A stretch of DNA of 64,000 nt. It comes from Flavobacteriales bacterium. Lineage in GTDB: Bacteria; Bacteroidota; Bacteroidia; Flavobacteriales; UBA7312. The stretch lies in assembly GCA_029248105.1 (NCBI GenBank), contig JAQWJZ010000003.1, positions 27,350 to 91,349 of the forward strand, in the 5' to 3' direction. Shown one piece after another: positions 1 through 64,000 of the stretch (the stretch's first letter is position 1; every line of letters starts with the position of its first letter). The notes under the pieces were generated by a model. It was not told the DNA's origin. It searched no databases and saw only the letters and a program-made list of their open reading frames with translations. Position numbers and translations under genes: made by a program.

Positions 1-1
1 A

Positions 2-169
2 TACGAAAACGATTTGTCTGATGGGAGTACAGATTTAACAGGACCCTCAGCTGGTTTTACCGTCGAATTACCTCTAAGTGGTGAAACTACTTTCGGTGTT
101 GATTATTCCTTACGAGCAGCTGACCATTTTGGGATGTTGAACACTATAGGCGTACGTATAGACCTGTAA
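2..169 (+). CDS. 3' end of a CDS entering from upstream of the window (55 codons, ends ...YSLRAADHFGMLNTIGVRIDL); product not identifiable
   Basis: Frame phased on position 2 is open from the window edge to TAA at 167-169. Alternating hydrophobic pattern resembles a beta-strand-rich C-terminus. A hairpin plus T-run follows. Confidence 0.4.
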   Translation, partial: YENDLSDGSTDLTGPSAGFTVELPLSGETTFGVDYSLRAADHFGMLNTIGVRIDL

Positions 170-197
170 ATAAAAATAAATTTTGTAATTTAGTGAG

Positions 198-240
198 AAG
201 AGAAGGCTATTATGGTCTTCTCTTTTGAATTTTTTAATAC
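198..240 (+). terminator. Rho-independent terminator candidate
   Basis: 9-bp stem AAGAGAAGG (198-206) / TCTTCTCTT (216-224, one G-T wobble), 9-nt loop, T-rich tail. Confidence 0.5.
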
Positions 241-248
241 ATTGAAAA

Positions 249-722
249 ATGTCTGAAATTGTATATTATACTGAAGAAGGATTAGAAAAACTCAGAAATG
301 AGTTGGAACATTTAAAAACTACTGAACGTCGTAATGTGGCTAGACAGATTTCCGAAGCACGTGATAAAGGTGACCTATCTGAAAATGCTGAATACGATGC
401 TGCTAAGGAAGCACAAGGGCTTTTAGAGGCTAAGATTGCTAAAATGGAATCTGAATTTTCAAAAGCTAGGATCTTAGATGAATCACAAATTGATGTCTCT
501 AAGGTTTTAATTATGTCAAAGGTGACTATTAAAAACGTTCAGAATGGTGCTACGATGTCTTATGAGTTGGTTCCTGAAAGCGAAGCCGACCTAAAGTCAA
601 AGAAAATTTCTATCAGTTCTCCAATAGCTAAAGGGCTACTCGGAAAACAAGTTGGAGATTTGGCCGAAATTCAAGTCCCTAATGGGCTTATGAAATTCGA
701 AATCGTAGATATTAGTCGTTAA
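249..722 (+). CDS. greA: Transcription elongation factor GreA
   Basis: 157 aa. N-terminal coiled-coil with the GreA signature DLSENAEYDAAKE; length and C-terminal domain are typical. Confidence 0.95.
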   Translation: MSEIVYYTEEGLEKLRNELEHLKTTERRNVARQISEARDKGDLSENAEYDAAKEAQGLLEAKIAKMESEFSKARILDESQIDVSKVLIMSKVTIKNVQNGATMSYELVPESEADLKSKKISISSPIAKGLLGKQVGDLAEIQVPNGLMKFEIVDISR

Positions 723-1114
723 TGTCTTCCATCTTCACCAAAATAATTAAAGGAGAAATTCCTTGTTACAAGCTTGCTGAGAACGATGAATTCTTGGCAT
801 TCCTTGATATTGCCCCTTTGGCAAAAGGCCATGCTTTGGTTATACCTAAGCATGAAACAGATTATATTTTTGATATAGAAAGTGATGCTTATGCTCGATT
901 GTGGCAGTTTGCTCAAAACGTAGCCGTTGCTCAAAAGAAAGTCATCCCGTGTGAGCGTATTGGTGTTGCTGTAATAGGGTTAGAAGTTCCTCATGCACAT
1001 ATACACCTTATTCCTATCAATGGTGTACAGGACATAAACTTTTCTAGACCTAAACTAACACTTTCTAAAGAAGAAATGGAGGACGTGGCGGCTTCTATTG
1101 CTCAAGCATACTAA
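722..1114 (+). CDS. HIT (histidine triad) family protein
   Basis: 130 aa. Histidine-triad motif HAHIHLIP near the C-terminus. The start overlaps the greA stop. Confidence 0.9.
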   Translation: MSSIFTKIIKGEIPCYKLAENDEFLAFLDIAPLAKGHALVIPKHETDYIFDIESDAYARLWQFAQNVAVAQKKVIPCERIGVAVIGLEVPHAHIHLIPINGVQDINFSRPKLTLSKEEMEDVAASIAQAY

Positions 1115-1735
1115 TTAACCCAATCTATCGGGGTTATCTTTTAGAAAGGAGCCCCAACCAGAATACGATTTACCACCACTAATTTTCCCATTTTGAAAAT
1201 AATGACAAACTGCAGCGGCTAAGCCATCCGAAGCATCTAAGTGTTTAGGCATTTCTTTAATCTTCAATAGACTTTTTAGCATAGCAGCAACTTGCTCTTT
1301 CGATGCTGTTCCTTGCCCAGTAATAGACATTTTTATTTTTTTAGGAGCGTATTCAAAAATGGGAATATCTCTATATAAACCAGCTGCCATAGCAACACCT
1401 TGAGCACGACCTAGTTTGAGCATCGATTGTACATTCTTGCCAAAGAAAGGGGCCTCAAGTGCCATTTCATCAGCCTTATACTCATCTATCAAAACAAGTG
1501 TGCGTTCAAATATTCGTTTTAATTTATCAGCGTGGCTATTTAATTTGGATAAATGTAAAACACCCATAGTTATCAATTCCATTTTATTACCCTTGACATG
1601 TATGAGTCCATAACCCATAATAGTGGTTCCGGGATCAATACCTAAAATAATTCGGTCTGTTTTACTTTTCAATTTCGTATTATTGTTGCTGATGCAAAGT
1701 AGCAAAAAAATAAGTGTCTTTCTTAAGTTAACCAT
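1115..1735 (-). CDS. ruvC: Crossover junction endodeoxyribonuclease RuvC (likely true start is TTG at 1672, giving about 185 aa)
   Basis: Contains [16 protein letters not shown] (catalytic Asp motif) and C-terminal [12 protein letters not shown]. The 21 N-terminal residues of the longest ORF overlap the divergent gene and are not RuvC-like. TTG at 1672-1670 gives [15 protein letters not shown]. Confidence 0.9.
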
Positions 1736-2663
1736 TGTTTGCTTGGCTTTTTGGTTTTTATATCAAAAGGTATTTTCTAATGAGAGTTTTGCCGAGATAA
1801 AAGCACAATTCTTATCTATTCTCAGCCAGGGAAGTTTTCTAGATATTCTTATTGTTTTTATTCTGATGTTTGTTAATTGGTCTATTGACGCCATTAAATG
1901 GCAGTTTTTAGTTTCAAAATTGGAGAAAGTCTCTTTTTGGCTAGCTTTAAAAGCTGTTTTCTTGGGTATTACTGTTTCTATCTTTACGCCTAATAGAGTT
2001 GGTGAGTTTGGTGGTCGTGTATTTTGTTTGCAATATGCCGATAGGATAAAAGCAGTTTTGGTTACTATTTTTGGAAATATTACTCAACTAGTGTCAACAG
2101 TTATCTTTGGCACATTAGCTTTTCTTTATTTCAGTTCGCAATACACTTATCTTATTTTCACTAAAAGTGACTACGGCATTTATATTTTATCTTTACTATC
2201 GATTGTTGTCGTATCCGTTTTATTGTATTTGTTGTTCAACGTTTCTAAGTTATCTGGACTTTTTACAGCTTGGAAGTTTTTAGAAAAATATAAATCCTAT
2301 GCGCCTGTTTTTTCTTTGTTTTCATCAAGTGATATTTCTAAGGTATTGTTTTTAAGTATGCTTAGGTATGGGGTTTATTCTTTTCAATTTTTCTTGCTCA
2401 TTAGATTTGTTAATATCGACATTAGCCTTTTACAATCTTTGACCATGAGTTCGCTTACCTTTTTAAGTATGTCCATTATACCCACGATTGCCTTGACCGA
2501 AATAGGTGTTCGAGGCTCGGTAGCGATTTACTTCTTTGGCTTATTGTCAGAAAACAGTATTGGAATAATGACCGCTTCGTTTGCATTGTGGATTATCAAT
2601 TTAGTAGTACCAGCTATTTTGGGTGTTTTCTTTGTTTATCAGCTTAAATTCTTTAGAAAATGA
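1692..2663 (+). CDS. Polytopic membrane protein, flippase-like / lysyl-PG-synthase-TM-like (UPF0104-type)
   Basis: About 8 hydrophobic segments, family-like motif [13 protein letters not shown] at 1692 is preferred over the track start at 1623, which overlaps ruvC. ATGA overlap with the next gene. Confidence 0.65.
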
Positions 2664-3721
2664 TTAGCTTGGTAGTAGTCATAGCATTGATTTATTTGCG
2701 TCAAGTTTATCTTTTTTACAAGGGATGGCATAATTTAAAAGTCTATGGCACTGATTTTAGCCCTAAGGTTTCTGTAGTTATTGCACTTAGAAATGAAGAA
2801 GTCAATATACCTTATTTATTGGAAGATTTATTTAAGCAAGATTATCCCCAAGAGGATATAGAATTTATTCTAGTTGACGATTTTTCTACTGATGCGTCTT
2901 ATGACTTACTCCAGCAATCAAATTTCCCAATAAAGGTTATTCGCTCTTCTAAGGAAGGCAAAAAAGCAGCTATAAGTAGGGGTGTTTCTTCAGCACAATA
3001 TGATTTTATTTTAACTACGGACGCTGATTGCCGTCTATCGTCAGATTGGGTCAAACAAATGTTATCGCCATTTGCTGATGATAACGTTCACTTAGTTTCG
3101 GGGCCTGTATCTTACACTAATTTAAATACCGTATTTGATAAGTTTCAAGCCATTGAGTTTATGAGTTTGATAGGTTCTGGTGCTGGAGCTATTGGAGCTG
3201 ACACAGCCTTTATGTGTAATGGTGCTAATATGGCTTTTCGTAAATCTATTTTCTCTTTTACCAATGAGCATATAGCCTCAGGTGATGATGTTTTCTTATT
3301 ACACCATGTTAAAAAATCTAATGCTAAAATAGCGTTTGTCAAAGAACAATCAGCTATAGTTTTTACTAGTCCAAAGAAAAGTGTAACAGCATTTATAAAT
3401 CAAAGGAAACGTTGGGCGTCGAAAAGTTCTTCTTATACTGATATTGCTGCACAGTGGGTAAGTGTCGTCGTATTTCTAACGAACTTATTGATATTACTTC
3501 TTTTGTTTATAGGAAAATTCAAGTTGTTACTTATCTTATTCTTGGTTAAAGTTTTAATTGACTATCGTTTTGTAAAGTCATTATCTCGATTTTTCTTTTA
3601 TGAAAAATACTTATCTTATTATTGGTTAATGTCTATACTTTACCCGTTTTATATTGTATGGGTAGCCTTAAGTTCTCAATTGAGTTCTTATGAATGGAAA
3701 GAAAGAAAACACCAACGATGA
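2660..3721 (+). CDS. Glycosyltransferase family 2 with C-terminal membrane segments
   Basis: VSVVIALRNEE N-terminal GT2 signature, DxD-like TTDADC, hydrophobic C-terminal helices. Confidence 0.85.
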   Translation: MISLVVVIALIYLRQVYLFYKGWHNLKVYGTDFSPKVSVVIALRNEEVNIPYLLEDLFKQDYPQEDIEFILVDDFSTDASYDLLQQSNFPIKVIRSSKEGKKAAISRGVSSAQYDFILTTDADCRLSSDWVKQMLSPFADDNVHLVSGPVSYTNLNTVFDKFQAIEFMSLIGSGAGAIGADTAFMCNGANMAFRKSIFSFTNEHIASGDDVFLLHHVKKSNAKIAFVKEQSAIVFTSPKKSVTAFINQRKRWASKSSSYTDIAAQWVSVVVFLTNLLILLLLFIGKFKLLLILFLVKVLIDYRFVKSLSRFFFYEKYLSYYWLMSILYPFYIVWVALSSQLSSYEWKERKHQR

Positions 3722-4767
3722 ATAGTCTGTCTCAAATAGCATGGTCTAAATTCAAAAAAGATATTTTGGGTGTGAGTGCTTTATGCGCTATCGTTTTGGC
3801 AGTTGTTGCAAGTATTTTTGGTTACCATATTTTTCCTGACTCATCGCCTTATGCCAATCAAATGCATTTGGAATTATCCAAACAGCCACCCGGTTTTGAG
3901 GTCGATATAATTCTAATACCAAAGTCAGATGTTGAGTCTGTCTCTTTTTTCGAAAAAATGATTTATGGACAAGAAAATCCATTTAAAGAAATTCCTATTT
4001 CGGAGTATAGGGAAGTAGATGGGCAACTGTATTATTCTTCTTTTGGTACTGATTATGAACAGCTTTTACAATATGATAATTATACTCTAATAAATCGTTG
4101 CTATACCCTTGGTACAGACTCATTTGGTAGAGATCTGTTGAGTCGTATTTTATGTGGAACTAGGGTGAGTCTTTCGGTTGGTTTCATAGCAGTATTAATA
4201 TCATTGATTATTGGAATTACCTTAGGTGCGATGGCGGCATATTTTAGAGGTAAAGTTGATGCTGTTATTATGTGGTTAGTCAATGTGGTGTGGTCTATAC
4301 CAACCTTATTGATGGTGATTGCTATTTCTTTAGCTTTAGGCAAAGGCTTTTGGCAAGTCTTTGTTGCTGTTGGACTGACTATGTGGGTAGAGGTGGCTCG
4401 TGTCGTTAGGGGCGAGGTGTTGAGCATTAGAGAGAAAGAATATGTTGAAGCTGCTCAATCTTTGGGCTTCGGTCATTTTAGAATTATTTTTAAACACATT
4501 TTGCCGAATGTTATGGGAGCAGTAATTGTTATTTCAGCTGCTAACTTCGCTTCGGCAATTCTCATAGAGTCTGGACTGAGTTTTTTGGGTATTGGTGCAC
4601 AACCGCCTATGCCTTCTTGGGGAACGATGATAAAAGACCATTATGCCTATATCGTTATGGGCAAATCTTACTTAGCTATTTTCCCCGGTTTAGCCATTAT
4701 GTATTTGGTATTGTCTTTCGTATTGGTGGGCAATGCCTTGCGTGATGCCCTTGATGTGCGCCACTAG
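3718..4767 (+). CDS. ABC transporter permease, DppC/OppC type (orphan)
   Basis: EAA-loop EAAQSLGFGHFRIIFKHILPN and six TM segments. ATG at 3718 forms an ATGA overlap with the GT2 stop. No ATPase, partner permease or binding-protein gene lies nearby. Confidence 0.85.
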   Translation: MNSLSQIAWSKFKKDILGVSALCAIVLAVVASIFGYHIFPDSSPYANQMHLELSKQPPGFEVDIILIPKSDVESVSFFEKMIYGQENPFKEIPISEYREVDGQLYYSSFGTDYEQLLQYDNYTLINRCYTLGTDSFGRDLLSRILCGTRVSLSVGFIAVLISLIIGITLGAMAAYFRGKVDAVIMWLVNVVWSIPTLLMVIAISLALGKGFWQVFVAVGLTMWVEVARVVRGEVLSIREKEYVEAAQSLGFGHFRIIFKHILPNVMGAVIVISAANFASAILIESGLSFLGIGAQPPMPSWGTMIKDHYAYIVMGKSYLAIFPGLAIMYLVLSFVLVGNALRDALDVRH

Positions 4768-6095
4768 AAAAGTAATAGTCCTATTACAAAAATTGAACCA
4801 CCTGCCAGTAACAATAATAAACTGTAAGGTAAAATTTCCTTAGCTTTTAATCCTGTAATGCCCAGTAGTGGCAAGGCCCAAAAGGGTTGTAACATATTGG
4901 TTAGTTGGTCGCCGTAAGCCAGAGCCATTACGGCTTTCCAATAAGGCACATTGAGCTGACTTGCCGCCTCTACAATAATAGGTCCTTGCACACCCCACTG
5001 ACCACCTCCACTCGGAACAAATACATTCACTATTCCTGCACTGATAAAGGCAAATATAGGAAAGGTCGTTGTGTTGGAGATACTAACGAAGAAATCGGAA
5101 AATACTCCGACTAAGCCAGAACTGTTCATTATTCCCATTATGCCAAAGTACAGGGGGAATTGAATAAGTATGCCACTAGCTCCACCAATAGCTTGATTTA
5201 TGCCTTTAAGAAAGTGATTAAAGTTTCTGTGTAATAGTATGCCTAGACCCAATAAAAATAAGTTGATGAAGTTGGGTGTGATAAAGGATAGAGATAGTTC
5301 TTGAGGTAATATCAAGGCTTTGTATAGGCAATACAATACTATTAATCCTCCAAACAAATAAGCGAGAATATTGGAATGGTCCAAGCGTTCTGCTCCTTCA
5401 ATTTCTACTTTTTCATCTTCAATAGGCGCTGATACTATGTTGATGGCTTTGGATTGGCCCTTTTTGCCCAAGACATACATTAGAAACGGCAATACAATCA
5501 GTAACACCAAACTAATAGTGATATTCATAGAAGAAAATATAGTTTCGGATTGAGAAATAACTCCGATCTGTTCTTCTAAGAAATGCCCTTTTTCAGCAAT
5601 TTTTATGGGGGCTGAACCCGAAATTCCACCATGCCAAACCATTAAGCCAGAATAACCTGCCGCTCCGATGAGTGGATAATTTAGTGGGATATTATTTTTA
5701 GTAGCATGTTCTCCAACTTTACGAGCAAATATTGCTCCAAAGACTAAGCCTAATCCCCAATTGAAAAAGCTGACTAATAAGGTTAGCAAGGTAACCCATG
5801 CAGCCGCTTGAGCAGTGTTATTGCAAAATTGAGTGGCTTTGTCTATCCAATTACTAATAGTTGTGGTGAGTGCTAATACATGACCTAAGACGAGCATAAG
5901 CATCATCTGCACAGCAAAAACCAATAAAGGTGAATTCCACAATCCTTTTTCCCAATAGCTGAGAAGCGATAATGGGGTTTCTTGGTTTGGACTTAAAGAA
6001 TAGGCTAATACAAACGTGACCAAAGTAAGTACCACTGCAATAGTGAAGGGTGCAGGTAGTAGGGCTTTAAATACACGGATTAGCCGAGCCGACAT
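4764..6095 (-). CDS. Short-chain fatty acid transporter-like membrane protein (AtoE / TIGR00366-like)
   Basis: 443 aa polytopic protein. N-terminus MSARLIRVFKALLPAPFTIAVVLTLVTF resembles the AtoE family; recognised from memory only. Confidence 0.7.
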   Translation of the reverse strand: MSARLIRVFKALLPAPFTIAVVLTLVTFVLAYSLSPNQETPLSLLSYWEKGLWNSPLLVFAVQMMLMLVLGHVLALTTTISNWIDKATQFCNNTAQAAAWVTLLTLLVSFFNWGLGLVFGAIFARKVGEHATKNNIPLNYPLIGAAGYSGLMVWHGGISGSAPIKIAEKGHFLEEQIGVISQSETIFSSMNITISLVLLIVLPFLMYVLGKKGQSKAINIVSAPIEDEKVEIEGAERLDHSNILAYLFGGLIVLYCLYKALILPQELSLSFITPNFINLFLLGLGILLHRNFNHFLKGINQAIGGASGILIQFPLYFGIMGIMNSSGLVGVFSDFFVSISNTTTFPIFAFISAGIVNVFVPSGGGQWGVQGPIIVEAASQLNVPYWKAVMALAYGDQLTNMLQPFWALPLLGITGLKAKEILPYSLLLLLAGGSIFVIGLLLF

Positions 6096-6099
6096 CTAT

Positions 6100-6459
6100 T
6101 TAGAATGGTAAGTCGTCTTCTTCAGCGTCAGAAGCTTCAAGCGGTGCTTGTGGCATAGATGCATCTTCAACTACAGCTGCTGCTGCTCTATTTATTCTCC
6201 AAGCATCTATGTTGTGGTAGTACTTGCCGTTATATTCTCTGGAAGAAAGGTTGAAAGAAACTTCTATTTCGGTTCCTGGCTGAATACCTTCAATCATAGC
6301 GATTTTGTCTTCGCCAAAAAGGCTAAAACACACTTCTGGATTGTACTGTGCGCCAGTATCAATCACAAAAGATTGTTTTTTCCATTCTTTGCCGGCTTTA
6401 CTTGTGCCACTCTCTACGTCTAATGCTTTGACTAATTTTCCTGTAATTGCTAAACTCAT
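6100..6459 (-). CDS. DUF3127 family protein with an SSB-like acidic C-terminal tip
   Basis: 119 aa. N-terminal ITGKLVKALDVESGTSKAGKEWKKQSFVIDT is typical of DUF3127. The C-terminus is ...SDAEEDDLPF. Its ATG overlaps the upstream stop (ATGA). Confidence 0.8.
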   Translation of the reverse strand: MSLAITGKLVKALDVESGTSKAGKEWKKQSFVIDTGAQYNPEVCFSLFGEDKIAMIEGIQPGTEIEVSFNLSSREYNGKYYHNIDAWRINRAAAAVVEDASMPQAPLEASDAEEDDLPF

Positions 6460-7361
6460 GTTCTATTTAATTTATCGATCAATAATGTTTTCCAAGCCTC
6501 ACTAATTCGGCCTTTTTTTAATAATTCTTTAGCACGATAATGCAAAGCTTCTCTAGCCTCTTCATCTTCAGCACTAAAATTTAGTATTTCTTTTATGGTA
6601 TGATTTTCTTCCTTGTATTTTTCTACCTCTTCTATACTAGGGATAGATTCCACATTGCCCAACATACCCAAGTCGTTGCCTGTTAGGATATAGCTATTTT
6701 TTATTCTAGATGGAATATTATCCACACCGATACCTAAGGTTCGAATGGGCTTTTCCACTTCAAACAAAGCATCTTGCGATGAACGGCAATACCAATTACC
6801 ACCCATACGACCTACCAAATCAATTTTGTTAGGGTCGATAGCTCCCATATCGTTAAGTATATCTTCGTTGATGTGAATCATCTTGATTTCACATATCACC
6901 AAATTACCTGCCCCACCTTCTTCTCCCAAAGCTATAACTTCATTAACGGTGCATTCCATTTGAACAGGCGATTCTTTCACACGAAACGGTTTTACCAATT
7001 CCGATGCTAGAGGTGTCAGTCCTGCTTTTGTAAACTCATTAATGCCAGAATCGTATTCTGTACTTGAAAGTGAAGTTTGTTGAACGATGTCGTAAGAAAC
7101 CACATTAATAACAACCTCTTTATTGTCAAGTACATTTTCAAGTGTATGTTTAGTGGTGTTGTTACGCACTCGCCTAGCGGGTGAAAAAATAGCAATAGGT
7201 GGGTTAGCACTAAACACATTGAAAAAACTAAAGGGACTAAGGTTAGGATTGCCGTATTGGTCAAGTGTACTTGCTAGAGCAATTGGACGTGGACCAACAG
7301 CCCCCAAAAGGTATTGGTGCAATTCGCCAACAGGAATATCTTTAGGTTTTAATTGTAACAT
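6456..7361 (-). CDS. Flavin reductase-like domain protein with a ~90-aa C-terminal extension
   Basis: 301 aa. GPRPIALASTLD...NLSPFSFFN matches the flavin reductase family core. Confidence 0.8.
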   Translation of the reverse strand: MLQLKPKDIPVGELHQYLLGAVGPRPIALASTLDQYGNPNLSPFSFFNVFSANPPIAIFSPARRVRNNTTKHTLENVLDNKEVVINVVSYDIVQQTSLSSTEYDSGINEFTKAGLTPLASELVKPFRVKESPVQMECTVNEVIALGEEGGAGNLVICEIKMIHINEDILNDMGAIDPNKIDLVGRMGGNWYCRSSQDALFEVEKPIRTLGIGVDNIPSRIKNSYILTGNDLGMLGNVESIPSIEEVEKYKEENHTIKEILNFSAEDEEAREALHYRAKELLKKGRISEAWKTLLIDKLNRT

Positions 7362-7460
7362 AAAGGTTAAAAATGATTCTTAACAAAAATAGTATTTTGA
7401 CTGTAAAATTGCTGATGTATATAGAATAAATATTTTTTATTTAGAATTGACTAAAAACTA

Positions 7461-7468
7461 TATATTTG
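7461..7468 (+). promoter_or_regulatory. Bacteroidetes-type -7 promoter box (TATATTTG)
   Basis: Matches the TAnnTTTG consensus, 14 nt upstream of tRNA-Leu. No clear -33 TTG. Confidence 0.4.
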
Positions 7469-7482
7469 CAAACCATTTTGCT

Positions 7483-7564
7483 GCGGATGTGGTGGAATTG
7501 GTAGACACGCTAGACTTAGGATCTAGTGCCGCGAGGCGTGGGGGTTCGACTCCCTTCATCCGCA
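7483..7564 (+). tRNA. tRNA-Leu (anticodon TAG)
   Basis: Acceptor stem GCGGATG/CATCCGC, anticodon loop CTTAGGA, long variable arm, GGTTCGACTCC T-arm. 82 nt. Confidence 0.95.
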
Positions 7565-7567
7565 CAC

Positions 7568-7597
7568 AAAAGCAACTCAACTGAGTTGCTTTTTTTA
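7568..7597. terminator. Bidirectional rho-independent terminator
   Basis: 8-bp stem AGCAACTC/GAGTTGCT with a 4-nt loop, A-run upstream and T7 downstream. Sits between tRNA-Leu (+) and the XRE gene (-). Confidence 0.7.
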
Positions 7598-7813
7598 TTT
7601 CAAAAAGGATTTGCAATCCAAGTGAATTAACTTTTGTGGCGATACTTTTAAGGCTTTAGAGATGCGTTCGATACATTCATCATCCAATTGTATTTGTCCT
7701 TTTTCAATTCGTGAAACGTGTTTTTGAGAATAACCGATAGCAGATGCTAATGCCTCTTGAGTGAGGTTGCGCATTTCCCTAACGATGCGAATATTTTTAC
7801 CAAGCTTTTTCAT
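7595..7813 (-). CDS. XRE-family helix-turn-helix transcriptional regulator
   Basis: 72 aa. HTH_3 pattern LTQEALASAIGYSQKHVSRIEKG. Confidence 0.85.
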   Translation of the reverse strand: MKKLGKNIRIVREMRNLTQEALASAIGYSQKHVSRIEKGQIQLDDECIERISKALKVSPQKLIHLDCKSFLK

Positions 7814-7875
7814 AAACTCAAATTTAAAAAAACAATTACATTCTCAATGTTAAGCAAAAGTTAAATTCAGCTGAT

Positions 7876-7892
7876 ATGTCTAAATTAGACAT
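7876..7892. promoter_or_regulatory. Perfect 17-bp palindrome ATGTCTAAATTAGACAT, candidate operator
   Basis: 7-bp arms with a 3-bp spacer, in the 165-bp divergent intergenic region between the XRE gene and the lipoprotein gene. Confidence 0.4.
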
Positions 7893-7978
7893 AAACAGTA
7901 GTTATTTTCTTTCAATTTTTAGCTAACATTGTACAAAGCAAAGGCACAAAGTCTTAGCAAAACTTAAAACTTATAAAA

Positions 7979-8470
7979 ATGAAAAATTTACTTTATGGCA
8001 CCCTATTCCTCGCCTTAGTAGGAATAACTTTTGTAGGCTGTGAGAAAGCGGACACTTATTCTGTTGATAGTTCTAAGCGTTTGACTCCAGACAATTTTAA
8101 AAAACATATTGAATCAGTTGAAATGAACTTTGATGAAAATTCTGCTTTTATAGATGATTTTTTAACTAAAGCAAAAACAAATAGCCTTGACAAAAAGTCA
8201 TTTGAAAAAATGTTAGTTATGTTAAATATTGACTCTTCAATCAATGTTGATGAATTAGACAATTATAATTTGGAAAATGGAGTATATGATTCAATAGAGT
8301 TGTATAAAAATAGAGTTAGAGTAAAGAAAAAAAAGAAATCTAGATGTGATAGATTAGTTGAAATTAGAGATGCTTTATTACAAGAGTGTAGTAAATATGT
8401 AATAGGAATTGATGAATCTTGTGCAGCGGCTGTAATGATAGCTTATTGGTATAAATCAAGAAATTGTTGA
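7979..8470 (+). CDS. Hypothetical lipoprotein with a Cys-rich C-terminus
   Basis: 163 aa. Signal peptide plus lipobox (LVGITFVGC). No family recognised. Four Cys in the last 45 residues. Internal A8 run (8327-8334) encodes part of the KKKKK stretch. Confidence 0.6.
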   Translation: MKNLLYGTLFLALVGITFVGCEKADTYSVDSSKRLTPDNFKKHIESVEMNFDENSAFIDDFLTKAKTNSLDKKSFEKMLVMLNIDSSINVDELDNYNLENGVYDSIELYKNRVRVKKKKKSRCDRLVEIRDALLQECSKYVIGIDESCAAAVMIAYWYKSRNC

Positions 8471-8474
8471 TTTT

Positions 8475-8651
8475 ATGATTAGAAAAGAATGGCTTAGAAT
8501 TGTATACTTTTTGATAATTTCATCTTTCTATATAGCAACGGATTTTGGTTTTTTTATTGCTATTGTTCACCTCATTTTGGCGTGGGTTAATCCCAAAAAA
8601 TTCGGAATGAGCCGACTGCTAATGAAGATGTTAGCTAAGAGAACTATATAA
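8475..8651 (+). CDS. Hypothetical small membrane protein (58 aa), below the ORF-track cutoff
   Basis: ATG at 8475, TAA at 8649-8651. Translation is MIRKEWLRIVYFLIISSFYIATDFGFFIAIVHLILAWVNPKKFGMSRLLMKMLAKRTI, with two hydrophobic segments. Starts 4 nt after the lipoprotein stop. Confidence 0.35.
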   Translation: MIRKEWLRIVYFLIISSFYIATDFGFFIAIVHLILAWVNPKKFGMSRLLMKMLAKRTI

Positions 8652-9657
8652 TATTCACTTCCGCTTCTAGAGCGATGCCAAATGTTTCTTGAATGGATTT
8701 CTGTATGTCTCTTGAAAGTGCTACTATTTCATCTCCTTTAGCAGTGCCATAATTTACCAATACTAGAGCTTGATTTTTGTGTACGCCAGCATCGCCTTTG
8801 CGGTAACCTTTCCACCCGACACGGTCGATGAGCCATCCGGCAGCAACTTTTATAGAATGCTCACCATTAGGGTAGCCAACAATATTTGGAAATTGTGCTT
8901 TTAGCTGTTCAAACTGAGATTTTGGAATTGTAGGGTTTTTAAAAAAGCTACCACTATTTCCAATGTCTTTGGGATTGGGTAGTTTTCGCTGACGAATATT
9001 AATGACTGCCTGACTGATTGACCTCAAGCTTTTATTCGCTCCCATTGCTTTAAGCTCATCCTCTATAGCGCCATAGGAGGTGTTAAATTGGGGGTGTTTA
9101 CTTAACTTAAAGCTCACCTTACAAATAATATATTGACCTTTTAGATCCCCTTTAAATATAGAGTATCGGTATGCAAATTGACAGTCTTTATTATTAAAGG
9201 TCTTTACGGTTTTATCATCCATATGTACTGCCTCTAATTCTTCAAAGACTGATTTTATTTCCACACCATAAGCACCAATATTTTGCATAGGTGCAGCGCC
9301 AACGCTTCCGGGGATTAGCGATAGGTTTTCAATTCCTCCTAAGTTATGTTCAATACTCCACATAACGAAATCGTGCCAAACCACTCCACCGCCAACTTTT
9401 ACAGTAACACTATCCTGATCTTCATGCGTTATTTCTATATCTGAGATTTCATTTTTCAGAACAGTTCCATTAATGTTGTTAGTGAGTAAGATGTTACTGC
9501 CACCGCCTAAAATAGTGAGGGGTTTTTGCGTTTTGCCCAATAAATCAATTAGCTCTTCTTTGGATGAAAAGGGTGAAAAGTATTCGGCTTGTGCTTTAAT
9601 GCCAAATGTGTTGAGCGATTGTAAAGGGTAGTTGTGTAGTAACGCCATAGAGTTCAA
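8644..9657 (-). CDS. murB: UDP-N-acetylenolpyruvoylglucosamine reductase MurB
   Basis: 337 aa. FAD-binding region LGGGSNILL and a MurB C-terminal domain (GSFFKNP, AGWLID). Confidence 0.95.
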   Translation of the reverse strand: MNSMALLHNYPLQSLNTFGIKAQAEYFSPFSSKEELIDLLGKTQKPLTILGGGSNILLTNNINGTVLKNEISDIEITHEDQDSVTVKVGGGVVWHDFVMWSIEHNLGGIENLSLIPGSVGAAPMQNIGAYGVEIKSVFEELEAVHMDDKTVKTFNNKDCQFAYRYSIFKGDLKGQYIICKVSFKLSKHPQFNTSYGAIEDELKAMGANKSLRSISQAVINIRQRKLPNPKDIGNSGSFFKNPTIPKSQFEQLKAQFPNIVGYPNGEHSIKVAAGWLIDRVGWKGYRKGDAGVHKNQALVLVNYGTAKGDEIVALSRDIQKSIQETFGIALEAEVNII

Positions 9658-9708
9658 AGGTATAAATACTTATGATTTACTGCTTCTATTTTATGTATTT
9701 TCGCAAAG

Positions 9709-10791
9709 ATGAGGAAAAAAGTCATAGTTTCTGTAACCAATGATATTAGTACAGACCAACGGGTGCACAAAGTCTGCCAGAGTTTGCAGTCTATGGGCTT
9801 TGAGGTGCATTTATGGGGAAGGGTTTTAGCTGATAGCCAACCACTTAACCGTCCTTATGCCACCAAGCGTATGTCCTTGCTTTTTTACAAAGGACCATTT
9901 TTTTACCTCGAGTATAATATTCGACTGTTTTTTATTCTGTTATTTAGCAAATGCCATTTGTTATTGAGTAATGATTTGGATACACTACTAGCCAATTTTA
10001 TGGTTTCCAAAATAAAAGGTCTTCCACTAGTCTATGACAGTCACGAGCTGTTTCCTGAGGCTCCTGAATTACAAGAGACACCATTTAAGAAGAAGATTTG
10101 GGAAAGTCTTGAGTCCTGGCTTTTGCCTAAAATCAATCACACTTATACCGTTTGCCATTCTATAGCGCAATTCTACAATAACAAATATGGGCTTAAAATG
10201 AAAGTGGTTCGCAATATGCCATATTTAAAAGATTCATCACGACCTAATGCGGTTTCAAAAAGCATTATTTATCAAGGAACGATGAATCCGGGCAGAGGCT
10301 TAGAATTAGCTATTGAGATGATGCCTTACTTAGAAGATTATAAGCTAATACTTATTGGTGATGGTGAGGGATTGGCATCTCTTAAAGTATTGGCACAAGA
10401 AAAAGAGGTGAGTAGTCAGATAGAGTTTTTAGGGCGATTACCTTTTGAAGATTTAAAAACTTATACCGAACAGTCTAGTATTGGCATATTGTTCGAAGAG
10501 GCTAGGGCCTTGAGCTTTGAATACAGTTTGCCCAATAAGTTATTCGATTATATTCATGCTAACACAGCGGTTTTGGCTTCGCCCTTAGTTGAGGTAAAAG
10601 CCATTGTTGATACATATTCGGTGGGAGAATTGCTGAAAGCTAGAAACCCTCAAAGCGTAGCTAAGCAAATTGATGCCATGTTTGAAAAAATAAATTCCTA
10701 TGAATTCGCAAAAGCCAAAAATGATTTGAATTGGCAAAAGGAAGAAGAAGTGCTTAAAACTATTTTCAGTCCTTTTTTAAGCAAAGCATAA
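9709..10791 (+). CDS. Glycosyltransferase family 4 (GT-B fold)
   Basis: 360 aa. C-terminal GT1/GT4 pattern with E-x7-E-like region (FEEARALSFEYSLPNKLFDY). Confidence 0.75.
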   Translation: MRKKVIVSVTNDISTDQRVHKVCQSLQSMGFEVHLWGRVLADSQPLNRPYATKRMSLLFYKGPFFYLEYNIRLFFILLFSKCHLLLSNDLDTLLANFMVSKIKGLPLVYDSHELFPEAPELQETPFKKKIWESLESWLLPKINHTYTVCHSIAQFYNNKYGLKMKVVRNMPYLKDSSRPNAVSKSIIYQGTMNPGRGLELAIEMMPYLEDYKLILIGDGEGLASLKVLAQEKEVSSQIEFLGRLPFEDLKTYTEQSSIGILFEEARALSFEYSLPNKLFDYIHANTAVLASPLVEVKAIVDTYSVGELLKARNPQSVAKQIDAMFEKINSYEFAKAKNDLNWQKEEEVLKTIFSPFLSKA

Positions 10792-11647
10792 AGCTAAGTT
10801 TGTACAAATCGAATACGGCCAAATTGGTGTTACCTTTCATTAATAACATGCGACAGAGATATTTACAAAGCAGAAAAAACCCTTTGCTTAAAAACAAAGT
10901 TTTTCTGAATGTATTATAGTATTTATTTAGTTTAATATTTCTGCATGTTAAAGGGTGGCTTTTTTGAATGGATAATAGATTAGCTAGAGCTAATTCAGTT
11001 TTTTCTAAAAATACAGACAAATCATCTATGCCAAGGTGTATGATAGGGTTGTCGATATGCATTACCGTTAGCGAGTGCTGTTCCAATTCAAAACCATATA
11101 AAGTGTCTTCATGACCATACTTTGTTAAGCTTTCGGTAAAACGGATTTTTTGGCTGACTTTTTTGCTAATTAACATATTACAGGCACTAAAAGAGGTATA
11201 TGGTCTTTGGTTTCTAAAATGAGCTTTTCTTTCTTCTCTATTTTTGCCGTATTTCCATCGCAATAGCTTGTCTTTTTCCAAATAGTCGTAATCGGCATAG
11301 CTTACTCCACCAACAACAACTTCACTTTTGTCTTTAAATTCAATGTATTTTTTTAGAAAATCATGACCTATACTTATATCACAATCTAAAAATAGTAGGT
11401 AATCGAATTGAGCTTTGTCAGATAGTAAATTTCTTATGGTAGAACGCCCTATATTATTTTCGAGTTGTTGGTAGCTAACCCCTTTGATTTTGCCTAAATC
11501 CTTGTTGAGTTCCAAATAGTTTGCTTTGGATTTATCGTCAATGCATAATATTTCAAAAGGAATATTTAAGCTTTCAGCCTCACTGGATAATTCGTTAACT
11601 AACTCCTTAACAGCAAAATTATATATGGGGATTAAGATGGATAACAT
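10766..11647 (-). CDS. Glycosyltransferase family 2
   Basis: 293 aa. N-terminal LSILIPIYNF... and LFLDCD (DxD). Confidence 0.8.
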   Translation of the reverse strand: MLSILIPIYNFAVKELVNELSSEAESLNIPFEILCIDDKSKANYLELNKDLGKIKGVSYQQLENNIGRSTIRNLLSDKAQFDYLLFLDCDISIGHDFLKKYIEFKDKSEVVVGGVSYADYDYLEKDKLLRWKYGKNREERKAHFRNQRPYTSFSACNMLISKKVSQKIRFTESLTKYGHEDTLYGFELEQHSLTVMHIDNPIIHLGIDDLSVFLEKTELALANLLSIQKSHPLTCRNIKLNKYYNTFRKTLFLSKGFFLLCKYLCRMLLMKGNTNLAVFDLYKLSFMLCLKKD

Positions 11648-12313
11648 CTATTCAGTAAAAGCGACTTTTCCGTTTTCGCACTTCAATACTTTGGAAGGAA
11701 AACGATTAAGTAGATTATGCTCATGAGTCGCCATTAAGACGGCACATCCACTTGCGCATAAATCGTGAATGAGTTTCAGAATCTTATCCGTAGTGTCAGG
11801 GTCTAAATTTCCCGTTGGCTCATCTGCTAAAATTAGCTTAGGGTCGTTTAGTAAAGCACGTGCAATGCATACACGTTGTTGTTCGCCCCCAGAAAGTTCA
11901 AAGGGCATTTTGTCAATATGATCTAGCATCTCTACCTTGTCTAAAACGTTTTCTATTCTAGCGTTTATTTCCTTTTTATTTTTCCAGCCAGTAGCTTTTA
12001 GCACAAACTCTAAATTGTCGTAAACGGAACGGTCGGTAAGAAGTTGAAAATCTTGAAATACAATACCTATTTTTCTTCTTAAAAATGGAATTATAGATTT
12101 TTTAATTTCGAAAAGTTGATGGTCTACAACTTCACCTAGCCCTTTCTTCAATGGTAAATCGGCATATAGCGTTTTTAGTAAGCTGCTTTTTCCACTCCCA
12201 GTAGCGCCTATTAAATAAACAAATTCAGTAGGTTGTATGCTAAAAGAGACATCGCTTAAAATAAGTCGGTCGGATTGAAATACATCGACGTGTTTGAGTT
12301 CTATAAGAGGCAT
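11648..12313 (-). CDS. ftsE: Cell division ATP-binding protein FtsE (ABC ATPase)
   Basis: 221 aa. Walker [13 protein letters not shown] signature LSGGEQQRV, Walker B LILADEPT. Size and N-terminus are FtsE-like. Confidence 0.8.
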
Positions 12314-12334
12314 TTCTCGAGATTTCTGTTTCTA

Positions 12335-12342
12335 CAAATTTA
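12335..12342 (-). promoter_or_regulatory. Bacteroidetes-type -7 box (TAAATTTG on minus strand) for ftsE
   Basis: TAnnTTTG match, 21 nt upstream of the ftsE ATG. Confidence 0.4.
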
Positions 12343-12457
12343 CTTTTTTTAAATCGTTGGTCAAGTGTTGTTTATGCACACATAATCTGTTAATAACTTA
12401 TTGCTTGCACAATAGTACTAGGGAATTTCTTTGATAAATTAGCATCAAATTTTACAA

Positions 12458-15400
12458 ATGAAACTTAGAGTTTACGTTTTATTTTTACTTTTCAGTCAAT
12501 TTTCCTTTGCACAAAATTGTGATGTTGATCAAATCAATGATCTTCTTCAAAAACAGCAATACGCTCTGGTTTATTCTATGGCTGATGCTTTGAAAGAATG
12601 CGGTGAAGTTAGCGACTCTGATTTAGAATGGGCTCAATTTCAACAAGCCTTTTGTGCATTGGAATTGTTTAACGATGAGGCCCAGTTTCTTCTAGAAAAA
12701 TACCTTGACGGTTATCCCAATGGAAGCTATAGAAAAGAAGCCTTCCTATCTTTAGCCAAATTGCATTTTAGAAATAAGGAATACGATAAGGTAATTGCCA
12801 AACTTAACAATGTTGATGTCTACGATTTAGAGTTTCAGGAAGAAGCAATGTATTATTTTCGCTTAGGTTATTCCTATTTTTCATTACATAAATATGACCA
12901 AGCTAAGGTTGCTTTTTTTGATTTAAAATCAATTCAATTTACCTATTCAGAGCTAACAACCTATTGCTTGTCTCACATGGCCTATGAGGAAGGAAATTAT
13001 GCCACTGCTCTTCAAGGATTTGAGCAATTAGTTTCTACGCCTACACTAGGATTTATTAGTAAATATTATATTACTCATATCTTTTATTATCAGGGGCGTT
13101 ATCAAGAATTGTTGGCTTTTGCGAAACCATTATTAGAGAAAAGTTATAACCCCAAAAGAGATAATGAGCTGAAGAGATTGATTGGAGATGCATACTTTGC
13201 TATGGGTGAGTATGAGCAGTCAATTGAATACTTAGAAGATTATATGTCTGACGATGCCTCGAGCTCATTAGGTAGAATAGAAAAATATCAACTGGCTTTG
13301 GCCTATTTTGAACTTGATAACTTTAAAAAAGCTACGGACTACTTTGAAGATGTCTTGCTTGATAAAGATAGTCTTTCTCAATTCGCTGCTCATCAACTGG
13401 CTCAATCCTATTTAAATTTAGATGAAAAATCCTTAGCTATAAACGCTTTTAAATATGCGTCTTCAATTGATTACGATTATAGCTTAAAAGAAGATGCTGC
13501 ATTTAACGCTGTAAAGTTGATTTATGACGAGCAAACCTCCTATGATAATGCTATTGAGAGTATAGAACAATTTCTTGAAGATTACCCAGAGTCTATTCAT
13601 CTTGACTATGTTCAAGATTTATTAATCAAAGCCTTTACATCTACCAAGGATTATCAGTCTGCTATTGACAAACTTTCTAGTTTGAAAAGTATGACATTAA
13701 CACAGCAAGAAGCCTATCAGAAACTTAGCTATTATTTGGCAGCCGAGCATTTTGTCAATAAACGCTATAATGAATCCGTCTCTTGGTTTGATAAAACAAT
13801 CCAGTATCCGATTAATAATACATTATTTTCACTAGCATATTATTGGAAAGGAGAAGCGTTTTATCACTTAGAGGATTACACTAACGCTATTCAATCGTTT
13901 GATATTTTTAATGTCAAAGACGGTTCGTTTTTATTAAAGGAATACAAGCAATGTCAGTATTCATTGGCCTATGCATATTATCAGTCCCAAAAATATAAGG
14001 ACGCCATTGTATGGTTTAGAAAATTTGTTAAATCATCTGATGATGAAGATAAGCTCACAGATGCATACCTGAGGTTAGGAGATGCGTATTATATGACAAA
14101 TGATTATGCTAGAGCGCAAGAGTTTTATGCTTTGGCTGAAGAGAAAGCATCTTTTGATATGGATTATTCCATATATCAGCAAATACAATGTTTTGGCTTG
14201 ACTAATCAGAGAAACAAGAAAAGAACAGCTCTCATTCAATTAATTGCTGATTATCCACAATCGCTATACAATGATGATGCAATGCTTAATTTAAGCTCTA
14301 TGTATTTGAACGAAGATAGGCAAGAAGAGTCCGTCGCTCTATTGTCTGATTTAATCAAAAAACACCCTCAAAGTGTATTAGTGAAAACAGCTCTTCTTAA
14401 ATTAGGTCTCAACTTTTATAACGAAAGTAATTCTGATTCTGCAGTTTATTATTTCAAGTCAGTCATAGATAAATACCCAAATACAAAAGAGTCTAAAGAA
14501 GCACTTATAGCTTATAAAAATGTTTCCATAGAATCTGGTGATGTAAAATCGTATTTTGACTATGTAGGGCAGTTGTCCAATGTGAGTGTAGATATAGCAT
14601 CGAAAGATTCCATAAGCTATGAAGCTTCAGAAAACTTATACCTCAATCAAGATTATGAAAAGGCGTCACAAGCATTTAGCAATTATTTAAGTGAATTTGC
14701 CTCGCCTATCTTTAAGTTAAATGCCCACTTTTATAAAGCAGAATCTTTATTTAATACTAATCCTGAGCTGGCTGTTGAGGATTATCTTAGTGTTTTGGAG
14801 TTTCCTCAAAACATGTTTTCTGAACGTTCTCTTATTCGTTTAGCTCGAATAGAATTTAAAAGAAATGAGTATGGTGTTGCTGCCCTACATTACACTGGTT
14901 TATTAGATATTGCCCAAGATAATAGCATCAAAAGAGAATCTACTATTAAGCTATTCTATTGTTACAAAAATTTGGGTTTAAAGGATAGCTTTTTAGAGTA
15001 TGCCAAAACAGTTCTTACATTAGACAAATTGGATGCTGACTTAGAAAATGAAGCTCGCTTAGTTATAGCAAACGCTTATTTTAATGAGTCAGAGTTTCAT
15101 CTAGCTAAGAAAGATTACCTAATTATTTCTGAAGCTACACAATCCCAAATTGGGTCTGAAGCCAAGTATCAGCTGGCATATTTAGCTTTTCTAGAGAGTG
15201 ATTTTGATACTTCTGAGAAAATTATTTTTGAGCTTTCTGAAAATTATTTTAGCGATTTTTATATTGCCAAGGCCTTTATATTACTAGCAGATATATATTT
15301 AGAAAGGAATAATCTATTTCAATCTAAAGCGACTTTACAAAGTATCGTTGATAATTATGAAGGTCAAGATCTAAAAGATATATGTAAACAAAAAATAGCT

Positions 15401-15529
15401 CAAATAGACTTGCTTAATGAGAAGGAGCAAGATGAGACTGAAAAAGACGACTTAATAATTGATCTTTTAAACGATATTGAACTAAACGAATTGTTTGAAG
15501 AAGAAAATACTTTAGAAGATGAAGAATAA
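12458..15529 (+). CDS. Secreted tetratricopeptide-repeat protein (1023 aa)
   Basis: Signal peptide ending FSFAQ. Many TPR-like A/Y/F-spaced repeats throughout. Acidic C-terminal tail. Confidence 0.85.
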   Translation: MKLRVYVLFLLFSQFSFAQNCDVDQINDLLQKQQYALVYSMADALKECGEVSDSDLEWAQFQQAFCALELFNDEAQFLLEKYLDGYPNGSYRKEAFLSLAKLHFRNKEYDKVIAKLNNVDVYDLEFQEEAMYYFRLGYSYFSLHKYDQAKVAFFDLKSIQFTYSELTTYCLSHMAYEEGNYATALQGFEQLVSTPTLGFISKYYITHIFYYQGRYQELLAFAKPLLEKSYNPKRDNELKRLIGDAYFAMGEYEQSIEYLEDYMSDDASSSLGRIEKYQLALAYFELDNFKKATDYFEDVLLDKDSLSQFAAHQLAQSYLNLDEKSLAINAFKYASSIDYDYSLKEDAAFNAVKLIYDEQTSYDNAIESIEQFLEDYPESIHLDYVQDLLIKAFTSTKDYQSAIDKLSSLKSMTLTQQEAYQKLSYYLAAEHFVNKRYNESVSWFDKTIQYPINNTLFSLAYYWKGEAFYHLEDYTNAIQSFDIFNVKDGSFLLKEYKQCQYSLAYAYYQSQKYKDAIVWFRKFVKSSDDEDKLTDAYLRLGDAYYMTNDYARAQEFYALAEEKASFDMDYSIYQQIQCFGLTNQRNKKRTALIQLIADYPQSLYNDDAMLNLSSMYLNEDRQEESVALLSDLIKKHPQSVLVKTALLKLGLNFYNESNSDSAVYYFKSVIDKYPNTKESKEALIAYKNVSIESGDVKSYFDYVGQLSNVSVDIASKDSISYEASENLYLNQDYEKASQAFSNYLSEFASPIFKLNAHFYKAESLFNTNPELAVEDYLSVLEFPQNMFSERSLIRLARIEFKRNEYGVAALHYTGLLDIAQDNSIKRESTIKLFYCYKNLGLKDSFLEYAKTVLTLDKLDADLENEARLVIANAYFNESEFHLAKKDYLIISEATQSQIGSEAKYQLAYLAFLESDFDTSEKIIFELSENYFSDFYIAKAFILLADIYLERNNLFQSKATLQSIVDNYEGQDLKDICKQKIAQIDLLNEKEQDETEKDDLIIDLLNDIELNELFEEENTLEDEE

Positions 15530-17216
15530 AATATTTACAATCATTTGTATTTCGATAGGTGTTCTTTTAGAGATTAACGCATTTGCTCAGTCTGATGAAA
15601 ATTTAGGGGTTCAGGAAATTCAAGTTACTGAATCCTTTATTCCTGATGTGCCAGAGGCTAACAAACTAACTGATATACCTACGCTTTCTGATACCATTAA
15701 AACGGTCAAAAATGTAAGTTATTCGCCAATCAATAAGCGTTTTGAAAGTCAATTGAAGCTTAATCCAATTAAGGCTGCAAAAATCAAAGGAGAACCCCTA
15801 AATAAACTGTATCATACATATATCTATGGTGGTCTTGGAAATATGAGTATGCCAACATCAAAACTATTTTATAGCTCAGACAGGAATAAATCCATATCCT
15901 ACGGACTATCTTTGTCTTATATTGAGTCGTATTCTGATGTGAAAAGTGCTTTTGATGAGGAGATAAAAGTATCCGCAGCATTTAGAGAAACAGATTTTTC
16001 AGCATTTTTGAAAAAAGATTTTGAATTCGGAATTGTTAATGCTTACGCTTCAAGACAAGGGAATATGTTTCAAGCATACGGTTATGACCCTAGCCTCAAT
16101 TTGGAAGAAAAATTTACTGAAGAATATTGGGGGTATTCAACTGTGAGCTTATCCTTACAGAGCAAAAATACCGATAAGAGTAAAGCGAGTTACTATGCTA
16201 AATTATTTGCATACGATTTAAACGAACAAACAGAGAATTCAATTTCATTTCTTTTGACTGCAAAACAATCGGTGGGATTAAACGCATATACTATTGACTT
16301 AGGAATGGACTACGATTTTAATAATCTTTCTAAAAAATATGTTTTTGCAGATAGTTTGGCTAAAGAGCTGATAATAACCTTTCATCCGTCTGTAAGTAGA
16401 GAATTGGCTGGTGGAGATTTAAATTTAGGTTTTGAGCTCAAGTCAATGGATACTAGAGATTCTGCTGATATTAGTTTGGTTGTTTTTCCTCACGTACGTT
16501 ATGATTATGTCTTTTCAGATAACTTCCAAAGAGCTTTCATTGGTGTTAGAGGTGGCTTAGATGAAAATTCATATTGGACTTTAAGCAAGAAAAATCCATT
16601 TATATTAAATGCGCTAACTACAGATGGCGGCAGTTTAGAATTAATAAATAGCCAGATTAAATACGATTTTTATGTTGGAATGAATTCCTATTTAGGATCA
16701 GATGTGAATTGGTCCTCTGAATTATCATACGCTAGGGTTCAGGATATGTCATTTTTTGAATTAGATCCTCATTCATTATATCAGAATAAGTTTAAGGTTG
16801 TTTATGACAATGTTAACCATTTGCAATGGTCGTCTACCCTAGGCTGGGATGTGAACCCTAATGCTAATGTCAATTTACAACTGAACTACCATAAGTATGA
16901 TTTAGACTCCTTGCAAGAGTATGCCTATAAGCCTGCAATCATATCTAAATTAGGTTTTTCATATGATATTGGCGATAAAATTTTACCTCAAATTGAGCTT
17001 GTCGGTGCTTTTGATCGCTCTACTGCTAGTGATTCATCTTCAGCAACCCCCATATTGAATGATATAGTCGATGTTAATCTTGCCTTAGAATACAAATACA
17101 ACACTATTTTTTCTGCTTATTTTAAAGCCAAAAATCTGATAGGAGGTTATCAAATTTGGGAGAATTATCCTGTTCTAGGTCCACAAGTCTTTTTTGGACT
17201 CTCATTCCGTTTCTAG
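15519..17216 (+). CDS. Putative outer-membrane beta-barrel protein
   Basis: 565 aa. Signal peptide (INAFAQ), alternating-residue strands, C-terminal GLSFRF ending in Phe. Overlaps the TPR gene by 11 nt. Confidence 0.6.
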   Translation: MKNKIFTIICISIGVLLEINAFAQSDENLGVQEIQVTESFIPDVPEANKLTDIPTLSDTIKTVKNVSYSPINKRFESQLKLNPIKAAKIKGEPLNKLYHTYIYGGLGNMSMPTSKLFYSSDRNKSISYGLSLSYIESYSDVKSAFDEEIKVSAAFRETDFSAFLKKDFEFGIVNAYASRQGNMFQAYGYDPSLNLEEKFTEEYWGYSTVSLSLQSKNTDKSKASYYAKLFAYDLNEQTENSISFLLTAKQSVGLNAYTIDLGMDYDFNNLSKKYVFADSLAKELIITFHPSVSRELAGGDLNLGFELKSMDTRDSADISLVVFPHVRYDYVFSDNFQRAFIGVRGGLDENSYWTLSKKNPFILNALTTDGGSLELINSQIKYDFYVGMNSYLGSDVNWSSELSYARVQDMSFFELDPHSLYQNKFKVVYDNVNHLQWSSTLGWDVNPNANVNLQLNYHKYDLDSLQEYAYKPAIISKLGFSYDIGDKILPQIELVGAFDRSTASDSSSATPILNDIVDVNLALEYKYNTIFSAYFKAKNLIGGYQIWENYPVLGPQVFFGLSFRF

Positions 17217-17288
17217 ACTTATTCACTATTTGTTAATAAGTAGGCACTTTATTTAGTACTTTTTTGTAGTGATTTATTGTCCTTTTTT

Positions 17289-17296
17289 TACTTTTG
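17289..17296 (+). promoter_or_regulatory. Bacteroidetes-type -7 box (TACTTTTG) for gyrB
   Basis: TAnnTTTG match 42 nt upstream of the gyrB ATG. TTG lies 22 nt upstream at 17264-17266. Confidence 0.35.
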
Positions 17297-17326
17297 TTTT
17301 AATCTAGTAAATAGCCAAGTTAATAA

Positions 17327-19276
<1,950 letters not shown>

Positions 19277-19295
19277 AGTTATAATTGGTACTAAT

Positions 19296-19325
19296 AAAAA
19301 AGCCCTCATTTGAGGGCTTTTTTTA
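19296..19325. terminator. Bidirectional rho-independent terminator
   Basis: AGCCCTCA tt TGAGGGCT stem flanked by an A-run and a T-run, between convergent gyrB and the adhesin gene. Confidence 0.8.
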
Positions 19326-19344
19326 TTTAAAATATCTTATAAAA

Positions 19345-21834
19345 TTATCTTACTAGTGTAATTGTTCCTGTACAATTTTCACAATTGGTGTGATCGTAAA
19401 TACGATACTCAAAATCTTGATAGCTTAATACATAGGAATAGGTTCCAGTAATTAGAGGATTACCTGTTCTCATATTCGTTCCATCCCATGCCATATCAGG
19501 ATCGTTTGATTGAAATACCATTGAGCCATATCTATCAAAGATAGCTATTGAAAACGTTTCTGTTCTCATAGCATGATGAAAGACTTTAAAGGTGTCGTTA
19601 TTTCCATCTAAGTCTGGTGTAAAACCATTAGGAACAAATAAAGTGTGTTCTTCTTTTATGGCAAGGGTGCCATATATACTGTCTTTACACATGAACTCAT
19701 CTGTAACGACTAATTTTAAGTCATAATATTTAATTCCAGAGCTGTCCAGATCAACGGATAAGTCTAAATTCAAGACATCCTGTGAGTTAGCCGTAAAGCC
19801 GTTACTCAATTCCCATTGCCATTCTACTACATTACCTTCTGAATTATCGTAAATATTGATAATAGGATAATTAGTTGTTACCGTATCATCAAGAACTCTA
19901 TAGTCTGCTATAACAAAAGGAGGTTGAGTAATTTCAAAAGTTAATTCGTTAAAACATTGATTAGCATCTTCTACCATAATTGTATAAAAGCCTTCAGACA
20001 AATCGTATATGTTCTGATCAGTAGAGTAAAAAGAATTTTCTCCTTTCCAAACAAATGAAATTGGTAAAAACTCTTCAGAATAAGGTGGGTTGTCTGGTCC
20101 TCCCCAAGAAGAAACCTCTATAAATCCATCGTTATTATAGGTGCAGCTTTTATGGTTGTAGTTTGCTATGTCCAGAGCTAGCGAGTCCGGTTGGGTAAGA
20201 TCGAATATAATATTATTCGGGCAGCCCTCAGCGTCTTCAACAGTAAATGAATAATTTCCTGATGGAAGATTGTATATATCGGCTTGTCTTGAAATCGTAT
20301 CATTATTTGCTAGGTCAATCCAATAGTAAGAATATGGAAGTAGACCTCCACTAGCCAAACAAGAAACCCAAGCATCGCTACCATCATAACATCTTACGTT
20401 AAAACCATTGTAGTCAGAAACAGTACTGCTTAATGATATCGATGAGTTTTCAGTTAATAAGTATGCTGCAGAATCTTCACAATTATTGTTGTCTGTTACA
20501 TTTATCTGATAGTTTCCCGAAGCTAGGTTATTTATTGTTGTGGTTCCATTGCCAGTAATTGGATTGTCTCCACTCCAACTGTAATTGTATGGTGGTGTTC
20601 CACCGCTAACAGTAGTGCTTATAATACCATCGCTAAATCCAAAGCAACTAACAGGATCAATCGATTCGAATATTTCGATATCTTGAGGAGGCGTTGAGAT
20701 AGTGTAAGGGCCTGACGTATAATTGCAACCCAGGTTATCAGTAATCGTTAAGTTGTAAATATCAGCTTCAAGGTTAAATATATCCTCACTGTCAGAACTG
20801 TAATTGTTATTCACTGACGACCATTCGAAAGTAAATGGAGGTGAACCGTTTGAAGTATTGATTTCAATAGCTCCAAATATTTCGCCAGGGCAAATGTTAT
20901 CATCTATCACAGCATCAACGATTACTGGTGTAGAAACAAATACGGTGACTTCATCTGTATAAACGTCTGGGCATTCCGATGCTGTTACGGTGTATGTTGT
21001 TGTCGTAACAGGAGCAACAGTAATATCTGTTCCTAAACCAATAACAGTACCTGTTTCATCTTCCCAAACAACATTATTGTTATTAGCACCATCAGGAACA
21101 AATCGGAAGGCTTGATTATTTCCTGTCATTTGAGTGTTATTCCAACCATTTTCGATTAAAAATTGACTCTCATCTTCGTTGACAATTCCCAATACTGATT
21201 CGCCATTATTCCAATTGGCACACAAAGGTTGATCTTGAATGTGAATTTCAATAACGTTTGTGGTTTCATAAATCTTTATTTGCCCGTTGAACTGAAATCC
21301 TGCACAATTGAAATATCCAAAATCTTCAAAAGAGGCTACGAATCTTCTAAATGGTGCAACACCATATACATTGTAAAACAGTCCGCCACCATTATTTGGG
21401 TTTAAATCCATCCATGGACCTAAAATTGCATTAATGACTTGTCCTGGAGGTAATGCACTTGGAATAGTATAGGTGTTCCAAGCAGAGTATGCATTTGCAT
21501 TGGTCAAGTCGAATGTTAAATAATTATTAGTTGAAATTAAAAGTTGATCGTAGATATTACCATAGAAACAAAAATTGAAGCCTATGTCAATAACTCCAGA
21601 ATGTACATCATCACCAAGTCCATTAAGATTAGTCCCCGAATTGAGAGGGTCCATGTCTAATGGTATGTTTTCAATAGTGTAATCGCTTGTTCCGATTGAG
21701 TTTGGTGTGTAATCAGCAGACAAGTCAACATCTTGAAGGTCGCATATGATAACATCTGCGCCAGCATCAATCTGTGCTTTTGCTTGATTGCTATATATTA
21801 ATACTAATGTAATTATAAGGGTTAAGTATCTCAT
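19345..21834 (-). CDS. Large secreted adhesin-like protein with SprB-type repeats and a T9SS type-B (gliding-motility-associated) C-terminal domain
   Basis: 829 aa. Signal peptide; repeats with GGTPPYNYSW / GSPPFTFEWS. C-terminus FVPNGFTPDLDGNNDTF...WDGT...GTYSYVL...GTITLVR matches the type-B CTD pattern. Confidence 0.85.
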   Translation of the reverse strand: MRYLTLIITLVLIYSNQAKAQIDAGADVIICDLQDVDLSADYTPNSIGTSDYTIENIPLDMDPLNSGTNLNGLGDDVHSGVIDIGFNFCFYGNIYDQLLISTNNYLTFDLTNANAYSAWNTYTIPSALPPGQVINAILGPWMDLNPNNGGGLFYNVYGVAPFRRFVASFEDFGYFNCAGFQFNGQIKIYETTNVIEIHIQDQPLCANWNNGESVLGIVNEDESQFLIENGWNNTQMTGNNQAFRFVPDGANNNNVVWEDETGTVIGLGTDITVAPVTTTTYTVTASECPDVYTDEVTVFVSTPVIVDAVIDDNICPGEIFGAIEINTSNGSPPFTFEWSSVNNNYSSDSEDIFNLEADIYNLTITDNLGCNYTSGPYTISTPPQDIEIFESIDPVSCFGFSDGIISTTVSGGTPPYNYSWSGDNPITGNGTTTINNLASGNYQINVTDNNNCEDSAAYLLTENSSISLSSTVSDYNGFNVRCYDGSDAWVSCLASGGLLPYSYYWIDLANNDTISRQADIYNLPSGNYSFTVEDAEGCPNNIIFDLTQPDSLALDIANYNHKSCTYNNDGFIEVSSWGGPDNPPYSEEFLPISFVWKGENSFYSTDQNIYDLSEGFYTIMVEDANQCFNELTFEITQPPFVIADYRVLDDTVTTNYPIINIYDNSEGNVVEWQWELSNGFTANSQDVLNLDLSVDLDSSGIKYYDLKLVVTDEFMCKDSIYGTLAIKEEHTLFVPNGFTPDLDGNNDTFKVFHHAMRTETFSIAIFDRYGSMVFQSNDPDMAWDGTNMRTGNPLITGTYSYVLSYQDFEYRIYDHTNCENCTGTITLVR

Positions 21835-21948
21835 AAATGAACAGATTTTACTTGTTAAATGTTCAGTCTATAAAGATACAAATAAAATCAAATATCTGAA
21901 AGTTAATTTATCATTGAACCTTATAGGCTCAAATCAATTATTATTTAG

Positions 21949-24429
21949 TTACCTCGTAATCGTGATGGTTCCAAAACAATTACTACAGTTTGCTCGATCA
22001 TAAATCTGATACTCAAAATCTTGATAACTTAAAATGTAGAAAAAGCTCCTACAGGTAGGGCTCTTGAAGAAAAGCTAGTTCCGTCCCATTCAAAGTCAGG
22101 GCTTGAAGACGTATAAATCATAGAGTCCCAACGGTCATAAATAGCTATTTTGAATGAGCCTTCTAAGATGCCGTGATGCTCAATCTTGAATATATCGTTC
22201 TTTCCGTCAAAGTTTGGTGAAAATCCATTTGGAATAAATAGGGTGTGCTCATCTTTTATTGAAAGTTGGCCATAGGTGCTATCAGTACAGCCAAATTCAT
22301 CAACCACAACAAGTTTTAAATCGTAGTAAATAATACCCAGAGAGTCTAAATCAATATTCGAAAAATCTATTCCATAAATATTCTCTTCGGTCGAAGTTAA
22401 CCCATTACTTAACTCCCAATACCACTCAACAATATTGCCTTCAGAGTCATCAAAAAGATTCATGATAGGATTGTTTTTTGTAACTGGATTGTTTTTAGTT
22501 CTGTATTTTGATTTGACCTCCGGTGGTTGTTGTATTTCAACCGATAGCTCCTCTATGCAATTATTAGCATCTGTAACTATCACTGTGTATATGCCTTCGG
22601 ATAAATTATTGATGTTCTGGTTATTTGAGTGAAAAAATGATTCATGTTTTTTCCACTGAAATGATTTTGGCAAATACAATTCAGACCCTACAGGATGATT
22701 TGGACCACCAACAGTAGATGTTTTTATAAATCCATCGTTATTGTAGGTGCAACTTTTGTGTTTAATGTCAGAGACTTCAATCCTCAATGCCTCAGGCTCC
22801 GTAAATATAAAATCGGTGTTAAGTATACAATCTTTGGAGTCAATGACTTTTAGTAAATATTGACCAGATTTAAAATTTTTGTAATTAGAGTTTTGACTTA
22901 TGGTATCGTTAGATTCAGAATTAATCCAATAGTATTTGTATGGCGAGATCCCTCCTGTAACATTATTTGATACGGAAGCATTACCACCTTTGCATCTAAT
23001 ATTGTATCCGTTGTAGTTAGAAATTTCACTAATCAATTCAATTATACTGTTTTCTGGAACATAGAAAGTTGAAGAAATTTCACAGCCATTATTATCGGTT
23101 AAATTTAGTTGATAATTACCAATACTAAGCTCACTGATTGTATTTCCATTTTCTGTGAATCCATTTTCGCTTACCCAATTGTATTGGTAAGGAGGAGTTC
23201 CGCCACTTACTAAAACTTCGATTAAGCCATCACTAAATCCACTACATCTAGCTCCAATGATACTATCTTGTATAACTAAATCAGGGGGGGGTAGGAGATA
23301 TAATAAACGATTGATTTATTTCACAATCCATACTATCGGTTATAGTTAAGTTATATGTATCTGCGATTAAATTGTTAATGTTTTTTGATGTTGATGTGAA
23401 AGTATTGCTATTATTTGACCATAAATAAGTAAAGGGATGAGTTCCGCCCGTATGCTTTATGTCAATTGCGCCATATATCTCATCGGGACACATATTATCA
23501 TCTATTGTAGGGTTAATGTCAATTGTTGATGAAACAAAAATAGTTACTTCATCTGAATAAGAATCTGGGCATTCAGATACACTAATGGTATATGTAGTTG
23601 TTGTGTCTGGGTTAACTAACATAGTTGCACCATAACCTATGAAGCCTCCTTGATTGTCATACCATTCAATACTATTTTCTCCATCGTTTGGTGTGAACCT
23701 AAAAGCTTGGTTATCTCCTGTCATTGTAGTATTGTTCCAACCATTTTCTATTAGAAACTGCGTTTCATCTTCGTTTATTATACCCAGAACAGATTCCCCA
23801 TTATTCCACGAATCACAAAGAGGTTGATCTTGTATGTGTATTTCAATATTGTTGGTAGATTCAAATAGTTTTATTTGACCATTAAATTGCATATTCGAAC
23901 AAGAAAAGTATCCAAAATCGTTGAACGATACTATGAATCGTCTGAATGGTGCTTTTCCTTCAATGCTATGGCTTATGTTGCCACCATTAGAAGGGTTAAG
24001 GTCTATCCATGGGCCTAAGATGGCATTGACTACCTGGCCTATTGAAGATATACTTGGAATAGGATAGGTGTTCCATGGAGAATAAGCGTTTACATTTTCT
24101 ATGTCAAAAGAAAGGTAATTATTTGTTGAAGCGACTAACTGATTATACACATTGCCATAAAAGCAAAAGTTAAATCCAATATTAATTATGTCTGTATGAG
24201 AATCATCAGATAATAGATTTATAACAACGGGATTAGTCAATGTTTCCATTTCAATGGAAATAGGTTCAATAGTGTAGTCTGATGTTGAAACGGAATTAGG
24301 GGTGTATTCAATGGATAAATTCACATCTTGTGGTTCACAGATTACTATGTCTGGTCCAGCATCAATTTGAGCATAGATGGAGAAAGTTTGAAAAAAAATA
24401 AAGAGGAATATTGATATAAATTGTCGCAT
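21949..24429 (-). pseudogene. Paralogue of the adjacent T9SS type-B cargo gene, split by two single-base homopolymer frameshifts (track ORFs 23281-24429 and 22029-23036 are fragments)
   Basis: Both fragments align colinearly to the 829-aa neighbour. Deleting 1 C from the C8 run (23284-23291) joins 24429..22029 into one frame. Adding 1 T to the T5 run (plus-strand A5, 22040-22044) extends it to ...FFYILSYQDFEYQIYDRANCSNCFGTITITR with TAA at 21951-21949. Confidence 0.85.
23284..23291 (-). repeat. Poly-C(8) tract (G8 on plus strand) at the frameshift point
   Basis: Coding strand reads TCT CCT ACC CCC CCC TGA. This is the longest G/C homopolymer I found in the window; the next longest is G6 at 38473-38478. 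Confidence 0.95.
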
Positions 24430-24543
24430 TTAAAAGTAAGTTTGGCTCTAAACAAAATTACATTTTTATTTTCAAAACGTAAAATTTGATTTTTTTAGAA
24501 TTTATTTAAATAAAATTAAGGGGTTGAATTCTATTTTTATAAT

Positions 24544-24551
24544 TAATTTTG
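24544..24551 (+). promoter_or_regulatory. Bacteroidetes-type -7 box (TAATTTTG) for mdh
   Basis: TAnnTTTG match 15 nt upstream of ATG 24567, with TTG at 24524-24526. The track's TTG start (24549) lies inside this box. Confidence 0.4.
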
Positions 24552-24566
24552 CCAAAAATTTATACT

Positions 24567-25502
24567 ATGAAAGTAACAGTTGTAGGCGCAGGAGCCGTAG
24601 GTGCTAGTTGTGCAGAATATATTGCTATAAAGAATTTTGCATCTGAGGTGGTTTTAGTTGACATTAAAGAAAATTTTGCCGAAGGTAAAGCTATGGACTT
24701 GATGCAAACAGCATCGTTAAATGGTTTCGACACAAAAATAGTTGGCAGTACTAACGATTACTCCAAGACTGCAAATAGTGATATTGCAGTTATTACAAGT
24801 GGTATTCCACGTAAGCCAGGAATGACGCGTGAAGAGCTAATCGGAATTAACGCAGGTATTGTTAAAATGGTTTCTGAAAACCTGATAAAACATTCCCCCA
24901 ATGTTATACTTATTATAGTAAGTAATCCTATGGATACCATGACTTATTTGACACATAAAGTTACCGGACTACCAAAACACAGAATTATTGGTATGGGCGG
25001 AGCTTTAGATAGTGCTCGTTTCAAGTATAGGTTAAGTGAGGCTTTAGAATGTCCTTCTTCGGATGTTGATGGGATGGTTATTGGTGGGCATAGCGATAAA
25101 GGAATGCTCCCATTGACTCGACTAGCGACTAGAAATAGCGTTAGGGTTTCTGAGTTTATCAGTGAGGAAAGATTAAATCAAGTTAAGGAAGATACTAAAG
25201 TAGGAGGCGCTACTTTAACTTCTATGCTAGGTACTTCAGCTTGGTATGCGCCAGGAGCTGCGGTATCGTCTTTAGTTCAATCAATTGCTTGTGATCAGCA
25301 TAAAATGTTCCCTTGTTCTGCATTATTAGAAGGTGAATATGGCATGAGTGACTTGTGCATAGGAGTTCCTGTAATTTTAGGTAAAAATGGTATCGAAAAG
25401 ATCGTAGAAATTGACCTTAATGATGAAGAAAAAAACAAACTTGCTGAATCAGCAGAAGGTGTTAAGGCAACTAACGGTTTGCTTAATGAAGTGAACGCTT
25501 AA
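24567..25502 (+). CDS. mdh: Malate dehydrogenase (LDH-like family)
   Basis: MKVTVVGAGAVGAS Rossmann N-terminus, catalytic region IGGHSD. 311 aa from ATG 24567. Confidence 0.95.
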   Translation: MKVTVVGAGAVGASCAEYIAIKNFASEVVLVDIKENFAEGKAMDLMQTASLNGFDTKIVGSTNDYSKTANSDIAVITSGIPRKPGMTREELIGINAGIVKMVSENLIKHSPNVILIIVSNPMDTMTYLTHKVTGLPKHRIIGMGGALDSARFKYRLSEALECPSSDVDGMVIGGHSDKGMLPLTRLATRNSVRVSEFISEERLNQVKEDTKVGGATLTSMLGTSAWYAPGAAVSSLVQSIACDQHKMFPCSALLEGEYGMSDLCIGVPVILGKNGIEKIVEIDLNDEEKNKLAESAEGVKATNGLLNEVNA

Positions 25503-25529
25503 TACTTTTCAATAATAAAAATCATAAAT

Positions 25530-25556
25530 AAAAGAGAGCGATTGCTCTCTTTTTTA
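25530..25556. terminator. Bidirectional rho-independent terminator
   Basis: GAGAGC gatt GCTCTC stem flanked by A- and T-runs, between convergent mdh and the FG-GAP gene. Confidence 0.7.
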
Positions 25557-27737
25557 TTTTTTGATAATTTTTTTCCACTCTGATAACTTATCTTGTTGAA
25601 TATGAACAAAATAAGAGCTTGTTGGCAGGTGTCCAAGGCTGATGGATGAGGGCTGATATATTTTTTCTTTTTGAACTAAACGCCCCAATACGGAGTAAAT
25701 GGATAAAATAGTTTCTTTATCAGTGTCAATATTTATATAATCGTTGAATGGATTAGGAAAAATATCAACTGCAGATTTGTAAATGTTGTTCTTGATGCCA
25801 GTTCCAACACTATCATTTTTAAAGTAAAATAACCCACCTGTCTCCATTCCTAAAAATAAGTCTCTTTTATTGTCAGCTGTAAAATCTTCAAAAAGAACAG
25901 CTGTATTTTTACCGTCATTTATCCATTGAAAATTATTTGAAATGAGTTCAAAATTGGAAGAAAGGTTGTTGTTAACACTTTGGTAATGGTAAATTAGTCC
26001 GCTTTCACTACCAATAAGAATATTGATTTCATTGTCTTTCTCAAAAACATAGGGAGTGCTAAACCCATACAAGCTCTCGTCGTTATTAACTGATATTCCG
26101 CCAAAGTCATCAATTAATGAGTTAAATATTGGACTATAGGGTGTTCCAGTATTTTCAGCATAACTTAATGTGCCATCTACTTGACCAATAATTAAGTCAA
26201 ATAGATTGTCATTATTCATGTCGTATAAAAAAGGGGTAGCATGTTGGCCTATATCTATGGAAAAGAAGCTAACGTTTTCAAGTTCAAATAATGCATCTTG
26301 TCCATCGTCTGCATTATTTTGAAAGTAGTGCAGTTTTCCGTTATTATCACCCAATATCATATCTACATCTCCATCGTTATCTAAATCTGCAAGGGTAGGG
26401 TAAAGTCCGTTAACTGTTTCGTTTAGAATTGTATCTAGTGCTATTGATGAAAGGCCACCATAATCTCTGTTAATCACTTCAAAGTTAGGTTCTGTTTGAC
26501 TTCCTATATTTCTTAATAACGCAAGCTGAGATGAAGGGTTGCTATTGTTGAAATATCCGTAATTACCAATGAGTAAGTCTTTTAATCCATCGTTATTATA
26601 GTCTATTACAGCAGGGTAAGCGCCTGACCCAAAGTCCAAGGTGTTGTCTTGCAGAAAATCTTTTTGACTGAATTCAAATGTTGGATTGTTATCTGCGCCA
26701 GTATTTAGGAATACCATGATGCTCTCAAAGTTTTCAGCGTTATTATTTATGTTAGGGCTAACAACTAAATCCCTGATATTATCATTATTAATGTCAAGGT
26801 AAAATGCAGCAGGAAATGAGTTTATTTCAGCACTAATATCACTTCCGTTTCCGATGGGAAAATCTTGATTTACAGAAACCATATTTGCACTTTGAGAATC
26901 ACCGCCGTTGGTTAACATATTTAAATTGTTAAACGATACATCACCCAGAATAAAATCCATGTCGTTATCGCCATCTATGTCAAGAGCAAGTGTTGATGAG
27001 CCGCTATGAGCTCCAGAAGATCGAATTTGAGGCTGATTAATTATAGCATCTTCTTCACAACTGTTGAAATCATAAGTGTTTAATCCTTCAAAAAATTCTC
27101 CCCAACAATCTGTCTTTAATTCAAAAACTAAGCTGTCGCAATTGCCATAAAGCTCTTGGCTTTGATTCTGATGATATTCAACATAACCACCACTTTGTTT
27201 GAACGTTAACACATCGACATCCCCATCTCCATCTACATCTACAAAAGAGGGGATATCTACTTCTGAAATTATTATAGCACTTAGTATAGGGCCTAAATCG
27301 CTTATTAAGGCAGTCGTTTCGATTTGAAAATTTATATTTTCTCCTTGTGAAGTGTTTTTGTAGACTTTAACGTAACTGTCGTTGTAGGTAAAGATATCTT
27401 CTTTTCCATCGCAGTTGTAATCAATTAATAAAGCCCATTTCTTTAGCTCAGGAAAATCATGGCTATATTCTACAGAATAGTCAAAATCTGTTCCTACCCC
27501 GTCATTAGCATTCAAAAAACATAATACTCTATCACCGATTCTTTCAAATACAAAAATATCTTTTTTGCCATCGTTATTGAGGTCTATATTAGATAGTTGA
27601 CATGAATTGAGTCCGCCTGTAAGGGGATTTTTTATTAGGCTTCCGTTTTCAATAATTGAAATGTCTGATCTATTGAGGAACTGACTAAATAGCGCCAATG
27701 GAGCTATAAGAAGAAATAGAATAAGGGCATTTTTCAT
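25554..27737 (-). CDS. FG-GAP/VCBS-repeat protein with a T9SS type-A C-terminal sorting domain
   Basis: 727 aa. Signal peptide; repeated D-x-D/N-x-D-G-x-x-D calcium-type FG-GAP motifs (DLNNDGKKDIF, DVDGDGDVDVL, DLDNDGDVDMI). C-terminus is DIFPNPFNDYINI...YFVHIQ...KKIIKK. Confidence 0.8.
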   Translation of the reverse strand: MKNALILFLLIAPLALFSQFLNRSDISIIENGSLIKNPLTGGLNSCQLSNIDLNNDGKKDIFVFERIGDRVLCFLNANDGVGTDFDYSVEYSHDFPELKKWALLIDYNCDGKEDIFTYNDSYVKVYKNTSQGENINFQIETTALISDLGPILSAIIISEVDIPSFVDVDGDGDVDVLTFKQSGGYVEYHQNQSQELYGNCDSLVFELKTDCWGEFFEGLNTYDFNSCEEDAIINQPQIRSSGAHSGSSTLALDIDGDNDMDFILGDVSFNNLNMLTNGGDSQSANMVSVNQDFPIGNGSDISAEINSFPAAFYLDINNDNIRDLVVSPNINNNAENFESIMVFLNTGADNNPTFEFSQKDFLQDNTLDFGSGAYPAVIDYNNDGLKDLLIGNYGYFNNSNPSSQLALLRNIGSQTEPNFEVINRDYGGLSSIALDTILNETVNGLYPTLADLDNDGDVDMILGDNNGKLHYFQNNADDGQDALFELENVSFFSIDIGQHATPFLYDMNNDNLFDLIIGQVDGTLSYAENTGTPYSPIFNSLIDDFGGISVNNDESLYGFSTPYVFEKDNEINILIGSESGLIYHYQSVNNNLSSNFELISNNFQWINDGKNTAVLFEDFTADNKRDLFLGMETGGLFYFKNDSVGTGIKNNIYKSAVDIFPNPFNDYINIDTDKETILSIYSVLGRLVQKEKIYQPSSISLGHLPTSSYFVHIQQDKLSEWKKIIKK

Positions 27738-27859
27738 ACATGCAAATTTACGATTAAAATTCTATGTGTGTGATAGTATTTGGGAATAGAATAATAGACC
27801 ATTCTAAACCTAATAATTTAGTTATCCTCATTTCAATTGCTATTTCAAAATTGAAATTC

Positions 27860-27867
27860 TATATTTG
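27860..27867 (+). promoter_or_regulatory. Bacteroidetes-type -7 box (TATATTTG) with -33 TTG (27837-27839) for secDF
   Basis: TTG, 20-nt spacer, then TAnnTTTG. Lies 21 nt upstream of the ATG at 27889. Confidence 0.45.
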
Positions 27868-27888
27868 CCCGTTCTAAATTAAAATATT

Positions 27889-30849
27889 ATGCAAAATAAA
27901 AGTTTTATCTCTCTGTTCGCATTAGTGTTTGCAATTGTTTGTCTATACCAATTGTCTTTCACATGGATAGCTCAAGGAGTTGAGAAGGATGCAGTAGAGT
28001 ATTCGAATGGAGATGAGTTTAAAGAAAAAGCTTATTTAGATTCCATTTCATCGGAGCCTATCTACAATATCGGAGTTAAAAACTACACTTATAACGAGTG
28101 TAAATCAAGAGAAATAAATCTTGGTTTGGACCTTAAAGGTGGTATGAATGTTACTCTTGAAGTATCTGTTGTGGATGTGATAAGAGCAATGTCTAATTAA
28201 AACAAAGATGAAGCGTTTAATTCGGCTATTAACTTGGCAGTGAATAAACAGCTAGATAGTCAGGATGACTTTGTTACTCTATTCGCTCAATCTTTTACTG
28301 AGTTAAACCCAGAGGGAAAGCTTGCCTCAATTTTTTATACACCTGAACTAAAAGATAAAATAAACTCTACTTCGACAAACGATGAAGTAATGGGAGTGAT
28401 TCGTACTGAAGTTGAAGATGCGATTGACCGTTCATTTAATATTTTGAGATCTAGGATAGATAGATTTGGTGTTTCTCAACCAAACATTCAGCGTTTAGAA
28501 GGCTCAGGAAGAATTTTAGTTGAATTACCAGGTGTTAAAGATCCAGAAAGAGTTCGTAAACTTCTACAAGGAACAGCACAATTAGAGTTTTGGGAAACGT
28601 ATGAAAATGCTGAGATTTTAGGTGCGATTGATCAAATTAATACATTTCTTAAATCTCAAGTTGAATTAGAAGATACAATTGCTGATTCTGAGGAAATTGT
28701 TGAAAACACTGAAGTTGAAGAAGATTTTAATTCAGATTTATCTATTGATGAGTTAAGCACAAACTCAGAAGCTTCTTCTGATACTGCAGCTATGACTGCT
28801 GAACAATTTTCAAGAGAAAACCCATTATATGCCGTTTTATTTCCTAATCTGAATCAATCCAACCAACCTAACGAAGGTCCTGTTTGTGGAATATCTTCTG
28901 TAAAAGATACTGCTGCGGTCAATGCTTTTTTAAAGATGGACGAGGTTAAGAATATATTACCTAGAGATGTGCGTTTTTCTTGGACTGTAAAGCCATACGA
29001 TCCCGAAGGAAAGTTTGTTCAGTTAGTTGCTTTAAGAGTTACTTCAAGAGATGGTAAAGCGGCTATGGAAGGAGATGTCGTTACTGATGCTCGTACCGAC
29101 TTTGGTCAGTTTAACGGCTCACCTGAGGTGTCTATGGCAATGAATGCTGAAGGTGCAAGAATGTGGAAAAGATTAACAGCTGACAACATAGGTAAAAGTG
29201 TTGCTATTGTTTTAGATGATTATGTGTATTCATTTCCGACAGTTCAATCAGAAATTTCTGGTGGAAGATCCCAGATAACAGGTAACTTTACCATCAACGA
29301 AGCAAATGACTTATCTAATATCTTGAAGTCAGGTAAATTACCCGCACCTGCAAGAATCATTGAAGAAGCAATTGTTGGACCATCATTAGGTCAAGAGGCT
29401 ATTGATTCAGGCTTGAGATCATTCATTATAGCCTTGTCAATTGTATTGTTGTACATGATGTTCTATTACAGTTTTGCTGGTTTAGTATCAAATATTGCCC
29501 TTTTGGCAAACCTTTTCTTTGTGTTTGGTGTTTTATCCTCATTAGGTGCTGTACTTACGCTTCCTGGTATTGCAGGTATTGTATTAACAATTGGTATGTC
29601 AGTAGATGCAAACGTTCTTATTTATGAAAGAATACGTGAAGAGCTAATGAACGGCAAAGGGCTAAAGCTAGCTGTTTCAGATGGTTACAAAAATGCTTAC
29701 AGTTCAATTATTGATGCCAACGTGACCACTCTATTGACAGGTATTGTTCTTTATATATTTGGAAGTGGACCTATTAAAGGATTTGCTACAACTCTTGTAA
29801 TAGGTATTTTGACATCTTTATTCTCAGCTATTTTCTTAACACGTCTAATATTCCACTGGAGATTAGAGAAAAAGGGTGTAGCATCTTTTGATAACTCAAT
29901 TACCAGAGGTGCATTCAAAAACACAGCTATTGATTTTATTGGTAAGCGTAAAATTTTCTATGGAATATCATCTCTTATTATTTTGATAGGAATAGGTTCT
30001 TTAGTAACCAAAAAACTAAATTATGGTGTAGACTTCAAAGGGGGTAGAACTTTCGTTGTTCGTTTTGATGAACCTGTTGATAACGAAGCGATTAGAAATT
30101 CACTAGCTAATTATTTTATCGACGACTCTGGTCTTAAAATGTATCCTGAAGTAAAAACCTTTGGGGATAATAATCAAGTGAAAATTACTACTAAATACCT
30201 TATTGATAGTAAAGAATTGAGCGCCGATGCTATTGTTAGTGGCAAGTTAGACGATGGATTGGTAAGTATTGGTGATTATGAGGTGATGAGTTCTCAAAAA
30301 GTAGGACCAACTATTGCAGATGATATTAAAGTATCAGCATTATGGTCTATAATGTTCTCATTACTTATAATTTTCTTATATATCCTATTGAGATTTAGAA
30401 AATGGCAATTTAGTTTAGGTGCTGTTGCAGCAGTATTCCACGATGTATTAATTGTCTTATCAATATTCTCTTTGTTTTATGGGGTATTACCATTCTCATT
30501 AGAGATTGATCAAGCGTTTATTGCAGCTCTTTTAACAATAATTGGTTATTCTCTTAATGATACTGTTGTTGTATTTGATAGAATTAGAGAACATATGAAT
30601 ATCTTTAAGAAAAAAGAATTCAATTCACTAGTGAATAATGCATTAAATAGTACATTAAGTAGAACAGTAAACACGTCGCTTACTACATTCTTTGTGTTAT
30701 TAGTAATATTCTTGTTTGGAGGTGAGGTAATTCGAGGATTTATGTTTGCATTAATGGTAGGTGTAATTGTTGGGACTTATTCTTCATTATTTGTCGCTTC
30801 ACCAATAATGGTCGATACGGTCAAAAAATCAGAAGAAGATAAAAAATAA
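27889..30849 (+). pseudogene. secDF: Protein translocase subunit SecDF (fused), interrupted by an in-frame TAA at 28198-28200
   Basis: Track ORFs 27889-28200 (TM1 and the start of the periplasmic domain, ...GLDLKGGMNV...) and 28234-30849 are in the same frame ((28234-28198)/3 = 12). Read-through text ...IRAMSN*NKDEAFNSAINLAVNKQ is colinear with the N-terminal layout I recall for fused SecDF. Confidence 0.8.
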
Positions 30850-30870
30850 AATTCTTTATTTCTTAAGATT

Positions 30871-30899
30871 AAAAGTGCCCCAAAATTTGGGGCATTTTT
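30871..30899 (+). terminator. Rho-independent terminator after secDF
   Basis: TGCCCC aaaattt GGGGCA followed by a T-run. Confidence 0.7.
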
Positions 30900-30925
30900 A
30901 ATTTAATGCAATTACTTTTATTATT

Positions 30926-30933
30926 TAACTTTG
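30926..30933 (+). promoter_or_regulatory. Bacteroidetes-type -7 box (TAACTTTG) for tatA
   Basis: TAnnTTTG match 22 nt upstream of the ATG at 30956. Confidence 0.4.
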
Positions 30934-30955
30934 CGTTGTTAAGAACACATATTAT

Positions 30956-31180
30956 ATGACTTCTATTTTATTATTTATAGGCGGACCAGAAATTGTAATT
31001 ATTATGTTGGTGGTCGTTATGTTATTTGGCTCAAAAAAAATACCTGAAATTGCGCGAGGCTTGGGTAAGGGTATGAGAGAGTTGAAAGATGCATCTAACG
31101 ATATAAAAAGGGAAATTCGTTCTAGTGCAACATCAGTTAAAGAGGAGATACAAAAGGTCGAAAAAGACTTAGAGAAATAA
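30956..31180 (+). CDS. tatA: Twin-arginine translocase subunit TatA/E
   Basis: 74 aa. N-terminal TM helix, then FGSKKIPEIARGLGKGMRELK amphipathic helix. Confidence 0.9.
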   Translation: MTSILLFIGGPEIVIIMLVVVMLFGSKKIPEIARGLGKGMRELKDASNDIKREIRSSATSVKEEIQKVEKDLEK

Positions 31181-31191
31181 TCCATAAAGCT

Positions 31192-31227
31192 AAAAAAAAC
31201 TAACAAGAGCTCTTGTTAGTTTTTTTA
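31192..31227. terminator. Bidirectional rho-independent terminator
   Basis: Perfect palindrome ACTAACAAGAG/CTCTTGTTAGT flanked by an A-run and a T-run, between convergent tatA and the glutamine synthetase gene. Confidence 0.8.
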
Positions 31228-31246
31228 TTTACTTAAGTAAAATAAT

Positions 31247-32254
31247 CTACTCGGCGCTTTTGACAGTTTTTATAATCCTAGCCGCAATTTTATAAGGATC
31301 GCCATTTGAAGCTGGTCTTCTATCTTCTAACCAACCTTTCCATCCATTTTCAACTACCATAATAGGAATTCTTATAGATGCACCTCTATCAGAAACACCA
31401 TAGCTGAAATCATTGATTGATGCTGTTTCGTGTAAGCCAGTAAGCCTTTCGTCATTATAGGCACCGTAAACAGAGATATGCTCTTTAGTTACTGGTCTGA
31501 ATGCTTCACAAATCTTTTCATACGTTTCTTTAGAACCACAAGTTCTTAGGGTTGTGTTTGAAAAGTTAGCATGCATACCTGAACCATTCCAATCGCCTTT
31601 AACTGGCTTTGGGTGGTATTCAATGTAATAGCCGTAGCTTTCGGTTAATCTGTCTAAAAGGTATCTTGCAATCCAAATTTCATCACCAGCTTTTTTAGCT
31701 CCCTTAGCGAATAATTGAAATTCCCATTGTCCACTAGCAACTTCTTGGTTAATTCCTTCAAAATTAAGCCCAGCCTCAATACATAAGTCAGCATGTTCTT
31801 CAACAAAATCTCTACCATGAGTATTTCTTCCGCCAACAGAACAGTAATACAGTCCTTGTGGACCAGGATACCCGCCTAATGGAAATCCTAAGGGGAGTTG
31901 TGTTTGAGTGTCCATAATGAAATATTCTTGTTCGAAGCCGAACCAAAAATCATTATCATCATCATCAATGGTTGCTCTTCCGTTTGATGAATGATTGCTA
32001 CCATCCGCATTTAAAACCTCAGTCATTACAAGATAGCCATTAATTCTTGTAGGGTCAGGGTAAATTGCGACAGGTTTAAGTAGGCAGTCTGAAGATCCAC
32101 CTGAAGCCTGTAAAGTAGAACTTCCATCAAAAGACCATATAGGGCAGTCTTCTAGCTTACCACTAAAATTATTGATAATTTTAGTTTTACTTCTCATATT
32201 TTGAGTTGGCTCGTAGCCGTCAAGCCAAATGTACTCGAGTTTACTTTTAGTCAT
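31247..32254 (-). CDS. glnA: Glutamine synthetase, type II (eukaryote-like, ~335 aa)
   Basis: LEYIWLDG N-terminus, FGFEQEYF, GSGMHANFS, RGASIRIP motifs. Confidence 0.9.
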   Translation of the reverse strand: MTKSKLEYIWLDGYEPTQNMRSKTKIINNFSGKLEDCPIWSFDGSSTLQASGGSSDCLLKPVAIYPDPTRINGYLVMTEVLNADGSNHSSNGRATIDDDDNDFWFGFEQEYFIMDTQTQLPLGFPLGGYPGPQGLYYCSVGGRNTHGRDFVEEHADLCIEAGLNFEGINQEVASGQWEFQLFAKGAKKAGDEIWIARYLLDRLTESYGYYIEYHPKPVKGDWNGSGMHANFSNTTLRTCGSKETYEKICEAFRPVTKEHISVYGAYNDERLTGLHETASINDFSYGVSDRGASIRIPIMVVENGWKGWLEDRRPASNGDPYKIAARIIKTVKSAE

Positions 32255-32292
32255 TTTTTAACTGTGTTAAATTAGATAGTGTATTAAGTACA

Positions 32293-32300
32293 CAAATATA
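32293..32300 (-). promoter_or_regulatory. Bacteroidetes-type -7 box (TATATTTG on minus strand) for glutamine synthetase
   Basis: TAnnTTTG match 38 nt upstream of the ATG at 32254. Confidence 0.35.
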
Positions 32301-32426
32301 GTTGATAATGTCGTTTATTTGCGGTAAAATTACCAAAAATATTAACAACTTTTTAATAGATATTAGATTGTAATGTTATCGAATGAAATAAATCCTTATT
32401 TTAGCAAAAATTCTATGATTTAAAAA

Positions 32427-34457
32427 ATGAAACATTTACTTTCACTTACGATGTTGTTTTTTTTGGTGTCTACAACATCACTTTTGTCACAATCTTCTAA
32501 GAAAAACAAGATGTCTAAGGCTGATAAAGCCTATATGATGCAGAATTATTATGAGGCTGAAAAGCTTTATAAAGCAGATTATGCTAAGGAGAAAAATAGA
32601 GCTAAAAAGGCTGAATTAATTTTTCTTCAGGCTGAATGTGCACGAAATATAGGTACGCCGATTTACTTAAAGAAAGCAATGGCTATGTACAAAAGAGCCA
32701 TTAAAGCAAAATACCCTCATGCAGAAGTGTATCTTAGGTATGCGCAGGTGTTACAAAAGCAACAAAAGTTCTCAGATGCTATAGTTCAATATGAAAAGTA
32801 TAAAGAGTTTAAGCCTAACGATGATAGAGCTGACAAAGGAATACAATCTTGTATGTTTGCCCTTGACGCACTTCAAAACCCAAGTCGCTACGAGTTAACA
32901 TCTTTTCAGCACAATACTAACCAAGAGGAATACTCTCCGTGTTATGCTAGTAGAGATTATGATGAGTTGTTTTTTACATCTTCTCGTGACGGTTCGTTAG
33001 GAAAATCTGCTGATGGATTTACTGGTAATTCTTTTACTGATATCTATTGGTCTAAATACGATAAAAAGAAGAAAAGATGGTCCAAGCCATCTCCATTTGA
33101 AGAGCCGATGAATACTTCTGACCACGAAGCATCTCCTTCACTCAACAAAAGAGGAAATGAATTATACTTTACCAGGTGTATGGAAAACTCGAAAATCAAG
33201 CCTATTCCTACATGTGAAATATATTTCTCCAAGAAAAAAGGCAAGAATTGGATTTCTCCAGTATTGTTGCCGCTACCTTACGACAGCGTAAGTAGTTTTG
33301 CACATCCTTCACTAAGTTCTGATGGAAAGGTACTTTATTTCTCATCTGATATGAAAGGCGGTTATGGAGGTAAAGATATCTGGTATATCAAAAAAGTTAA
33401 AAGAGATGAATGGAGTGAGCCTATTAACTTAGGGGATGAAATAAATACGAGTGGAAACGAATTGTTCCCTTTTATACATGCAGATGGTTCTCTTTATTTT
33501 TCATCAGACGGTCATGTTGGTATGGGCGGGCTTGATATTTTTAAAGCGGTATTTGATGCTGAAAATAACCTTCGCTCTGTAAATAATATGAACAGCCCAA
33601 TCAACTCATCAAATGATGATTTTGGAATTATTTTTGAAGACGAAGAAGAGAGAGGATACTTATCTTCAAATAGATTAGGTAGTAAGGGAGACGATATATA
33701 CAGATTTAATTTGCCTAAACTTAATTTAACTCTTTCAGGGATTATCACTGATTTAAAGACTAAGCAAATTATTTCAGGTGCTACAATTGATATAGTAGGT
33801 AGTGACGGGAGTATTTCTCAAACTGTTACTGACAATTCTGGAAGATATTTATTTGATGAAGAGTTCGTCAAGGAGAATGTTTCTTATAGCATAACGGTGT
33901 CAAATGAAGGTTACTTATCTTCTAATTTTACGCAATCAACAATAGGAGTAAATGAATCAGTAAATATGGTTCAAGATATTGTCCTTGAAGCAACTCTTAA
34001 AGAAATAGTCTTGCCTAAAATCGAATACGACTTTAATAGTGCTGAGTTAAGAAAAGAATCCAAGGAAGCGCTTAATACACTAGTTGCAGTTCTTGTAGAA
34101 AACCCTAACGTTGTGATTCAATTACGTTCGCATACAGATAACAGAGCTGGAGATGAGTTCAATATGGAGTTATCTCAAAGAAGGGCTCAAATTTGTGTAG
34201 ACTATATGGTCGATAAAGGAATAAAACCTATGAGGTTAATTGCAAAAGGAGTGGGTGAGAATGAGCCATTTGTTATGGATGTAAAAGATGGTAAACTAAA
34301 ACCTGGTGCAATTCTAAATGAAGCATTCTTTGAAAAATTAAAAAGAAAGAAAGATATCGAAAAGGCGCATCAATACAACAGGAGAACAGATTTCAAAGTT
34401 GTTCTTGATTCATTTTACGATGCCGAGTCGGATAGAGTGCTTCCCAAAAAGAAGTAG
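32427..34457 (+). CDS. OmpA-family protein (TPR + TolB-like beta-propeller repeats + CarboxypepD_reg-like + OmpA C-terminal domain)
   Basis: 676 aa. Signal peptide; repeated PD40-like segments (ELYFTR, VLYFSSD, SLYFSSD). C-terminal OmpA peptidoglycan-binding pattern (LRSHTDNRAGDEFNMELSQRRA). Confidence 0.85.
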   Translation: MKHLLSLTMLFFLVSTTSLLSQSSKKNKMSKADKAYMMQNYYEAEKLYKADYAKEKNRAKKAELIFLQAECARNIGTPIYLKKAMAMYKRAIKAKYPHAEVYLRYAQVLQKQQKFSDAIVQYEKYKEFKPNDDRADKGIQSCMFALDALQNPSRYELTSFQHNTNQEEYSPCYASRDYDELFFTSSRDGSLGKSADGFTGNSFTDIYWSKYDKKKKRWSKPSPFEEPMNTSDHEASPSLNKRGNELYFTRCMENSKIKPIPTCEIYFSKKKGKNWISPVLLPLPYDSVSSFAHPSLSSDGKVLYFSSDMKGGYGGKDIWYIKKVKRDEWSEPINLGDEINTSGNELFPFIHADGSLYFSSDGHVGMGGLDIFKAVFDAENNLRSVNNMNSPINSSNDDFGIIFEDEEERGYLSSNRLGSKGDDIYRFNLPKLNLTLSGIITDLKTKQIISGATIDIVGSDGSISQTVTDNSGRYLFDEEFVKENVSYSITVSNEGYLSSNFTQSTIGVNESVNMVQDIVLEATLKEIVLPKIEYDFNSAELRKESKEALNTLVAVLVENPNVVIQLRSHTDNRAGDEFNMELSQRRAQICVDYMVDKGIKPMRLIAKGVGENEPFVMDVKDGKLKPGAILNEAFFEKLKRKKDIEKAHQYNRRTDFKVVLDSFYDAESDRVLPKKK

Positions 34458-34477
34458 CTTAATTTAACAATTTTAAA

Positions 34478-34512
34478 AGCGTCTCGATTTTTTTTCGAGA
34501 TGCTTTTTTTTT
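34478..34512 (+). terminator. Rho-independent terminator after the OmpA-family gene
   Basis: 10-bp stem AGCGTCTCGA/TCGAGATGCT (one G-T wobble), T7 loop, T9 tail. Covers the track's upstream start (34500) of the next ORF. Confidence 0.65.
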
Positions 34513-34520
34513 ACAAAATA

Positions 34521-35687
34521 ATGAGCAATAATAGATACAATTTAAGAGGTGTTTCTGCTGACAAGGAAGATGTTCACAATGCTATCAAAAATGTAGATAA
34601 AGGGTTGTTCCCTAAAGCATTTTGTAAAATAGTTCCTGATTATCTTGCGAATGACGATGATTATTGTGTGGTTATGCATGCTGATGGCGCAGGCACCAAA
34701 TCATCTTTGGCTTATATGTATTGGAAAGAAACCGGAGACATTTCTGTATGGAAAGGCATTGCCCAAGATGCCTTAGTAATGAATATAGACGATTTATTGT
34801 GTGTTGGTGCAGTCGATAATATACTATTATCATCTACAATAGGAAGAAATAAAAACTTAATACCTGGTGATGTTATATCTGCTATAATTAATGGAACAGA
34901 AGAGTTGCTAGCCGATTTAAGAGGTTTTGGTGTGGATATACACTCAACTGGAGGAGAGACTGCAGATGTTGGTGATTTGGTTAGAACCATAATTGTTGAT
35001 TCTACCGTTGTAGCAAGAATGAAAAAGTCTAAAGTTATTTCCAATAGTAATATTAAGGATGGTGATGTTATAGTAGGTTTGTCATCATTTGGACAAGCTA
35101 ACTATGAAAGTGACTATAATGGAGGTATGGGGAGCAATGGTTTGACATCAGCACGACACGATGTTTTTGCCAAGTATCTTTCAAAAAAGTATCCTGAAAG
35201 TTTTGACGCCTCTGTGCCAGAAGAATTAGTTTATTCTGGGAGTAAATCGCTAACAGATACTTTAGAAGGATTAAGTATAGATATTGGTAAATTAGTGTTG
35301 TCACCAACTAGGACTTATGCCCCTATAATCAAAGAAATTCTAGAAAGACATAGAGAAGATATTCACGGAATGGTTCATTGTAGTGGTGGAGCACAAACAA
35401 AAGTATTACATTTTGTAGATGATGTTCACATTATAAAAGACAATATGTTTGATATTCCCCCTTTGTTTGACTTGATTCAAAAAGAATCTGGTACGGATTG
35501 GAAAGAGATGTACAAGGTTTTTAATATGGGGCATAGAATGGAATTATATGTCTCTCAAGAAATCGCTGACTCACTAATTTCTATTTCAGAATCATTTGGT
35601 GTTGAGGCTAAAATTATTGGCAGAGTAGAGTCCCACAATGGTAAAAAATTAACTATCAAAAGCTCCTATGGAGAATTTATATACTAG
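34521..35687 (+). CDS. AIR synthase-related protein (PurM-like phosphoribosylformylglycinamidine cyclo-ligase)
   Basis: About 388 aa from ATG 34521. DGAGTK and PurM N/C-domain pattern (MHCSGGAQTK, FNMGHRME). Confidence 0.75.
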   Translation: MSNNRYNLRGVSADKEDVHNAIKNVDKGLFPKAFCKIVPDYLANDDDYCVVMHADGAGTKSSLAYMYWKETGDISVWKGIAQDALVMNIDDLLCVGAVDNILLSSTIGRNKNLIPGDVISAIINGTEELLADLRGFGVDIHSTGGETADVGDLVRTIIVDSTVVARMKKSKVISNSNIKDGDVIVGLSSFGQANYESDYNGGMGSNGLTSARHDVFAKYLSKKYPESFDASVPEELVYSGSKSLTDTLEGLSIDIGKLVLSPTRTYAPIIKEILERHREDIHGMVHCSGGAQTKVLHFVDDVHIIKDNMFDIPPLFDLIQKESGTDWKEMYKVFNMGHRMELYVSQEIADSLISISESFGVEAKIIGRVESHNGKKLTIKSSYGEFIY

Positions 35688-36758
35688 ATGTTAGACAAGT
35701 TAGAAGCGATAAAAAATAGATTTGATGAAGTGTCAGAGCTTATTGTTGATCCCAACATAATTTCTGATATGAAACAGTATATCCAACTTAATAAAGAATA
35801 CAAAGACCTTCAGCCGATTATTGAGGCTTATCACGAATATAAAAATATATTATCCAACATTGAAAATGCAAAAGAGATGTTGAAAGATGATGAAATGAAG
35901 GAAATGGCAAAAATAGAGTTAGACGATTTGATGCCAAAACAAGAAGTCTTGGAGGAAGAGATAAAGGTTTTATTAATTCCTAAAGATCCTGCTGATTCTA
36001 AAAATGCAGTTGTCGAGATACGTGCTGGTGCGGGTGGTGATGAAGCAAGTATTTTTACGGGCGATCTGTATAGACTTTATAGTAACTATGCTAGTTCAAA
36101 AAGTTGGAAAACAGAGGTTGTTGATGTGGCAGAAGGAACTTCTGGAGGGTATAAAGAAATCATTTTTAATGTCAAAGGTGAAGATGTTTATGGAATGCTA
36201 AAATTTGAATCTGGGGTACACCGTGTTCAAAGAGTGCCTCAAACTGAAACTCAAGGAAGAGTGCATACATCGGCTGCTTCTGTAGTGGTCATGCCTGAGG
36301 CTGAAGAGTTTGATGTTGAAATAAAAGATAGTGATATAAGAAAAGACACCTATTGTTCTTCGGGTCCAGGTGGTCAGTCGGTAAATACAACTTACTCCGC
36401 TGTTAGACTAACACACATACCAACAGGTGTTGTTGCACAATGTCAAGATCAGAAATCGCAGCACAAAAATTACGATAAAGCCTTGAAAGTATTGCGTTCT
36501 CGTATTTATGAAATTGAAATGCAAAAGCGTTTAGAAGAGTTGTCTGGCCAACGTAAATCAATGGTCGTAACTGGAGATCGTTCTGCAAAGATCAGAACTT
36601 ACAATTATCCTCAAGGTCGAGTAACAGATCACCGTATTGGACTCACACAATATAACCTATCTAATGTAATGGATGGCGAAATTGATAAATTTATCGAGGA
36701 GTTACAATTGGCTGAAAATGCAGAAAGGCTAAAAGAAGGCACCACTAATGATAATTAA
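35688..36758 (+). CDS. prfA: Peptide chain release factor 1
   Basis: 356 aa. GGQ motif [11 protein letters not shown] and RF1-type region [18 protein letters not shown]. Confidence 0.97.
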
Positions 36759-36760
36759 CA

Positions 36761-37579
36761 ATGACTAAAGAAGAGTTATTTCAGCAAATACAAAAGAAAG
36801 AATCTTTCCTATGCATAGGTTTAGATACCGATTTGCAAAAAATACCAAAACACCTTCTTGATTCAGAAGATCCAATATTTGAGTTTAACAAACAAATAAT
36901 TGATGCTACTCACGATTTGTGTGTGGCTTATAAGCCCAACATAGCTTTTTATGAAAGTATGGGACTTAAGGGTTGGGATAGTTTACAAAAGACACTTAAT
37001 TATATTCCTAAAGAGATATTTACAATTGCTGATGCTAAAAGAGGTGATATCGGAAACACATCTAATATGTATGCCAAGACCTTTTTTGAAACTTATAATT
37101 TTGATTCAGTTACAGTTGCGCCATATATGGGTTCTGATTCAGTAAAACCTTTTCTAGATTTTGAAGGTAAGTGGGCTATTGTTTTAGCATTAACATCAAA
37201 CCAAGGCGGATTAGATTTTCAGATGATTAAAGATTATGATGGTAATATGTTGTATCAAAAGGTATTGGAGAAAGTACAAACCTATGGGCAGAACATAATG
37301 TTTGTAGTGGGTGCTACTAGATCAGAATCTTTAAAAAAGGTTCGTGACATAGCCCCTGATAACTTTTTACTTGTTCCTGGTGTAGGTGCTCAAGGCGGTA
37401 GTTTAGAGGATGTTGCTAAATACGGAATGAATGACCATTGTGGTTTGTTAGTCAATTCATCAAGAGGAATTATTTACGCTAGTTCTTCGGAAGACTTTGC
37501 CATTGCCGCTAGAAGAAAGGCCTTCGACTTGCAAGGTGCTATGAGTGAAATGTTGAAAAAAGCATCACTCGTACAATAA
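36761..37579 (+). CDS. pyrF: Orotidine 5'-phosphate decarboxylase (type 2)
   Basis: 272 aa. LCIGLDTD and [10 protein letters not shown] active-site motifs. Confidence 0.93.
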
Positions 37580-37615
37580 AAGATACAAAAACACATTATA
37601 CTCATTAAACTAATA

Positions 37616-40054
37616 ATGATGAAAAACTTCTCTATACTATCTTTTTTGATAGTACTGTCGCTTAGCTCTTTTTCTCAACAAAAGTACACTATTAGTGGTT
37701 TTATTAACGACAAGGAAAATGGAGAATCTCTTATCGGTGTAAATGTCTTAGTAAAAGAAAAGCTAGTTGGTACAACATCGAATACTTATGGTTTTTACAG
37801 TCTTACTCTTCCTGAAGACACTTATGAAGTATCATTTACTTACATTGGTTTTGAAACGCAAACTAAAAGCATTAACCTAAATAAAAATGTTTCCTTCAAC
37901 ATTGACCTCGGCACAGGTAGCACCGATATTGATGAGGTAACAATAGTAGCTGAGGAAACCGTTGTTGAGCGAACTCAAACTAGTATAGTAGAAGTCCCTG
38001 TACAACAAATAAAAAATATACCAGCTTTATTGGGTGAAGTAGATGTGCTAAAGGCTATTCAGTTATTACCAGGTGTTCAGTCTGGAGGTGAAGGTACAAG
38101 TGGATTCTATGTAAGAGGTGGAGGCCCTGATCAAAATTTAATTTTATTAGATGGCGTACCAGTATATAATGCTTCGCATTTATTTGGCTTCTTTTCTGTT
38201 TTTAATGCTGACGCCATAAAAAATGTAAGACTTACCAAAGGGGGATATCCTGCTCGTTTTGGTGGTCGTTTGTCTTCCGTTCTAGAAATAGATATGAAAG
38301 AAGGTAATATGAAGAAGATTGAAGGAGAAGGAAGCATAGGATTGATATCTTCTAAGCTCACACTTCAAGGACCTATCATAAAAGATAAAACCTCATTTAT
38401 TGTTTCAGGAAGAAGAACCTATATAGATATTTTAGCTCAACCGCTCATAAAAAGTGCTAATAATGGTAACCCTGGGGGGTATTATTTTTATGACTTGAAC
38501 GCTAAATTAAATCATAAAATTTCTGAGAAAGACAGATTGTATCTAAGTGCATATTTAGGTAAGGATAGATTTTATTTAACGGATAGTAATAACGATGACT
38601 TTATAGATCAAGACCTAAATTATGAATCTACTTCAGAAAATGATTTTGGTCTAGATTGGGGAAATGTAACTTCATGCTTAAGATGGAATCATCTTTTTTC
38701 AAACAAGCTATTTGCCAATACAACTCTAACATATAGCAAATATCAGTTTAATACATTATATGATAGCAGGAGTTCAACATCAAGCCCTTTTCAATTGACT
38801 AAAGATACTGCCCATTTTAATTATTTTTCTGGTGTCAAAGATTATGGTGCAAAAATAGATTTTGATTATTTGCCTAACCCCAATCACTATATCAAGTTTG
38901 GTCTGAATTATGTGCGTCATAATTTTTATCCAGGCTCGTTTGAGTTATATCTCAGTACTTTTGAAAGAGATTCTTTAGGTGTCGAAACATATATCGTTCC
39001 TTATGATACTACCTTTAACTTTTCGGAAGCATTGGAAAGTAACGACGCTTTCTTTTATCTAGAAGATGACATAAGAGTAAATGACCAACTGAAAATTAAT
39101 TTAGGAATGCACTTAGGTTATTTCAACACCAATAACAAAACCTATTATTCTTTTCAACCTAGATTTTCATCACGTTTTTTAGTTAATAAAGATTGGTCTA
39201 TTAAAGCATCGTATGCGGAAATGCAACAAAATATACATCTACTAACTAGTAGCGGAGCGGGTTTGCCCACTGATATATGGGTGCCAAGTACGGATTCTGT
39301 ACCTCCTCAATATTCTAAACAGCTGGCTATGTCTGTAAATAAAAACTTCCTAAATGGACTATTGGAGGTCAGTATAGAGGGGTATTACAAGCAAATGAAT
39401 GACTTGATAACACTTAAGCCTGGTGCTGAGATAATTGGCTTTGAAGATTGGAAAAATAAAGTTGATACCAACGGAGTTGGAAGATCTTATGGGGCGGAGT
39501 TGTTTGTACAGAAGAAAAAAGGTAAAACAACAGGTTGGATAGGCTATACCTTATCCTTTAGTGAAAGGAAGTTTGAAAACGTAAACTTTGGCAGGTGGTA
39601 TCCTTACAAATACGATAGAAGGCACGATTTCTCTATAGTTATGGCGCATAAATTTTCAGATAATTTTGACATCGGTCTTACATGGGTTTATGGTACGGGA
39701 AATAACATGACTTTTCTTGAGGCAAGATATCCTACCGTAAATATTAATGGTAATACAAATGGAATTGATGAAGGCAGTGTCAACGAAATAGAATATTTCC
39801 CAACAAGAAATAATCTGAGATTACCGGCTTATCACCGATTAGATATAGGCTTAAACTTTCATAAAAAAACCAGATGGGGAGAAAGAACAATTTCTGTAGG
39901 TGCATATAATCTCTACAATAGGAAAAATCCATTTTTCCTATCTATTAATGACAAGATTCAAGTTCAAAATGGAGTGCCAGTTAGTGCTAGAGTTGTTCAA
40001 CAAACTTCTTTGTTCCCAATAATACCATCGATTTCATATAAATTTAAATTTTAG
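37616..40054 (+). CDS. TonB-dependent receptor with N-terminal CarboxypepD_reg-like domain
   Basis: 812 aa. Signal peptide, ISGFINDKENGESLIGVNVLV, plug domain (LLPGVQS, FYVRGG), C-terminal barrel ending SYKFKF. Confidence 0.9.
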   Translation: MMKNFSILSFLIVLSLSSFSQQKYTISGFINDKENGESLIGVNVLVKEKLVGTTSNTYGFYSLTLPEDTYEVSFTYIGFETQTKSINLNKNVSFNIDLGTGSTDIDEVTIVAEETVVERTQTSIVEVPVQQIKNIPALLGEVDVLKAIQLLPGVQSGGEGTSGFYVRGGGPDQNLILLDGVPVYNASHLFGFFSVFNADAIKNVRLTKGGYPARFGGRLSSVLEIDMKEGNMKKIEGEGSIGLISSKLTLQGPIIKDKTSFIVSGRRTYIDILAQPLIKSANNGNPGGYYFYDLNAKLNHKISEKDRLYLSAYLGKDRFYLTDSNNDDFIDQDLNYESTSENDFGLDWGNVTSCLRWNHLFSNKLFANTTLTYSKYQFNTLYDSRSSTSSPFQLTKDTAHFNYFSGVKDYGAKIDFDYLPNPNHYIKFGLNYVRHNFYPGSFELYLSTFERDSLGVETYIVPYDTTFNFSEALESNDAFFYLEDDIRVNDQLKINLGMHLGYFNTNNKTYYSFQPRFSSRFLVNKDWSIKASYAEMQQNIHLLTSSGAGLPTDIWVPSTDSVPPQYSKQLAMSVNKNFLNGLLEVSIEGYYKQMNDLITLKPGAEIIGFEDWKNKVDTNGVGRSYGAELFVQKKKGKTTGWIGYTLSFSERKFENVNFGRWYPYKYDRRHDFSIVMAHKFSDNFDIGLTWVYGTGNNMTFLEARYPTVNINGNTNGIDEGSVNEIEYFPTRNNLRLPAYHRLDIGLNFHKKTRWGERTISVGAYNLYNRKNPFFLSINDKIQVQNGVPVSARVVQQTSLFPIIPSISYKFKF

Positions 40055-40058
40055 ACAA

Positions 40059-40976
40059 ATGAAACATATCATATACACTACCCTTATTATTTTTTCATTT
40101 GTTTCTTGCGATAATATGCAAACTGTTATTGATGTCGATCTTCCTAAGCACGAACCAAAGCTAGTTGTCAATTCTGTAAATTCAGTTGGGGAAAATTGGA
40201 AAGCATACATTAGTGTTTCTCAGGCTCCTTTATCGACTGACAATTTTGTTTTTTTAAGTAATGCAACCGTATTGTTGATGGAAGGTGAAAATGTGATAGA
40301 TACCTTAGCATATAATGCTTCAAAGCATAGATATGAATCAGACTTAATCGTTCAACAAGGAGCAAATTTTGATATTCGTGTTTCACACCCTATGTATGAA
40401 ACAATATCTTCAAGTTTATATTCCTTTGAAAGAATAAATATTAAATCTGTTGAAGAATTACAGATGGTAACCAATGATAATGTTAGCTTAAAGTTTACTT
40501 TCGATGATCCAGAGTCTACTAATAATTACTACATGATAAATCTTAAAGGCTATTTTCCTGAGCAGGATAATGGAACAGATAGTTTATGGGGAGACTATTA
40601 CGCTGATAAAGAAAAAATATATTTTGATAGTGATGACCCCTCGTTGAATCAAGGACAGTTTTCAAGAGGTAAAGTGCTTTTTAATGACGTGTTGTTTGAT
40701 GGGACAACAAAAGAGATTAATATATTATTCAGCAGCTATTTTCTTCTGGAAGGTGAAGGCGCAGATTCCATTCAGTTGAATCTATGGAGTGTAGACTATG
40801 CCTTTTATCAGTACTTCACAACTAAAATAGTTCAATCTAATACAGGAGATAATCCCATTTTTAACTCCGAACCTGTAAATGTTTATAACAGTTTCCTAGA
40901 CGAAAATGAAGAGATTAAAGGATATGGTATTTTTGCTGTATCATCGAAAGATAGTGTTATCATACAAACGGAATAA
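40059..40976 (+). CDS. DUF4249-like lipoprotein (usual partner of this TonB-receptor subtype)
   Basis: 305 aa. Lipoprotein signal (IFSFVSC). Position immediately downstream of the receptor; family recognised from memory. Confidence 0.65.
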   Translation: MKHIIYTTLIIFSFVSCDNMQTVIDVDLPKHEPKLVVNSVNSVGENWKAYISVSQAPLSTDNFVFLSNATVLLMEGENVIDTLAYNASKHRYESDLIVQQGANFDIRVSHPMYETISSSLYSFERINIKSVEELQMVTNDNVSLKFTFDDPESTNNYYMINLKGYFPEQDNGTDSLWGDYYADKEKIYFDSDDPSLNQGQFSRGKVLFNDVLFDGTTKEINILFSSYFLLEGEGADSIQLNLWSVDYAFYQYFTTKIVQSNTGDNPIFNSEPVNVYNSFLDENEEIKGYGIFAVSSKDSVIIQTE

Positions 40977-40991
40977 CTTTACTTGATTGCC

Positions 40992-42263
40992 ATGAACGAA
41001 ATTACTTCATTATATCTGGCAATTTAGTCATTTTGATATCACATCATTATTTACCTCTCTAAATCTGCCATTATCGATTTATTCTGTTGGCAAGCCTAAT
41101 CATGATGCTGGACCAGACTTTCTTAATGCTAGAGTAAATATTGATGGTTTAGATTGGCATGGCGATGTAGAGATACATGTTAACTCTTCTGATTGGTCCA
41201 AGCATAAGCATCAAAATGATAAAAGGTATAATTCTGTAATACTTCATGTCGTATGGCAAAACGATAAAGAAATCAGAAATAATAATGGAGATTGTATTCC
41301 ATGTTTAGAGCTCAAGCCTTTAGTCGATAACAAGCTGCTCAACTTTTATCAACAATTGATGCATAGTAAGAACTGGATTCTTTGTGAATCCTACATTACA
41401 CAAGTGGATGAATTCATTGTCAGTCAATTTTTCGAGAGGTTATTAATTGAACGATTAGAGGAAAAATCAAATGTGTTGTCAAAAAAATTGAGGAATTCTA
41501 AAAACAATTGGGAATGTATATTTTATCAATCCTTGTGTCAGTCAATTGGCTTAAAAATAAATGCTGAATCTATGCTTAGTTTATCCAACAGACTTCCGTT
41601 TAGTATTTTAGCCAAACACAGAAACAATTTATTTCAAATTGAGGCATTATTGTTCGGCGTAGCAGGTTTCCTAAACGATGTCGACGACAGCTATGGTCAA
41701 TCTCTCAAAAAAGAGTATTCTTTTTTAAAGCACAAGTATGATCTAAAAGAGATGGAGGTTGAACAATGGCTGTTTATGCGTTTACGCCCATCATCGTTTC
41801 CAACAGTTAGAATAGCGCAATTGGCAAAGCTCATTTTTAATAATGCTAATTTGTTTTCTAAAGTTGTTGAGGCCAAATCTATTGATAGATTAAAAAAATA
41901 TTTGAATCCTCTGTTAGTGACTATTGGTTAACTCATTATCATTTCAAGAAGAAATCTCACCATAGAAAAAAGTCGATAGGAATTAACCTTTTTCATAGTA
42001 TTGTTATCAATTCCGTTTGCTCTCTATTATTTGTTTATGCCAAAGAGAAAGGTAATATCGCTTTTCATGAAAAATCCATACAGTTTTTGCAGGAGGTAAA
42101 GGCTGAAAATAATAATGTTGTTAAGCGATTTAATGGTATGGGGTTAGTTGTTCGTAACGCAGCTCAATCTCAAGCACTAATACAACTTAAAAGAAAATAC
42201 TGTGAAGCTAAAAAATGTTTAAATTGCAACATCGGTAATTACTTGATTACAAAAAATGAATAG
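40992..42263 (+). pseudogene. DUF2851 family gene disrupted by two single-base frameshifts
   Basis: ATG 40992 gives MNE, then the frame shifts: LLHYIWQFSHFDI...HDAGPDFLNARV...WHGDVEIHVNSSDW... runs in the frame of track ORF 41356-41931. After the A7 run (41892-41898) homology continues in another frame (SVSDYWLTHYHF...CLNCNIGNYLITKNE*), stop at 42261-42263. Confidence 0.75.
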
Positions 42264-42474
42264 TTTGCTAAATTTTTTTGAGAAACAATTCTTCGGAGTT
42301 AGCGCATGGTGGGCAAGTAAGTTAGGCTTAAAGCCTTCTTTTGTCCGTTTGTTTTTTATATACTTATCCTTTGTAAATTTTGGAATTCCTTTGTTTTATC
42401 TCAGTATGGTCTTTATCTTAAGAGTAAGAAATCATTTTAAATATCGTAAACGACCTAGTGTTTTTGATTTGTGA
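42256..42474 (+). CDS. PspC-domain small membrane protein
   Basis: 72 aa. FFGVSAWWASKLGLKPSFVRLFFIYLSF matches the PspC domain pattern. ATG overlaps the DUF2851 end by 8 nt. Confidence 0.8.
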   Translation: MNSLLNFFEKQFFGVSAWWASKLGLKPSFVRLFFIYLSFVNFGIPLFYLSMVFILRVRNHFKYRKRPSVFDL

Positions 42475-43496
42475 TGAAAAAGAGAATATTTGTTTTTGCC
42501 AAAATCTATTATGCAGTTTTTTTTATTCTGTTAATAGTTGTTATTGGCATTTTTGGTTTTATCCACATAGAAAATTACTCTCTTTTGGATGCCATTTATA
42601 TGACGGTAATCACCGTTTCATCAGTAGGTTTCCAAGAAGTTGTTGAGTTGTCTGAAAATGGTCGATTATTTACAACCTTTTTAATCATCGCAAGTTTTGG
42701 TACATTTGCTTATTCAGTATCTGTGGTCACGACCTATATTGTTGGTGGAGAATTCAACATGTACTTTAAAGATTACAAAGTGAAAAAAGAAATTAAAGGA
42801 ATAAAGGATCACACCATAGTATGTGGTTTTGGAAGAAATGGTTCTCAAGCTGTAGACAAATTAGCTGCTCACAATCAGGAATTTGTGGTCATTGATAATA
42901 ACCCACAGAGCATTGATAAATTAAGAGATACACAACGCTACTTATTTGTTAAGGGTGACGCTACCCTTGACGAAACATTGGAGTTAGCAGGAATTTCAAG
43001 AGCCAAAGCATTAATCTCTACTCTATCTTCAGATGCCGACAATCTGTATGTTGTTCTTTCTGCAAGACAAAAAAAGAATGATTTAATAATTATTAGTAGA
43101 GCGTCTTACGATGAATCACTTGATAAATTAAAAATAGCTGGTGCCGATAATGTGATTATGCCTAATAAATTAGGTGGCGCACATATGGCTTCGCTAGTCA
43201 CAACACCTGATGTTGTTGAGTTTTTAGACAACATTACTTTAGAAGGTAACGCAGAAATTAATCTAGAAGAAATATCACTTAATCATTTGCCTGGCGACTT
43301 TCAGAACAAGACCGTCAAAGATTTAAATGCGCGTTTACACACCGGCTGTAATATTATTGGTTTCAAAACACCTGAAGGTAAATATGTAATTAACCCCAGT
43401 GCTGAAACCATGCTCATACCGAACTCTAAATTATTTGTTTTAGGGTCTAACGAGCAAATAAAGAAACTTAATAAATTATTAAAAACTCATGATTGA
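42471..43496 (+). CDS. Two-TM potassium-channel family protein with cytoplasmic TrkA-N/TrkA-C (RCK) domains; start GTG 42471 or ATG 42474
   Basis: 341 aa. TM1, pore helix, filter-like TVSSVGFQE, TM2. Rossmann IVCGFGRNGSQ (RCK/TrkA-N) and a C-terminal TrkA-C-like domain. The start overlaps the PspC stop (GTGATG). Confidence 0.85.
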   Translation: MMKKRIFVFAKIYYAVFFILLIVVIGIFGFIHIENYSLLDAIYMTVITVSSVGFQEVVELSENGRLFTTFLIIASFGTFAYSVSVVTTYIVGGEFNMYFKDYKVKKEIKGIKDHTIVCGFGRNGSQAVDKLAAHNQEFVVIDNNPQSIDKLRDTQRYLFVKGDATLDETLELAGISRAKALISTLSSDADNLYVVLSARQKKNDLIIISRASYDESLDKLKIAGADNVIMPNKLGGAHMASLVTTPDVVEFLDNITLEGNAEINLEEISLNHLPGDFQNKTVKDLNARLHTGCNIIGFKTPEGKYVINPSAETMLIPNSKLFVLGSNEQIKKLNKLLKTHD

Positions 43497-43653
43497 AAAA
43501 AAGATTTTAGGAGTTTGCGCTTGGATTGCTGAAAAATTTGAACTTGATGTTTCAGGCATTCGGATGCTATTCATTGTTGCTGCTATTCTTGGTTTTGGTT
43601 CTCCCATAATAATATACCTTATTTTATATTTGATAAAACCAAAAAGCCTGTAA
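43489..43653 (+). CDS. Second PspC-domain mini-protein (54 aa), below the ORF-track cutoff
   Basis: ATG 43489 overlaps the channel stop (43494-43496). Translation is MIEKKILGVCAWIAEKFELDVSGIRMLFIVAAILGFGSPIIIYLILYLIKPKSL; TAA at 43651-43653. Confidence 0.6.
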   Translation: MIEKKILGVCAWIAEKFELDVSGIRMLFIVAAILGFGSPIIIYLILYLIKPKSL

Positions 43654-43658
43654 TTTAA

Positions 43659-44555
43659 ATGAGTAAATCAATTTTAATAACAGGAAGTAATGGATTGCTA
43701 GGACAAAAACTTGTTCATTTATTAAAAGAAAAAAACAATGTTATAGCAAGTTCAAAAGGTTCGTGTTTAATTTCTAATCAATCCGATTTTATCTATCATA
43801 GCTTAGACATTACAGATGAAGAAGCTATTTTCGAGACATTCGAAAAATACAAGCCAGATGCTGTAATAAACACGGCTGCAATGACGAATGTAGATGGCTG
43901 TGAAGATCAAAAAGAGTTGTGTGATAAGATAAATGTTAGGGCTATCGAATACTTGTCTAAAGCATGTGAGCAATATGACACACATTTAATCCATATTTCA
44001 ACAGATTTTATTTTTGATGGTGAAAATGGACCTTACTCTGAAGACGATATAGCTAATCCTTTAAGTTATTATGGGCTCTCTAAATGGAAGTCTGAAAAGG
44101 TTCTTCAAGATTCAAGTTGTAAGTGGGCAATTTTAAGAACCATAATATTGTATGGAACAGCTGAAAACCTACAAAGAAACAACATTGTTCTTTGGGGAAG
44201 AAAAGCATTAAAAGAAGGGCAAACATTAAATATAATTGACGATCAATTTCGTTCTCCTACTTTAGCTGAAGATTTGGCTCAAGCATGTCGTTTAGTTGTC
44301 GAAAAACAAGCAACAGGAATATATAATGCCTCAGGTAAGGATATTATGAGTATTTATGAAATGGTAGAAAGAATGGCTGATTTTTATCAGTGCGATAAAT
44401 CTCAAATAAATAGAATATCTTCATCGACTTTAAATCAAAAAGCAAAACGACCACCTAAAACAGGTTTCCTTTTAAACAAAATTATAAATCAACTAGGTTA
44501 TGTCCCTCATTCTTTTGAAGAAGGGTTAGCACTATTAGAAAAACAAATTAATTAA
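43659..44555 (+). CDS. SDR-family NAD(P)-dependent reductase, RmlD (dTDP-4-dehydrorhamnose reductase)-like
   Basis: 298 aa. [11 protein letters not shown] Rossmann, YGLSK catalytic YxxxK, RmlD-like length. Confidence 0.75.
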
Positions 44556-44571
44556 TATCAATTACATCCAT

Positions 44572-46083
44572 ATGAAACGTATTTTATTTTTACTATCATC
44601 GTTACTTTTCGCTAACTCCCTTTTTGCTGAAGGAACTAACAATTTAGGCGATCGAATAAACGACTTCTTTGTGCCTATTGTAGATGTCATTGCTCAATTT
44701 ATTTTTTGGGATCCTATTGCCGCTATGGGCTTTGATATTGGAACGTCAATACCAATTGTTGTGGTGTGGTTAGTATTTGGGGCTATCTTTTTTACCTTAA
44801 AGATGAATTTCATCAACATTAGGGCTTTTAAACATGCTATAGATTTAGTTCGTGGTAAGTATGACGACCCTAATGACGAAGGAGAGGTATCTCATTTTCA
44901 GGCATTAGCGACCGCACTATCAGCCACTGTAGGACTAGGTAATATTGCGGGTGTTGCTGTAGCTATTACAGTAGGTGGTCCTGGAGCTACCTTTTGGATG
45001 ATTGTGGCTGGATTATTAGGTATGTCATCAAAATTTGTTGAATGCACGCTAGGGGTAAAGTATAGAGTTGTCAATGAAAACGGTGAAGTTTCAGGAGGCC
45101 CCATGTATTACCTTAAAAACGGATTAGCAAAATACGGATTTGCAAATGTTGGTAAAGTATTAGCTGTAATATTTGCCATCCTCTGTATAGGCGGTTCTTT
45201 TGGTGGAGGCAACATGTTTCAGGCTAATCAGGCCTATGCTCAACTTTCTGGGCAGTTCCCTATGCTTTCAGGTAATGGACCTATGTTTGGTTTTCTTTTA
45301 GCCATTTTAGTGGGTACAGTAATAATAGGAGGTATTAAGAGTATTGCCAAAGTCACAGAAAAAATAGTTCCTTTTATGGCAGTTCTTTATGTTGCAGCTG
45401 CCTTAGTTATTCTAGTTGTTAATTTTTCAGAAATAGGTAACGCTTTTGCAATGATTATTGAAGGTGCGTTTGCGCCTAGTGCTGCATTTGGAGGTTTTAT
45501 AGGCGTAATCATTCAAGGATTTAGAAGAGCAGCATTTTCAAATGAAGCTGGTGTAGGGTCTGCCTCTATTGCACATTCAGCAACTAAAACTAATGAGCCA
45601 GTCAGCGAAGGCATTGTCTCTTTACTTGAGCCATTTATTGATACAGTAGTAATTTGTACCATGACAGCCTTAGTAATTATTGTAACAGGTATGTCAGGTG
45701 TGCAAGGAGTAGAAGGAGCTCAACTTACTTCACAAGCATTTGAAAGTGTGATATCGTGGTTTCCATATGTTCTAGTTATAGCCATATTTTTATTTGCTTT
45801 TTCTACTATGATATCTTGGTCATATTATGGGTTGAAATCATGGACTTACTTATTTGGTTCCTCTAAAAAATCTGAACTTGTTTATAAGCTTATATTTTTA
45901 GCGTTCATTATAGTTGGATCATCTGTTAAATTAGGTGCAGTTCTTGATTTTTCTGATATGATGATTTTAGCTATGGCATTCCCTAACATATTAGGCTTGT
46001 TGATTCTGTCAGGAGAAGTGAAAATAGATTTAAAAGAGTACTTAAACAAAGTAAAAACAGGAGTGATTAAAAAAGTGAAATAA
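44572..46083 (+). CDS. Alanine/glycine:cation symporter (AGCS family)
   Basis: 503 aa. [21 protein letters not shown] and [16 protein letters not shown] family motifs. Signal-like N-terminal extension. Confidence 0.9.
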
Positions 46084-46098
46084 TCACTCATCAAGTCC

Positions 46099-46761
46099 AT
46101 GAAAAACTTTTTTTATTTTAATTATTCGCATCGAAATGGTATAGTGTTTTTATCTATTGTAGTAATTCTTATGTCTTTTTTCAAAGATGTATAGAGAAAA
46201 CACACCCCGATTTCTTATGATTTTTCAGCTTACAAAGAAGAGGTTAATCGATTGAGAGAAGAAGATAAGAAGCAAAAATATAATTACAAAATTAAAAACG
46301 TAGTTACACAAAATAAGCCGTTGATATATAATAGGCTTAGTGTTGAGGTCAATTTAGCAGACACTACAAGTTTTAAATCATTACCATCAATAGGTACTGT
46401 CTTTGCAAATCGAATTTGTAAGTATCGACATTTACTTGTAGGTTTTTATTCAATCGATCAGCTAAAAGAAGTGTATGGAATGGACTCTTTGAGATACGCC
46501 ACTATCAAATCGCATTTGATTATTGACACCAATCAAATTAAAAAAATCAATATTAATTTTTCAGAAGCAAAAGATTTACGAAGACACCCATACATTTCAT
46601 ACAAGATGGCAAATTTAATTGTTAGCTATAAACAGCAGCGCGGTGTATATAGAACACTAACTGATTTACTCAATTTACATTTGATAGACTCCCTTAAATT
46701 CCGTAAAATTGCACCTTATTTAACCACCGATGAAAACGAGTCTGTTAGTCGAATACATTAG
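46099..46761 (+). pseudogene. ComEA-like helix-hairpin-helix protein with an in-frame TAG at 46192-46194
   Basis: ATG 46099 encodes a TM anchor (MKNFFYFNYSHRNGIVFLSIVVILMSFFKDV), then TAG. The same frame continues into track ORF 46252-46761, which carries two HhH-like units (SLPSIGTVFANRI; LRRHPYISYKMANLIV). Confidence 0.6.
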
Positions 46762-47257
46762 GGAAGTAAAAGACTTTCCAAAAGTTGGAATATCCTTCAA
46801 AGATATTACCCCCATCTTGTCAAGTCCTGAGGCGTCATCTTTAGTTGTAAATTCATTTGTTGAAATTTTAAAAGATAAAAAAATTGATGCAATTGTAGGT
46901 GTTGAAAGTCGAGGGTTTCTATTTGGAATGTTATTAGCTAATGCTTTGAATGTACCATTTGTACCTGTTCGAAAAGCTGGAAAATTACCTGCTGACATAA
47001 TTTGTGAGGAATATGATTTGGAATATGGGACAGCTAAGGTAGAAATTCATACAGATGCAATAAAAGACGGCTGGAATGTAGTCATTCATGACGATTTACT
47101 CGCTACTGGTGGTACGGCTGTTGCAGCCTCAAAATTAGTACAGCGACTAGGAGGAAATATACTATCATTTTTATTCGTTGTGGAGTTGTCCTTTTTAGAT
47201 GGTAGAAATAATTTGTTAAAATTTTCAGAAGATATTAATTCACTGATAAAATATTAA
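46730..47257 (+). CDS. apt: Adenine phosphoribosyltransferase
   Basis: 175 aa. DFPKVGISFKDITP and PRPP-binding VVIHDDLLATGGTA. Confidence 0.93.
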   Translation: MKTSLLVEYIREVKDFPKVGISFKDITPILSSPEASSLVVNSFVEILKDKKIDAIVGVESRGFLFGMLLANALNVPFVPVRKAGKLPADIICEEYDLEYGTAKVEIHTDAIKDGWNVVIHDDLLATGGTAVAASKLVQRLGGNILSFLFVVELSFLDGRNNLLKFSEDINSLIKY

Positions 47258-47260
47258 AGA

Positions 47261-48400
47261 ATGGATTTTAATTACAATGAAAATCAAAAGCTAATCTCAG
47301 AAATGATTCGTTCATTTTCAGAAAAGGAAATTGTGCCATTTATGAAAGATTGGGATGACAATCAGACTTTCCCTGTTGCCGTATTTAAGAAATTGGGCGA
47401 GTTGGGTTTGATGGGCGTTTTAGTGCCTCAAGAGTATGGCGGTTCAGGTTTCGGTTATGCAGAATACGTTACAGCTATTGAAGAATTAGCAAAAGTAGAC
47501 CCTTCAATAGGTTTGTCTATGGCGGCTCACAACTCTTTGTGCACAGGTCATATTATGCAATTCGGTAATGAACTACAAAAGAAAAAGTACTTGCCTAAAT
47601 TAGCAACAGCTGAATGGATAGGAGCCTGGGGCTTAACAGAGCACAATACTGGCTCGGACTCTGGTGGTATGTCCACAACAGCCGTCAAGGATGGTGATGA
47701 GTGGGTGTTGAATGGTGCTAAGAACTTTATCACTCACGCTATAAGCGGTGATGTTGCAGTAGTGATTGTAAGAACTGGTGAAAAAGGTGACTCTAAAGGC
47801 ATGTCAGCTTTTATTGTTGAGAAAGGAACACAGGGCTTTAGTTCAGGTAAAAAAGAAGATAAACTCGGTATGAGAGCGTCTGAAACTGCAGAGTTAGTTT
47901 TTGACAATTGTAGAATATCAAACGATAATCTTCTTGGAAATATAGGTGAAGGGTTTATTCAAGCTATGAAAGTCCTTGATGGTGGAAGAATTTCAATTGC
48001 AGCCTTATCATTAGGTATTGCCAAAGGCGCATACCAAGCGGCATTAAAATACTCTAAGGAAAGAGTTCAATTCGGCAAGCCAATAGCTCATCATCAAGCC
48101 ATAGCTTTTAAATTAGCTGATATGGCTACAACCATTGAAGCTTCAGAGTTGTTGATATACAAGGCAGTTGATAAGAAAAACACAAACCAAAAAGTCACAT
48201 TAGACGGAGCCATGGCAAAGTATTATTCTTCTGAGGTTGCGGTACAAGTTTCAACGGATGCTGTTCAAGTTTTAGGCGGGTATGGATATACTAAAGACTT
48301 TCCTGTTGAACGATTTTACCGAGACTCCAAGTTATGTACAATCGGAGAAGGCACCTCAGAAATTCAAAAAATAGTTATCGCTAAGCAAATTTTAAGTTAA
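47261..48400 (+). CDS. Acyl-CoA dehydrogenase
   Basis: 379 aa. GLTEHNTGSD and a C-terminal catalytic region IGEGTSEIQ. Confidence 0.9.
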   Translation: MDFNYNENQKLISEMIRSFSEKEIVPFMKDWDDNQTFPVAVFKKLGELGLMGVLVPQEYGGSGFGYAEYVTAIEELAKVDPSIGLSMAAHNSLCTGHIMQFGNELQKKKYLPKLATAEWIGAWGLTEHNTGSDSGGMSTTAVKDGDEWVLNGAKNFITHAISGDVAVVIVRTGEKGDSKGMSAFIVEKGTQGFSSGKKEDKLGMRASETAELVFDNCRISNDNLLGNIGEGFIQAMKVLDGGRISIAALSLGIAKGAYQAALKYSKERVQFGKPIAHHQAIAFKLADMATTIEASELLIYKAVDKKNTNQKVTLDGAMAKYYSSEVAVQVSTDAVQVLGGYGYTKDFPVERFYRDSKLCTIGEGTSEIQKIVIAKQILS

Positions 48401-48426
48401 GCAGTTGTATGTGAAGTAGATATTTG

Positions 48427-48434
48427 TATATTTG
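48427..48434 (+). promoter_or_regulatory. Bacteroidetes-type promoter for rpsU: TTG (48405-48407), 19-nt spacer, TATATTTG
   Basis: Consensus -33/-7 arrangement, 21 nt upstream of ATG 48456. The track's TTG start (48432) lies inside the -7 box. Confidence 0.5.
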
Positions 48435-48455
48435 CAGCCCAATAAAAAACAGAAG

Positions 48456-48647
48456 ATGATTATTATTCCAGTAAAAGACGGAGAATCTATTGATAGAGCA
48501 CTTAAGAAATTTAAGAAAAAATTCAATATGACAGGTACGATGAAGCAATTAAGAGCTCGTCGTGAATTCACTAAAAAGTCAGTTGAATTGCGTAATCAAA
48601 AGATTAAAGCCGCTTACAAAGAGACTTTACAGAGAGAAGAAGACTAA
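48456..48647 (+). CDS. rpsU: 30S ribosomal protein S21
   Basis: 63 aa from ATG 48456: MIIIPVKDGESIDRALKKFKKKF... Confidence 0.92.
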   Translation: MIIIPVKDGESIDRALKKFKKKFNMTGTMKQLRARREFTKKSVELRNQKIKAAYKETLQREED

Positions 48648-48668
48648 ACGTCTTTGCTCCATTTATTT

Positions 48669-48732
48669 GAGACATCATTTGAATTTTTGATACTATTTTA
48701 GTATATTCGTTCAAACCGTTGTCTCTTTTTTT
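48669..48732 (+). terminator. Long nested hairpin plus T7, terminator/attenuator after rpsU
   Basis: Three nested arm pairs: GAGACA/TGTCTC, TTTGAA/TTCAAA, ATACTA/TAGTAT. T7 (48726-48732) follows and abuts the next ATG. Confidence 0.6.
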
Positions 48733-49614
48733 ATGCCTTTGATTCAAAACTATCTTGATTACTTACTTTTGGAGAAACGCTACTCCTCACATACGGTAAA
48801 AGCATACCGTACCGATCTCAAATTATTTCAATCATACTTAAAAGAGATTTACACTATTTCTATTGATAAAACTAATCATGCAATGATAAGAAGCTGGTTG
48901 GTAGAAGAGTTAAATAATGGAAATTCAGCTCGAACCGTAAATCGAAAAATTACGAGTTTAAAATCATTTTTTAAATATTTAGTGAAAGAAGAAGTCATAA
49001 AAGATAATCCAACACTTAAGATATCTTCTTCAAAAACTTCTAAAAAATTGCCTCAATTTGTTGGATTAGATGACATGAACAAGTTGTTAGATAAGCTGAA
49101 CTTTAATAATGAGTATTCAGGTAAAAGAGATAAGTTAATTATTGAAATATTTTATTCAACAGGCATAAGGTTATCAGAACTCATCAATATTAAATTAAAA
49201 GATGTTGATACTATAAAAAGCCAAGTTAAAGTGCTTGGAAAGCGCAATAAAGAACGTATTATTCCGTTAACCAAAGAGTTGAAAAAGTCTATCGATAATT
49301 ATATGGGTTTAAGAATGAACGAAAAAGCAATTGACCGTTCTTATTTATTACTTACAGATTCAGGAAAGAAACTTAATCCAAGTATGGTATACCGAAAAGT
49401 AAATGATTTACTAAAGGGTGTAACTACAATTGATAAAAAAAGTCCTCACATACTTAGACACACCTTTGCTACACATATGCTCAACAATGGAGCAGACCTT
49501 AATGTCATAAAGGAATTGTTAGGCCATGCAAGTTTATCCGCTACCGAAGTCTATACTCATAATTCGATAGGTAAACTAAAACAAATATTTAATAACGCTC
49601 ATCCAAGAGCATAA
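48733..49614 (+). CDS. Tyrosine recombinase, XerC/XerD family
   Basis: 293 aa. N-terminal SAM-like domain (FLDYLLLEKRYSSHTVKAYRTDL), catalytic HILRHTFATHML and LGHASLSATEVYTH. Sits in an rpsU...hpf context. Confidence 0.85.
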   Translation: MPLIQNYLDYLLLEKRYSSHTVKAYRTDLKLFQSYLKEIYTISIDKTNHAMIRSWLVEELNNGNSARTVNRKITSLKSFFKYLVKEEVIKDNPTLKISSSKTSKKLPQFVGLDDMNKLLDKLNFNNEYSGKRDKLIIEIFYSTGIRLSELINIKLKDVDTIKSQVKVLGKRNKERIIPLTKELKKSIDNYMGLRMNEKAIDRSYLLLTDSGKKLNPSMVYRKVNDLLKGVTTIDKKSPHILRHTFATHMLNNGADLNVIKELLGHASLSATEVYTHNSIGKLKQIFNNAHPRA

Positions 49615-49625
49615 AAAATCACATT

Positions 49626-49925
49626 ATGCAAATCACTATTCATTCAGTACGTTTCGACGCAGACCAAAAATTATTAGATTTTACAACTAAGAAAATTGAA
49701 AAATTATTGCAATTTGATGATGAGTTAATATCGTCGGATGTTTTTCTTAGAATAGAAAATGCCTCAGACAAGTCAAATAAACTAGTGGAAGTCAAAGTCA
49801 ATACTGGTTTTAGTGAGTTGTTTGCAAGTAAAAAATGCGAGTCTTTTGAAGAGGCTGTTGATCTTGTCCAAGAAATTTTGGTAAGACAAGTCAAGAAAAA
49901 CAAGCATAAAAAGCGCTTAGTTTAG
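49626..49925 (+). CDS. hpf: Ribosome hibernation factor (HPF/RaiA, short form)
   Basis: 99 aa. S30AE-family pattern (MQITIHSVRFDADQKLLDF...KVNT...). Confidence 0.8.
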   Translation: MQITIHSVRFDADQKLLDFTTKKIEKLLQFDDELISSDVFLRIENASDKSNKLVEVKVNTGFSELFASKKCESFEEAVDLVQEILVRQVKKNKHKKRLV

Positions 49926-49998
49926 CCTTATTTTCCCCTTAAAATAGATATCATAAAAAAAAACAGTATTTGTTATTTGTGTGAAACAAAAACTTTAA

Positions 49999-50006
49999 TA
50001 CATTTG
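49999..50006 (+). promoter_or_regulatory. Bacteroidetes-type promoter for the tRNA cluster: TTG (49977-49979), 19-nt spacer, TACATTTG
   Basis: Consensus -33/-7 arrangement, 44 nt upstream of tRNA-Thr. Confidence 0.4.
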
Positions 50007-50050
50007 CAAACCCTTTTTCAAGAGGGGCTGTTTTTTTATTTATTGAAATT

Positions 50051-50124
50051 GCCGCTATAGCTCAGTTGGCTAGAGCAGCTGATTTGTAATCAGCAGGTCG
50101 TGGGTTCGAGTCCCTCTAGCGGCT
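50051..50124 (+). tRNA. tRNA-Thr (anticodon TGT)
   Basis: Acceptor GCCGCTA/TAGCGGC, anticodon loop TTTGTAA, T-arm GGTTCGAGTCC. Confidence 0.95.
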
Positions 50125-50153
50125 CAGTTCTTAGTTTAAGAGCTAATTGTTAT

Positions 50154-50235
50154 GGGGAGATACTCAAGCGGTCAACGAGGACAGACTGTAAATCTGTTGG
50201 CTTCGCCTTCGTAGGTTCGAATCCTGCTCTCCCCA
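50154..50235 (+). tRNA. tRNA-Tyr (anticodon GTA)
   Basis: Acceptor GGGGAGA/TCTCCCC, anticodon loop CTGTAAA, long variable arm, T-arm GGTTCGAATCC. Confidence 0.95.
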
Positions 50236-50248
50236 CATTAACAAATTT

Positions 50249-50322
50249 GCGGGAGTAGCTCAGCTGGCCAGAGCATCAGCCTTCCAAGCTGAGGGTCGCG
50301 GGTTCGAATCCCGTCTCCCGCT
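50249..50322 (+). tRNA. tRNA-Gly (anticodon TCC)
   Basis: Acceptor GCGGGAG/CTCCCGC, anticodon loop CTTCCAA, T-arm GGTTCGAATCC. Confidence 0.95.
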
Positions 50323-50332
50323 CTTAACCTAA

Positions 50333-50404
50333 GCCGATGTAGCTCAGGGGTAGAGCGTTTCCTTGGTAAGGAAGAGGTCACGGGTTCAATTCCCGTCATT
50401 GGCT
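50333..50404 (+). tRNA. tRNA-Thr (anticodon GGT)
   Basis: Acceptor GCCGATG/CATTGGC (one G-T wobble), anticodon loop TTGGTAA, T-arm GGTTCAATTCC. Confidence 0.93.
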
Positions 50405-50472
50405 CAATAGAAATAAAAAAACAGCCTTTCTTTATAGGAGGACTAACTTTAATTAATTAAAAATAGCTAGCT

Positions 50473-51660
50473 ATGGCAAAAGAGAATTTTAATCGTACCA
50501 AACCACACTTAAACATTGGTACAATCGGTCATGTTGACCACGGTAAAACTACCTTGACTGCCGCTATTACTAAGGTATTGGCGGACGCTGGATTGTGTGA
50601 AGCTCAAGCGTTTGACTCTATCGATAACGCTCCAGAAGAAAAAGAAAGAGGTATAACTATTAACACTGCTCACGTAGAGTATGAAACTGCTAATCGTCAT
50701 TACGCTCACGTTGACTGTCCAGGTCACGCCGATTACGTAAAAAACATGGTTACTGGTGCTGCTCAGATGGATGGTGCAATCTTAGTTTGTGCGGCCACTG
50801 ATGGTCCAATGCCTCAAACGAGAGAGCATATCTTATTAGCTCGTCAGGTAGGTGTTCCTGCTGTCGTTGTATTCCTTAATAAAGTGGATATGGTTGACGA
50901 TGAGGAACTTTTAGAATTAGTAGAGATGGAAGTGAGAGAATTACTTTCTTTCTATGAGTATGATGGTGACAATGCTCCAGTTGTTGCAGGTTCTGCTTTG
51001 GGTGCACTTAACGGTGAAGCTCAGTGGGTTGATTCTGTAATGAAATTAATGGAAGCTGTTGACGCTCACATTCCAGAGCCAGTTCGTGATAATGCTAAAG
51101 ACTTCTTGATGCCTATCGAGGATGTATTTACTATTACTGGACGTGGTACTGTTGCTACAGGTCGTATCGAAACAGGTGTTGCAAACACAGGTGATTCGGT
51201 TGATATCATCGGTATGGGTGCTGAGAAATTAGGATCTACAGTAACTGGTGTTGAGATGTTCCGTAAAATCTTAGATAGAGGTGAAGCGGGTGACAACGTA
51301 GGTATCTTACTTCGTGGTATTGAGAAATCTGATATCAAAAGAGGTATGGTAATCTGCAAACCAGGTTCTGTAACACCTCACACTAAATTTAAGGCTGAGG
51401 TTTATATCTTGAAAAAAGAAGAAGGTGGTCGTCATACACCATTCCATAACAAGTACCGTCCACAGTTCTATTTAAGAACGACTGACGTAACTGGAGAAAT
51501 TCAGTTGCCAGAAGGTACTGAAATGGTAATGCCAGGTGACAACCTAACAATTACAGTTGAATTAATCAATAAAGTAGCGATGAGCCAAGGTCTTCGTTTT
51601 GCAATCCGTGAGGGTGGTAGAACTGTAGGTGCTGGTCAGATTACTGAGATTATCAGCTAG
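50473..51660 (+). CDS. tuf: Elongation factor Tu
   Basis: 395 aa. [22 protein letters not shown]-motifs. Ends with TAG at the conserved C-terminus. Confidence 0.99.
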
Positions 51661-51687
51661 TAATAATTTTTACTAACAGCATTCAAG

Positions 51688-51712
51688 GGAAAGGTCTAAA
51701 TTAGACCTTTCC
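51688..51712 (+). terminator. Hairpin after tuf (terminator/processing structure)
   Basis: Perfect 11-bp stem GGAAAGGTCTA aat TAGACCTTTCC, nested in an outer AACAGCA/TGCTGTT pairing. Only a short T-run follows, before tRNA-Trp. Confidence 0.5.
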
Positions 51713-51724
51713 TATTGCTGTTTT

Positions 51725-51797
51725 ACGGGTGTAGCTCAATTGGTAGAGTAGTGGTCTCCAAAACCATTGGTTGGGAGTTCGAGTCTCTCCACCCGTG
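51725..51797 (+). tRNA. tRNA-Trp (anticodon CCA)
   Basis: Acceptor ACGGGTG/CACCCGT, anticodon loop CTCCAAA, T-arm GGTTCGAGTCT... wait-free reading: T-arm segment GAGTTCGAGTCTC. Confidence 0.93.
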
Positions 51798-51815
51798 CAA
51801 TAAATATTAAATGAA

Positions 51816-52007
51816 ATGGCAAAATTTGTCGAATACATAAAAGAATCAGCTGACGACTTAATGAATAAAGTCTCTTGGCCTACATGGAAAGAGCTACAAA
51901 GTAGCTCAATTGTAGTTGCAATTGCTTCATTAATCATTGCACTAATAGTTTATGTTATGGATTTAAGTTTCCGTAATATTCTAGAAGTGTTATATGACTT
52001 ATTTTAA
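51816..52007 (+). CDS. secE: Preprotein translocase subunit SecE
   Basis: 63 aa. Single C-terminal TM helix, conserved KVSWPT motif. Position between tRNA-Trp and nusG. Confidence 0.9.
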   Translation: MAKFVEYIKESADDLMNKVSWPTWKELQSSSIVVAIASLIIALIVYVMDLSFRNILEVLYDLF

Positions 52008-52015
52008 AAATTGAC

Positions 52016-52558
52016 ATGGCAGATAAACACTGGTACGTAGTAAGAGCAATAGGCGGACAAGAAAAAAAAGTTTGCACATATATTGAAAACGAAATCTCAA
52101 GATTAAATCTCTCTGATTTTGTTTCTCAAATTCTTGTGCCTACTGAAAAAGTTTTTCAAATAAGAAATGGTAAAAAAGTCAGTAAAGAAAGAAATTTCTT
52201 TCCTGGATATATTCTTGTTGAAGCCAATCTTGTCGGTGAAGTTCCTCACATCATCAAATCTGTACCTGGTGTCATAGGTTTTCTTGGTGCTACCAAAGGC
52301 GGTGAGCCTGTACCAATGAGAACATCTGAAGTGAATAGAATACTTGGTAAAGTTGATGAGTTGGCTATCACTGACGAAGAAATAGTGATACCTTACGTAG
52401 TGGGTGAGTCAGTGAAAGTAATTGACGGACCATTTAACTCTTTCAGTGGTTTCATTGAAGAGATAGATGAACAAAAGAAAAAATTAAAAGTTACAGTAAA
52501 AATATTTGGTCGTAAAACTCCTGTTGAATTGAGTTTTATGCAAGTTGAAAAAGAATAA
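52016..52558 (+). CDS. nusG: Transcription termination/antitermination factor NusG
   Basis: 180 aa. WYVVRAIGGQEKKV NGN domain and a C-terminal KOW (GESVKVIDGPF). Confidence 0.97.
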   Translation: MADKHWYVVRAIGGQEKKVCTYIENEISRLNLSDFVSQILVPTEKVFQIRNGKKVSKERNFFPGYILVEANLVGEVPHIIKSVPGVIGFLGATKGGEPVPMRTSEVNRILGKVDELAITDEEIVIPYVVGESVKVIDGPFNSFSGFIEEIDEQKKKLKVTVKIFGRKTPVELSFMQVEKE

Positions 52559-52641
52559 ATATTTAAACAACCGATTTTATTTTGTTGAAACATTAATGCT
52601 TCCAACTTTCAATAGAATAATATCTTAAACAAACTTAAGTA

Positions 52642-53088
52642 ATGGCTAAAGAAGTAAGTAAAATAGTAAAATTACAGGTTAGAGGGGGCGCAGCTAATCC
52701 TTCACCACCAGTAGGTCCTGCACTAGGTGCCGCTGGGGTAAACATCATGGAGTTCTGTAAGCAGTTTAATGCTAGAACTCAAGAAAAGCAAGGGAAAATT
52801 GTTCCTGTTGTTATCACTGTTTTTGCTGACAAATCTTTTGAATTTGTTATCAAAACTGCACCGGCAGCAGTACAATTGTTGGAAGCATCTAAAAAGAAAA
52901 AAGGTTCTGGTGAACCTAATAGAACTAAAGTAGGTTCTGTAAGCTGGGATCAAATCAAAACCATAGCTGAGGATAAAATGGCAGATTTAAATGCCTTTTC
53001 AGTAGATTCAGCTATGATGATGATAGCTGGTACAGCAAGAAGTATGGGTTTAACAGTTAAAGGTGGTACTGCACCACAAAAAAAATAA
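52642..53088 (+). CDS. rplK: 50S ribosomal protein L11
   Basis: 148 aa. [20 protein letters not shown]. Confidence 0.98.
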
Positions 53089-53092
53089 GGAT

Positions 53093-53782
53093 ATGGCTAG
53101 AGTTAGTAAAAATACGAAAGAAGCTTCAGCTCTTATAGATAAGGCTACTGCTTACACTCTTACTGATGCAGCTGGTTTAATGAAATCTATTTCTAAAACT
53201 AAGTTTGATGCATCTGTAGATATCGCTGTAAAATTGGGTGTTGACCCTAAACAAGCTAATCAGATGGTCAGAGGTGTTGTTACACTTCCACATGGTACAG
53301 GAAAAGATGTAAAAGTCTTAGCTCTGGTATCTGCTGACAAAGAAGCTGAAGCTAAAGAAGCTGGCGCTGATTTTGTTGGTCTTGAAGATTACATTGAAAA
53401 ATTAAAAGGTGGTTGGACTGATGTCGACGTTATTATAACAATGCCTTCGGTAATGGGTAAATTGGGTGCTCTAGGTCGTGTTTTAGGACCAAGAGGTTTA
53501 ATGCCTAACCCTAAGACTGGAACTGTTACTATGGAAATAGGCAAAGCGGTTTCTGATGTTAAAAAAGGTAAAATCGATTTCAAAGTTGATAAATTTGGTA
53601 TCATCCACTGTGCAATTGGTAAAGCCTCATTCGATTCGTCAAAATTAGTTGACAACGCTAATGAGTTATTACAAACTATTTTGAAACTTAAACCATCGTC
53701 CTCAAAAGGCACATACATGCAAAGCGTATACATGTCATCGACGATGAGCCCAAGTATTCGAATTGATGAAAAATCTATCTAA
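53093..53782 (+). CDS. rplA: 50S ribosomal protein L1
   Basis: 229 aa from ATG 53093 (the track start at 53063 overlaps rplK). Motifs [28 protein letters not shown]. Confidence 0.97.
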
Positions 53783-53796
53783 ATCAGTTATTAGTT

Positions 53797-54318
53797 ATGA
53801 CAAGAGAAGAAAAAAATAAAGCAATTGATGAGCTAAGTGCTCAACTAGTCGAAAATAAAAACTTTTATCTTACTGATATTGCTGGTTTAAATGCTGCAAG
53901 TAACAGTGACTTAAGACGTTTATGCTACAAGAGTGATGTCCAAATCCAAGTGATTAAAAACACATTACTTAGAAAAGCAATGGAGAAAAATGACATTGAT
54001 TTTGCTCAAATGTATGATTCTTTAAAAGGAAATACAGCAATTATGTTTGCAGAGTCAACAAACGCTCCAGCAAAAATTATTAAAGAATTCAGAAAGAAAC
54101 AAGATAAGCCGCTTTTAAAATCGGCATTTATTGAAGAAAGCTTCTATTTCGGAGACGATCAAGTTGAGGTATTATGCTCACTTAAATCGAAAGACGAATT
54201 GATTGGAGAAATTATTACTCTACTACAATCGCCACCGAAAACGGTTATTTCTTCACTGCAATCAGCAGGTGGAAAACTTTCTGGAATTTTAAAAACTTTA
54301 TCTGAGAGATCAGAATAA
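53797..54318 (+). CDS. rplJ: 50S ribosomal protein L10
   Basis: 173 aa. Position in the rplKAJL block and L10-like N-terminus (MTREEKNKAIDELSAQL). Confidence 0.95.
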   Translation: MTREEKNKAIDELSAQLVENKNFYLTDIAGLNAASNSDLRRLCYKSDVQIQVIKNTLLRKAMEKNDIDFAQMYDSLKGNTAIMFAESTNAPAKIIKEFRKKQDKPLLKSAFIEESFYFGDDQVEVLCSLKSKDELIGEIITLLQSPPKTVISSLQSAGGKLSGILKTLSERSE

Positions 54319-54398
54319 TAATCTTAGTGATTACGCACCACTAATTTTTTAATGCTTCCACATTAAATAAAATGTATAACAATTAAACTAAATTAAAC

Positions 54399-54776
54399 AT
54401 GGCAGATTTAAAAGCTTTCGCAGAACAGTTAGTAAACTTGACTGTAAAAGAAGTAAGTGAATTAGCTGATATCTTAAAAGACGAGTATGGAATAGAGCCT
54501 GCAGCTGCTGCTGTAGCTGTTGCTGGACCTGCTGCTGGAGGTGGCGGAGACGCTGCTGAAGAGAAATCAGAATTCGATGTAATCTTAAAAGCCGCTGGAG
54601 GATCTAAGTTAGCTGTTGTAAAACTTGTAAAAGAGTTGACAGGTCTTGGTCTTAAAGAAGCTAAAGATATTGTAGACGGTGCACCAGCTCCAATTAAAGA
54701 AGGTGTATCTAAAGACGAAGCTGAAGCATTAAAAACCCAACTAGAGGGTGCTGGTGCTGAAGTGGAACTTAAATAA
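54399..54776 (+). CDS. rplL: 50S ribosomal protein L7/L12
   Basis: 125 aa. Ala/Gly hinge and C-terminal [22 protein letters not shown]. Confidence 0.98.
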
Positions 54777-54797
54777 GTTTACATTACCATCCTTAAT

Positions 54798-54845
54798 GGT
54801 TTAGGCTTTAAACACCCGTTTAAAGCTTAAACCCTTTTGTGTTTA
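54798..54845 (+). terminator. rplL-rpoB intergenic hairpin (attenuator candidate)
   Basis: 16-bp stem (54798-54813 / 54818-54833, one G-T wobble), 4-nt loop ACCC, followed by CTTTTGTGTTT. Confidence 0.6.
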
Positions 54846-54882
54846 CAAACGATTTATTTTTTTAACAAAAACATATACCAAG

Positions 54883-57800
54883 TTGGCTTCAAATAAAACT
54901 ACCAATAGAATCAATTTTGCATCTATCAAAAATCAGCTTAATTATCCTGATTTTTTAGATATTCAAATAGGTGCTTTCAAAGACTTTTTCCAAATCGGTG
55001 TTTCTGCTGATACAAGAAAAGAAGAAGGTTTATGGCAAGTGTTCAATGATCATTTTCCAATCTCTGATTCGAGAAATAACTTCGTATTAGAGTTCATTGA
55101 TTACAACATTGATCCACCGAGATACTCAATTAAAGAGTGTATCGAAAGAGGTTTAACCTACAAAGTTCCTCTAAAAGCAAAACTTAAATTATACTGTACA
55201 GATCCTGATCATGAGGACTTTGAAACTATCGAACAAGAAGTGTTCTTAGGTTCAGTCCCTTATGTTACTCCTAAAGGATCTTTTGTAATAAACGGTGCTG
55301 AACGAGTGGTAGTTTCTCAGTTACACCGTTCTCCAGGCGTTTTCTTTGGACATAGTTTCCACGCCAACGGAGCAAAATTATACTCAGCAAGAGTTATACC
55401 TTTCAAAGGTTCATGGATAGAATTTGCAACTGACATACATAATGTGATGTATGCCTACATCGATAGAAAGAAAAAGTTACCAGTAACAACTTTACTTCGA
55501 TCTATTGGTTTTGAAAATGATAAAGATATTCTTGAAATATTCAATCTTGCTGATGAAGTAAGAGTAAGTAAGGCTGCTCTAAAAAGAGTAGTTGGCAGAA
55601 AACTAGCTGCTAGAATACTTAAAACTTGGATTGAAGATTTTGTTGATGAAGATACAGGTGAAGTTGTTTCCATTGAAAGAAATGAAGTAATCATTGATAG
55701 AGAAACAGTTATTGAAAAAGAACACATTGATGATATCATTGATTCTGGATCAAAAACAGTACTTCTTCACAAAGAAGATGTTTCCACTTCAGAGTACGCT
55801 ATCATTTACAATACATTACAAAAAGATCCTACTAACTCAGAAAAAGAAGCGGTAATTTATATCTATAGACAGCTTCGTAATGCTGAGCCACCTGATGAGG
55901 AAACGGCAAGAGGAATAATTGATAAATTATTCTTCTCAGAGCAGCGTTATAGTCTAGGCGAAGTAGGACGTTTTAGAATAAATAAGAAATTAGGTTTAGA
56001 CGTTGATTCTGACGTTCAAATCCTAACCAAAGAGGATATTATTTCAATCATCAAAAATTTGGTAGAATTAGCTAATTCAAAAACCAATGTTGATGATATT
56101 GATCACCTTAGTAACAGAAGGGTGAGAACTGTTGGTGAGCAACTTTCAAATCAATTTAGTTTAGGTCTTTCTAGAATGGCAAGAACCATTAGAGAAAGAA
56201 TGAACGTTAGAGATAACGAGGTCTTTACACCTGTTGATTTGATAAATGCGAAGACTTTATCTTCAGTAATCAATTCATTCTTTGGTACGAATCAGCTATC
56301 TCAATTTATGGATCAAACAAATCCATTAGCTGAAGTAACGCATAAAAGAAGAATGTCTGCATTAGGACCTGGTGGTCTTTCAAGAGAAAGAGCAGGTTTT
56401 GAGGTGCGTGATGTTCACTACACTCACTACGGTAGATTATGTCCTATTGAAACTCCTGAGGGACCAAATATTGGTCTTATATCTTCACTGTGTGTTTACG
56501 CAAAAGTGAATAACCTAGGTTTTATAGAGACTCCATACCGCAAGGTAGAAGATGGTGTTGTTAAAGTTGACGAGCAACCTATTTACCTTACTGCTGAGGA
56601 AGAAAATAACATGACTATTGCTCAAGCAAACGCACCAATTACTGATAAAGGTAATTTTGAGGTTGAGCGTGTGAAAGCAAGATTTGAAGGTGATTATCCA
56701 GTGACAGAGCCACAAAACATTACCCTAATGGATGTTGCTCCAAACCAGATTGCTTCTATCGCAGCATCATTGATTCCATTCTTGGAGCATGATGATGCAA
56801 ACCGTGCATTAATGGGCTCTAACATGATGCGTCAGGCTGTTCCTTTATTACAAGCTGACGCTCCAATCGTTGGTACAGGACTTGAGCCTCAAGTAGCTAG
56901 TGACTCAAGAGTTCTAGTAAATGCTGAAGGTAATGGTGTTGTTGAATATGTTGATGCTAACTCAATTCATATTCGCTACGAAGTAACAGATGAACAGAGA
57001 TTACTATCTTTTGACGATGATGTCAAGGTATATAATCTAACGAAGTTTAAGAAAACGAACCAAAACACATGTATCAATCTTAAGCCAATTGTTGTTAAAG
57101 GTGATAAAGTTGTTGAAGGTCAAGTACTTTGTGAAGGATACGCTACTCAAAATGGTGAATTAGCTATTGGTAGAAACCTAAAAGTGGCATTTATGCCTTG
57201 GAAAGGTTATAACTTTGAGGATGCTATTGTTCTTTCTGAGCGTGTTGTTAGAGAAGATTTATTTACATCTATCCACATTGAAGAAATGTTGGTTAATGTA
57301 AGAGACACTAAAAGAGGCCCTGAAGAATTAACCGCTGATATACCTAACGTCTCTGAAGAAGCGACTAAGGATTTGGATGAAAATGGAATGATTCGTGTAG
57401 GAGCTGATATAAAAGCGGGTGATATCATTATTGGTAAAATTACTCCAAAAGGTGAATCTGACCCTACTCCTGAAGAAAAGCTTCTTAAAGCTATCTTTGG
57501 TGATAAAGCGGGTGACGTGAAAGATGCATCACTTAAAGCAAGACCTTCATTCAAAGGTGTTGTAATTGACAAAAAGCTGTTCTCTAAATCTATTAAGGAT
57601 AAAAGAACACGCGCTATGGATAAAGAGACAGTTGCAGTTCTTGAAAAAGAATTCAACCAAAAGGCAACTGAATTAAAATCTATTTTAGTTAATAAGCTAT
57701 TCACAATACTAAGTGGTAAAACATCACAAGGTATCTTGAGTAATTTAGGTGATGATCTTATTCCAAAAGGAGTGAAATATACTCTCAAGGCTCTTCAATC

Positions 57801-58698
57801 TATAGATTACGATACAGTTAATACTCGTACAACCAAATGGGTAGTTGATAAAGTCTTGAATGTGAAAATTCAATCTTTAATGAATAACTTCCTATTGAAG
57901 AATAGTGAATTATTGAGTGACTTCAGAAGAAAGAAATTTGCAATTACTGTAGGTGACGAACTTCCTGCTGGAGTACTTAAGTTAGCAAAGGTATATGTTG
58001 CTAAAAAGCGTAAAGTTCAAGTAGGAGATAAGTTAGCTGGTCGTCATGGTAACAAAGGTATTGTAGCTAAAATTGTTCGTGATGAGGATATGCCATTCTT
58101 AGAGGATGGTTCAACAGTTGACATTGTACTTAATCCACTTGGTGTACCATCTCGTATGAACCTTGGACAGATATATGAAACTGTATTAGGTTGGGCTGGG
58201 CAAAAGCTTGATAGAAAATACTTTACACCTGTTTTTGATGGTGCTTCCATTGAAGATATCAATAACGAAACTGATATGGCAGGGCTACCAAGATATGGGC
58301 AAACCTATCTTTATGATGGTGGTACTGGAGAGCGTTTTGATCAGCCTGCAACAGTTGGTATTATATACATGCTGAAGCTTGGTCACATGGTCGATGATAA
58401 AATGCATGCTCGTTCTATAGGTCCTTATTCACTTATTACTCAGCAACCACTTGGTGGTAAAGCTCAGTTTGGTGGACAAAGACTTGGAGAAATGGAGGTT
58501 TGGGCACTAGAAGGTTATGGTGCTGCAAATATCCTTCAAGAAATGTTAACAGTTAAATCAGATGATGTTGTTGGACGTGCTAAAGCATATGAAGCTATTG
58601 TAAAAGGTAGCCCAATGCCAACACCAGGGATTCCTGAATCATTTAATGTACTGATGCACGAGTTATTAGGTCTTGGACTTAAAGTGACTTTAGACTAA
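54883..58698 (+). CDS. rpoB: DNA-directed RNA polymerase subunit beta (TTG start)
   Basis: 1271 aa with conserved blocks throughout. No in-frame ATG between the upstream stop (TAG 54802-54804) and the conserved RINFAS at residue 9, so TTG 54883 is the only plausible start. Confidence 0.98.
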
Positions 58699-58732
58699 TA
58701 TTTATAATCTTAATACTCTATAATAAATAGAT

Positions 58733-61700
58733 ATGGCAATAAGAAAAGGTAAAAACGAAGTAAACACTAGTTTCAATAATATTACAATAAGTCTAGCTTC
58801 ACCAGAAGATATTCTTTCTAAATCTAGTGGAGAGGTTACAAAACCAGAAACTATCAATTACAGAACCTATAAGCCTGAAAGAGATGGTTTGTTTTGTGAG
58901 CGTATTTTTGGACCTACCAAAGATTTTGAATGTCACTGTGGTAAATACAAGCGTATTCGATACAGAGGTATCGTATGTGATCGTTGTGGTGTTGAAGTTA
59001 CTGAAAAGAAAGTACGTAGAGAACGTACAGGTCACATTCAATTAGTTGTTCCTGTAGCACATATTTGGTATTCAAAATCTAACCCTAATAAAATTGGGTA
59101 TTTATTAGGTTTACCAAGCAAGAAGTTGGATATGATTATATACTACGAAAGGTATGTAGTTATTCAAGCGGGTTCAGCAACAAATGAAGAAGGTGAGCCT
59201 TTACAATTCCTTGACTTCTTAACAGAAGATGAGTACTTAGATGCTTTAGAAAAAATACCAGTAGAAAATCGTTATTTAGATGACGAAGATCCAAAGAAGT
59301 TTATCGCTAAAATGGGTGCTGAGGCTTTAATAGAGCTTTTAAGAAGACTTGATTTAGATCAACTTTCATTTGACTTACGTCATAAAGCAAATACAGAAAC
59401 CTCTCAGCAAAGAAAAGCGGAAGCTCTAAAAAGATTACAAGTTATTGAATCATTTAGAGACGCCAACTCAAGAATAGAAAACAAACCAGAATGGATGATT
59501 GTTAAGGTTATACCTGTTATTCCACCTGAGTTAAGACCATTAGTTCCTTTAGATGGTGGCCGTTTTGCTACTTCAGATTTAAATGATTTATATAGAAGAG
59601 TTATTATCAGAAATAACCGTCTTAAAAGATTAATTGAAATTAAAGCTCCTGAGGTAATTCTTAGAAATGAGAAAAGAATGCTTCAAGAATCTGTTGATTC
59701 GTTGTTTGATAATTCAAGAAAATCAAGCGCTGTAAAAACAGAATCAAATAGAGCGTTAAAATCATTATCAGATAGCTTAAAAGGTAAGCAAGGACGTTTT
59801 CGTCAAAACCTACTTGGTAAACGTGTAGATTATTCTGCTCGTTCAGTTATTGTTGTAGGTCCTGAATTGAAAATGCACGAATGTGGTTTGCCAAAAAATA
59901 TGGCAGCTGAATTATTTAAGCCATTTATCATTCGTAAAATGATTGATAGAGGTATTGTAAAAACAGTAAAGTCTGCTAAAAAAATTATTGACAAAAGAGA
60001 GCCTGTTGTTTGGGATATTTTAGAGAATGTGATGAAAGGACATCCCGTTCTACTAAATCGTGCCCCAACACTTCACCGTTTAGGGATTCAAGCTTTCCAG
60101 CCAGTAATGATAGAAGGAAAAGCAATTAGACTTCACCCGCTTGTTTGTACAGCATTTAACGCCGATTTTGACGGTGACCAGATGGCTGTTCACTTACCAT
60201 TGGGCGAAGCTGCAGTATTAGAAGCACAGCTTTTAATGTTGGCTTCTCACAACATTCTTAACCCTGCTAATGGTGCGCCAGTTACTGTTCCTTCACAGGA
60301 TATGGTACTAGGTCTGTATTATATGACTAAGCCATTAAAAGGAGCTAAAGGTGAAGGCCTAGCTTTCTATTCTGATGAAGAAGTAAAGATAGCCTTTAAT
60401 GAAGGCAGAGTTGACTTACACGCATACATCAAGGTAAGAGCTAAAGTGAAGAATGATGAAGGCGAATTAGTAAGTAAGTTAATTGAAACCTCTGTTGGTA
60501 GAGTATTATTTAATGAATTCGTTCCTGAGGAAGTAGGATTTATTGATACCTTACTTACGAAAAAGGCCTTAAGAGATATTATTGGTGACGTTCTAAATGT
60601 CTCTGGTATTGCTAAAACGGCTGAATTCTTAGATAATATTAAAGGTATAGGTTATAATTTCGCATTTAAAGGTGGATTATCATTTAACCTAGGTGACGTT
60701 ATTATTCCTGAAGAGAAAGATACTATGGTATCCGATGCATACAATCAGGTTGATGAGGTAACGGCTAACTACAATATGGGATTCATTACCAATAACGAAA
60801 GATATAATCAAGTTATTGATATCTGGTCTAACACCAACGCTCACCTTACTGAAAAAGTAATGAAACAATTGAGTTCTGATAAAGAAGGATTCAATTCAGT
60901 TTACATGATGCTTGATTCAGGTGCAAGGGGTTCAAAAGAACAAATTAAGCAGTTAGGTGGTATGAGAGGTTTGATGGCAAAACCACAAAAATCTGGTGAT
61001 AAAAGTGGTGCCGCGATTATTGAAAACCCCATTATTGCAAACTTTAAAGAAGGTTTATCTATACTTGAGTATTTTATTTCTACGCACGGTGCTCGTAAAG
61101 GTCTTGCCGATACAGCACTTAAAACTGCCGATGCAGGTTATTTAACAAGAAGACTTGTTGATTCATCACAAGATGTTGTTGTTAAGATAGAAGACTGCGG
61201 TACTTTGAGAGGTTTAGAAATTTCTGCATACAAGAAAAACGATGAAATCGTTGAACCATTGAAAGATAGAATATCTGGTCGTGTTTCTCTTCATGATTTA
61301 TATGATACAGATGGCAATGTTATAGTTGCTAATGGCGAGATGATTACTGATAATATGGCTAAAGCTATCGAAGAGGCTCAAATAGAGTCTGTGGAAGTAC
61401 GTTCAGTACTTACTTGCGAGGCTAAGAAAGGAGTATGTGCTAAATGTTATGGTAGAAACCTTTCAACAGCTAGTATGGCTGTGCCTGGTGATACTGTTGG
61501 TGTAGTTGCTGCTCAGTCTATTGGTGAGCCGGGTACACAGTTAACATTAAGAACATTCCACTTTGGTGGTACAGCATCTAAAATAGCTTCAGAATCTAGT
61601 GTAGTTGCTAAATTTGACGGTAAAGTTGAAATTGATGATTTAAAACTTATAGATTCTGTAAATGAAGATGGTGAAAAAATCAAAATGGTAATTAGCCGTA

Positions 61701-63034
61701 CTTCAGAAATTAGAATTATAGATGAAAAATTAGGTATAGTTCTTTCTACTAATAACATTCCTTATGGTTCTACATTATATGTTGAAGCAGGAAAGAAAGT
61801 AAAGAAAGGAACTAAGATTTGTGATTGGGATCCATATAATGCGGTAATTATTTCCGAGTTTGATGGAAAGATTGCCTTCCAAGATATACAGGAAGGTTTA
61901 TCATACCGAGTAGAATCTGATGAGCAAACTGGTTTCGAAGAAAAAGTAATGATTGAGCGTAAAGATAAAACGCTTAATCCTACTATTAACGTTGTTAACA
62001 AGAAAGGTGAGCAAACAAGATCTTACAGTATCCCTGTTAAAGCTCACTTGTCTGTTGATGATGGTCAAACAATAAAGTCGGGTAAGATTATTGCAAAGAT
62101 TCCTAGGCTAGCATCTTCTTTAGGTGATATTACTGGTGGTCTTCCAAGAGTTACAGAATTGTTTGAAGCTCGTAACCCATCTAACCCTGCTGTTGTAACT
62201 GAAATTGACGGTATCGTTAATTTTGGTCCAAAAATTAAGAGAGGTAACAAAGAAGTAATTATTACATCTAAAACAGGTGAGGTTTCTAAATACCTTATCC
62301 CATTATCGAAACATATATTGGTTCAAGAAAATGACTTTGTTAAGTCAGGTATGCCATTATGTGATGGTGCAATAACACCTTCTGATATTTTGAGAATTAA
62401 AGGGCCTACTGCTGTCCAAGAGTATATCGTAAATGAAATTCAAGAAGTATATAGACTTCAAGGAATGAAGATTAACGATAAGCACTTTGAGGTTATCGTT
62501 AGGCAAATGATGCGTAAGATGAATGTCGTTGACGCAGGTGATACAAAATTCTTAGATGGTCAAGTTATTACTAAGTTAGAATTTATGGAAGAGAATGATA
62601 GAATCTTTGGCATGAAAGTGGTAGAAGAAACAGGAGATTCTCAAGTTCTTAAAGCTGGGCAAATTATTTCTGCTCGTAAGCTTAGAGAAGAAAATTCTAG
62701 ATTGAGAAGAAAAGATTTGAAAACGGTTGAAGCACGAGAAGCAATACCTGCTACTAGTGAACAACGTATTCAAGGTATTACTCGTGCTGCTCTTCAAACG
62801 AACAGTTGGGTATCTGCTGCATCTTTCCAAGAAACGACGAAAGTTCTAAATGCTGCTGCCATCAATGGTAAACGTGATGGTTTAGAAGGATTGAAAGAAA
62901 ATGTAATTGTTGGTCATAAAATACCAGCAGGTACAGGTCTTCGTACTTGGGATGATATTGTTGTAGGTTCACAAGATGAGTTCGATCAATTAATGGCGGC
63001 TAAAGAAGAAGAAATAACTTCTGAAGAAGCATAA
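58733..63034 (+). CDS. rpoC: DNA-directed RNA polymerase subunit beta'
   Basis: 1433 aa. Zn-binding [20 protein letters not shown] and catalytic [12 protein letters not shown]. Confidence 0.99.
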
Positions 63035-63046
63035 GAATCTTAGACT

Positions 63047-63355
63047 ATGGCTGAAGAAAAAAAAGGACTTAATATTGAACTTACAGAAGAAATTGCTGAA
63101 GGTATATATAGCAACCTTGCTATAATTAACCATTCTCCATCTGAATTTGTAATTGACTTTATTAAAGTAATGCCAGGCGTGCCAAAGGCTAAAGTTAAGT
63201 CTAGAATAGTCTTAACCCCTCAGCATGCTAAACGTCTTTTAAAAGCTTTAAATGATAATGTTTCTAAGTTTGAGGCTCAGCATGGGCCAATTAAAAATGT
63301 TGATTCTCCGAATAACATTCCGCTGAGTTTCAGTGGGCCAACAGCCGAAGCATAA
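63047..63355 (+). CDS. DUF3467 family protein (conserved downstream of rpoC in Bacteroidota)
   Basis: 102 aa. YSNLAIINHSPSEFVIDF pattern and synteny. Confidence 0.8.
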   Translation: MAEEKKGLNIELTEEIAEGIYSNLAIINHSPSEFVIDFIKVMPGVPKAKVKSRIVLTPQHAKRLLKALNDNVSKFEAQHGPIKNVDSPNNIPLSFSGPTAEA

Positions 63356-63357
63356 CA

Positions 63358-63391
63358 ACAAAAAAAACCACTCAATGAGTGGTTTTTTTTT
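63358..63391. terminator. Bidirectional rho-independent terminator
   Basis: A-run, CCACTC aat GAGTGG stem, T9. Lies between DUF3467 (+) and the desaturase gene (-). Confidence 0.75.
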
Positions 63392-63411
63392 ATTCTACTT
63401 GTTTTAGCTTT

Positions 63412-64000
63412 TTAAGCTTTACCTAAATTTTTAAGCATTTTTGTATGTTCTATTAAAGCTCTAAGGTAACTCTTCTGGGTGTAATAAGGTAAGTTGTACT
63501 CTTTAGCTTTTTCTTTCACTATATGCGAAATATTCTTGTAGTGAACGTGACATATATTTGGAAATAAATGATGTTCAACCTGGAAATTTAAACCACCAAC
63601 AAACCATGAGAAAAATCTACTTTTTGGTGCGTAGTTTGAAGTTGTTTGTAATTGGTGTATAGCCCAATTATTTTCAATGGTTCCCTCTTTATTAGGATTT
63701 GGATGGCCACATTCTGGCATAATATGAGCAGTTTGAAAAATAGTAGATAAGATAAAACCTGCTACAAAGTGAAGGCTAAAAAAGCAAACAAACCAAAACC
63801 CAAATGATATACCTCCTATAACAAAGTATGGAATAACGAACATATAGGCATAATAGATAATTTTCCATCCTACCATTTCAAGCATTAATGGTCCGTATTC
63901 TTTATCTGTAATAAACCCATCTTTTTTAAAATCATTAAGCTGTTTAAATTCTTTGTTTGTTGACCATGAAAAAGTCATTAATCCGTAAAAGAACCAAGCG
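63412..64000 (-). CDS. Fatty acid desaturase, membrane-bound (5' end beyond the window)
   Basis: His-box QVEHHLFPNICHVHY and hydrophobic helices. The reading frame stays open upstream of the track's Met through position 64000. Confidence 0.8.
   Translation of the reverse strand, partial: AWFFYGLMTFSWSTNKEFKQLNDFKKDGFITDKEYGPLMLEMVGWKIIYYAYMFVIPYFVIGGISFGFWFVCFFSLHFVAGFILSTIFQTAHIMPECGHPNPNKEGTIENNWAIHQLQTTSNYAPKSRFFSWFVGGLNFQVEHHLFPNICHVHYKNISHIVKEKAKEYNLPYYTQKSYLRALIEHTKMLKNLGKA

What the first reader, a model, noticed from the sequence alone, without database searches (positions are those of the whole stretch)
23284..23291. C8 homopolymer splits a T9SS adhesin paralogue: candidate slipped-strand ON/OFF switch, or a homopolymer miscall
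On the coding (minus) strand the N-terminal fragment ends ...TCT CCT ACC CCC CCC TGA. I translated 23283..23037 after removing one C. It reads ...TPPDLVIQDSIIGARCSGFSDGLIEVLVSGGTPPYQYNWVSENGF...ELISEISNYNG with no stop. It runs in frame into ORF 22029-23036 and is colinear with the intact neighbour (ISTPPQDIEIFESIDPVSCFGFSDGIISTTVSGGTPPYNYSW). The intact paralogue encodes the same T-P-P as ACG CCT CCT, so the tract is specific to this copy. It is the longest G/C run I found in an AT-rich window. Poly-G/C tracts inside surface-protein genes are the classic contingency-locus design, and I am not aware of it being described for T9SS type-B cargo.
Basis: partly seen in the sequence, partly recalled or inferred. 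Interest (0 to 1): 0.7.

Follow-up and report, generated by a model that had tools for sequence, protein, structure and literature searches.

The report
Poly-C frameshift in decaying adhesin gene
A run of eight C's really does break one of two tandem surface-protein genes in this marine flavobacterial genome, and the run varies (6, 7 or 8 C's) among wild relatives. This copy also carries a second break that slippage cannot repair, and the gene is decaying in most relatives, so it is a slippage-prone pseudogene and not a demonstrated on/off switch.

Summary
A C8 run (window 23284-23291, minus strand) splits a SprB-repeat protein gene with a T9SS type-B C-terminal domain (CTD) into 382-aa and 335-aa ORFs. 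Removing one C restores the frame. A second lesion, a deleted G at about 22039, cuts off the last ~30 residues of the CTD.

It is not a miscall. Two independent metagenome assemblies carry C8 on the same local haplotype, and one other assembly shares the second lesion. The window differs from its closest relative by only 2 indels in 19.4 kb.

Across about 25 fetched orthologous contigs (98-100% identical) the tract is C7 (intact 826-aa gene), C8, C6, or interrupted (CCCCTCC, CCTCCCC). At least three independent slips occurred, one inside a 99.97%-identical clone, so the tract is a real slippage hot spot.

Twelve of 15 loss-of-function events lie elsewhere (8 nonsense, 4 other indels). The tract is absent from the paralogue and from other species. 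One G8 in 64 kb is not beyond chance.

Best reading: a young, accidental poly-C hot spot in a dispensable paralogue that is being lost repeatedly. This copy is a dead pseudogene. A population-level switch is not excluded (about 0.2).

The parts
23284..23291 (-). C8 homopolymer (G8 on + strand). This is a +1 slippage allele of a tract that is C7 in intact orthologues.
   Evidence: sequence; the only gap against the 98.9-100%-related C7 contigs is this extra C.
23281..24429 (-). N-terminal fragment ORF (382 aa, NCBI MDG1916249.1). It has a signal-peptide-like N-terminus (MRQFISIFLFIFFQTFSIYA/Q), a conserved N-terminal region and the first SprB-like repeat. It ends at a TGA created by the frameshift (ACC CCC CCC TGA).
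   Evidence: Pfam SprB repeat hit is weak (23.3 bits).
22029..23283 (-). Continuation of the gene in the +1 frame. It is annotated only from the TTG at 23036 as a 335-aa protein (MDG1916248.1). It contains SprB-like repeats and a truncated T9SS type-B CTD.
   Evidence: open frame. TIGR04131 matches profile positions 3-61 of 85. PF13585 CHU_C.
22038..22044 (-). Second lesion. Intact orthologues read GCTTATTCGTAC; the window reads GCTTTTTC-TAC. The G is deleted between 22039 and 22038, and there is an A>T change at 22042. This is a -1 frameshift at about codon 797. It is not homopolymer slippage.
   Evidence: The same derived TTTTTC-TAC is present in L092.
21949..22038 (-). Stranded out-of-frame tail of the type-B CTD (YILSYQDFEYQIYDRANCSNCFGTITITR*).
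   Evidence: It is colinear with the C-terminus of the neighbour and of the intact orthologue P0130.
19345..21834 (-). Intact tandem paralogue (829 aa, MDG1916247.1). It has SprB repeats and a full type-B CTD. T-P-P is encoded as ACG CCT CCT, so there is no tract.
   Evidence: It is intact with 0 indels and 0 stops in 12 full-length and 6 partial population copies.
24430..24548 (-). Upstream intergenic region shared with the divergent mdh gene. It contains TAATTTTG (fits the Bacteroidetes -7 motif TAnnTTTG, from my own knowledge) about 25-31 nt before the ATG. It also contains a poly-A run (about 24490) that is A7 here and A8 in L089/L106 and L091.
   Evidence: Promoter function is inferred, not tested.

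Best explanation
The C8 run is a real, inherited +1 slipped-strand insertion in a young poly-C tract (in-frame state C7 = ACC CCC CCT, Thr-Pro-Pro). The tract lies in a Pro-rich linker of one of two tandem genes for SprB-repeat proteins with a T9SS type-B CTD, in an uncultured marine Flavobacteriales population. G/C homopolymers of this length slip during replication, so the tract is a local mutational hot spot: relatives carry C6, C7 and C8. The gene itself appears dispensable, or its loss is favoured. Most haplotypes in the population carry independent, irreversible inactivating lesions. The window's copy has acquired a second frameshift (deleted G) that removes the last ~30 residues of the T9SS sorting domain. 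In this genome the locus is therefore a two-hit pseudogene. The 382-aa N-terminal product would lack a CTD, the C-terminal ORF lacks a signal peptide, and slipping back to C7 would give a 799-aa protein with a truncated CTD. Shown here: the tract, both lesions, their presence in independent assemblies, the tract-length polymorphism, and the many other lesions. Inferred: replication slippage as the mechanism, dispensability of the gene, and loss of secretion with a truncated CTD.
For: (1) Anatomy: searches show two frameshifts, and the doubly repaired product is 826 aa and colinear with the 829-aa neighbour. (2) An intact 826-aa orthologue with C7 (P0130) is found on 11 contigs from different samples. 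(3) C8 is real. L089/L106 and L090/L107 carry C8, and in the comparison of L089 and L090 with the window gene positions 717-1729 are identical except for one SNP, so C8 arose once and was inherited. The window differs from L106 by 84 substitutions but only 2 indels in 19.4 kb. (4) The second lesion is shared with L092. In the window the CTD matches only profile positions 3-61 of 85 of TIGR04131, against 3-74 in the intact orthologue, which continues for 21 further residues to its C-terminus. (5) Decay across the population: 15 independent loss-of-function events. Eight are nonsense codons (111, 202, 286, 238, 440, 492, 562, 663). Seven are frameshift indels, of which three are at the tract. 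The adjacent paralogue has none in 18 copies. (6) The tract is young. It is absent from the paralogue (ACG CCT CCT) and from another species (L001: CCA CCA CCA), and no G/C run of 6 or more occurs in L001-L003. It is interrupted as CCCCTCC or CCTCCCC in two haplotype groups. (7) There is no excess of such tracts: one G8 in 64 kb against 0.13 expected, and 12 of 100 shuffles reach it.
Against: Three OFF alleles (L089/L090 with C8; L105 with C6) have no other lesion, so they could in principle revert. L105 differs from the intact clone by 2 substitutions and the tract in 9.15 kb, which shows recent, recurrent slippage of the kind a contingency locus would show. The intact allele is widespread (11 contigs). 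Diversity statistics do not show clearly weaker constraint than in the neighbour: piN/piS is 0.43 against 0.41, and pN/pS from segregating sites is 0.55 against 0.30. The window is a metagenome-assembled genome (MAG). Its haplotype is mosaic, and the two lesions are 1.25 kb apart, so their linkage in a single cell rests on the assembly.
Confidence: 0.7

Rival explanations
1. This is a genuine phase-variable contingency locus at population level. The poly-C tract toggles the type-B cargo protein ON (C7) and OFF (C6/C8) by reversible slippage, perhaps under phage or grazer pressure on a surface adhesin. The window's copy is a dead-end derivative that was locked OFF and then decayed.
For: Tract-length alleles C6, C7 and C8 occur among genomes at least 98.3% identical across this gene, with three independent slips. 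One of them lies in a clone 99.97% identical over 9.15 kb. OFF alleles L089/L090/L105 are otherwise intact. The tract meets the poly-G/C cut-off of 7 or more used to call candidate phase-variable genes (PMC6321876). The T8 run at gene position 32 is invariant while the C7 run changed three times. T9SS adhesins SprB and RemA are thought to be phage receptors in F. johnsoniae, and readily reversible homopolymer frameshifts were noted in F. psychrophilum phage-resistance work (PMC9804748).
Against: Twelve of 15 inactivating events are irreversible and lie outside the tract. Two of the three haplotype groups with a slipped tract also carry such lesions in at least one member: the window in the C8 group, and all of group D. 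The tract is not conserved in the paralogue or in other species and is interrupted in about 13 contigs. The ON length C7 is at the bottom of the range where switching is efficient; PMC6321876 itself notes that mutability at its cut-offs may be below 1e-5. C8 has stayed C8 while the surrounding haplotype recombined. No ON/OFF pair was found on the B or window haplotype. No second tract is present in 64 kb.
Confidence: 0.2
2. Homopolymer miscall or assembly error: the true sequence is C7 and the gene is intact.
For: The window is a MAG. It also contains a private premature stop in secDF and a split DUF2851 gene, which could hint at consensus errors.
Against: C8 occurs in two other assemblies made with different assemblers and samples, on the same local haplotype. 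The second lesion is also seen in L092. Only 2 indels separate the window from L106 over 19.4 kb, and only one of them is at a homopolymer (an intergenic A7/A8). Large genes such as the 1271-aa and 1433-aa ORFs at 54883-63034 are uninterrupted.
Confidence: 0.03
3. The frameshift is bypassed during expression. The C8 allele places CCC_UGA in the zero frame, and a +1 ribosomal slip of tRNA-Pro onto CCU would give exactly the wild-type T-P-P-D-L-V. RNA polymerase could alternatively slip on the C8 run. Either way the OFF allele would be leaky.
For: The sequence shows ACC CCC CCC TGA TTT. A +1 slip restores the frame with the native sequence (my reading). CCC_TGA is cited as a +1 frameshift-prone sequence giving more than 1% frameshifting in E. 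coli (PMC10861913).
Against: The site is not conserved; C8 occurs in only 3 of about 34 contigs. I saw no SD-like sequence just upstream on reading the sequence; no systematic search for stimulators was made. Even full bypass would yield a protein with a truncated CTD in this window. Efficiency in Bacteroidota is unknown.
Confidence: 0.04

Closest known systems
Poly-G/C contingency (phase-variable) loci of Campylobacter jejuni, Neisseria and Haemophilus (SSR-mediated translational phase variation)
   Same: There is an intragenic G/C homopolymer of 7 or more in a surface-protein gene. Tract length differs by plus or minus 1 among close relatives and even within a near-identical clone. The changes switch the reading frame (cut-offs in PMC6321876).
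   Different: The tract is not conserved beyond part of one species-level population. No phasome is evident. The ON state is only C7. Most inactivating lesions are irreversible and outside the tract. This copy has a second frameshift. Reversible high-frequency switching is untested. The organism is an uncultured marine Flavobacteriales, not a host-adapted pathogen.
Flavobacterium johnsoniae SprB/RemA-type motility adhesins (T9SS cargo; SprB with a type-B CTD)
   Same: It has SprB repeats (PF13573) and a C-terminal TIGR04131/PF13585 type-B sorting domain. The N-terminus looks like a signal peptide. It has a tandem paralogue.
   Different: It is much smaller (826 aa; SprB is several thousand residues, from my own knowledge). 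The conserved ~300-aa N-terminal region has no Pfam or PDB match. No gene with a PorP/SprF Pfam assignment is called in the fetched 9-19-kb loci around the pair; the flanking genes are gyrB on one side and mdh, an FG-GAP protein and secDF on the other. Adhesin or motility function is untested.
Readily reversible loss-of-function mutations in Flavobacterium psychrophilum under phage pressure (PMC9804748)
   Same: The setting is flavobacterial, and surface or T9SS-linked functions are lost by frameshift and nonsense mutations. Homopolymer indels (a poly-A run in a flippase gene) were noted there as readily reversible.
   Different: Those were laboratory-selected mutants, mainly in gld/spr machinery genes and not in type-B cargo. 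Here the variants are natural alleles from metagenomes, and the selective agent is unknown.
Ordinary multi-hit pseudogene of a duplicated gene
   Same: There are two disabling frameshifts in this copy. Many independent nonsense and frameshift alleles exist in relatives, while the sister paralogue stays intact.
   Different: One site, the poly-C tract, accounts for 3 of 15 events, and some tract alleles are the only lesion. Part of the variation is therefore potentially reversible.
Shifty-stop +1 frameshift sites (prfB CUU_UGA; CCC_UGA in E. coli)
   Same: The C8 allele creates CCC_UGA, and a +1 slip would restore the native protein sequence.
   Different: It is not conserved and no stimulator was noted, so it is a by-product of the insertion and not a programmed site.

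Membership tests
SSR-mediated phase-variable (contingency) locus | Homopolymeric G/C tract at or above the length known to be hypermutable (7 or more) inside the ORF or promoter | tested here: met
   C8 at 23284-23291 inside the ORF. The cut-off of 7 or more G/C comes from PMC6321876.
SSR-mediated phase-variable (contingency) locus | Tract length varies among closely related strains or within a clone | tested here: met
   C6, C7 and C8 occur among contigs at least 98.3% identical across this gene. L105 (C6) against L082 (C7) is 99.967% identical over 9153 bp, and the tract is the only gap.
SSR-mediated phase-variable (contingency) locus | Reversible, high-frequency ON/OFF switching within a clonal population | not testable with these tools
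   No reads or cultures are available. Exact-product look-ups found no C7 or C6 version of the B or window haplotype. C8 is identical by descent in three contigs.
SSR-mediated phase-variable (contingency) locus | The ORF is otherwise intact, so a tract-length change restores a functional product | tested here: not met
   In this window a second frameshift (deleted G at about 22039) truncates the CTD. The feature is met in L089/L090/L105.
SSR-mediated phase-variable (contingency) locus | The tract is conserved in orthologues and such tracts are enriched in the genome (a phasome) | tested here: not met
   The tract is absent from the paralogue and from L001-L003 and is interrupted in the F and E haplotype groups. 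One G8 in 64 kb compares with 0.13 expected, and 12 of 100 shuffles reach it. The whole genome was not available.
T9SS type-B cargo (TIGR04131 / PF13585 CTD protein) | C-terminal type-B sorting domain above the curated threshold | tested here: met
   TIGR04131 scores 40.2 bits (cut-off 35) in the window fragment but covers only profile positions 3-61 of 85. In the intact orthologue P0130 it scores 46.3 bits and covers 3-74. PF13585 scores 54.2 bits.
T9SS type-B cargo (TIGR04131 / PF13585 CTD protein) | N-terminal Sec signal peptide | tested here: inconclusive
   MRQFISIFLFIFFQTFSIYA/QIDAG looks like a signal peptide by inspection. No predictor was run.
T9SS type-B cargo (TIGR04131 / PF13585 CTD protein) | Secretion by a T9SS present in the same genome, with a cognate PorP/SprF-like partner | not tested
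   No gene with a PorP/SprF Pfam assignment is called in the fetched loci around the pair. The window's other ORFs were not systematically scanned for gld/spr/por genes, and the rest of the genome was not available.
SprB-repeat protein (PF13573) | SprB repeats above the Pfam gathering score | tested here: inconclusive
   The window fragments score 23.3 and 16.2 bits against a cut-off of 28. The neighbour scores 57.6 bits, and the two proteins are colinear at 55.6% identity.
Pseudogene (decaying duplicate) | Disabling lesions relative to intact orthologues, with multiple independent hits | tested here: met
   There are two frameshifts here, and 15 independent loss-of-function events across the population against 0 in the neighbour.
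Pseudogene (decaying duplicate) | Relaxed purifying selection (dN/dS approaching 1) | tested here: inconclusive
   pN/pS is 0.55 against 0.30 for the neighbour. piN/piS is 0.43 against 0.41, with 0.05-0.11 for mdh and the FG-GAP gene. Counts are small.
Programmed +1 ribosomal frameshift site | Shift site conserved across orthologues, with the frameshifted arrangement as the norm | tested here: not met
   CCC_TGA exists only in the three C8 contigs. All other alleles are in frame or differently broken.

The most novel reading that the evidence does not exclude
The poly-C tract could be a nascent contingency locus in a free-living marine flavobacterium. On this reading, natural populations hold ON (C7) and OFF (C6, C8) versions of a T9SS type-B, SprB-like surface protein, including within one near-clonal lineage. 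Slippage would then provide reversible escape from a phage or grazer that uses the protein. OFF-C8 alleles might additionally be leaky through +1 frameshifting at the CCC_UGA they create. I found no paper combining phase variation, homopolymeric tracts and type IX secretion. This would therefore be the first SSR-type phase variation reported for T9SS cargo, and an example of how contingency loci are born from a synonymous change in a Pro-Pro linker.
Probability: 0.2. Interest if true: 0.6.

Novelty: new member of a known kind. Interest (0 to 1): 0.35.

Why it matters
For genome annotation, the two adjacent 'proteins' MDG1916249.1 and MDG1916248.1 are fragments of one two-hit pseudogene whose intact form is 826 aa. 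For biology, the locus is a small natural experiment. A synonymous-looking change made a C7 run in a Pro-rich linker of a surface protein, and that run then slipped at least three times in wild populations, while the rest of the gene was independently knocked out at least a dozen times and its tandem sister stayed untouched. That pattern points to recurrent loss of one surface-protein paralogue in a planktonic flavobacterium, whether loss is tolerated or favoured. It also illustrates how a contingency-like hot spot can arise by accident. If switching were shown to be reversible and selected, it would extend SSR phase variation to T9SS cargo and to free-living marine Bacteroidota. As it stands, the case is instructive but ordinary.

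Tried and rejected
(1) Assembly miscall: rejected.

(2) The second lesion as T6-to-T5 slippage, which was my first guess: rejected. Alignment to intact orthologues shows a deleted G plus an A>T change (TCGTAC to TC-TAC).

(3) A '313-bp deletion' and extra stops in L091: rejected as an artefact of a scaffold gap of N's.

(4) Invertible-promoter phase variation of the Bacteroides type: only weak inverted repeats (74-88% complementary, 15-25 nt, 0.8-2.6 kb apart) are present, and no gene with a recombinase Pfam assignment is called in the fetched 9-19-kb loci around the pair. The sigma-70 promoter scan is no better than shuffles, and no terminator was found.

(5) Balancing selection inflating diversity: synonymous diversity in the gene (0.019) is like that of mdh (0.017) and the FG-GAP gene (0.026), so there is no local peak.

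(6) GTDB representative genomes: the best hit is only 58% identical, so the species is not represented there. The JGI metagenome pattern scan gave only one extra contig, with the interrupted allele.

(7) PDB sequence search for the protein: no hits.

(8) Literature search for phase variation, homopolymeric tracts and type IX secretion together: 0 papers.

(9) Look-up of the DUF2851 fragment to test whether its lesions recur: not on record.

(10) The gyrB row is unusable because the partial gene was out of frame.

Contig counts per allele come from exact-protein look-ups and are not allele frequencies.
Full report
**1.
On the minus strand the sequence reads ...ATA TCT CCT ACC CCC CCC TGA TTT AGT... 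The run is exactly eight C's at window 23284-23291. It is the only G/C run of 7 or more in the 64-kb window (34.9% GC); the next is a G6 at 38474. The upstream ORF 23281-24429(-) encodes 382 aa ending SPTPP*. The +1 frame is open from the tract down to 22029, and deleting one C joins the two into ...ISPTPPDLVIQDSIIGARCSGFSDG....

The 'second lesion' is also real. The frame stops at ...LPVGAFSTF* (22029), while the last 29 codons of the sorting domain (YILSYQDFEYQIYDRANCSNCFGTITITR*) lie out of frame at 21949-22038. Repairing both lesions gives an 826-aa protein that is colinear from residue 1 to 826 with the tandem neighbour 19345-21834(-) (829 aa, 55.6% identity).

As a bare sequence feature the tract is not beyond chance. 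One G8 compares with 0.13 expected, and 12 of 100 dinucleotide-preserving shuffles have at least one. For G7 there are 2 matches against 1.02 expected.

**2. What the gene is.**
- NCBIfam TIGR04131 (T9SS type-B sorting domain) and Pfam PF13585 (CHU_C) hit the C-terminal fragment and the neighbour.
- SprB repeats (PF13573) are strong in the neighbour and weak in this copy.
- In the window fragment the CTD matches only profile positions 3-61 of 85. In the intact orthologue it matches 3-74, with 21 further residues to the C-terminus. The second lesion therefore removes the end of the secretion signal.
- The N-terminus (MRQFISIFLFIFFQTFSIYA/Q) looks like a signal peptide by inspection.
- No solved structure matches by sequence. 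'Adhesin' is inference from the SprB-type architecture.
- The window is a metagenome-assembled genome (MAG) labelled 'Flavobacteriales bacterium'. The fragments are deposited as two proteins, MDG1916249.1 and MDG1916248.1, and the neighbour as MDG1916247.1, on a 108,904-bp contig.
- No GTDB representative genome carries a close orthologue; the best is 58%.

**3. Relatives from elsewhere.**
The protein search found one cluster at 90% identity or more with 53 members. Fetching the encoding contigs gave about 25 orthologous loci from independent marine metagenome assemblies. They come from ENA, Logan, JGI, NCBI and Tara and are 98.3-100% identical to each other in this gene. All share the same neighbours: secDF, an FG-GAP protein with a type-A CTD, mdh, this gene, the 829-aa paralogue and gyrB.

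Aligned, the tract has five states:

| Haplotype group | Contigs | Tract | Other lesions |
|---|---|---|---|
| A | L082-L088 (11 contigs in all) | CCCCCCC, in frame | None; 826-aa gene fully intact |
| A, C6 variant | L105 | C6 | None |
| B | window, L089/L106, L090/L107 | C8 | None in L089/L090; deleted G in the window |
| C | L081 | CCCCCCC, in frame | Nonsense at codon 492 |
| D | L091-L093 | C6 | Nonsense at codon 663; L091 and L092 also at 238 |
| E | L103 | CCTCCCC | Nonsense at codon 440 and loss of one T from a T6 run at gene position 1792 |
| F | L094-L102, L104 | CCCCTCC, in frame | Nonsense at codons 202 and 286 and a 4-bp deletion at gene position 2434 |

**4. Not a miscall.**
C8 occurs in two other assemblies made from other samples with other assemblers (SPAdes NODE_1975, ERZ841010; MEGAHIT k119_70187, ERZ27286448). 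Between gene positions 717 and 1729 the window, L089 and L090 are identical except for one SNP. They share derived bases (889A, 1112T, 1317T, 1729A), so C8 arose once and was inherited. Outside that block the window is mosaic: it is F-like at 663-676 and D/F-like from 1874. C8 has therefore persisted through recombination.

The window's second lesion (GCTTATTCGTAC to GCTTTTTC-TAC: a deleted G plus an A>T change, not homopolymer slippage) is also present in L092. Over 19.4 kb the window differs from L106 by 84 substitutions and only two indels, this deleted G and an intergenic A7/A8. The assembly is therefore not prone to homopolymer errors.

**5. The tract is a real slippage hot spot.**
I built the products expected if the intact A haplotype carried C6, C8 or C9 and looked them up by exact sequence. 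The C6 products exist (P0151, 383 aa ending SPTPLI; P0150, the 362-aa C-fragment). Their contig L105 (ERR514702, 108,192 bp) is 99.967% identical to L082 over 9,153 bp. The only gap is C6 against C7.

There were therefore at least three independent slips: C7 to C8 in B, C7 to C6 in D, and C7 to C6 within the A clone. By contrast the T8 run at gene position 32 never varies, and one T6 run changed once. The tract meets the operational cut-off for candidate phase-variable loci (poly-G/C of 7 or more; PMC6321876).

**6. The gene as a whole is decaying.**
Counting events by haplotype (after discarding an N-gap artefact in L091) gives:
- 8 independent nonsense mutations, at codons 111, 202, 286, 238, 440, 492, 562 and 663;
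- 7 frameshift indels: three at the tract, loss of one T from the T6 run at gene position 1792, the deleted G at 2391, a 2-bp deletion near 2382, and a 4-bp deletion at 2434.

Twelve of the 15 events are irreversible and lie outside the tract. Only one haplotype group is intact: 11 of roughly 34 contigs, an ascertainment-biased count.

The adjacent paralogue is 99.6-99.9% identical with no indel and no stop in 12 full-length and 6 partial copies. Constraint statistics are equivocal. pN/pS is 0.55 against 0.30, and piN/piS is 0.43 against 0.41, with 0.05-0.11 for mdh and the FG-GAP gene. Synonymous diversity shows no local peak.

The tract is evolutionarily young. The paralogue has ACG CCT CCT and another species has CCA CCA CCA. 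L001-L003 contain no G/C run of 6 or more. Family consensus at this site is a Pro-rich linker (ISPPP or ISTPP), a natural seed for an accidental poly-C run.

**7. Mechanism.**
Shown:
- C8 shifts the frame by +1 and creates a TGA.
- The N-terminal product lacks a CTD, and the downstream ORF lacks a signal peptide.
- A second frameshift truncates the CTD.

Inferred: the C8 and C6 alleles arose by replication slippage on the homopolymer. In this genome the locus is non-functional, and slipping back to C7 would only give a 799-aa protein with a truncated sorting signal. The repeated losses reflect dispensability or selection against one surface paralogue. SprB and RemA-type T9SS adhesins are thought to be phage receptors in F. 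johnsoniae, as cited in PMC9804748.

A side observation: the C8 allele puts CCC_UGA in frame, a sequence cited as +1 frameshift-prone at more than 1% in E. coli (PMC10861913). A +1 slip there would reproduce the native T-P-P-D-L-V. This is a by-product of the insertion and not a conserved recoding site.

**8. Comparison with known systems and verdict.**
The locus works like the poly-G/C contingency loci of Campylobacter or Neisseria at the level of mutation: tract, location, and plus or minus 1 variation among close relatives. It fails or cannot be tested on the features that make such loci switches.
- An otherwise intact ORF: not met in this window.
- Tract conservation and enrichment: not met.
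- Reversible high-frequency switching: untestable here.

I found no paper combining phase variation, homopolymeric tracts and type IX secretion. Slipped-strand switching of T9SS cargo would therefore be new if shown.

My verdict is as follows.
- The miscall alternative is refuted.
- The 'switch' reading is only partly supported.
- The best explanation (0.7) is a real slippage allele at a young hot spot in a paralogue undergoing recurrent loss, with this copy a two-hit pseudogene.
- A population-level contingency function remains possible (about 0.2).
- Interest is moderate to low (0.35).
- Novelty: new member of a known kind.

Noticed in passing
window 27889-30849 (+), stop codon at 28198-28200: secDF is interrupted by an in-frame TAA at codon 104. 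Five related contigs (L082, L083, L084, L105, L106) have TAC (Tyr) there and encode an intact 986-aa SecDF. The window instead shows a 103-aa ORF and an 871-aa ORF in the same frame. This is either a private nonsense mutation or a consensus error in an important export gene of this MAG.
   Followed up: partly
window about 40993-42470 (+): A DUF2851 gene appears broken. The 191-aa ORF 41356-41931 matches only profile positions 121-305 of 375. The C-terminal part continues in another frame after an A7 run (41892-41898). The likely ATG at 40993 is one base out of frame with the conserved N-terminus (..KLLHYIWQF). This looks like a second multi-hit pseudogene in the window. The exact-product look-up found nothing, so recurrence in relatives is untested.
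   Followed up: partly
window about 24484-24490 (intergenic, upstream of the frameshifted gene): A poly-A run about 60 nt upstream of the gene's ATG is length-polymorphic. It is A7 in the window, the intact A clone, L081 and L105, and A8 in L089/L106 and L091. It lies in the shared mdh/adhesin promoter region. Any effect on expression is unknown.
   Followed up: partly
L092, gene positions about 2375-2391 (orthologue of window about 22039-22055): L092 carries the same deleted G and A>T lesion as the window plus a further 2-bp deletion a few bases upstream. The net change is -3, which restores the frame locally. The gene is dead anyway (C6 tract and nonsense codons). This shows that the lesion-bearing 3' segment circulates by recombination.
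   Followed up: partly
L082-L088 and L105 (orthologous loci): The intact haplotype is 100% identical over 2,481 bp (one SNP in L084) in contigs from many unrelated samples (ERZ6864728, ERZ27279326, ERZ922742, ERZ23498640, ERR9287635, ERR2598800, ERR12944114). This suggests a widespread, recently expanded clone. Other haplotypes differ from it by about 1-1.7% and are mosaic, indicating frequent recombination.
   Followed up: partly
window 25554-27737 (-): A 727-aa FG-GAP/VCBS-repeat protein with a T9SS type-A CTD (TIGR04183, PF18962) lies two genes upstream of the type-B pair. This short stretch therefore encodes three predicted T9SS cargo proteins, and no gene with a PorP/SprF Pfam assignment is called in the fetched loci around the pair.
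   Followed up: no
window 50051-63034 (+): This looks like a conserved translation/transcription gene block: tRNA-Thr, Tyr, Gly, Thr, then a 395-aa ORF (probably tuf), tRNA-Trp, ribosomal proteins L11 and L1 (Pfam-confirmed), and uninterrupted 1271-aa and 1433-aa ORFs (probably rpoB and rpoC). It is ordinary, but it serves as an internal control that long genes in the window are not riddled with frameshifts.
   Followed up: partly
P0020 and P0036: Two family members (827 aa at 52% and 829 aa at 49% identity to the query) are both listed with a longest contig of 57,981 bp. This hints that the tandem pair is old and that both copies are kept intact in another species. If so, decay of one copy would be specific to the window's lineage.
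   Followed up: no
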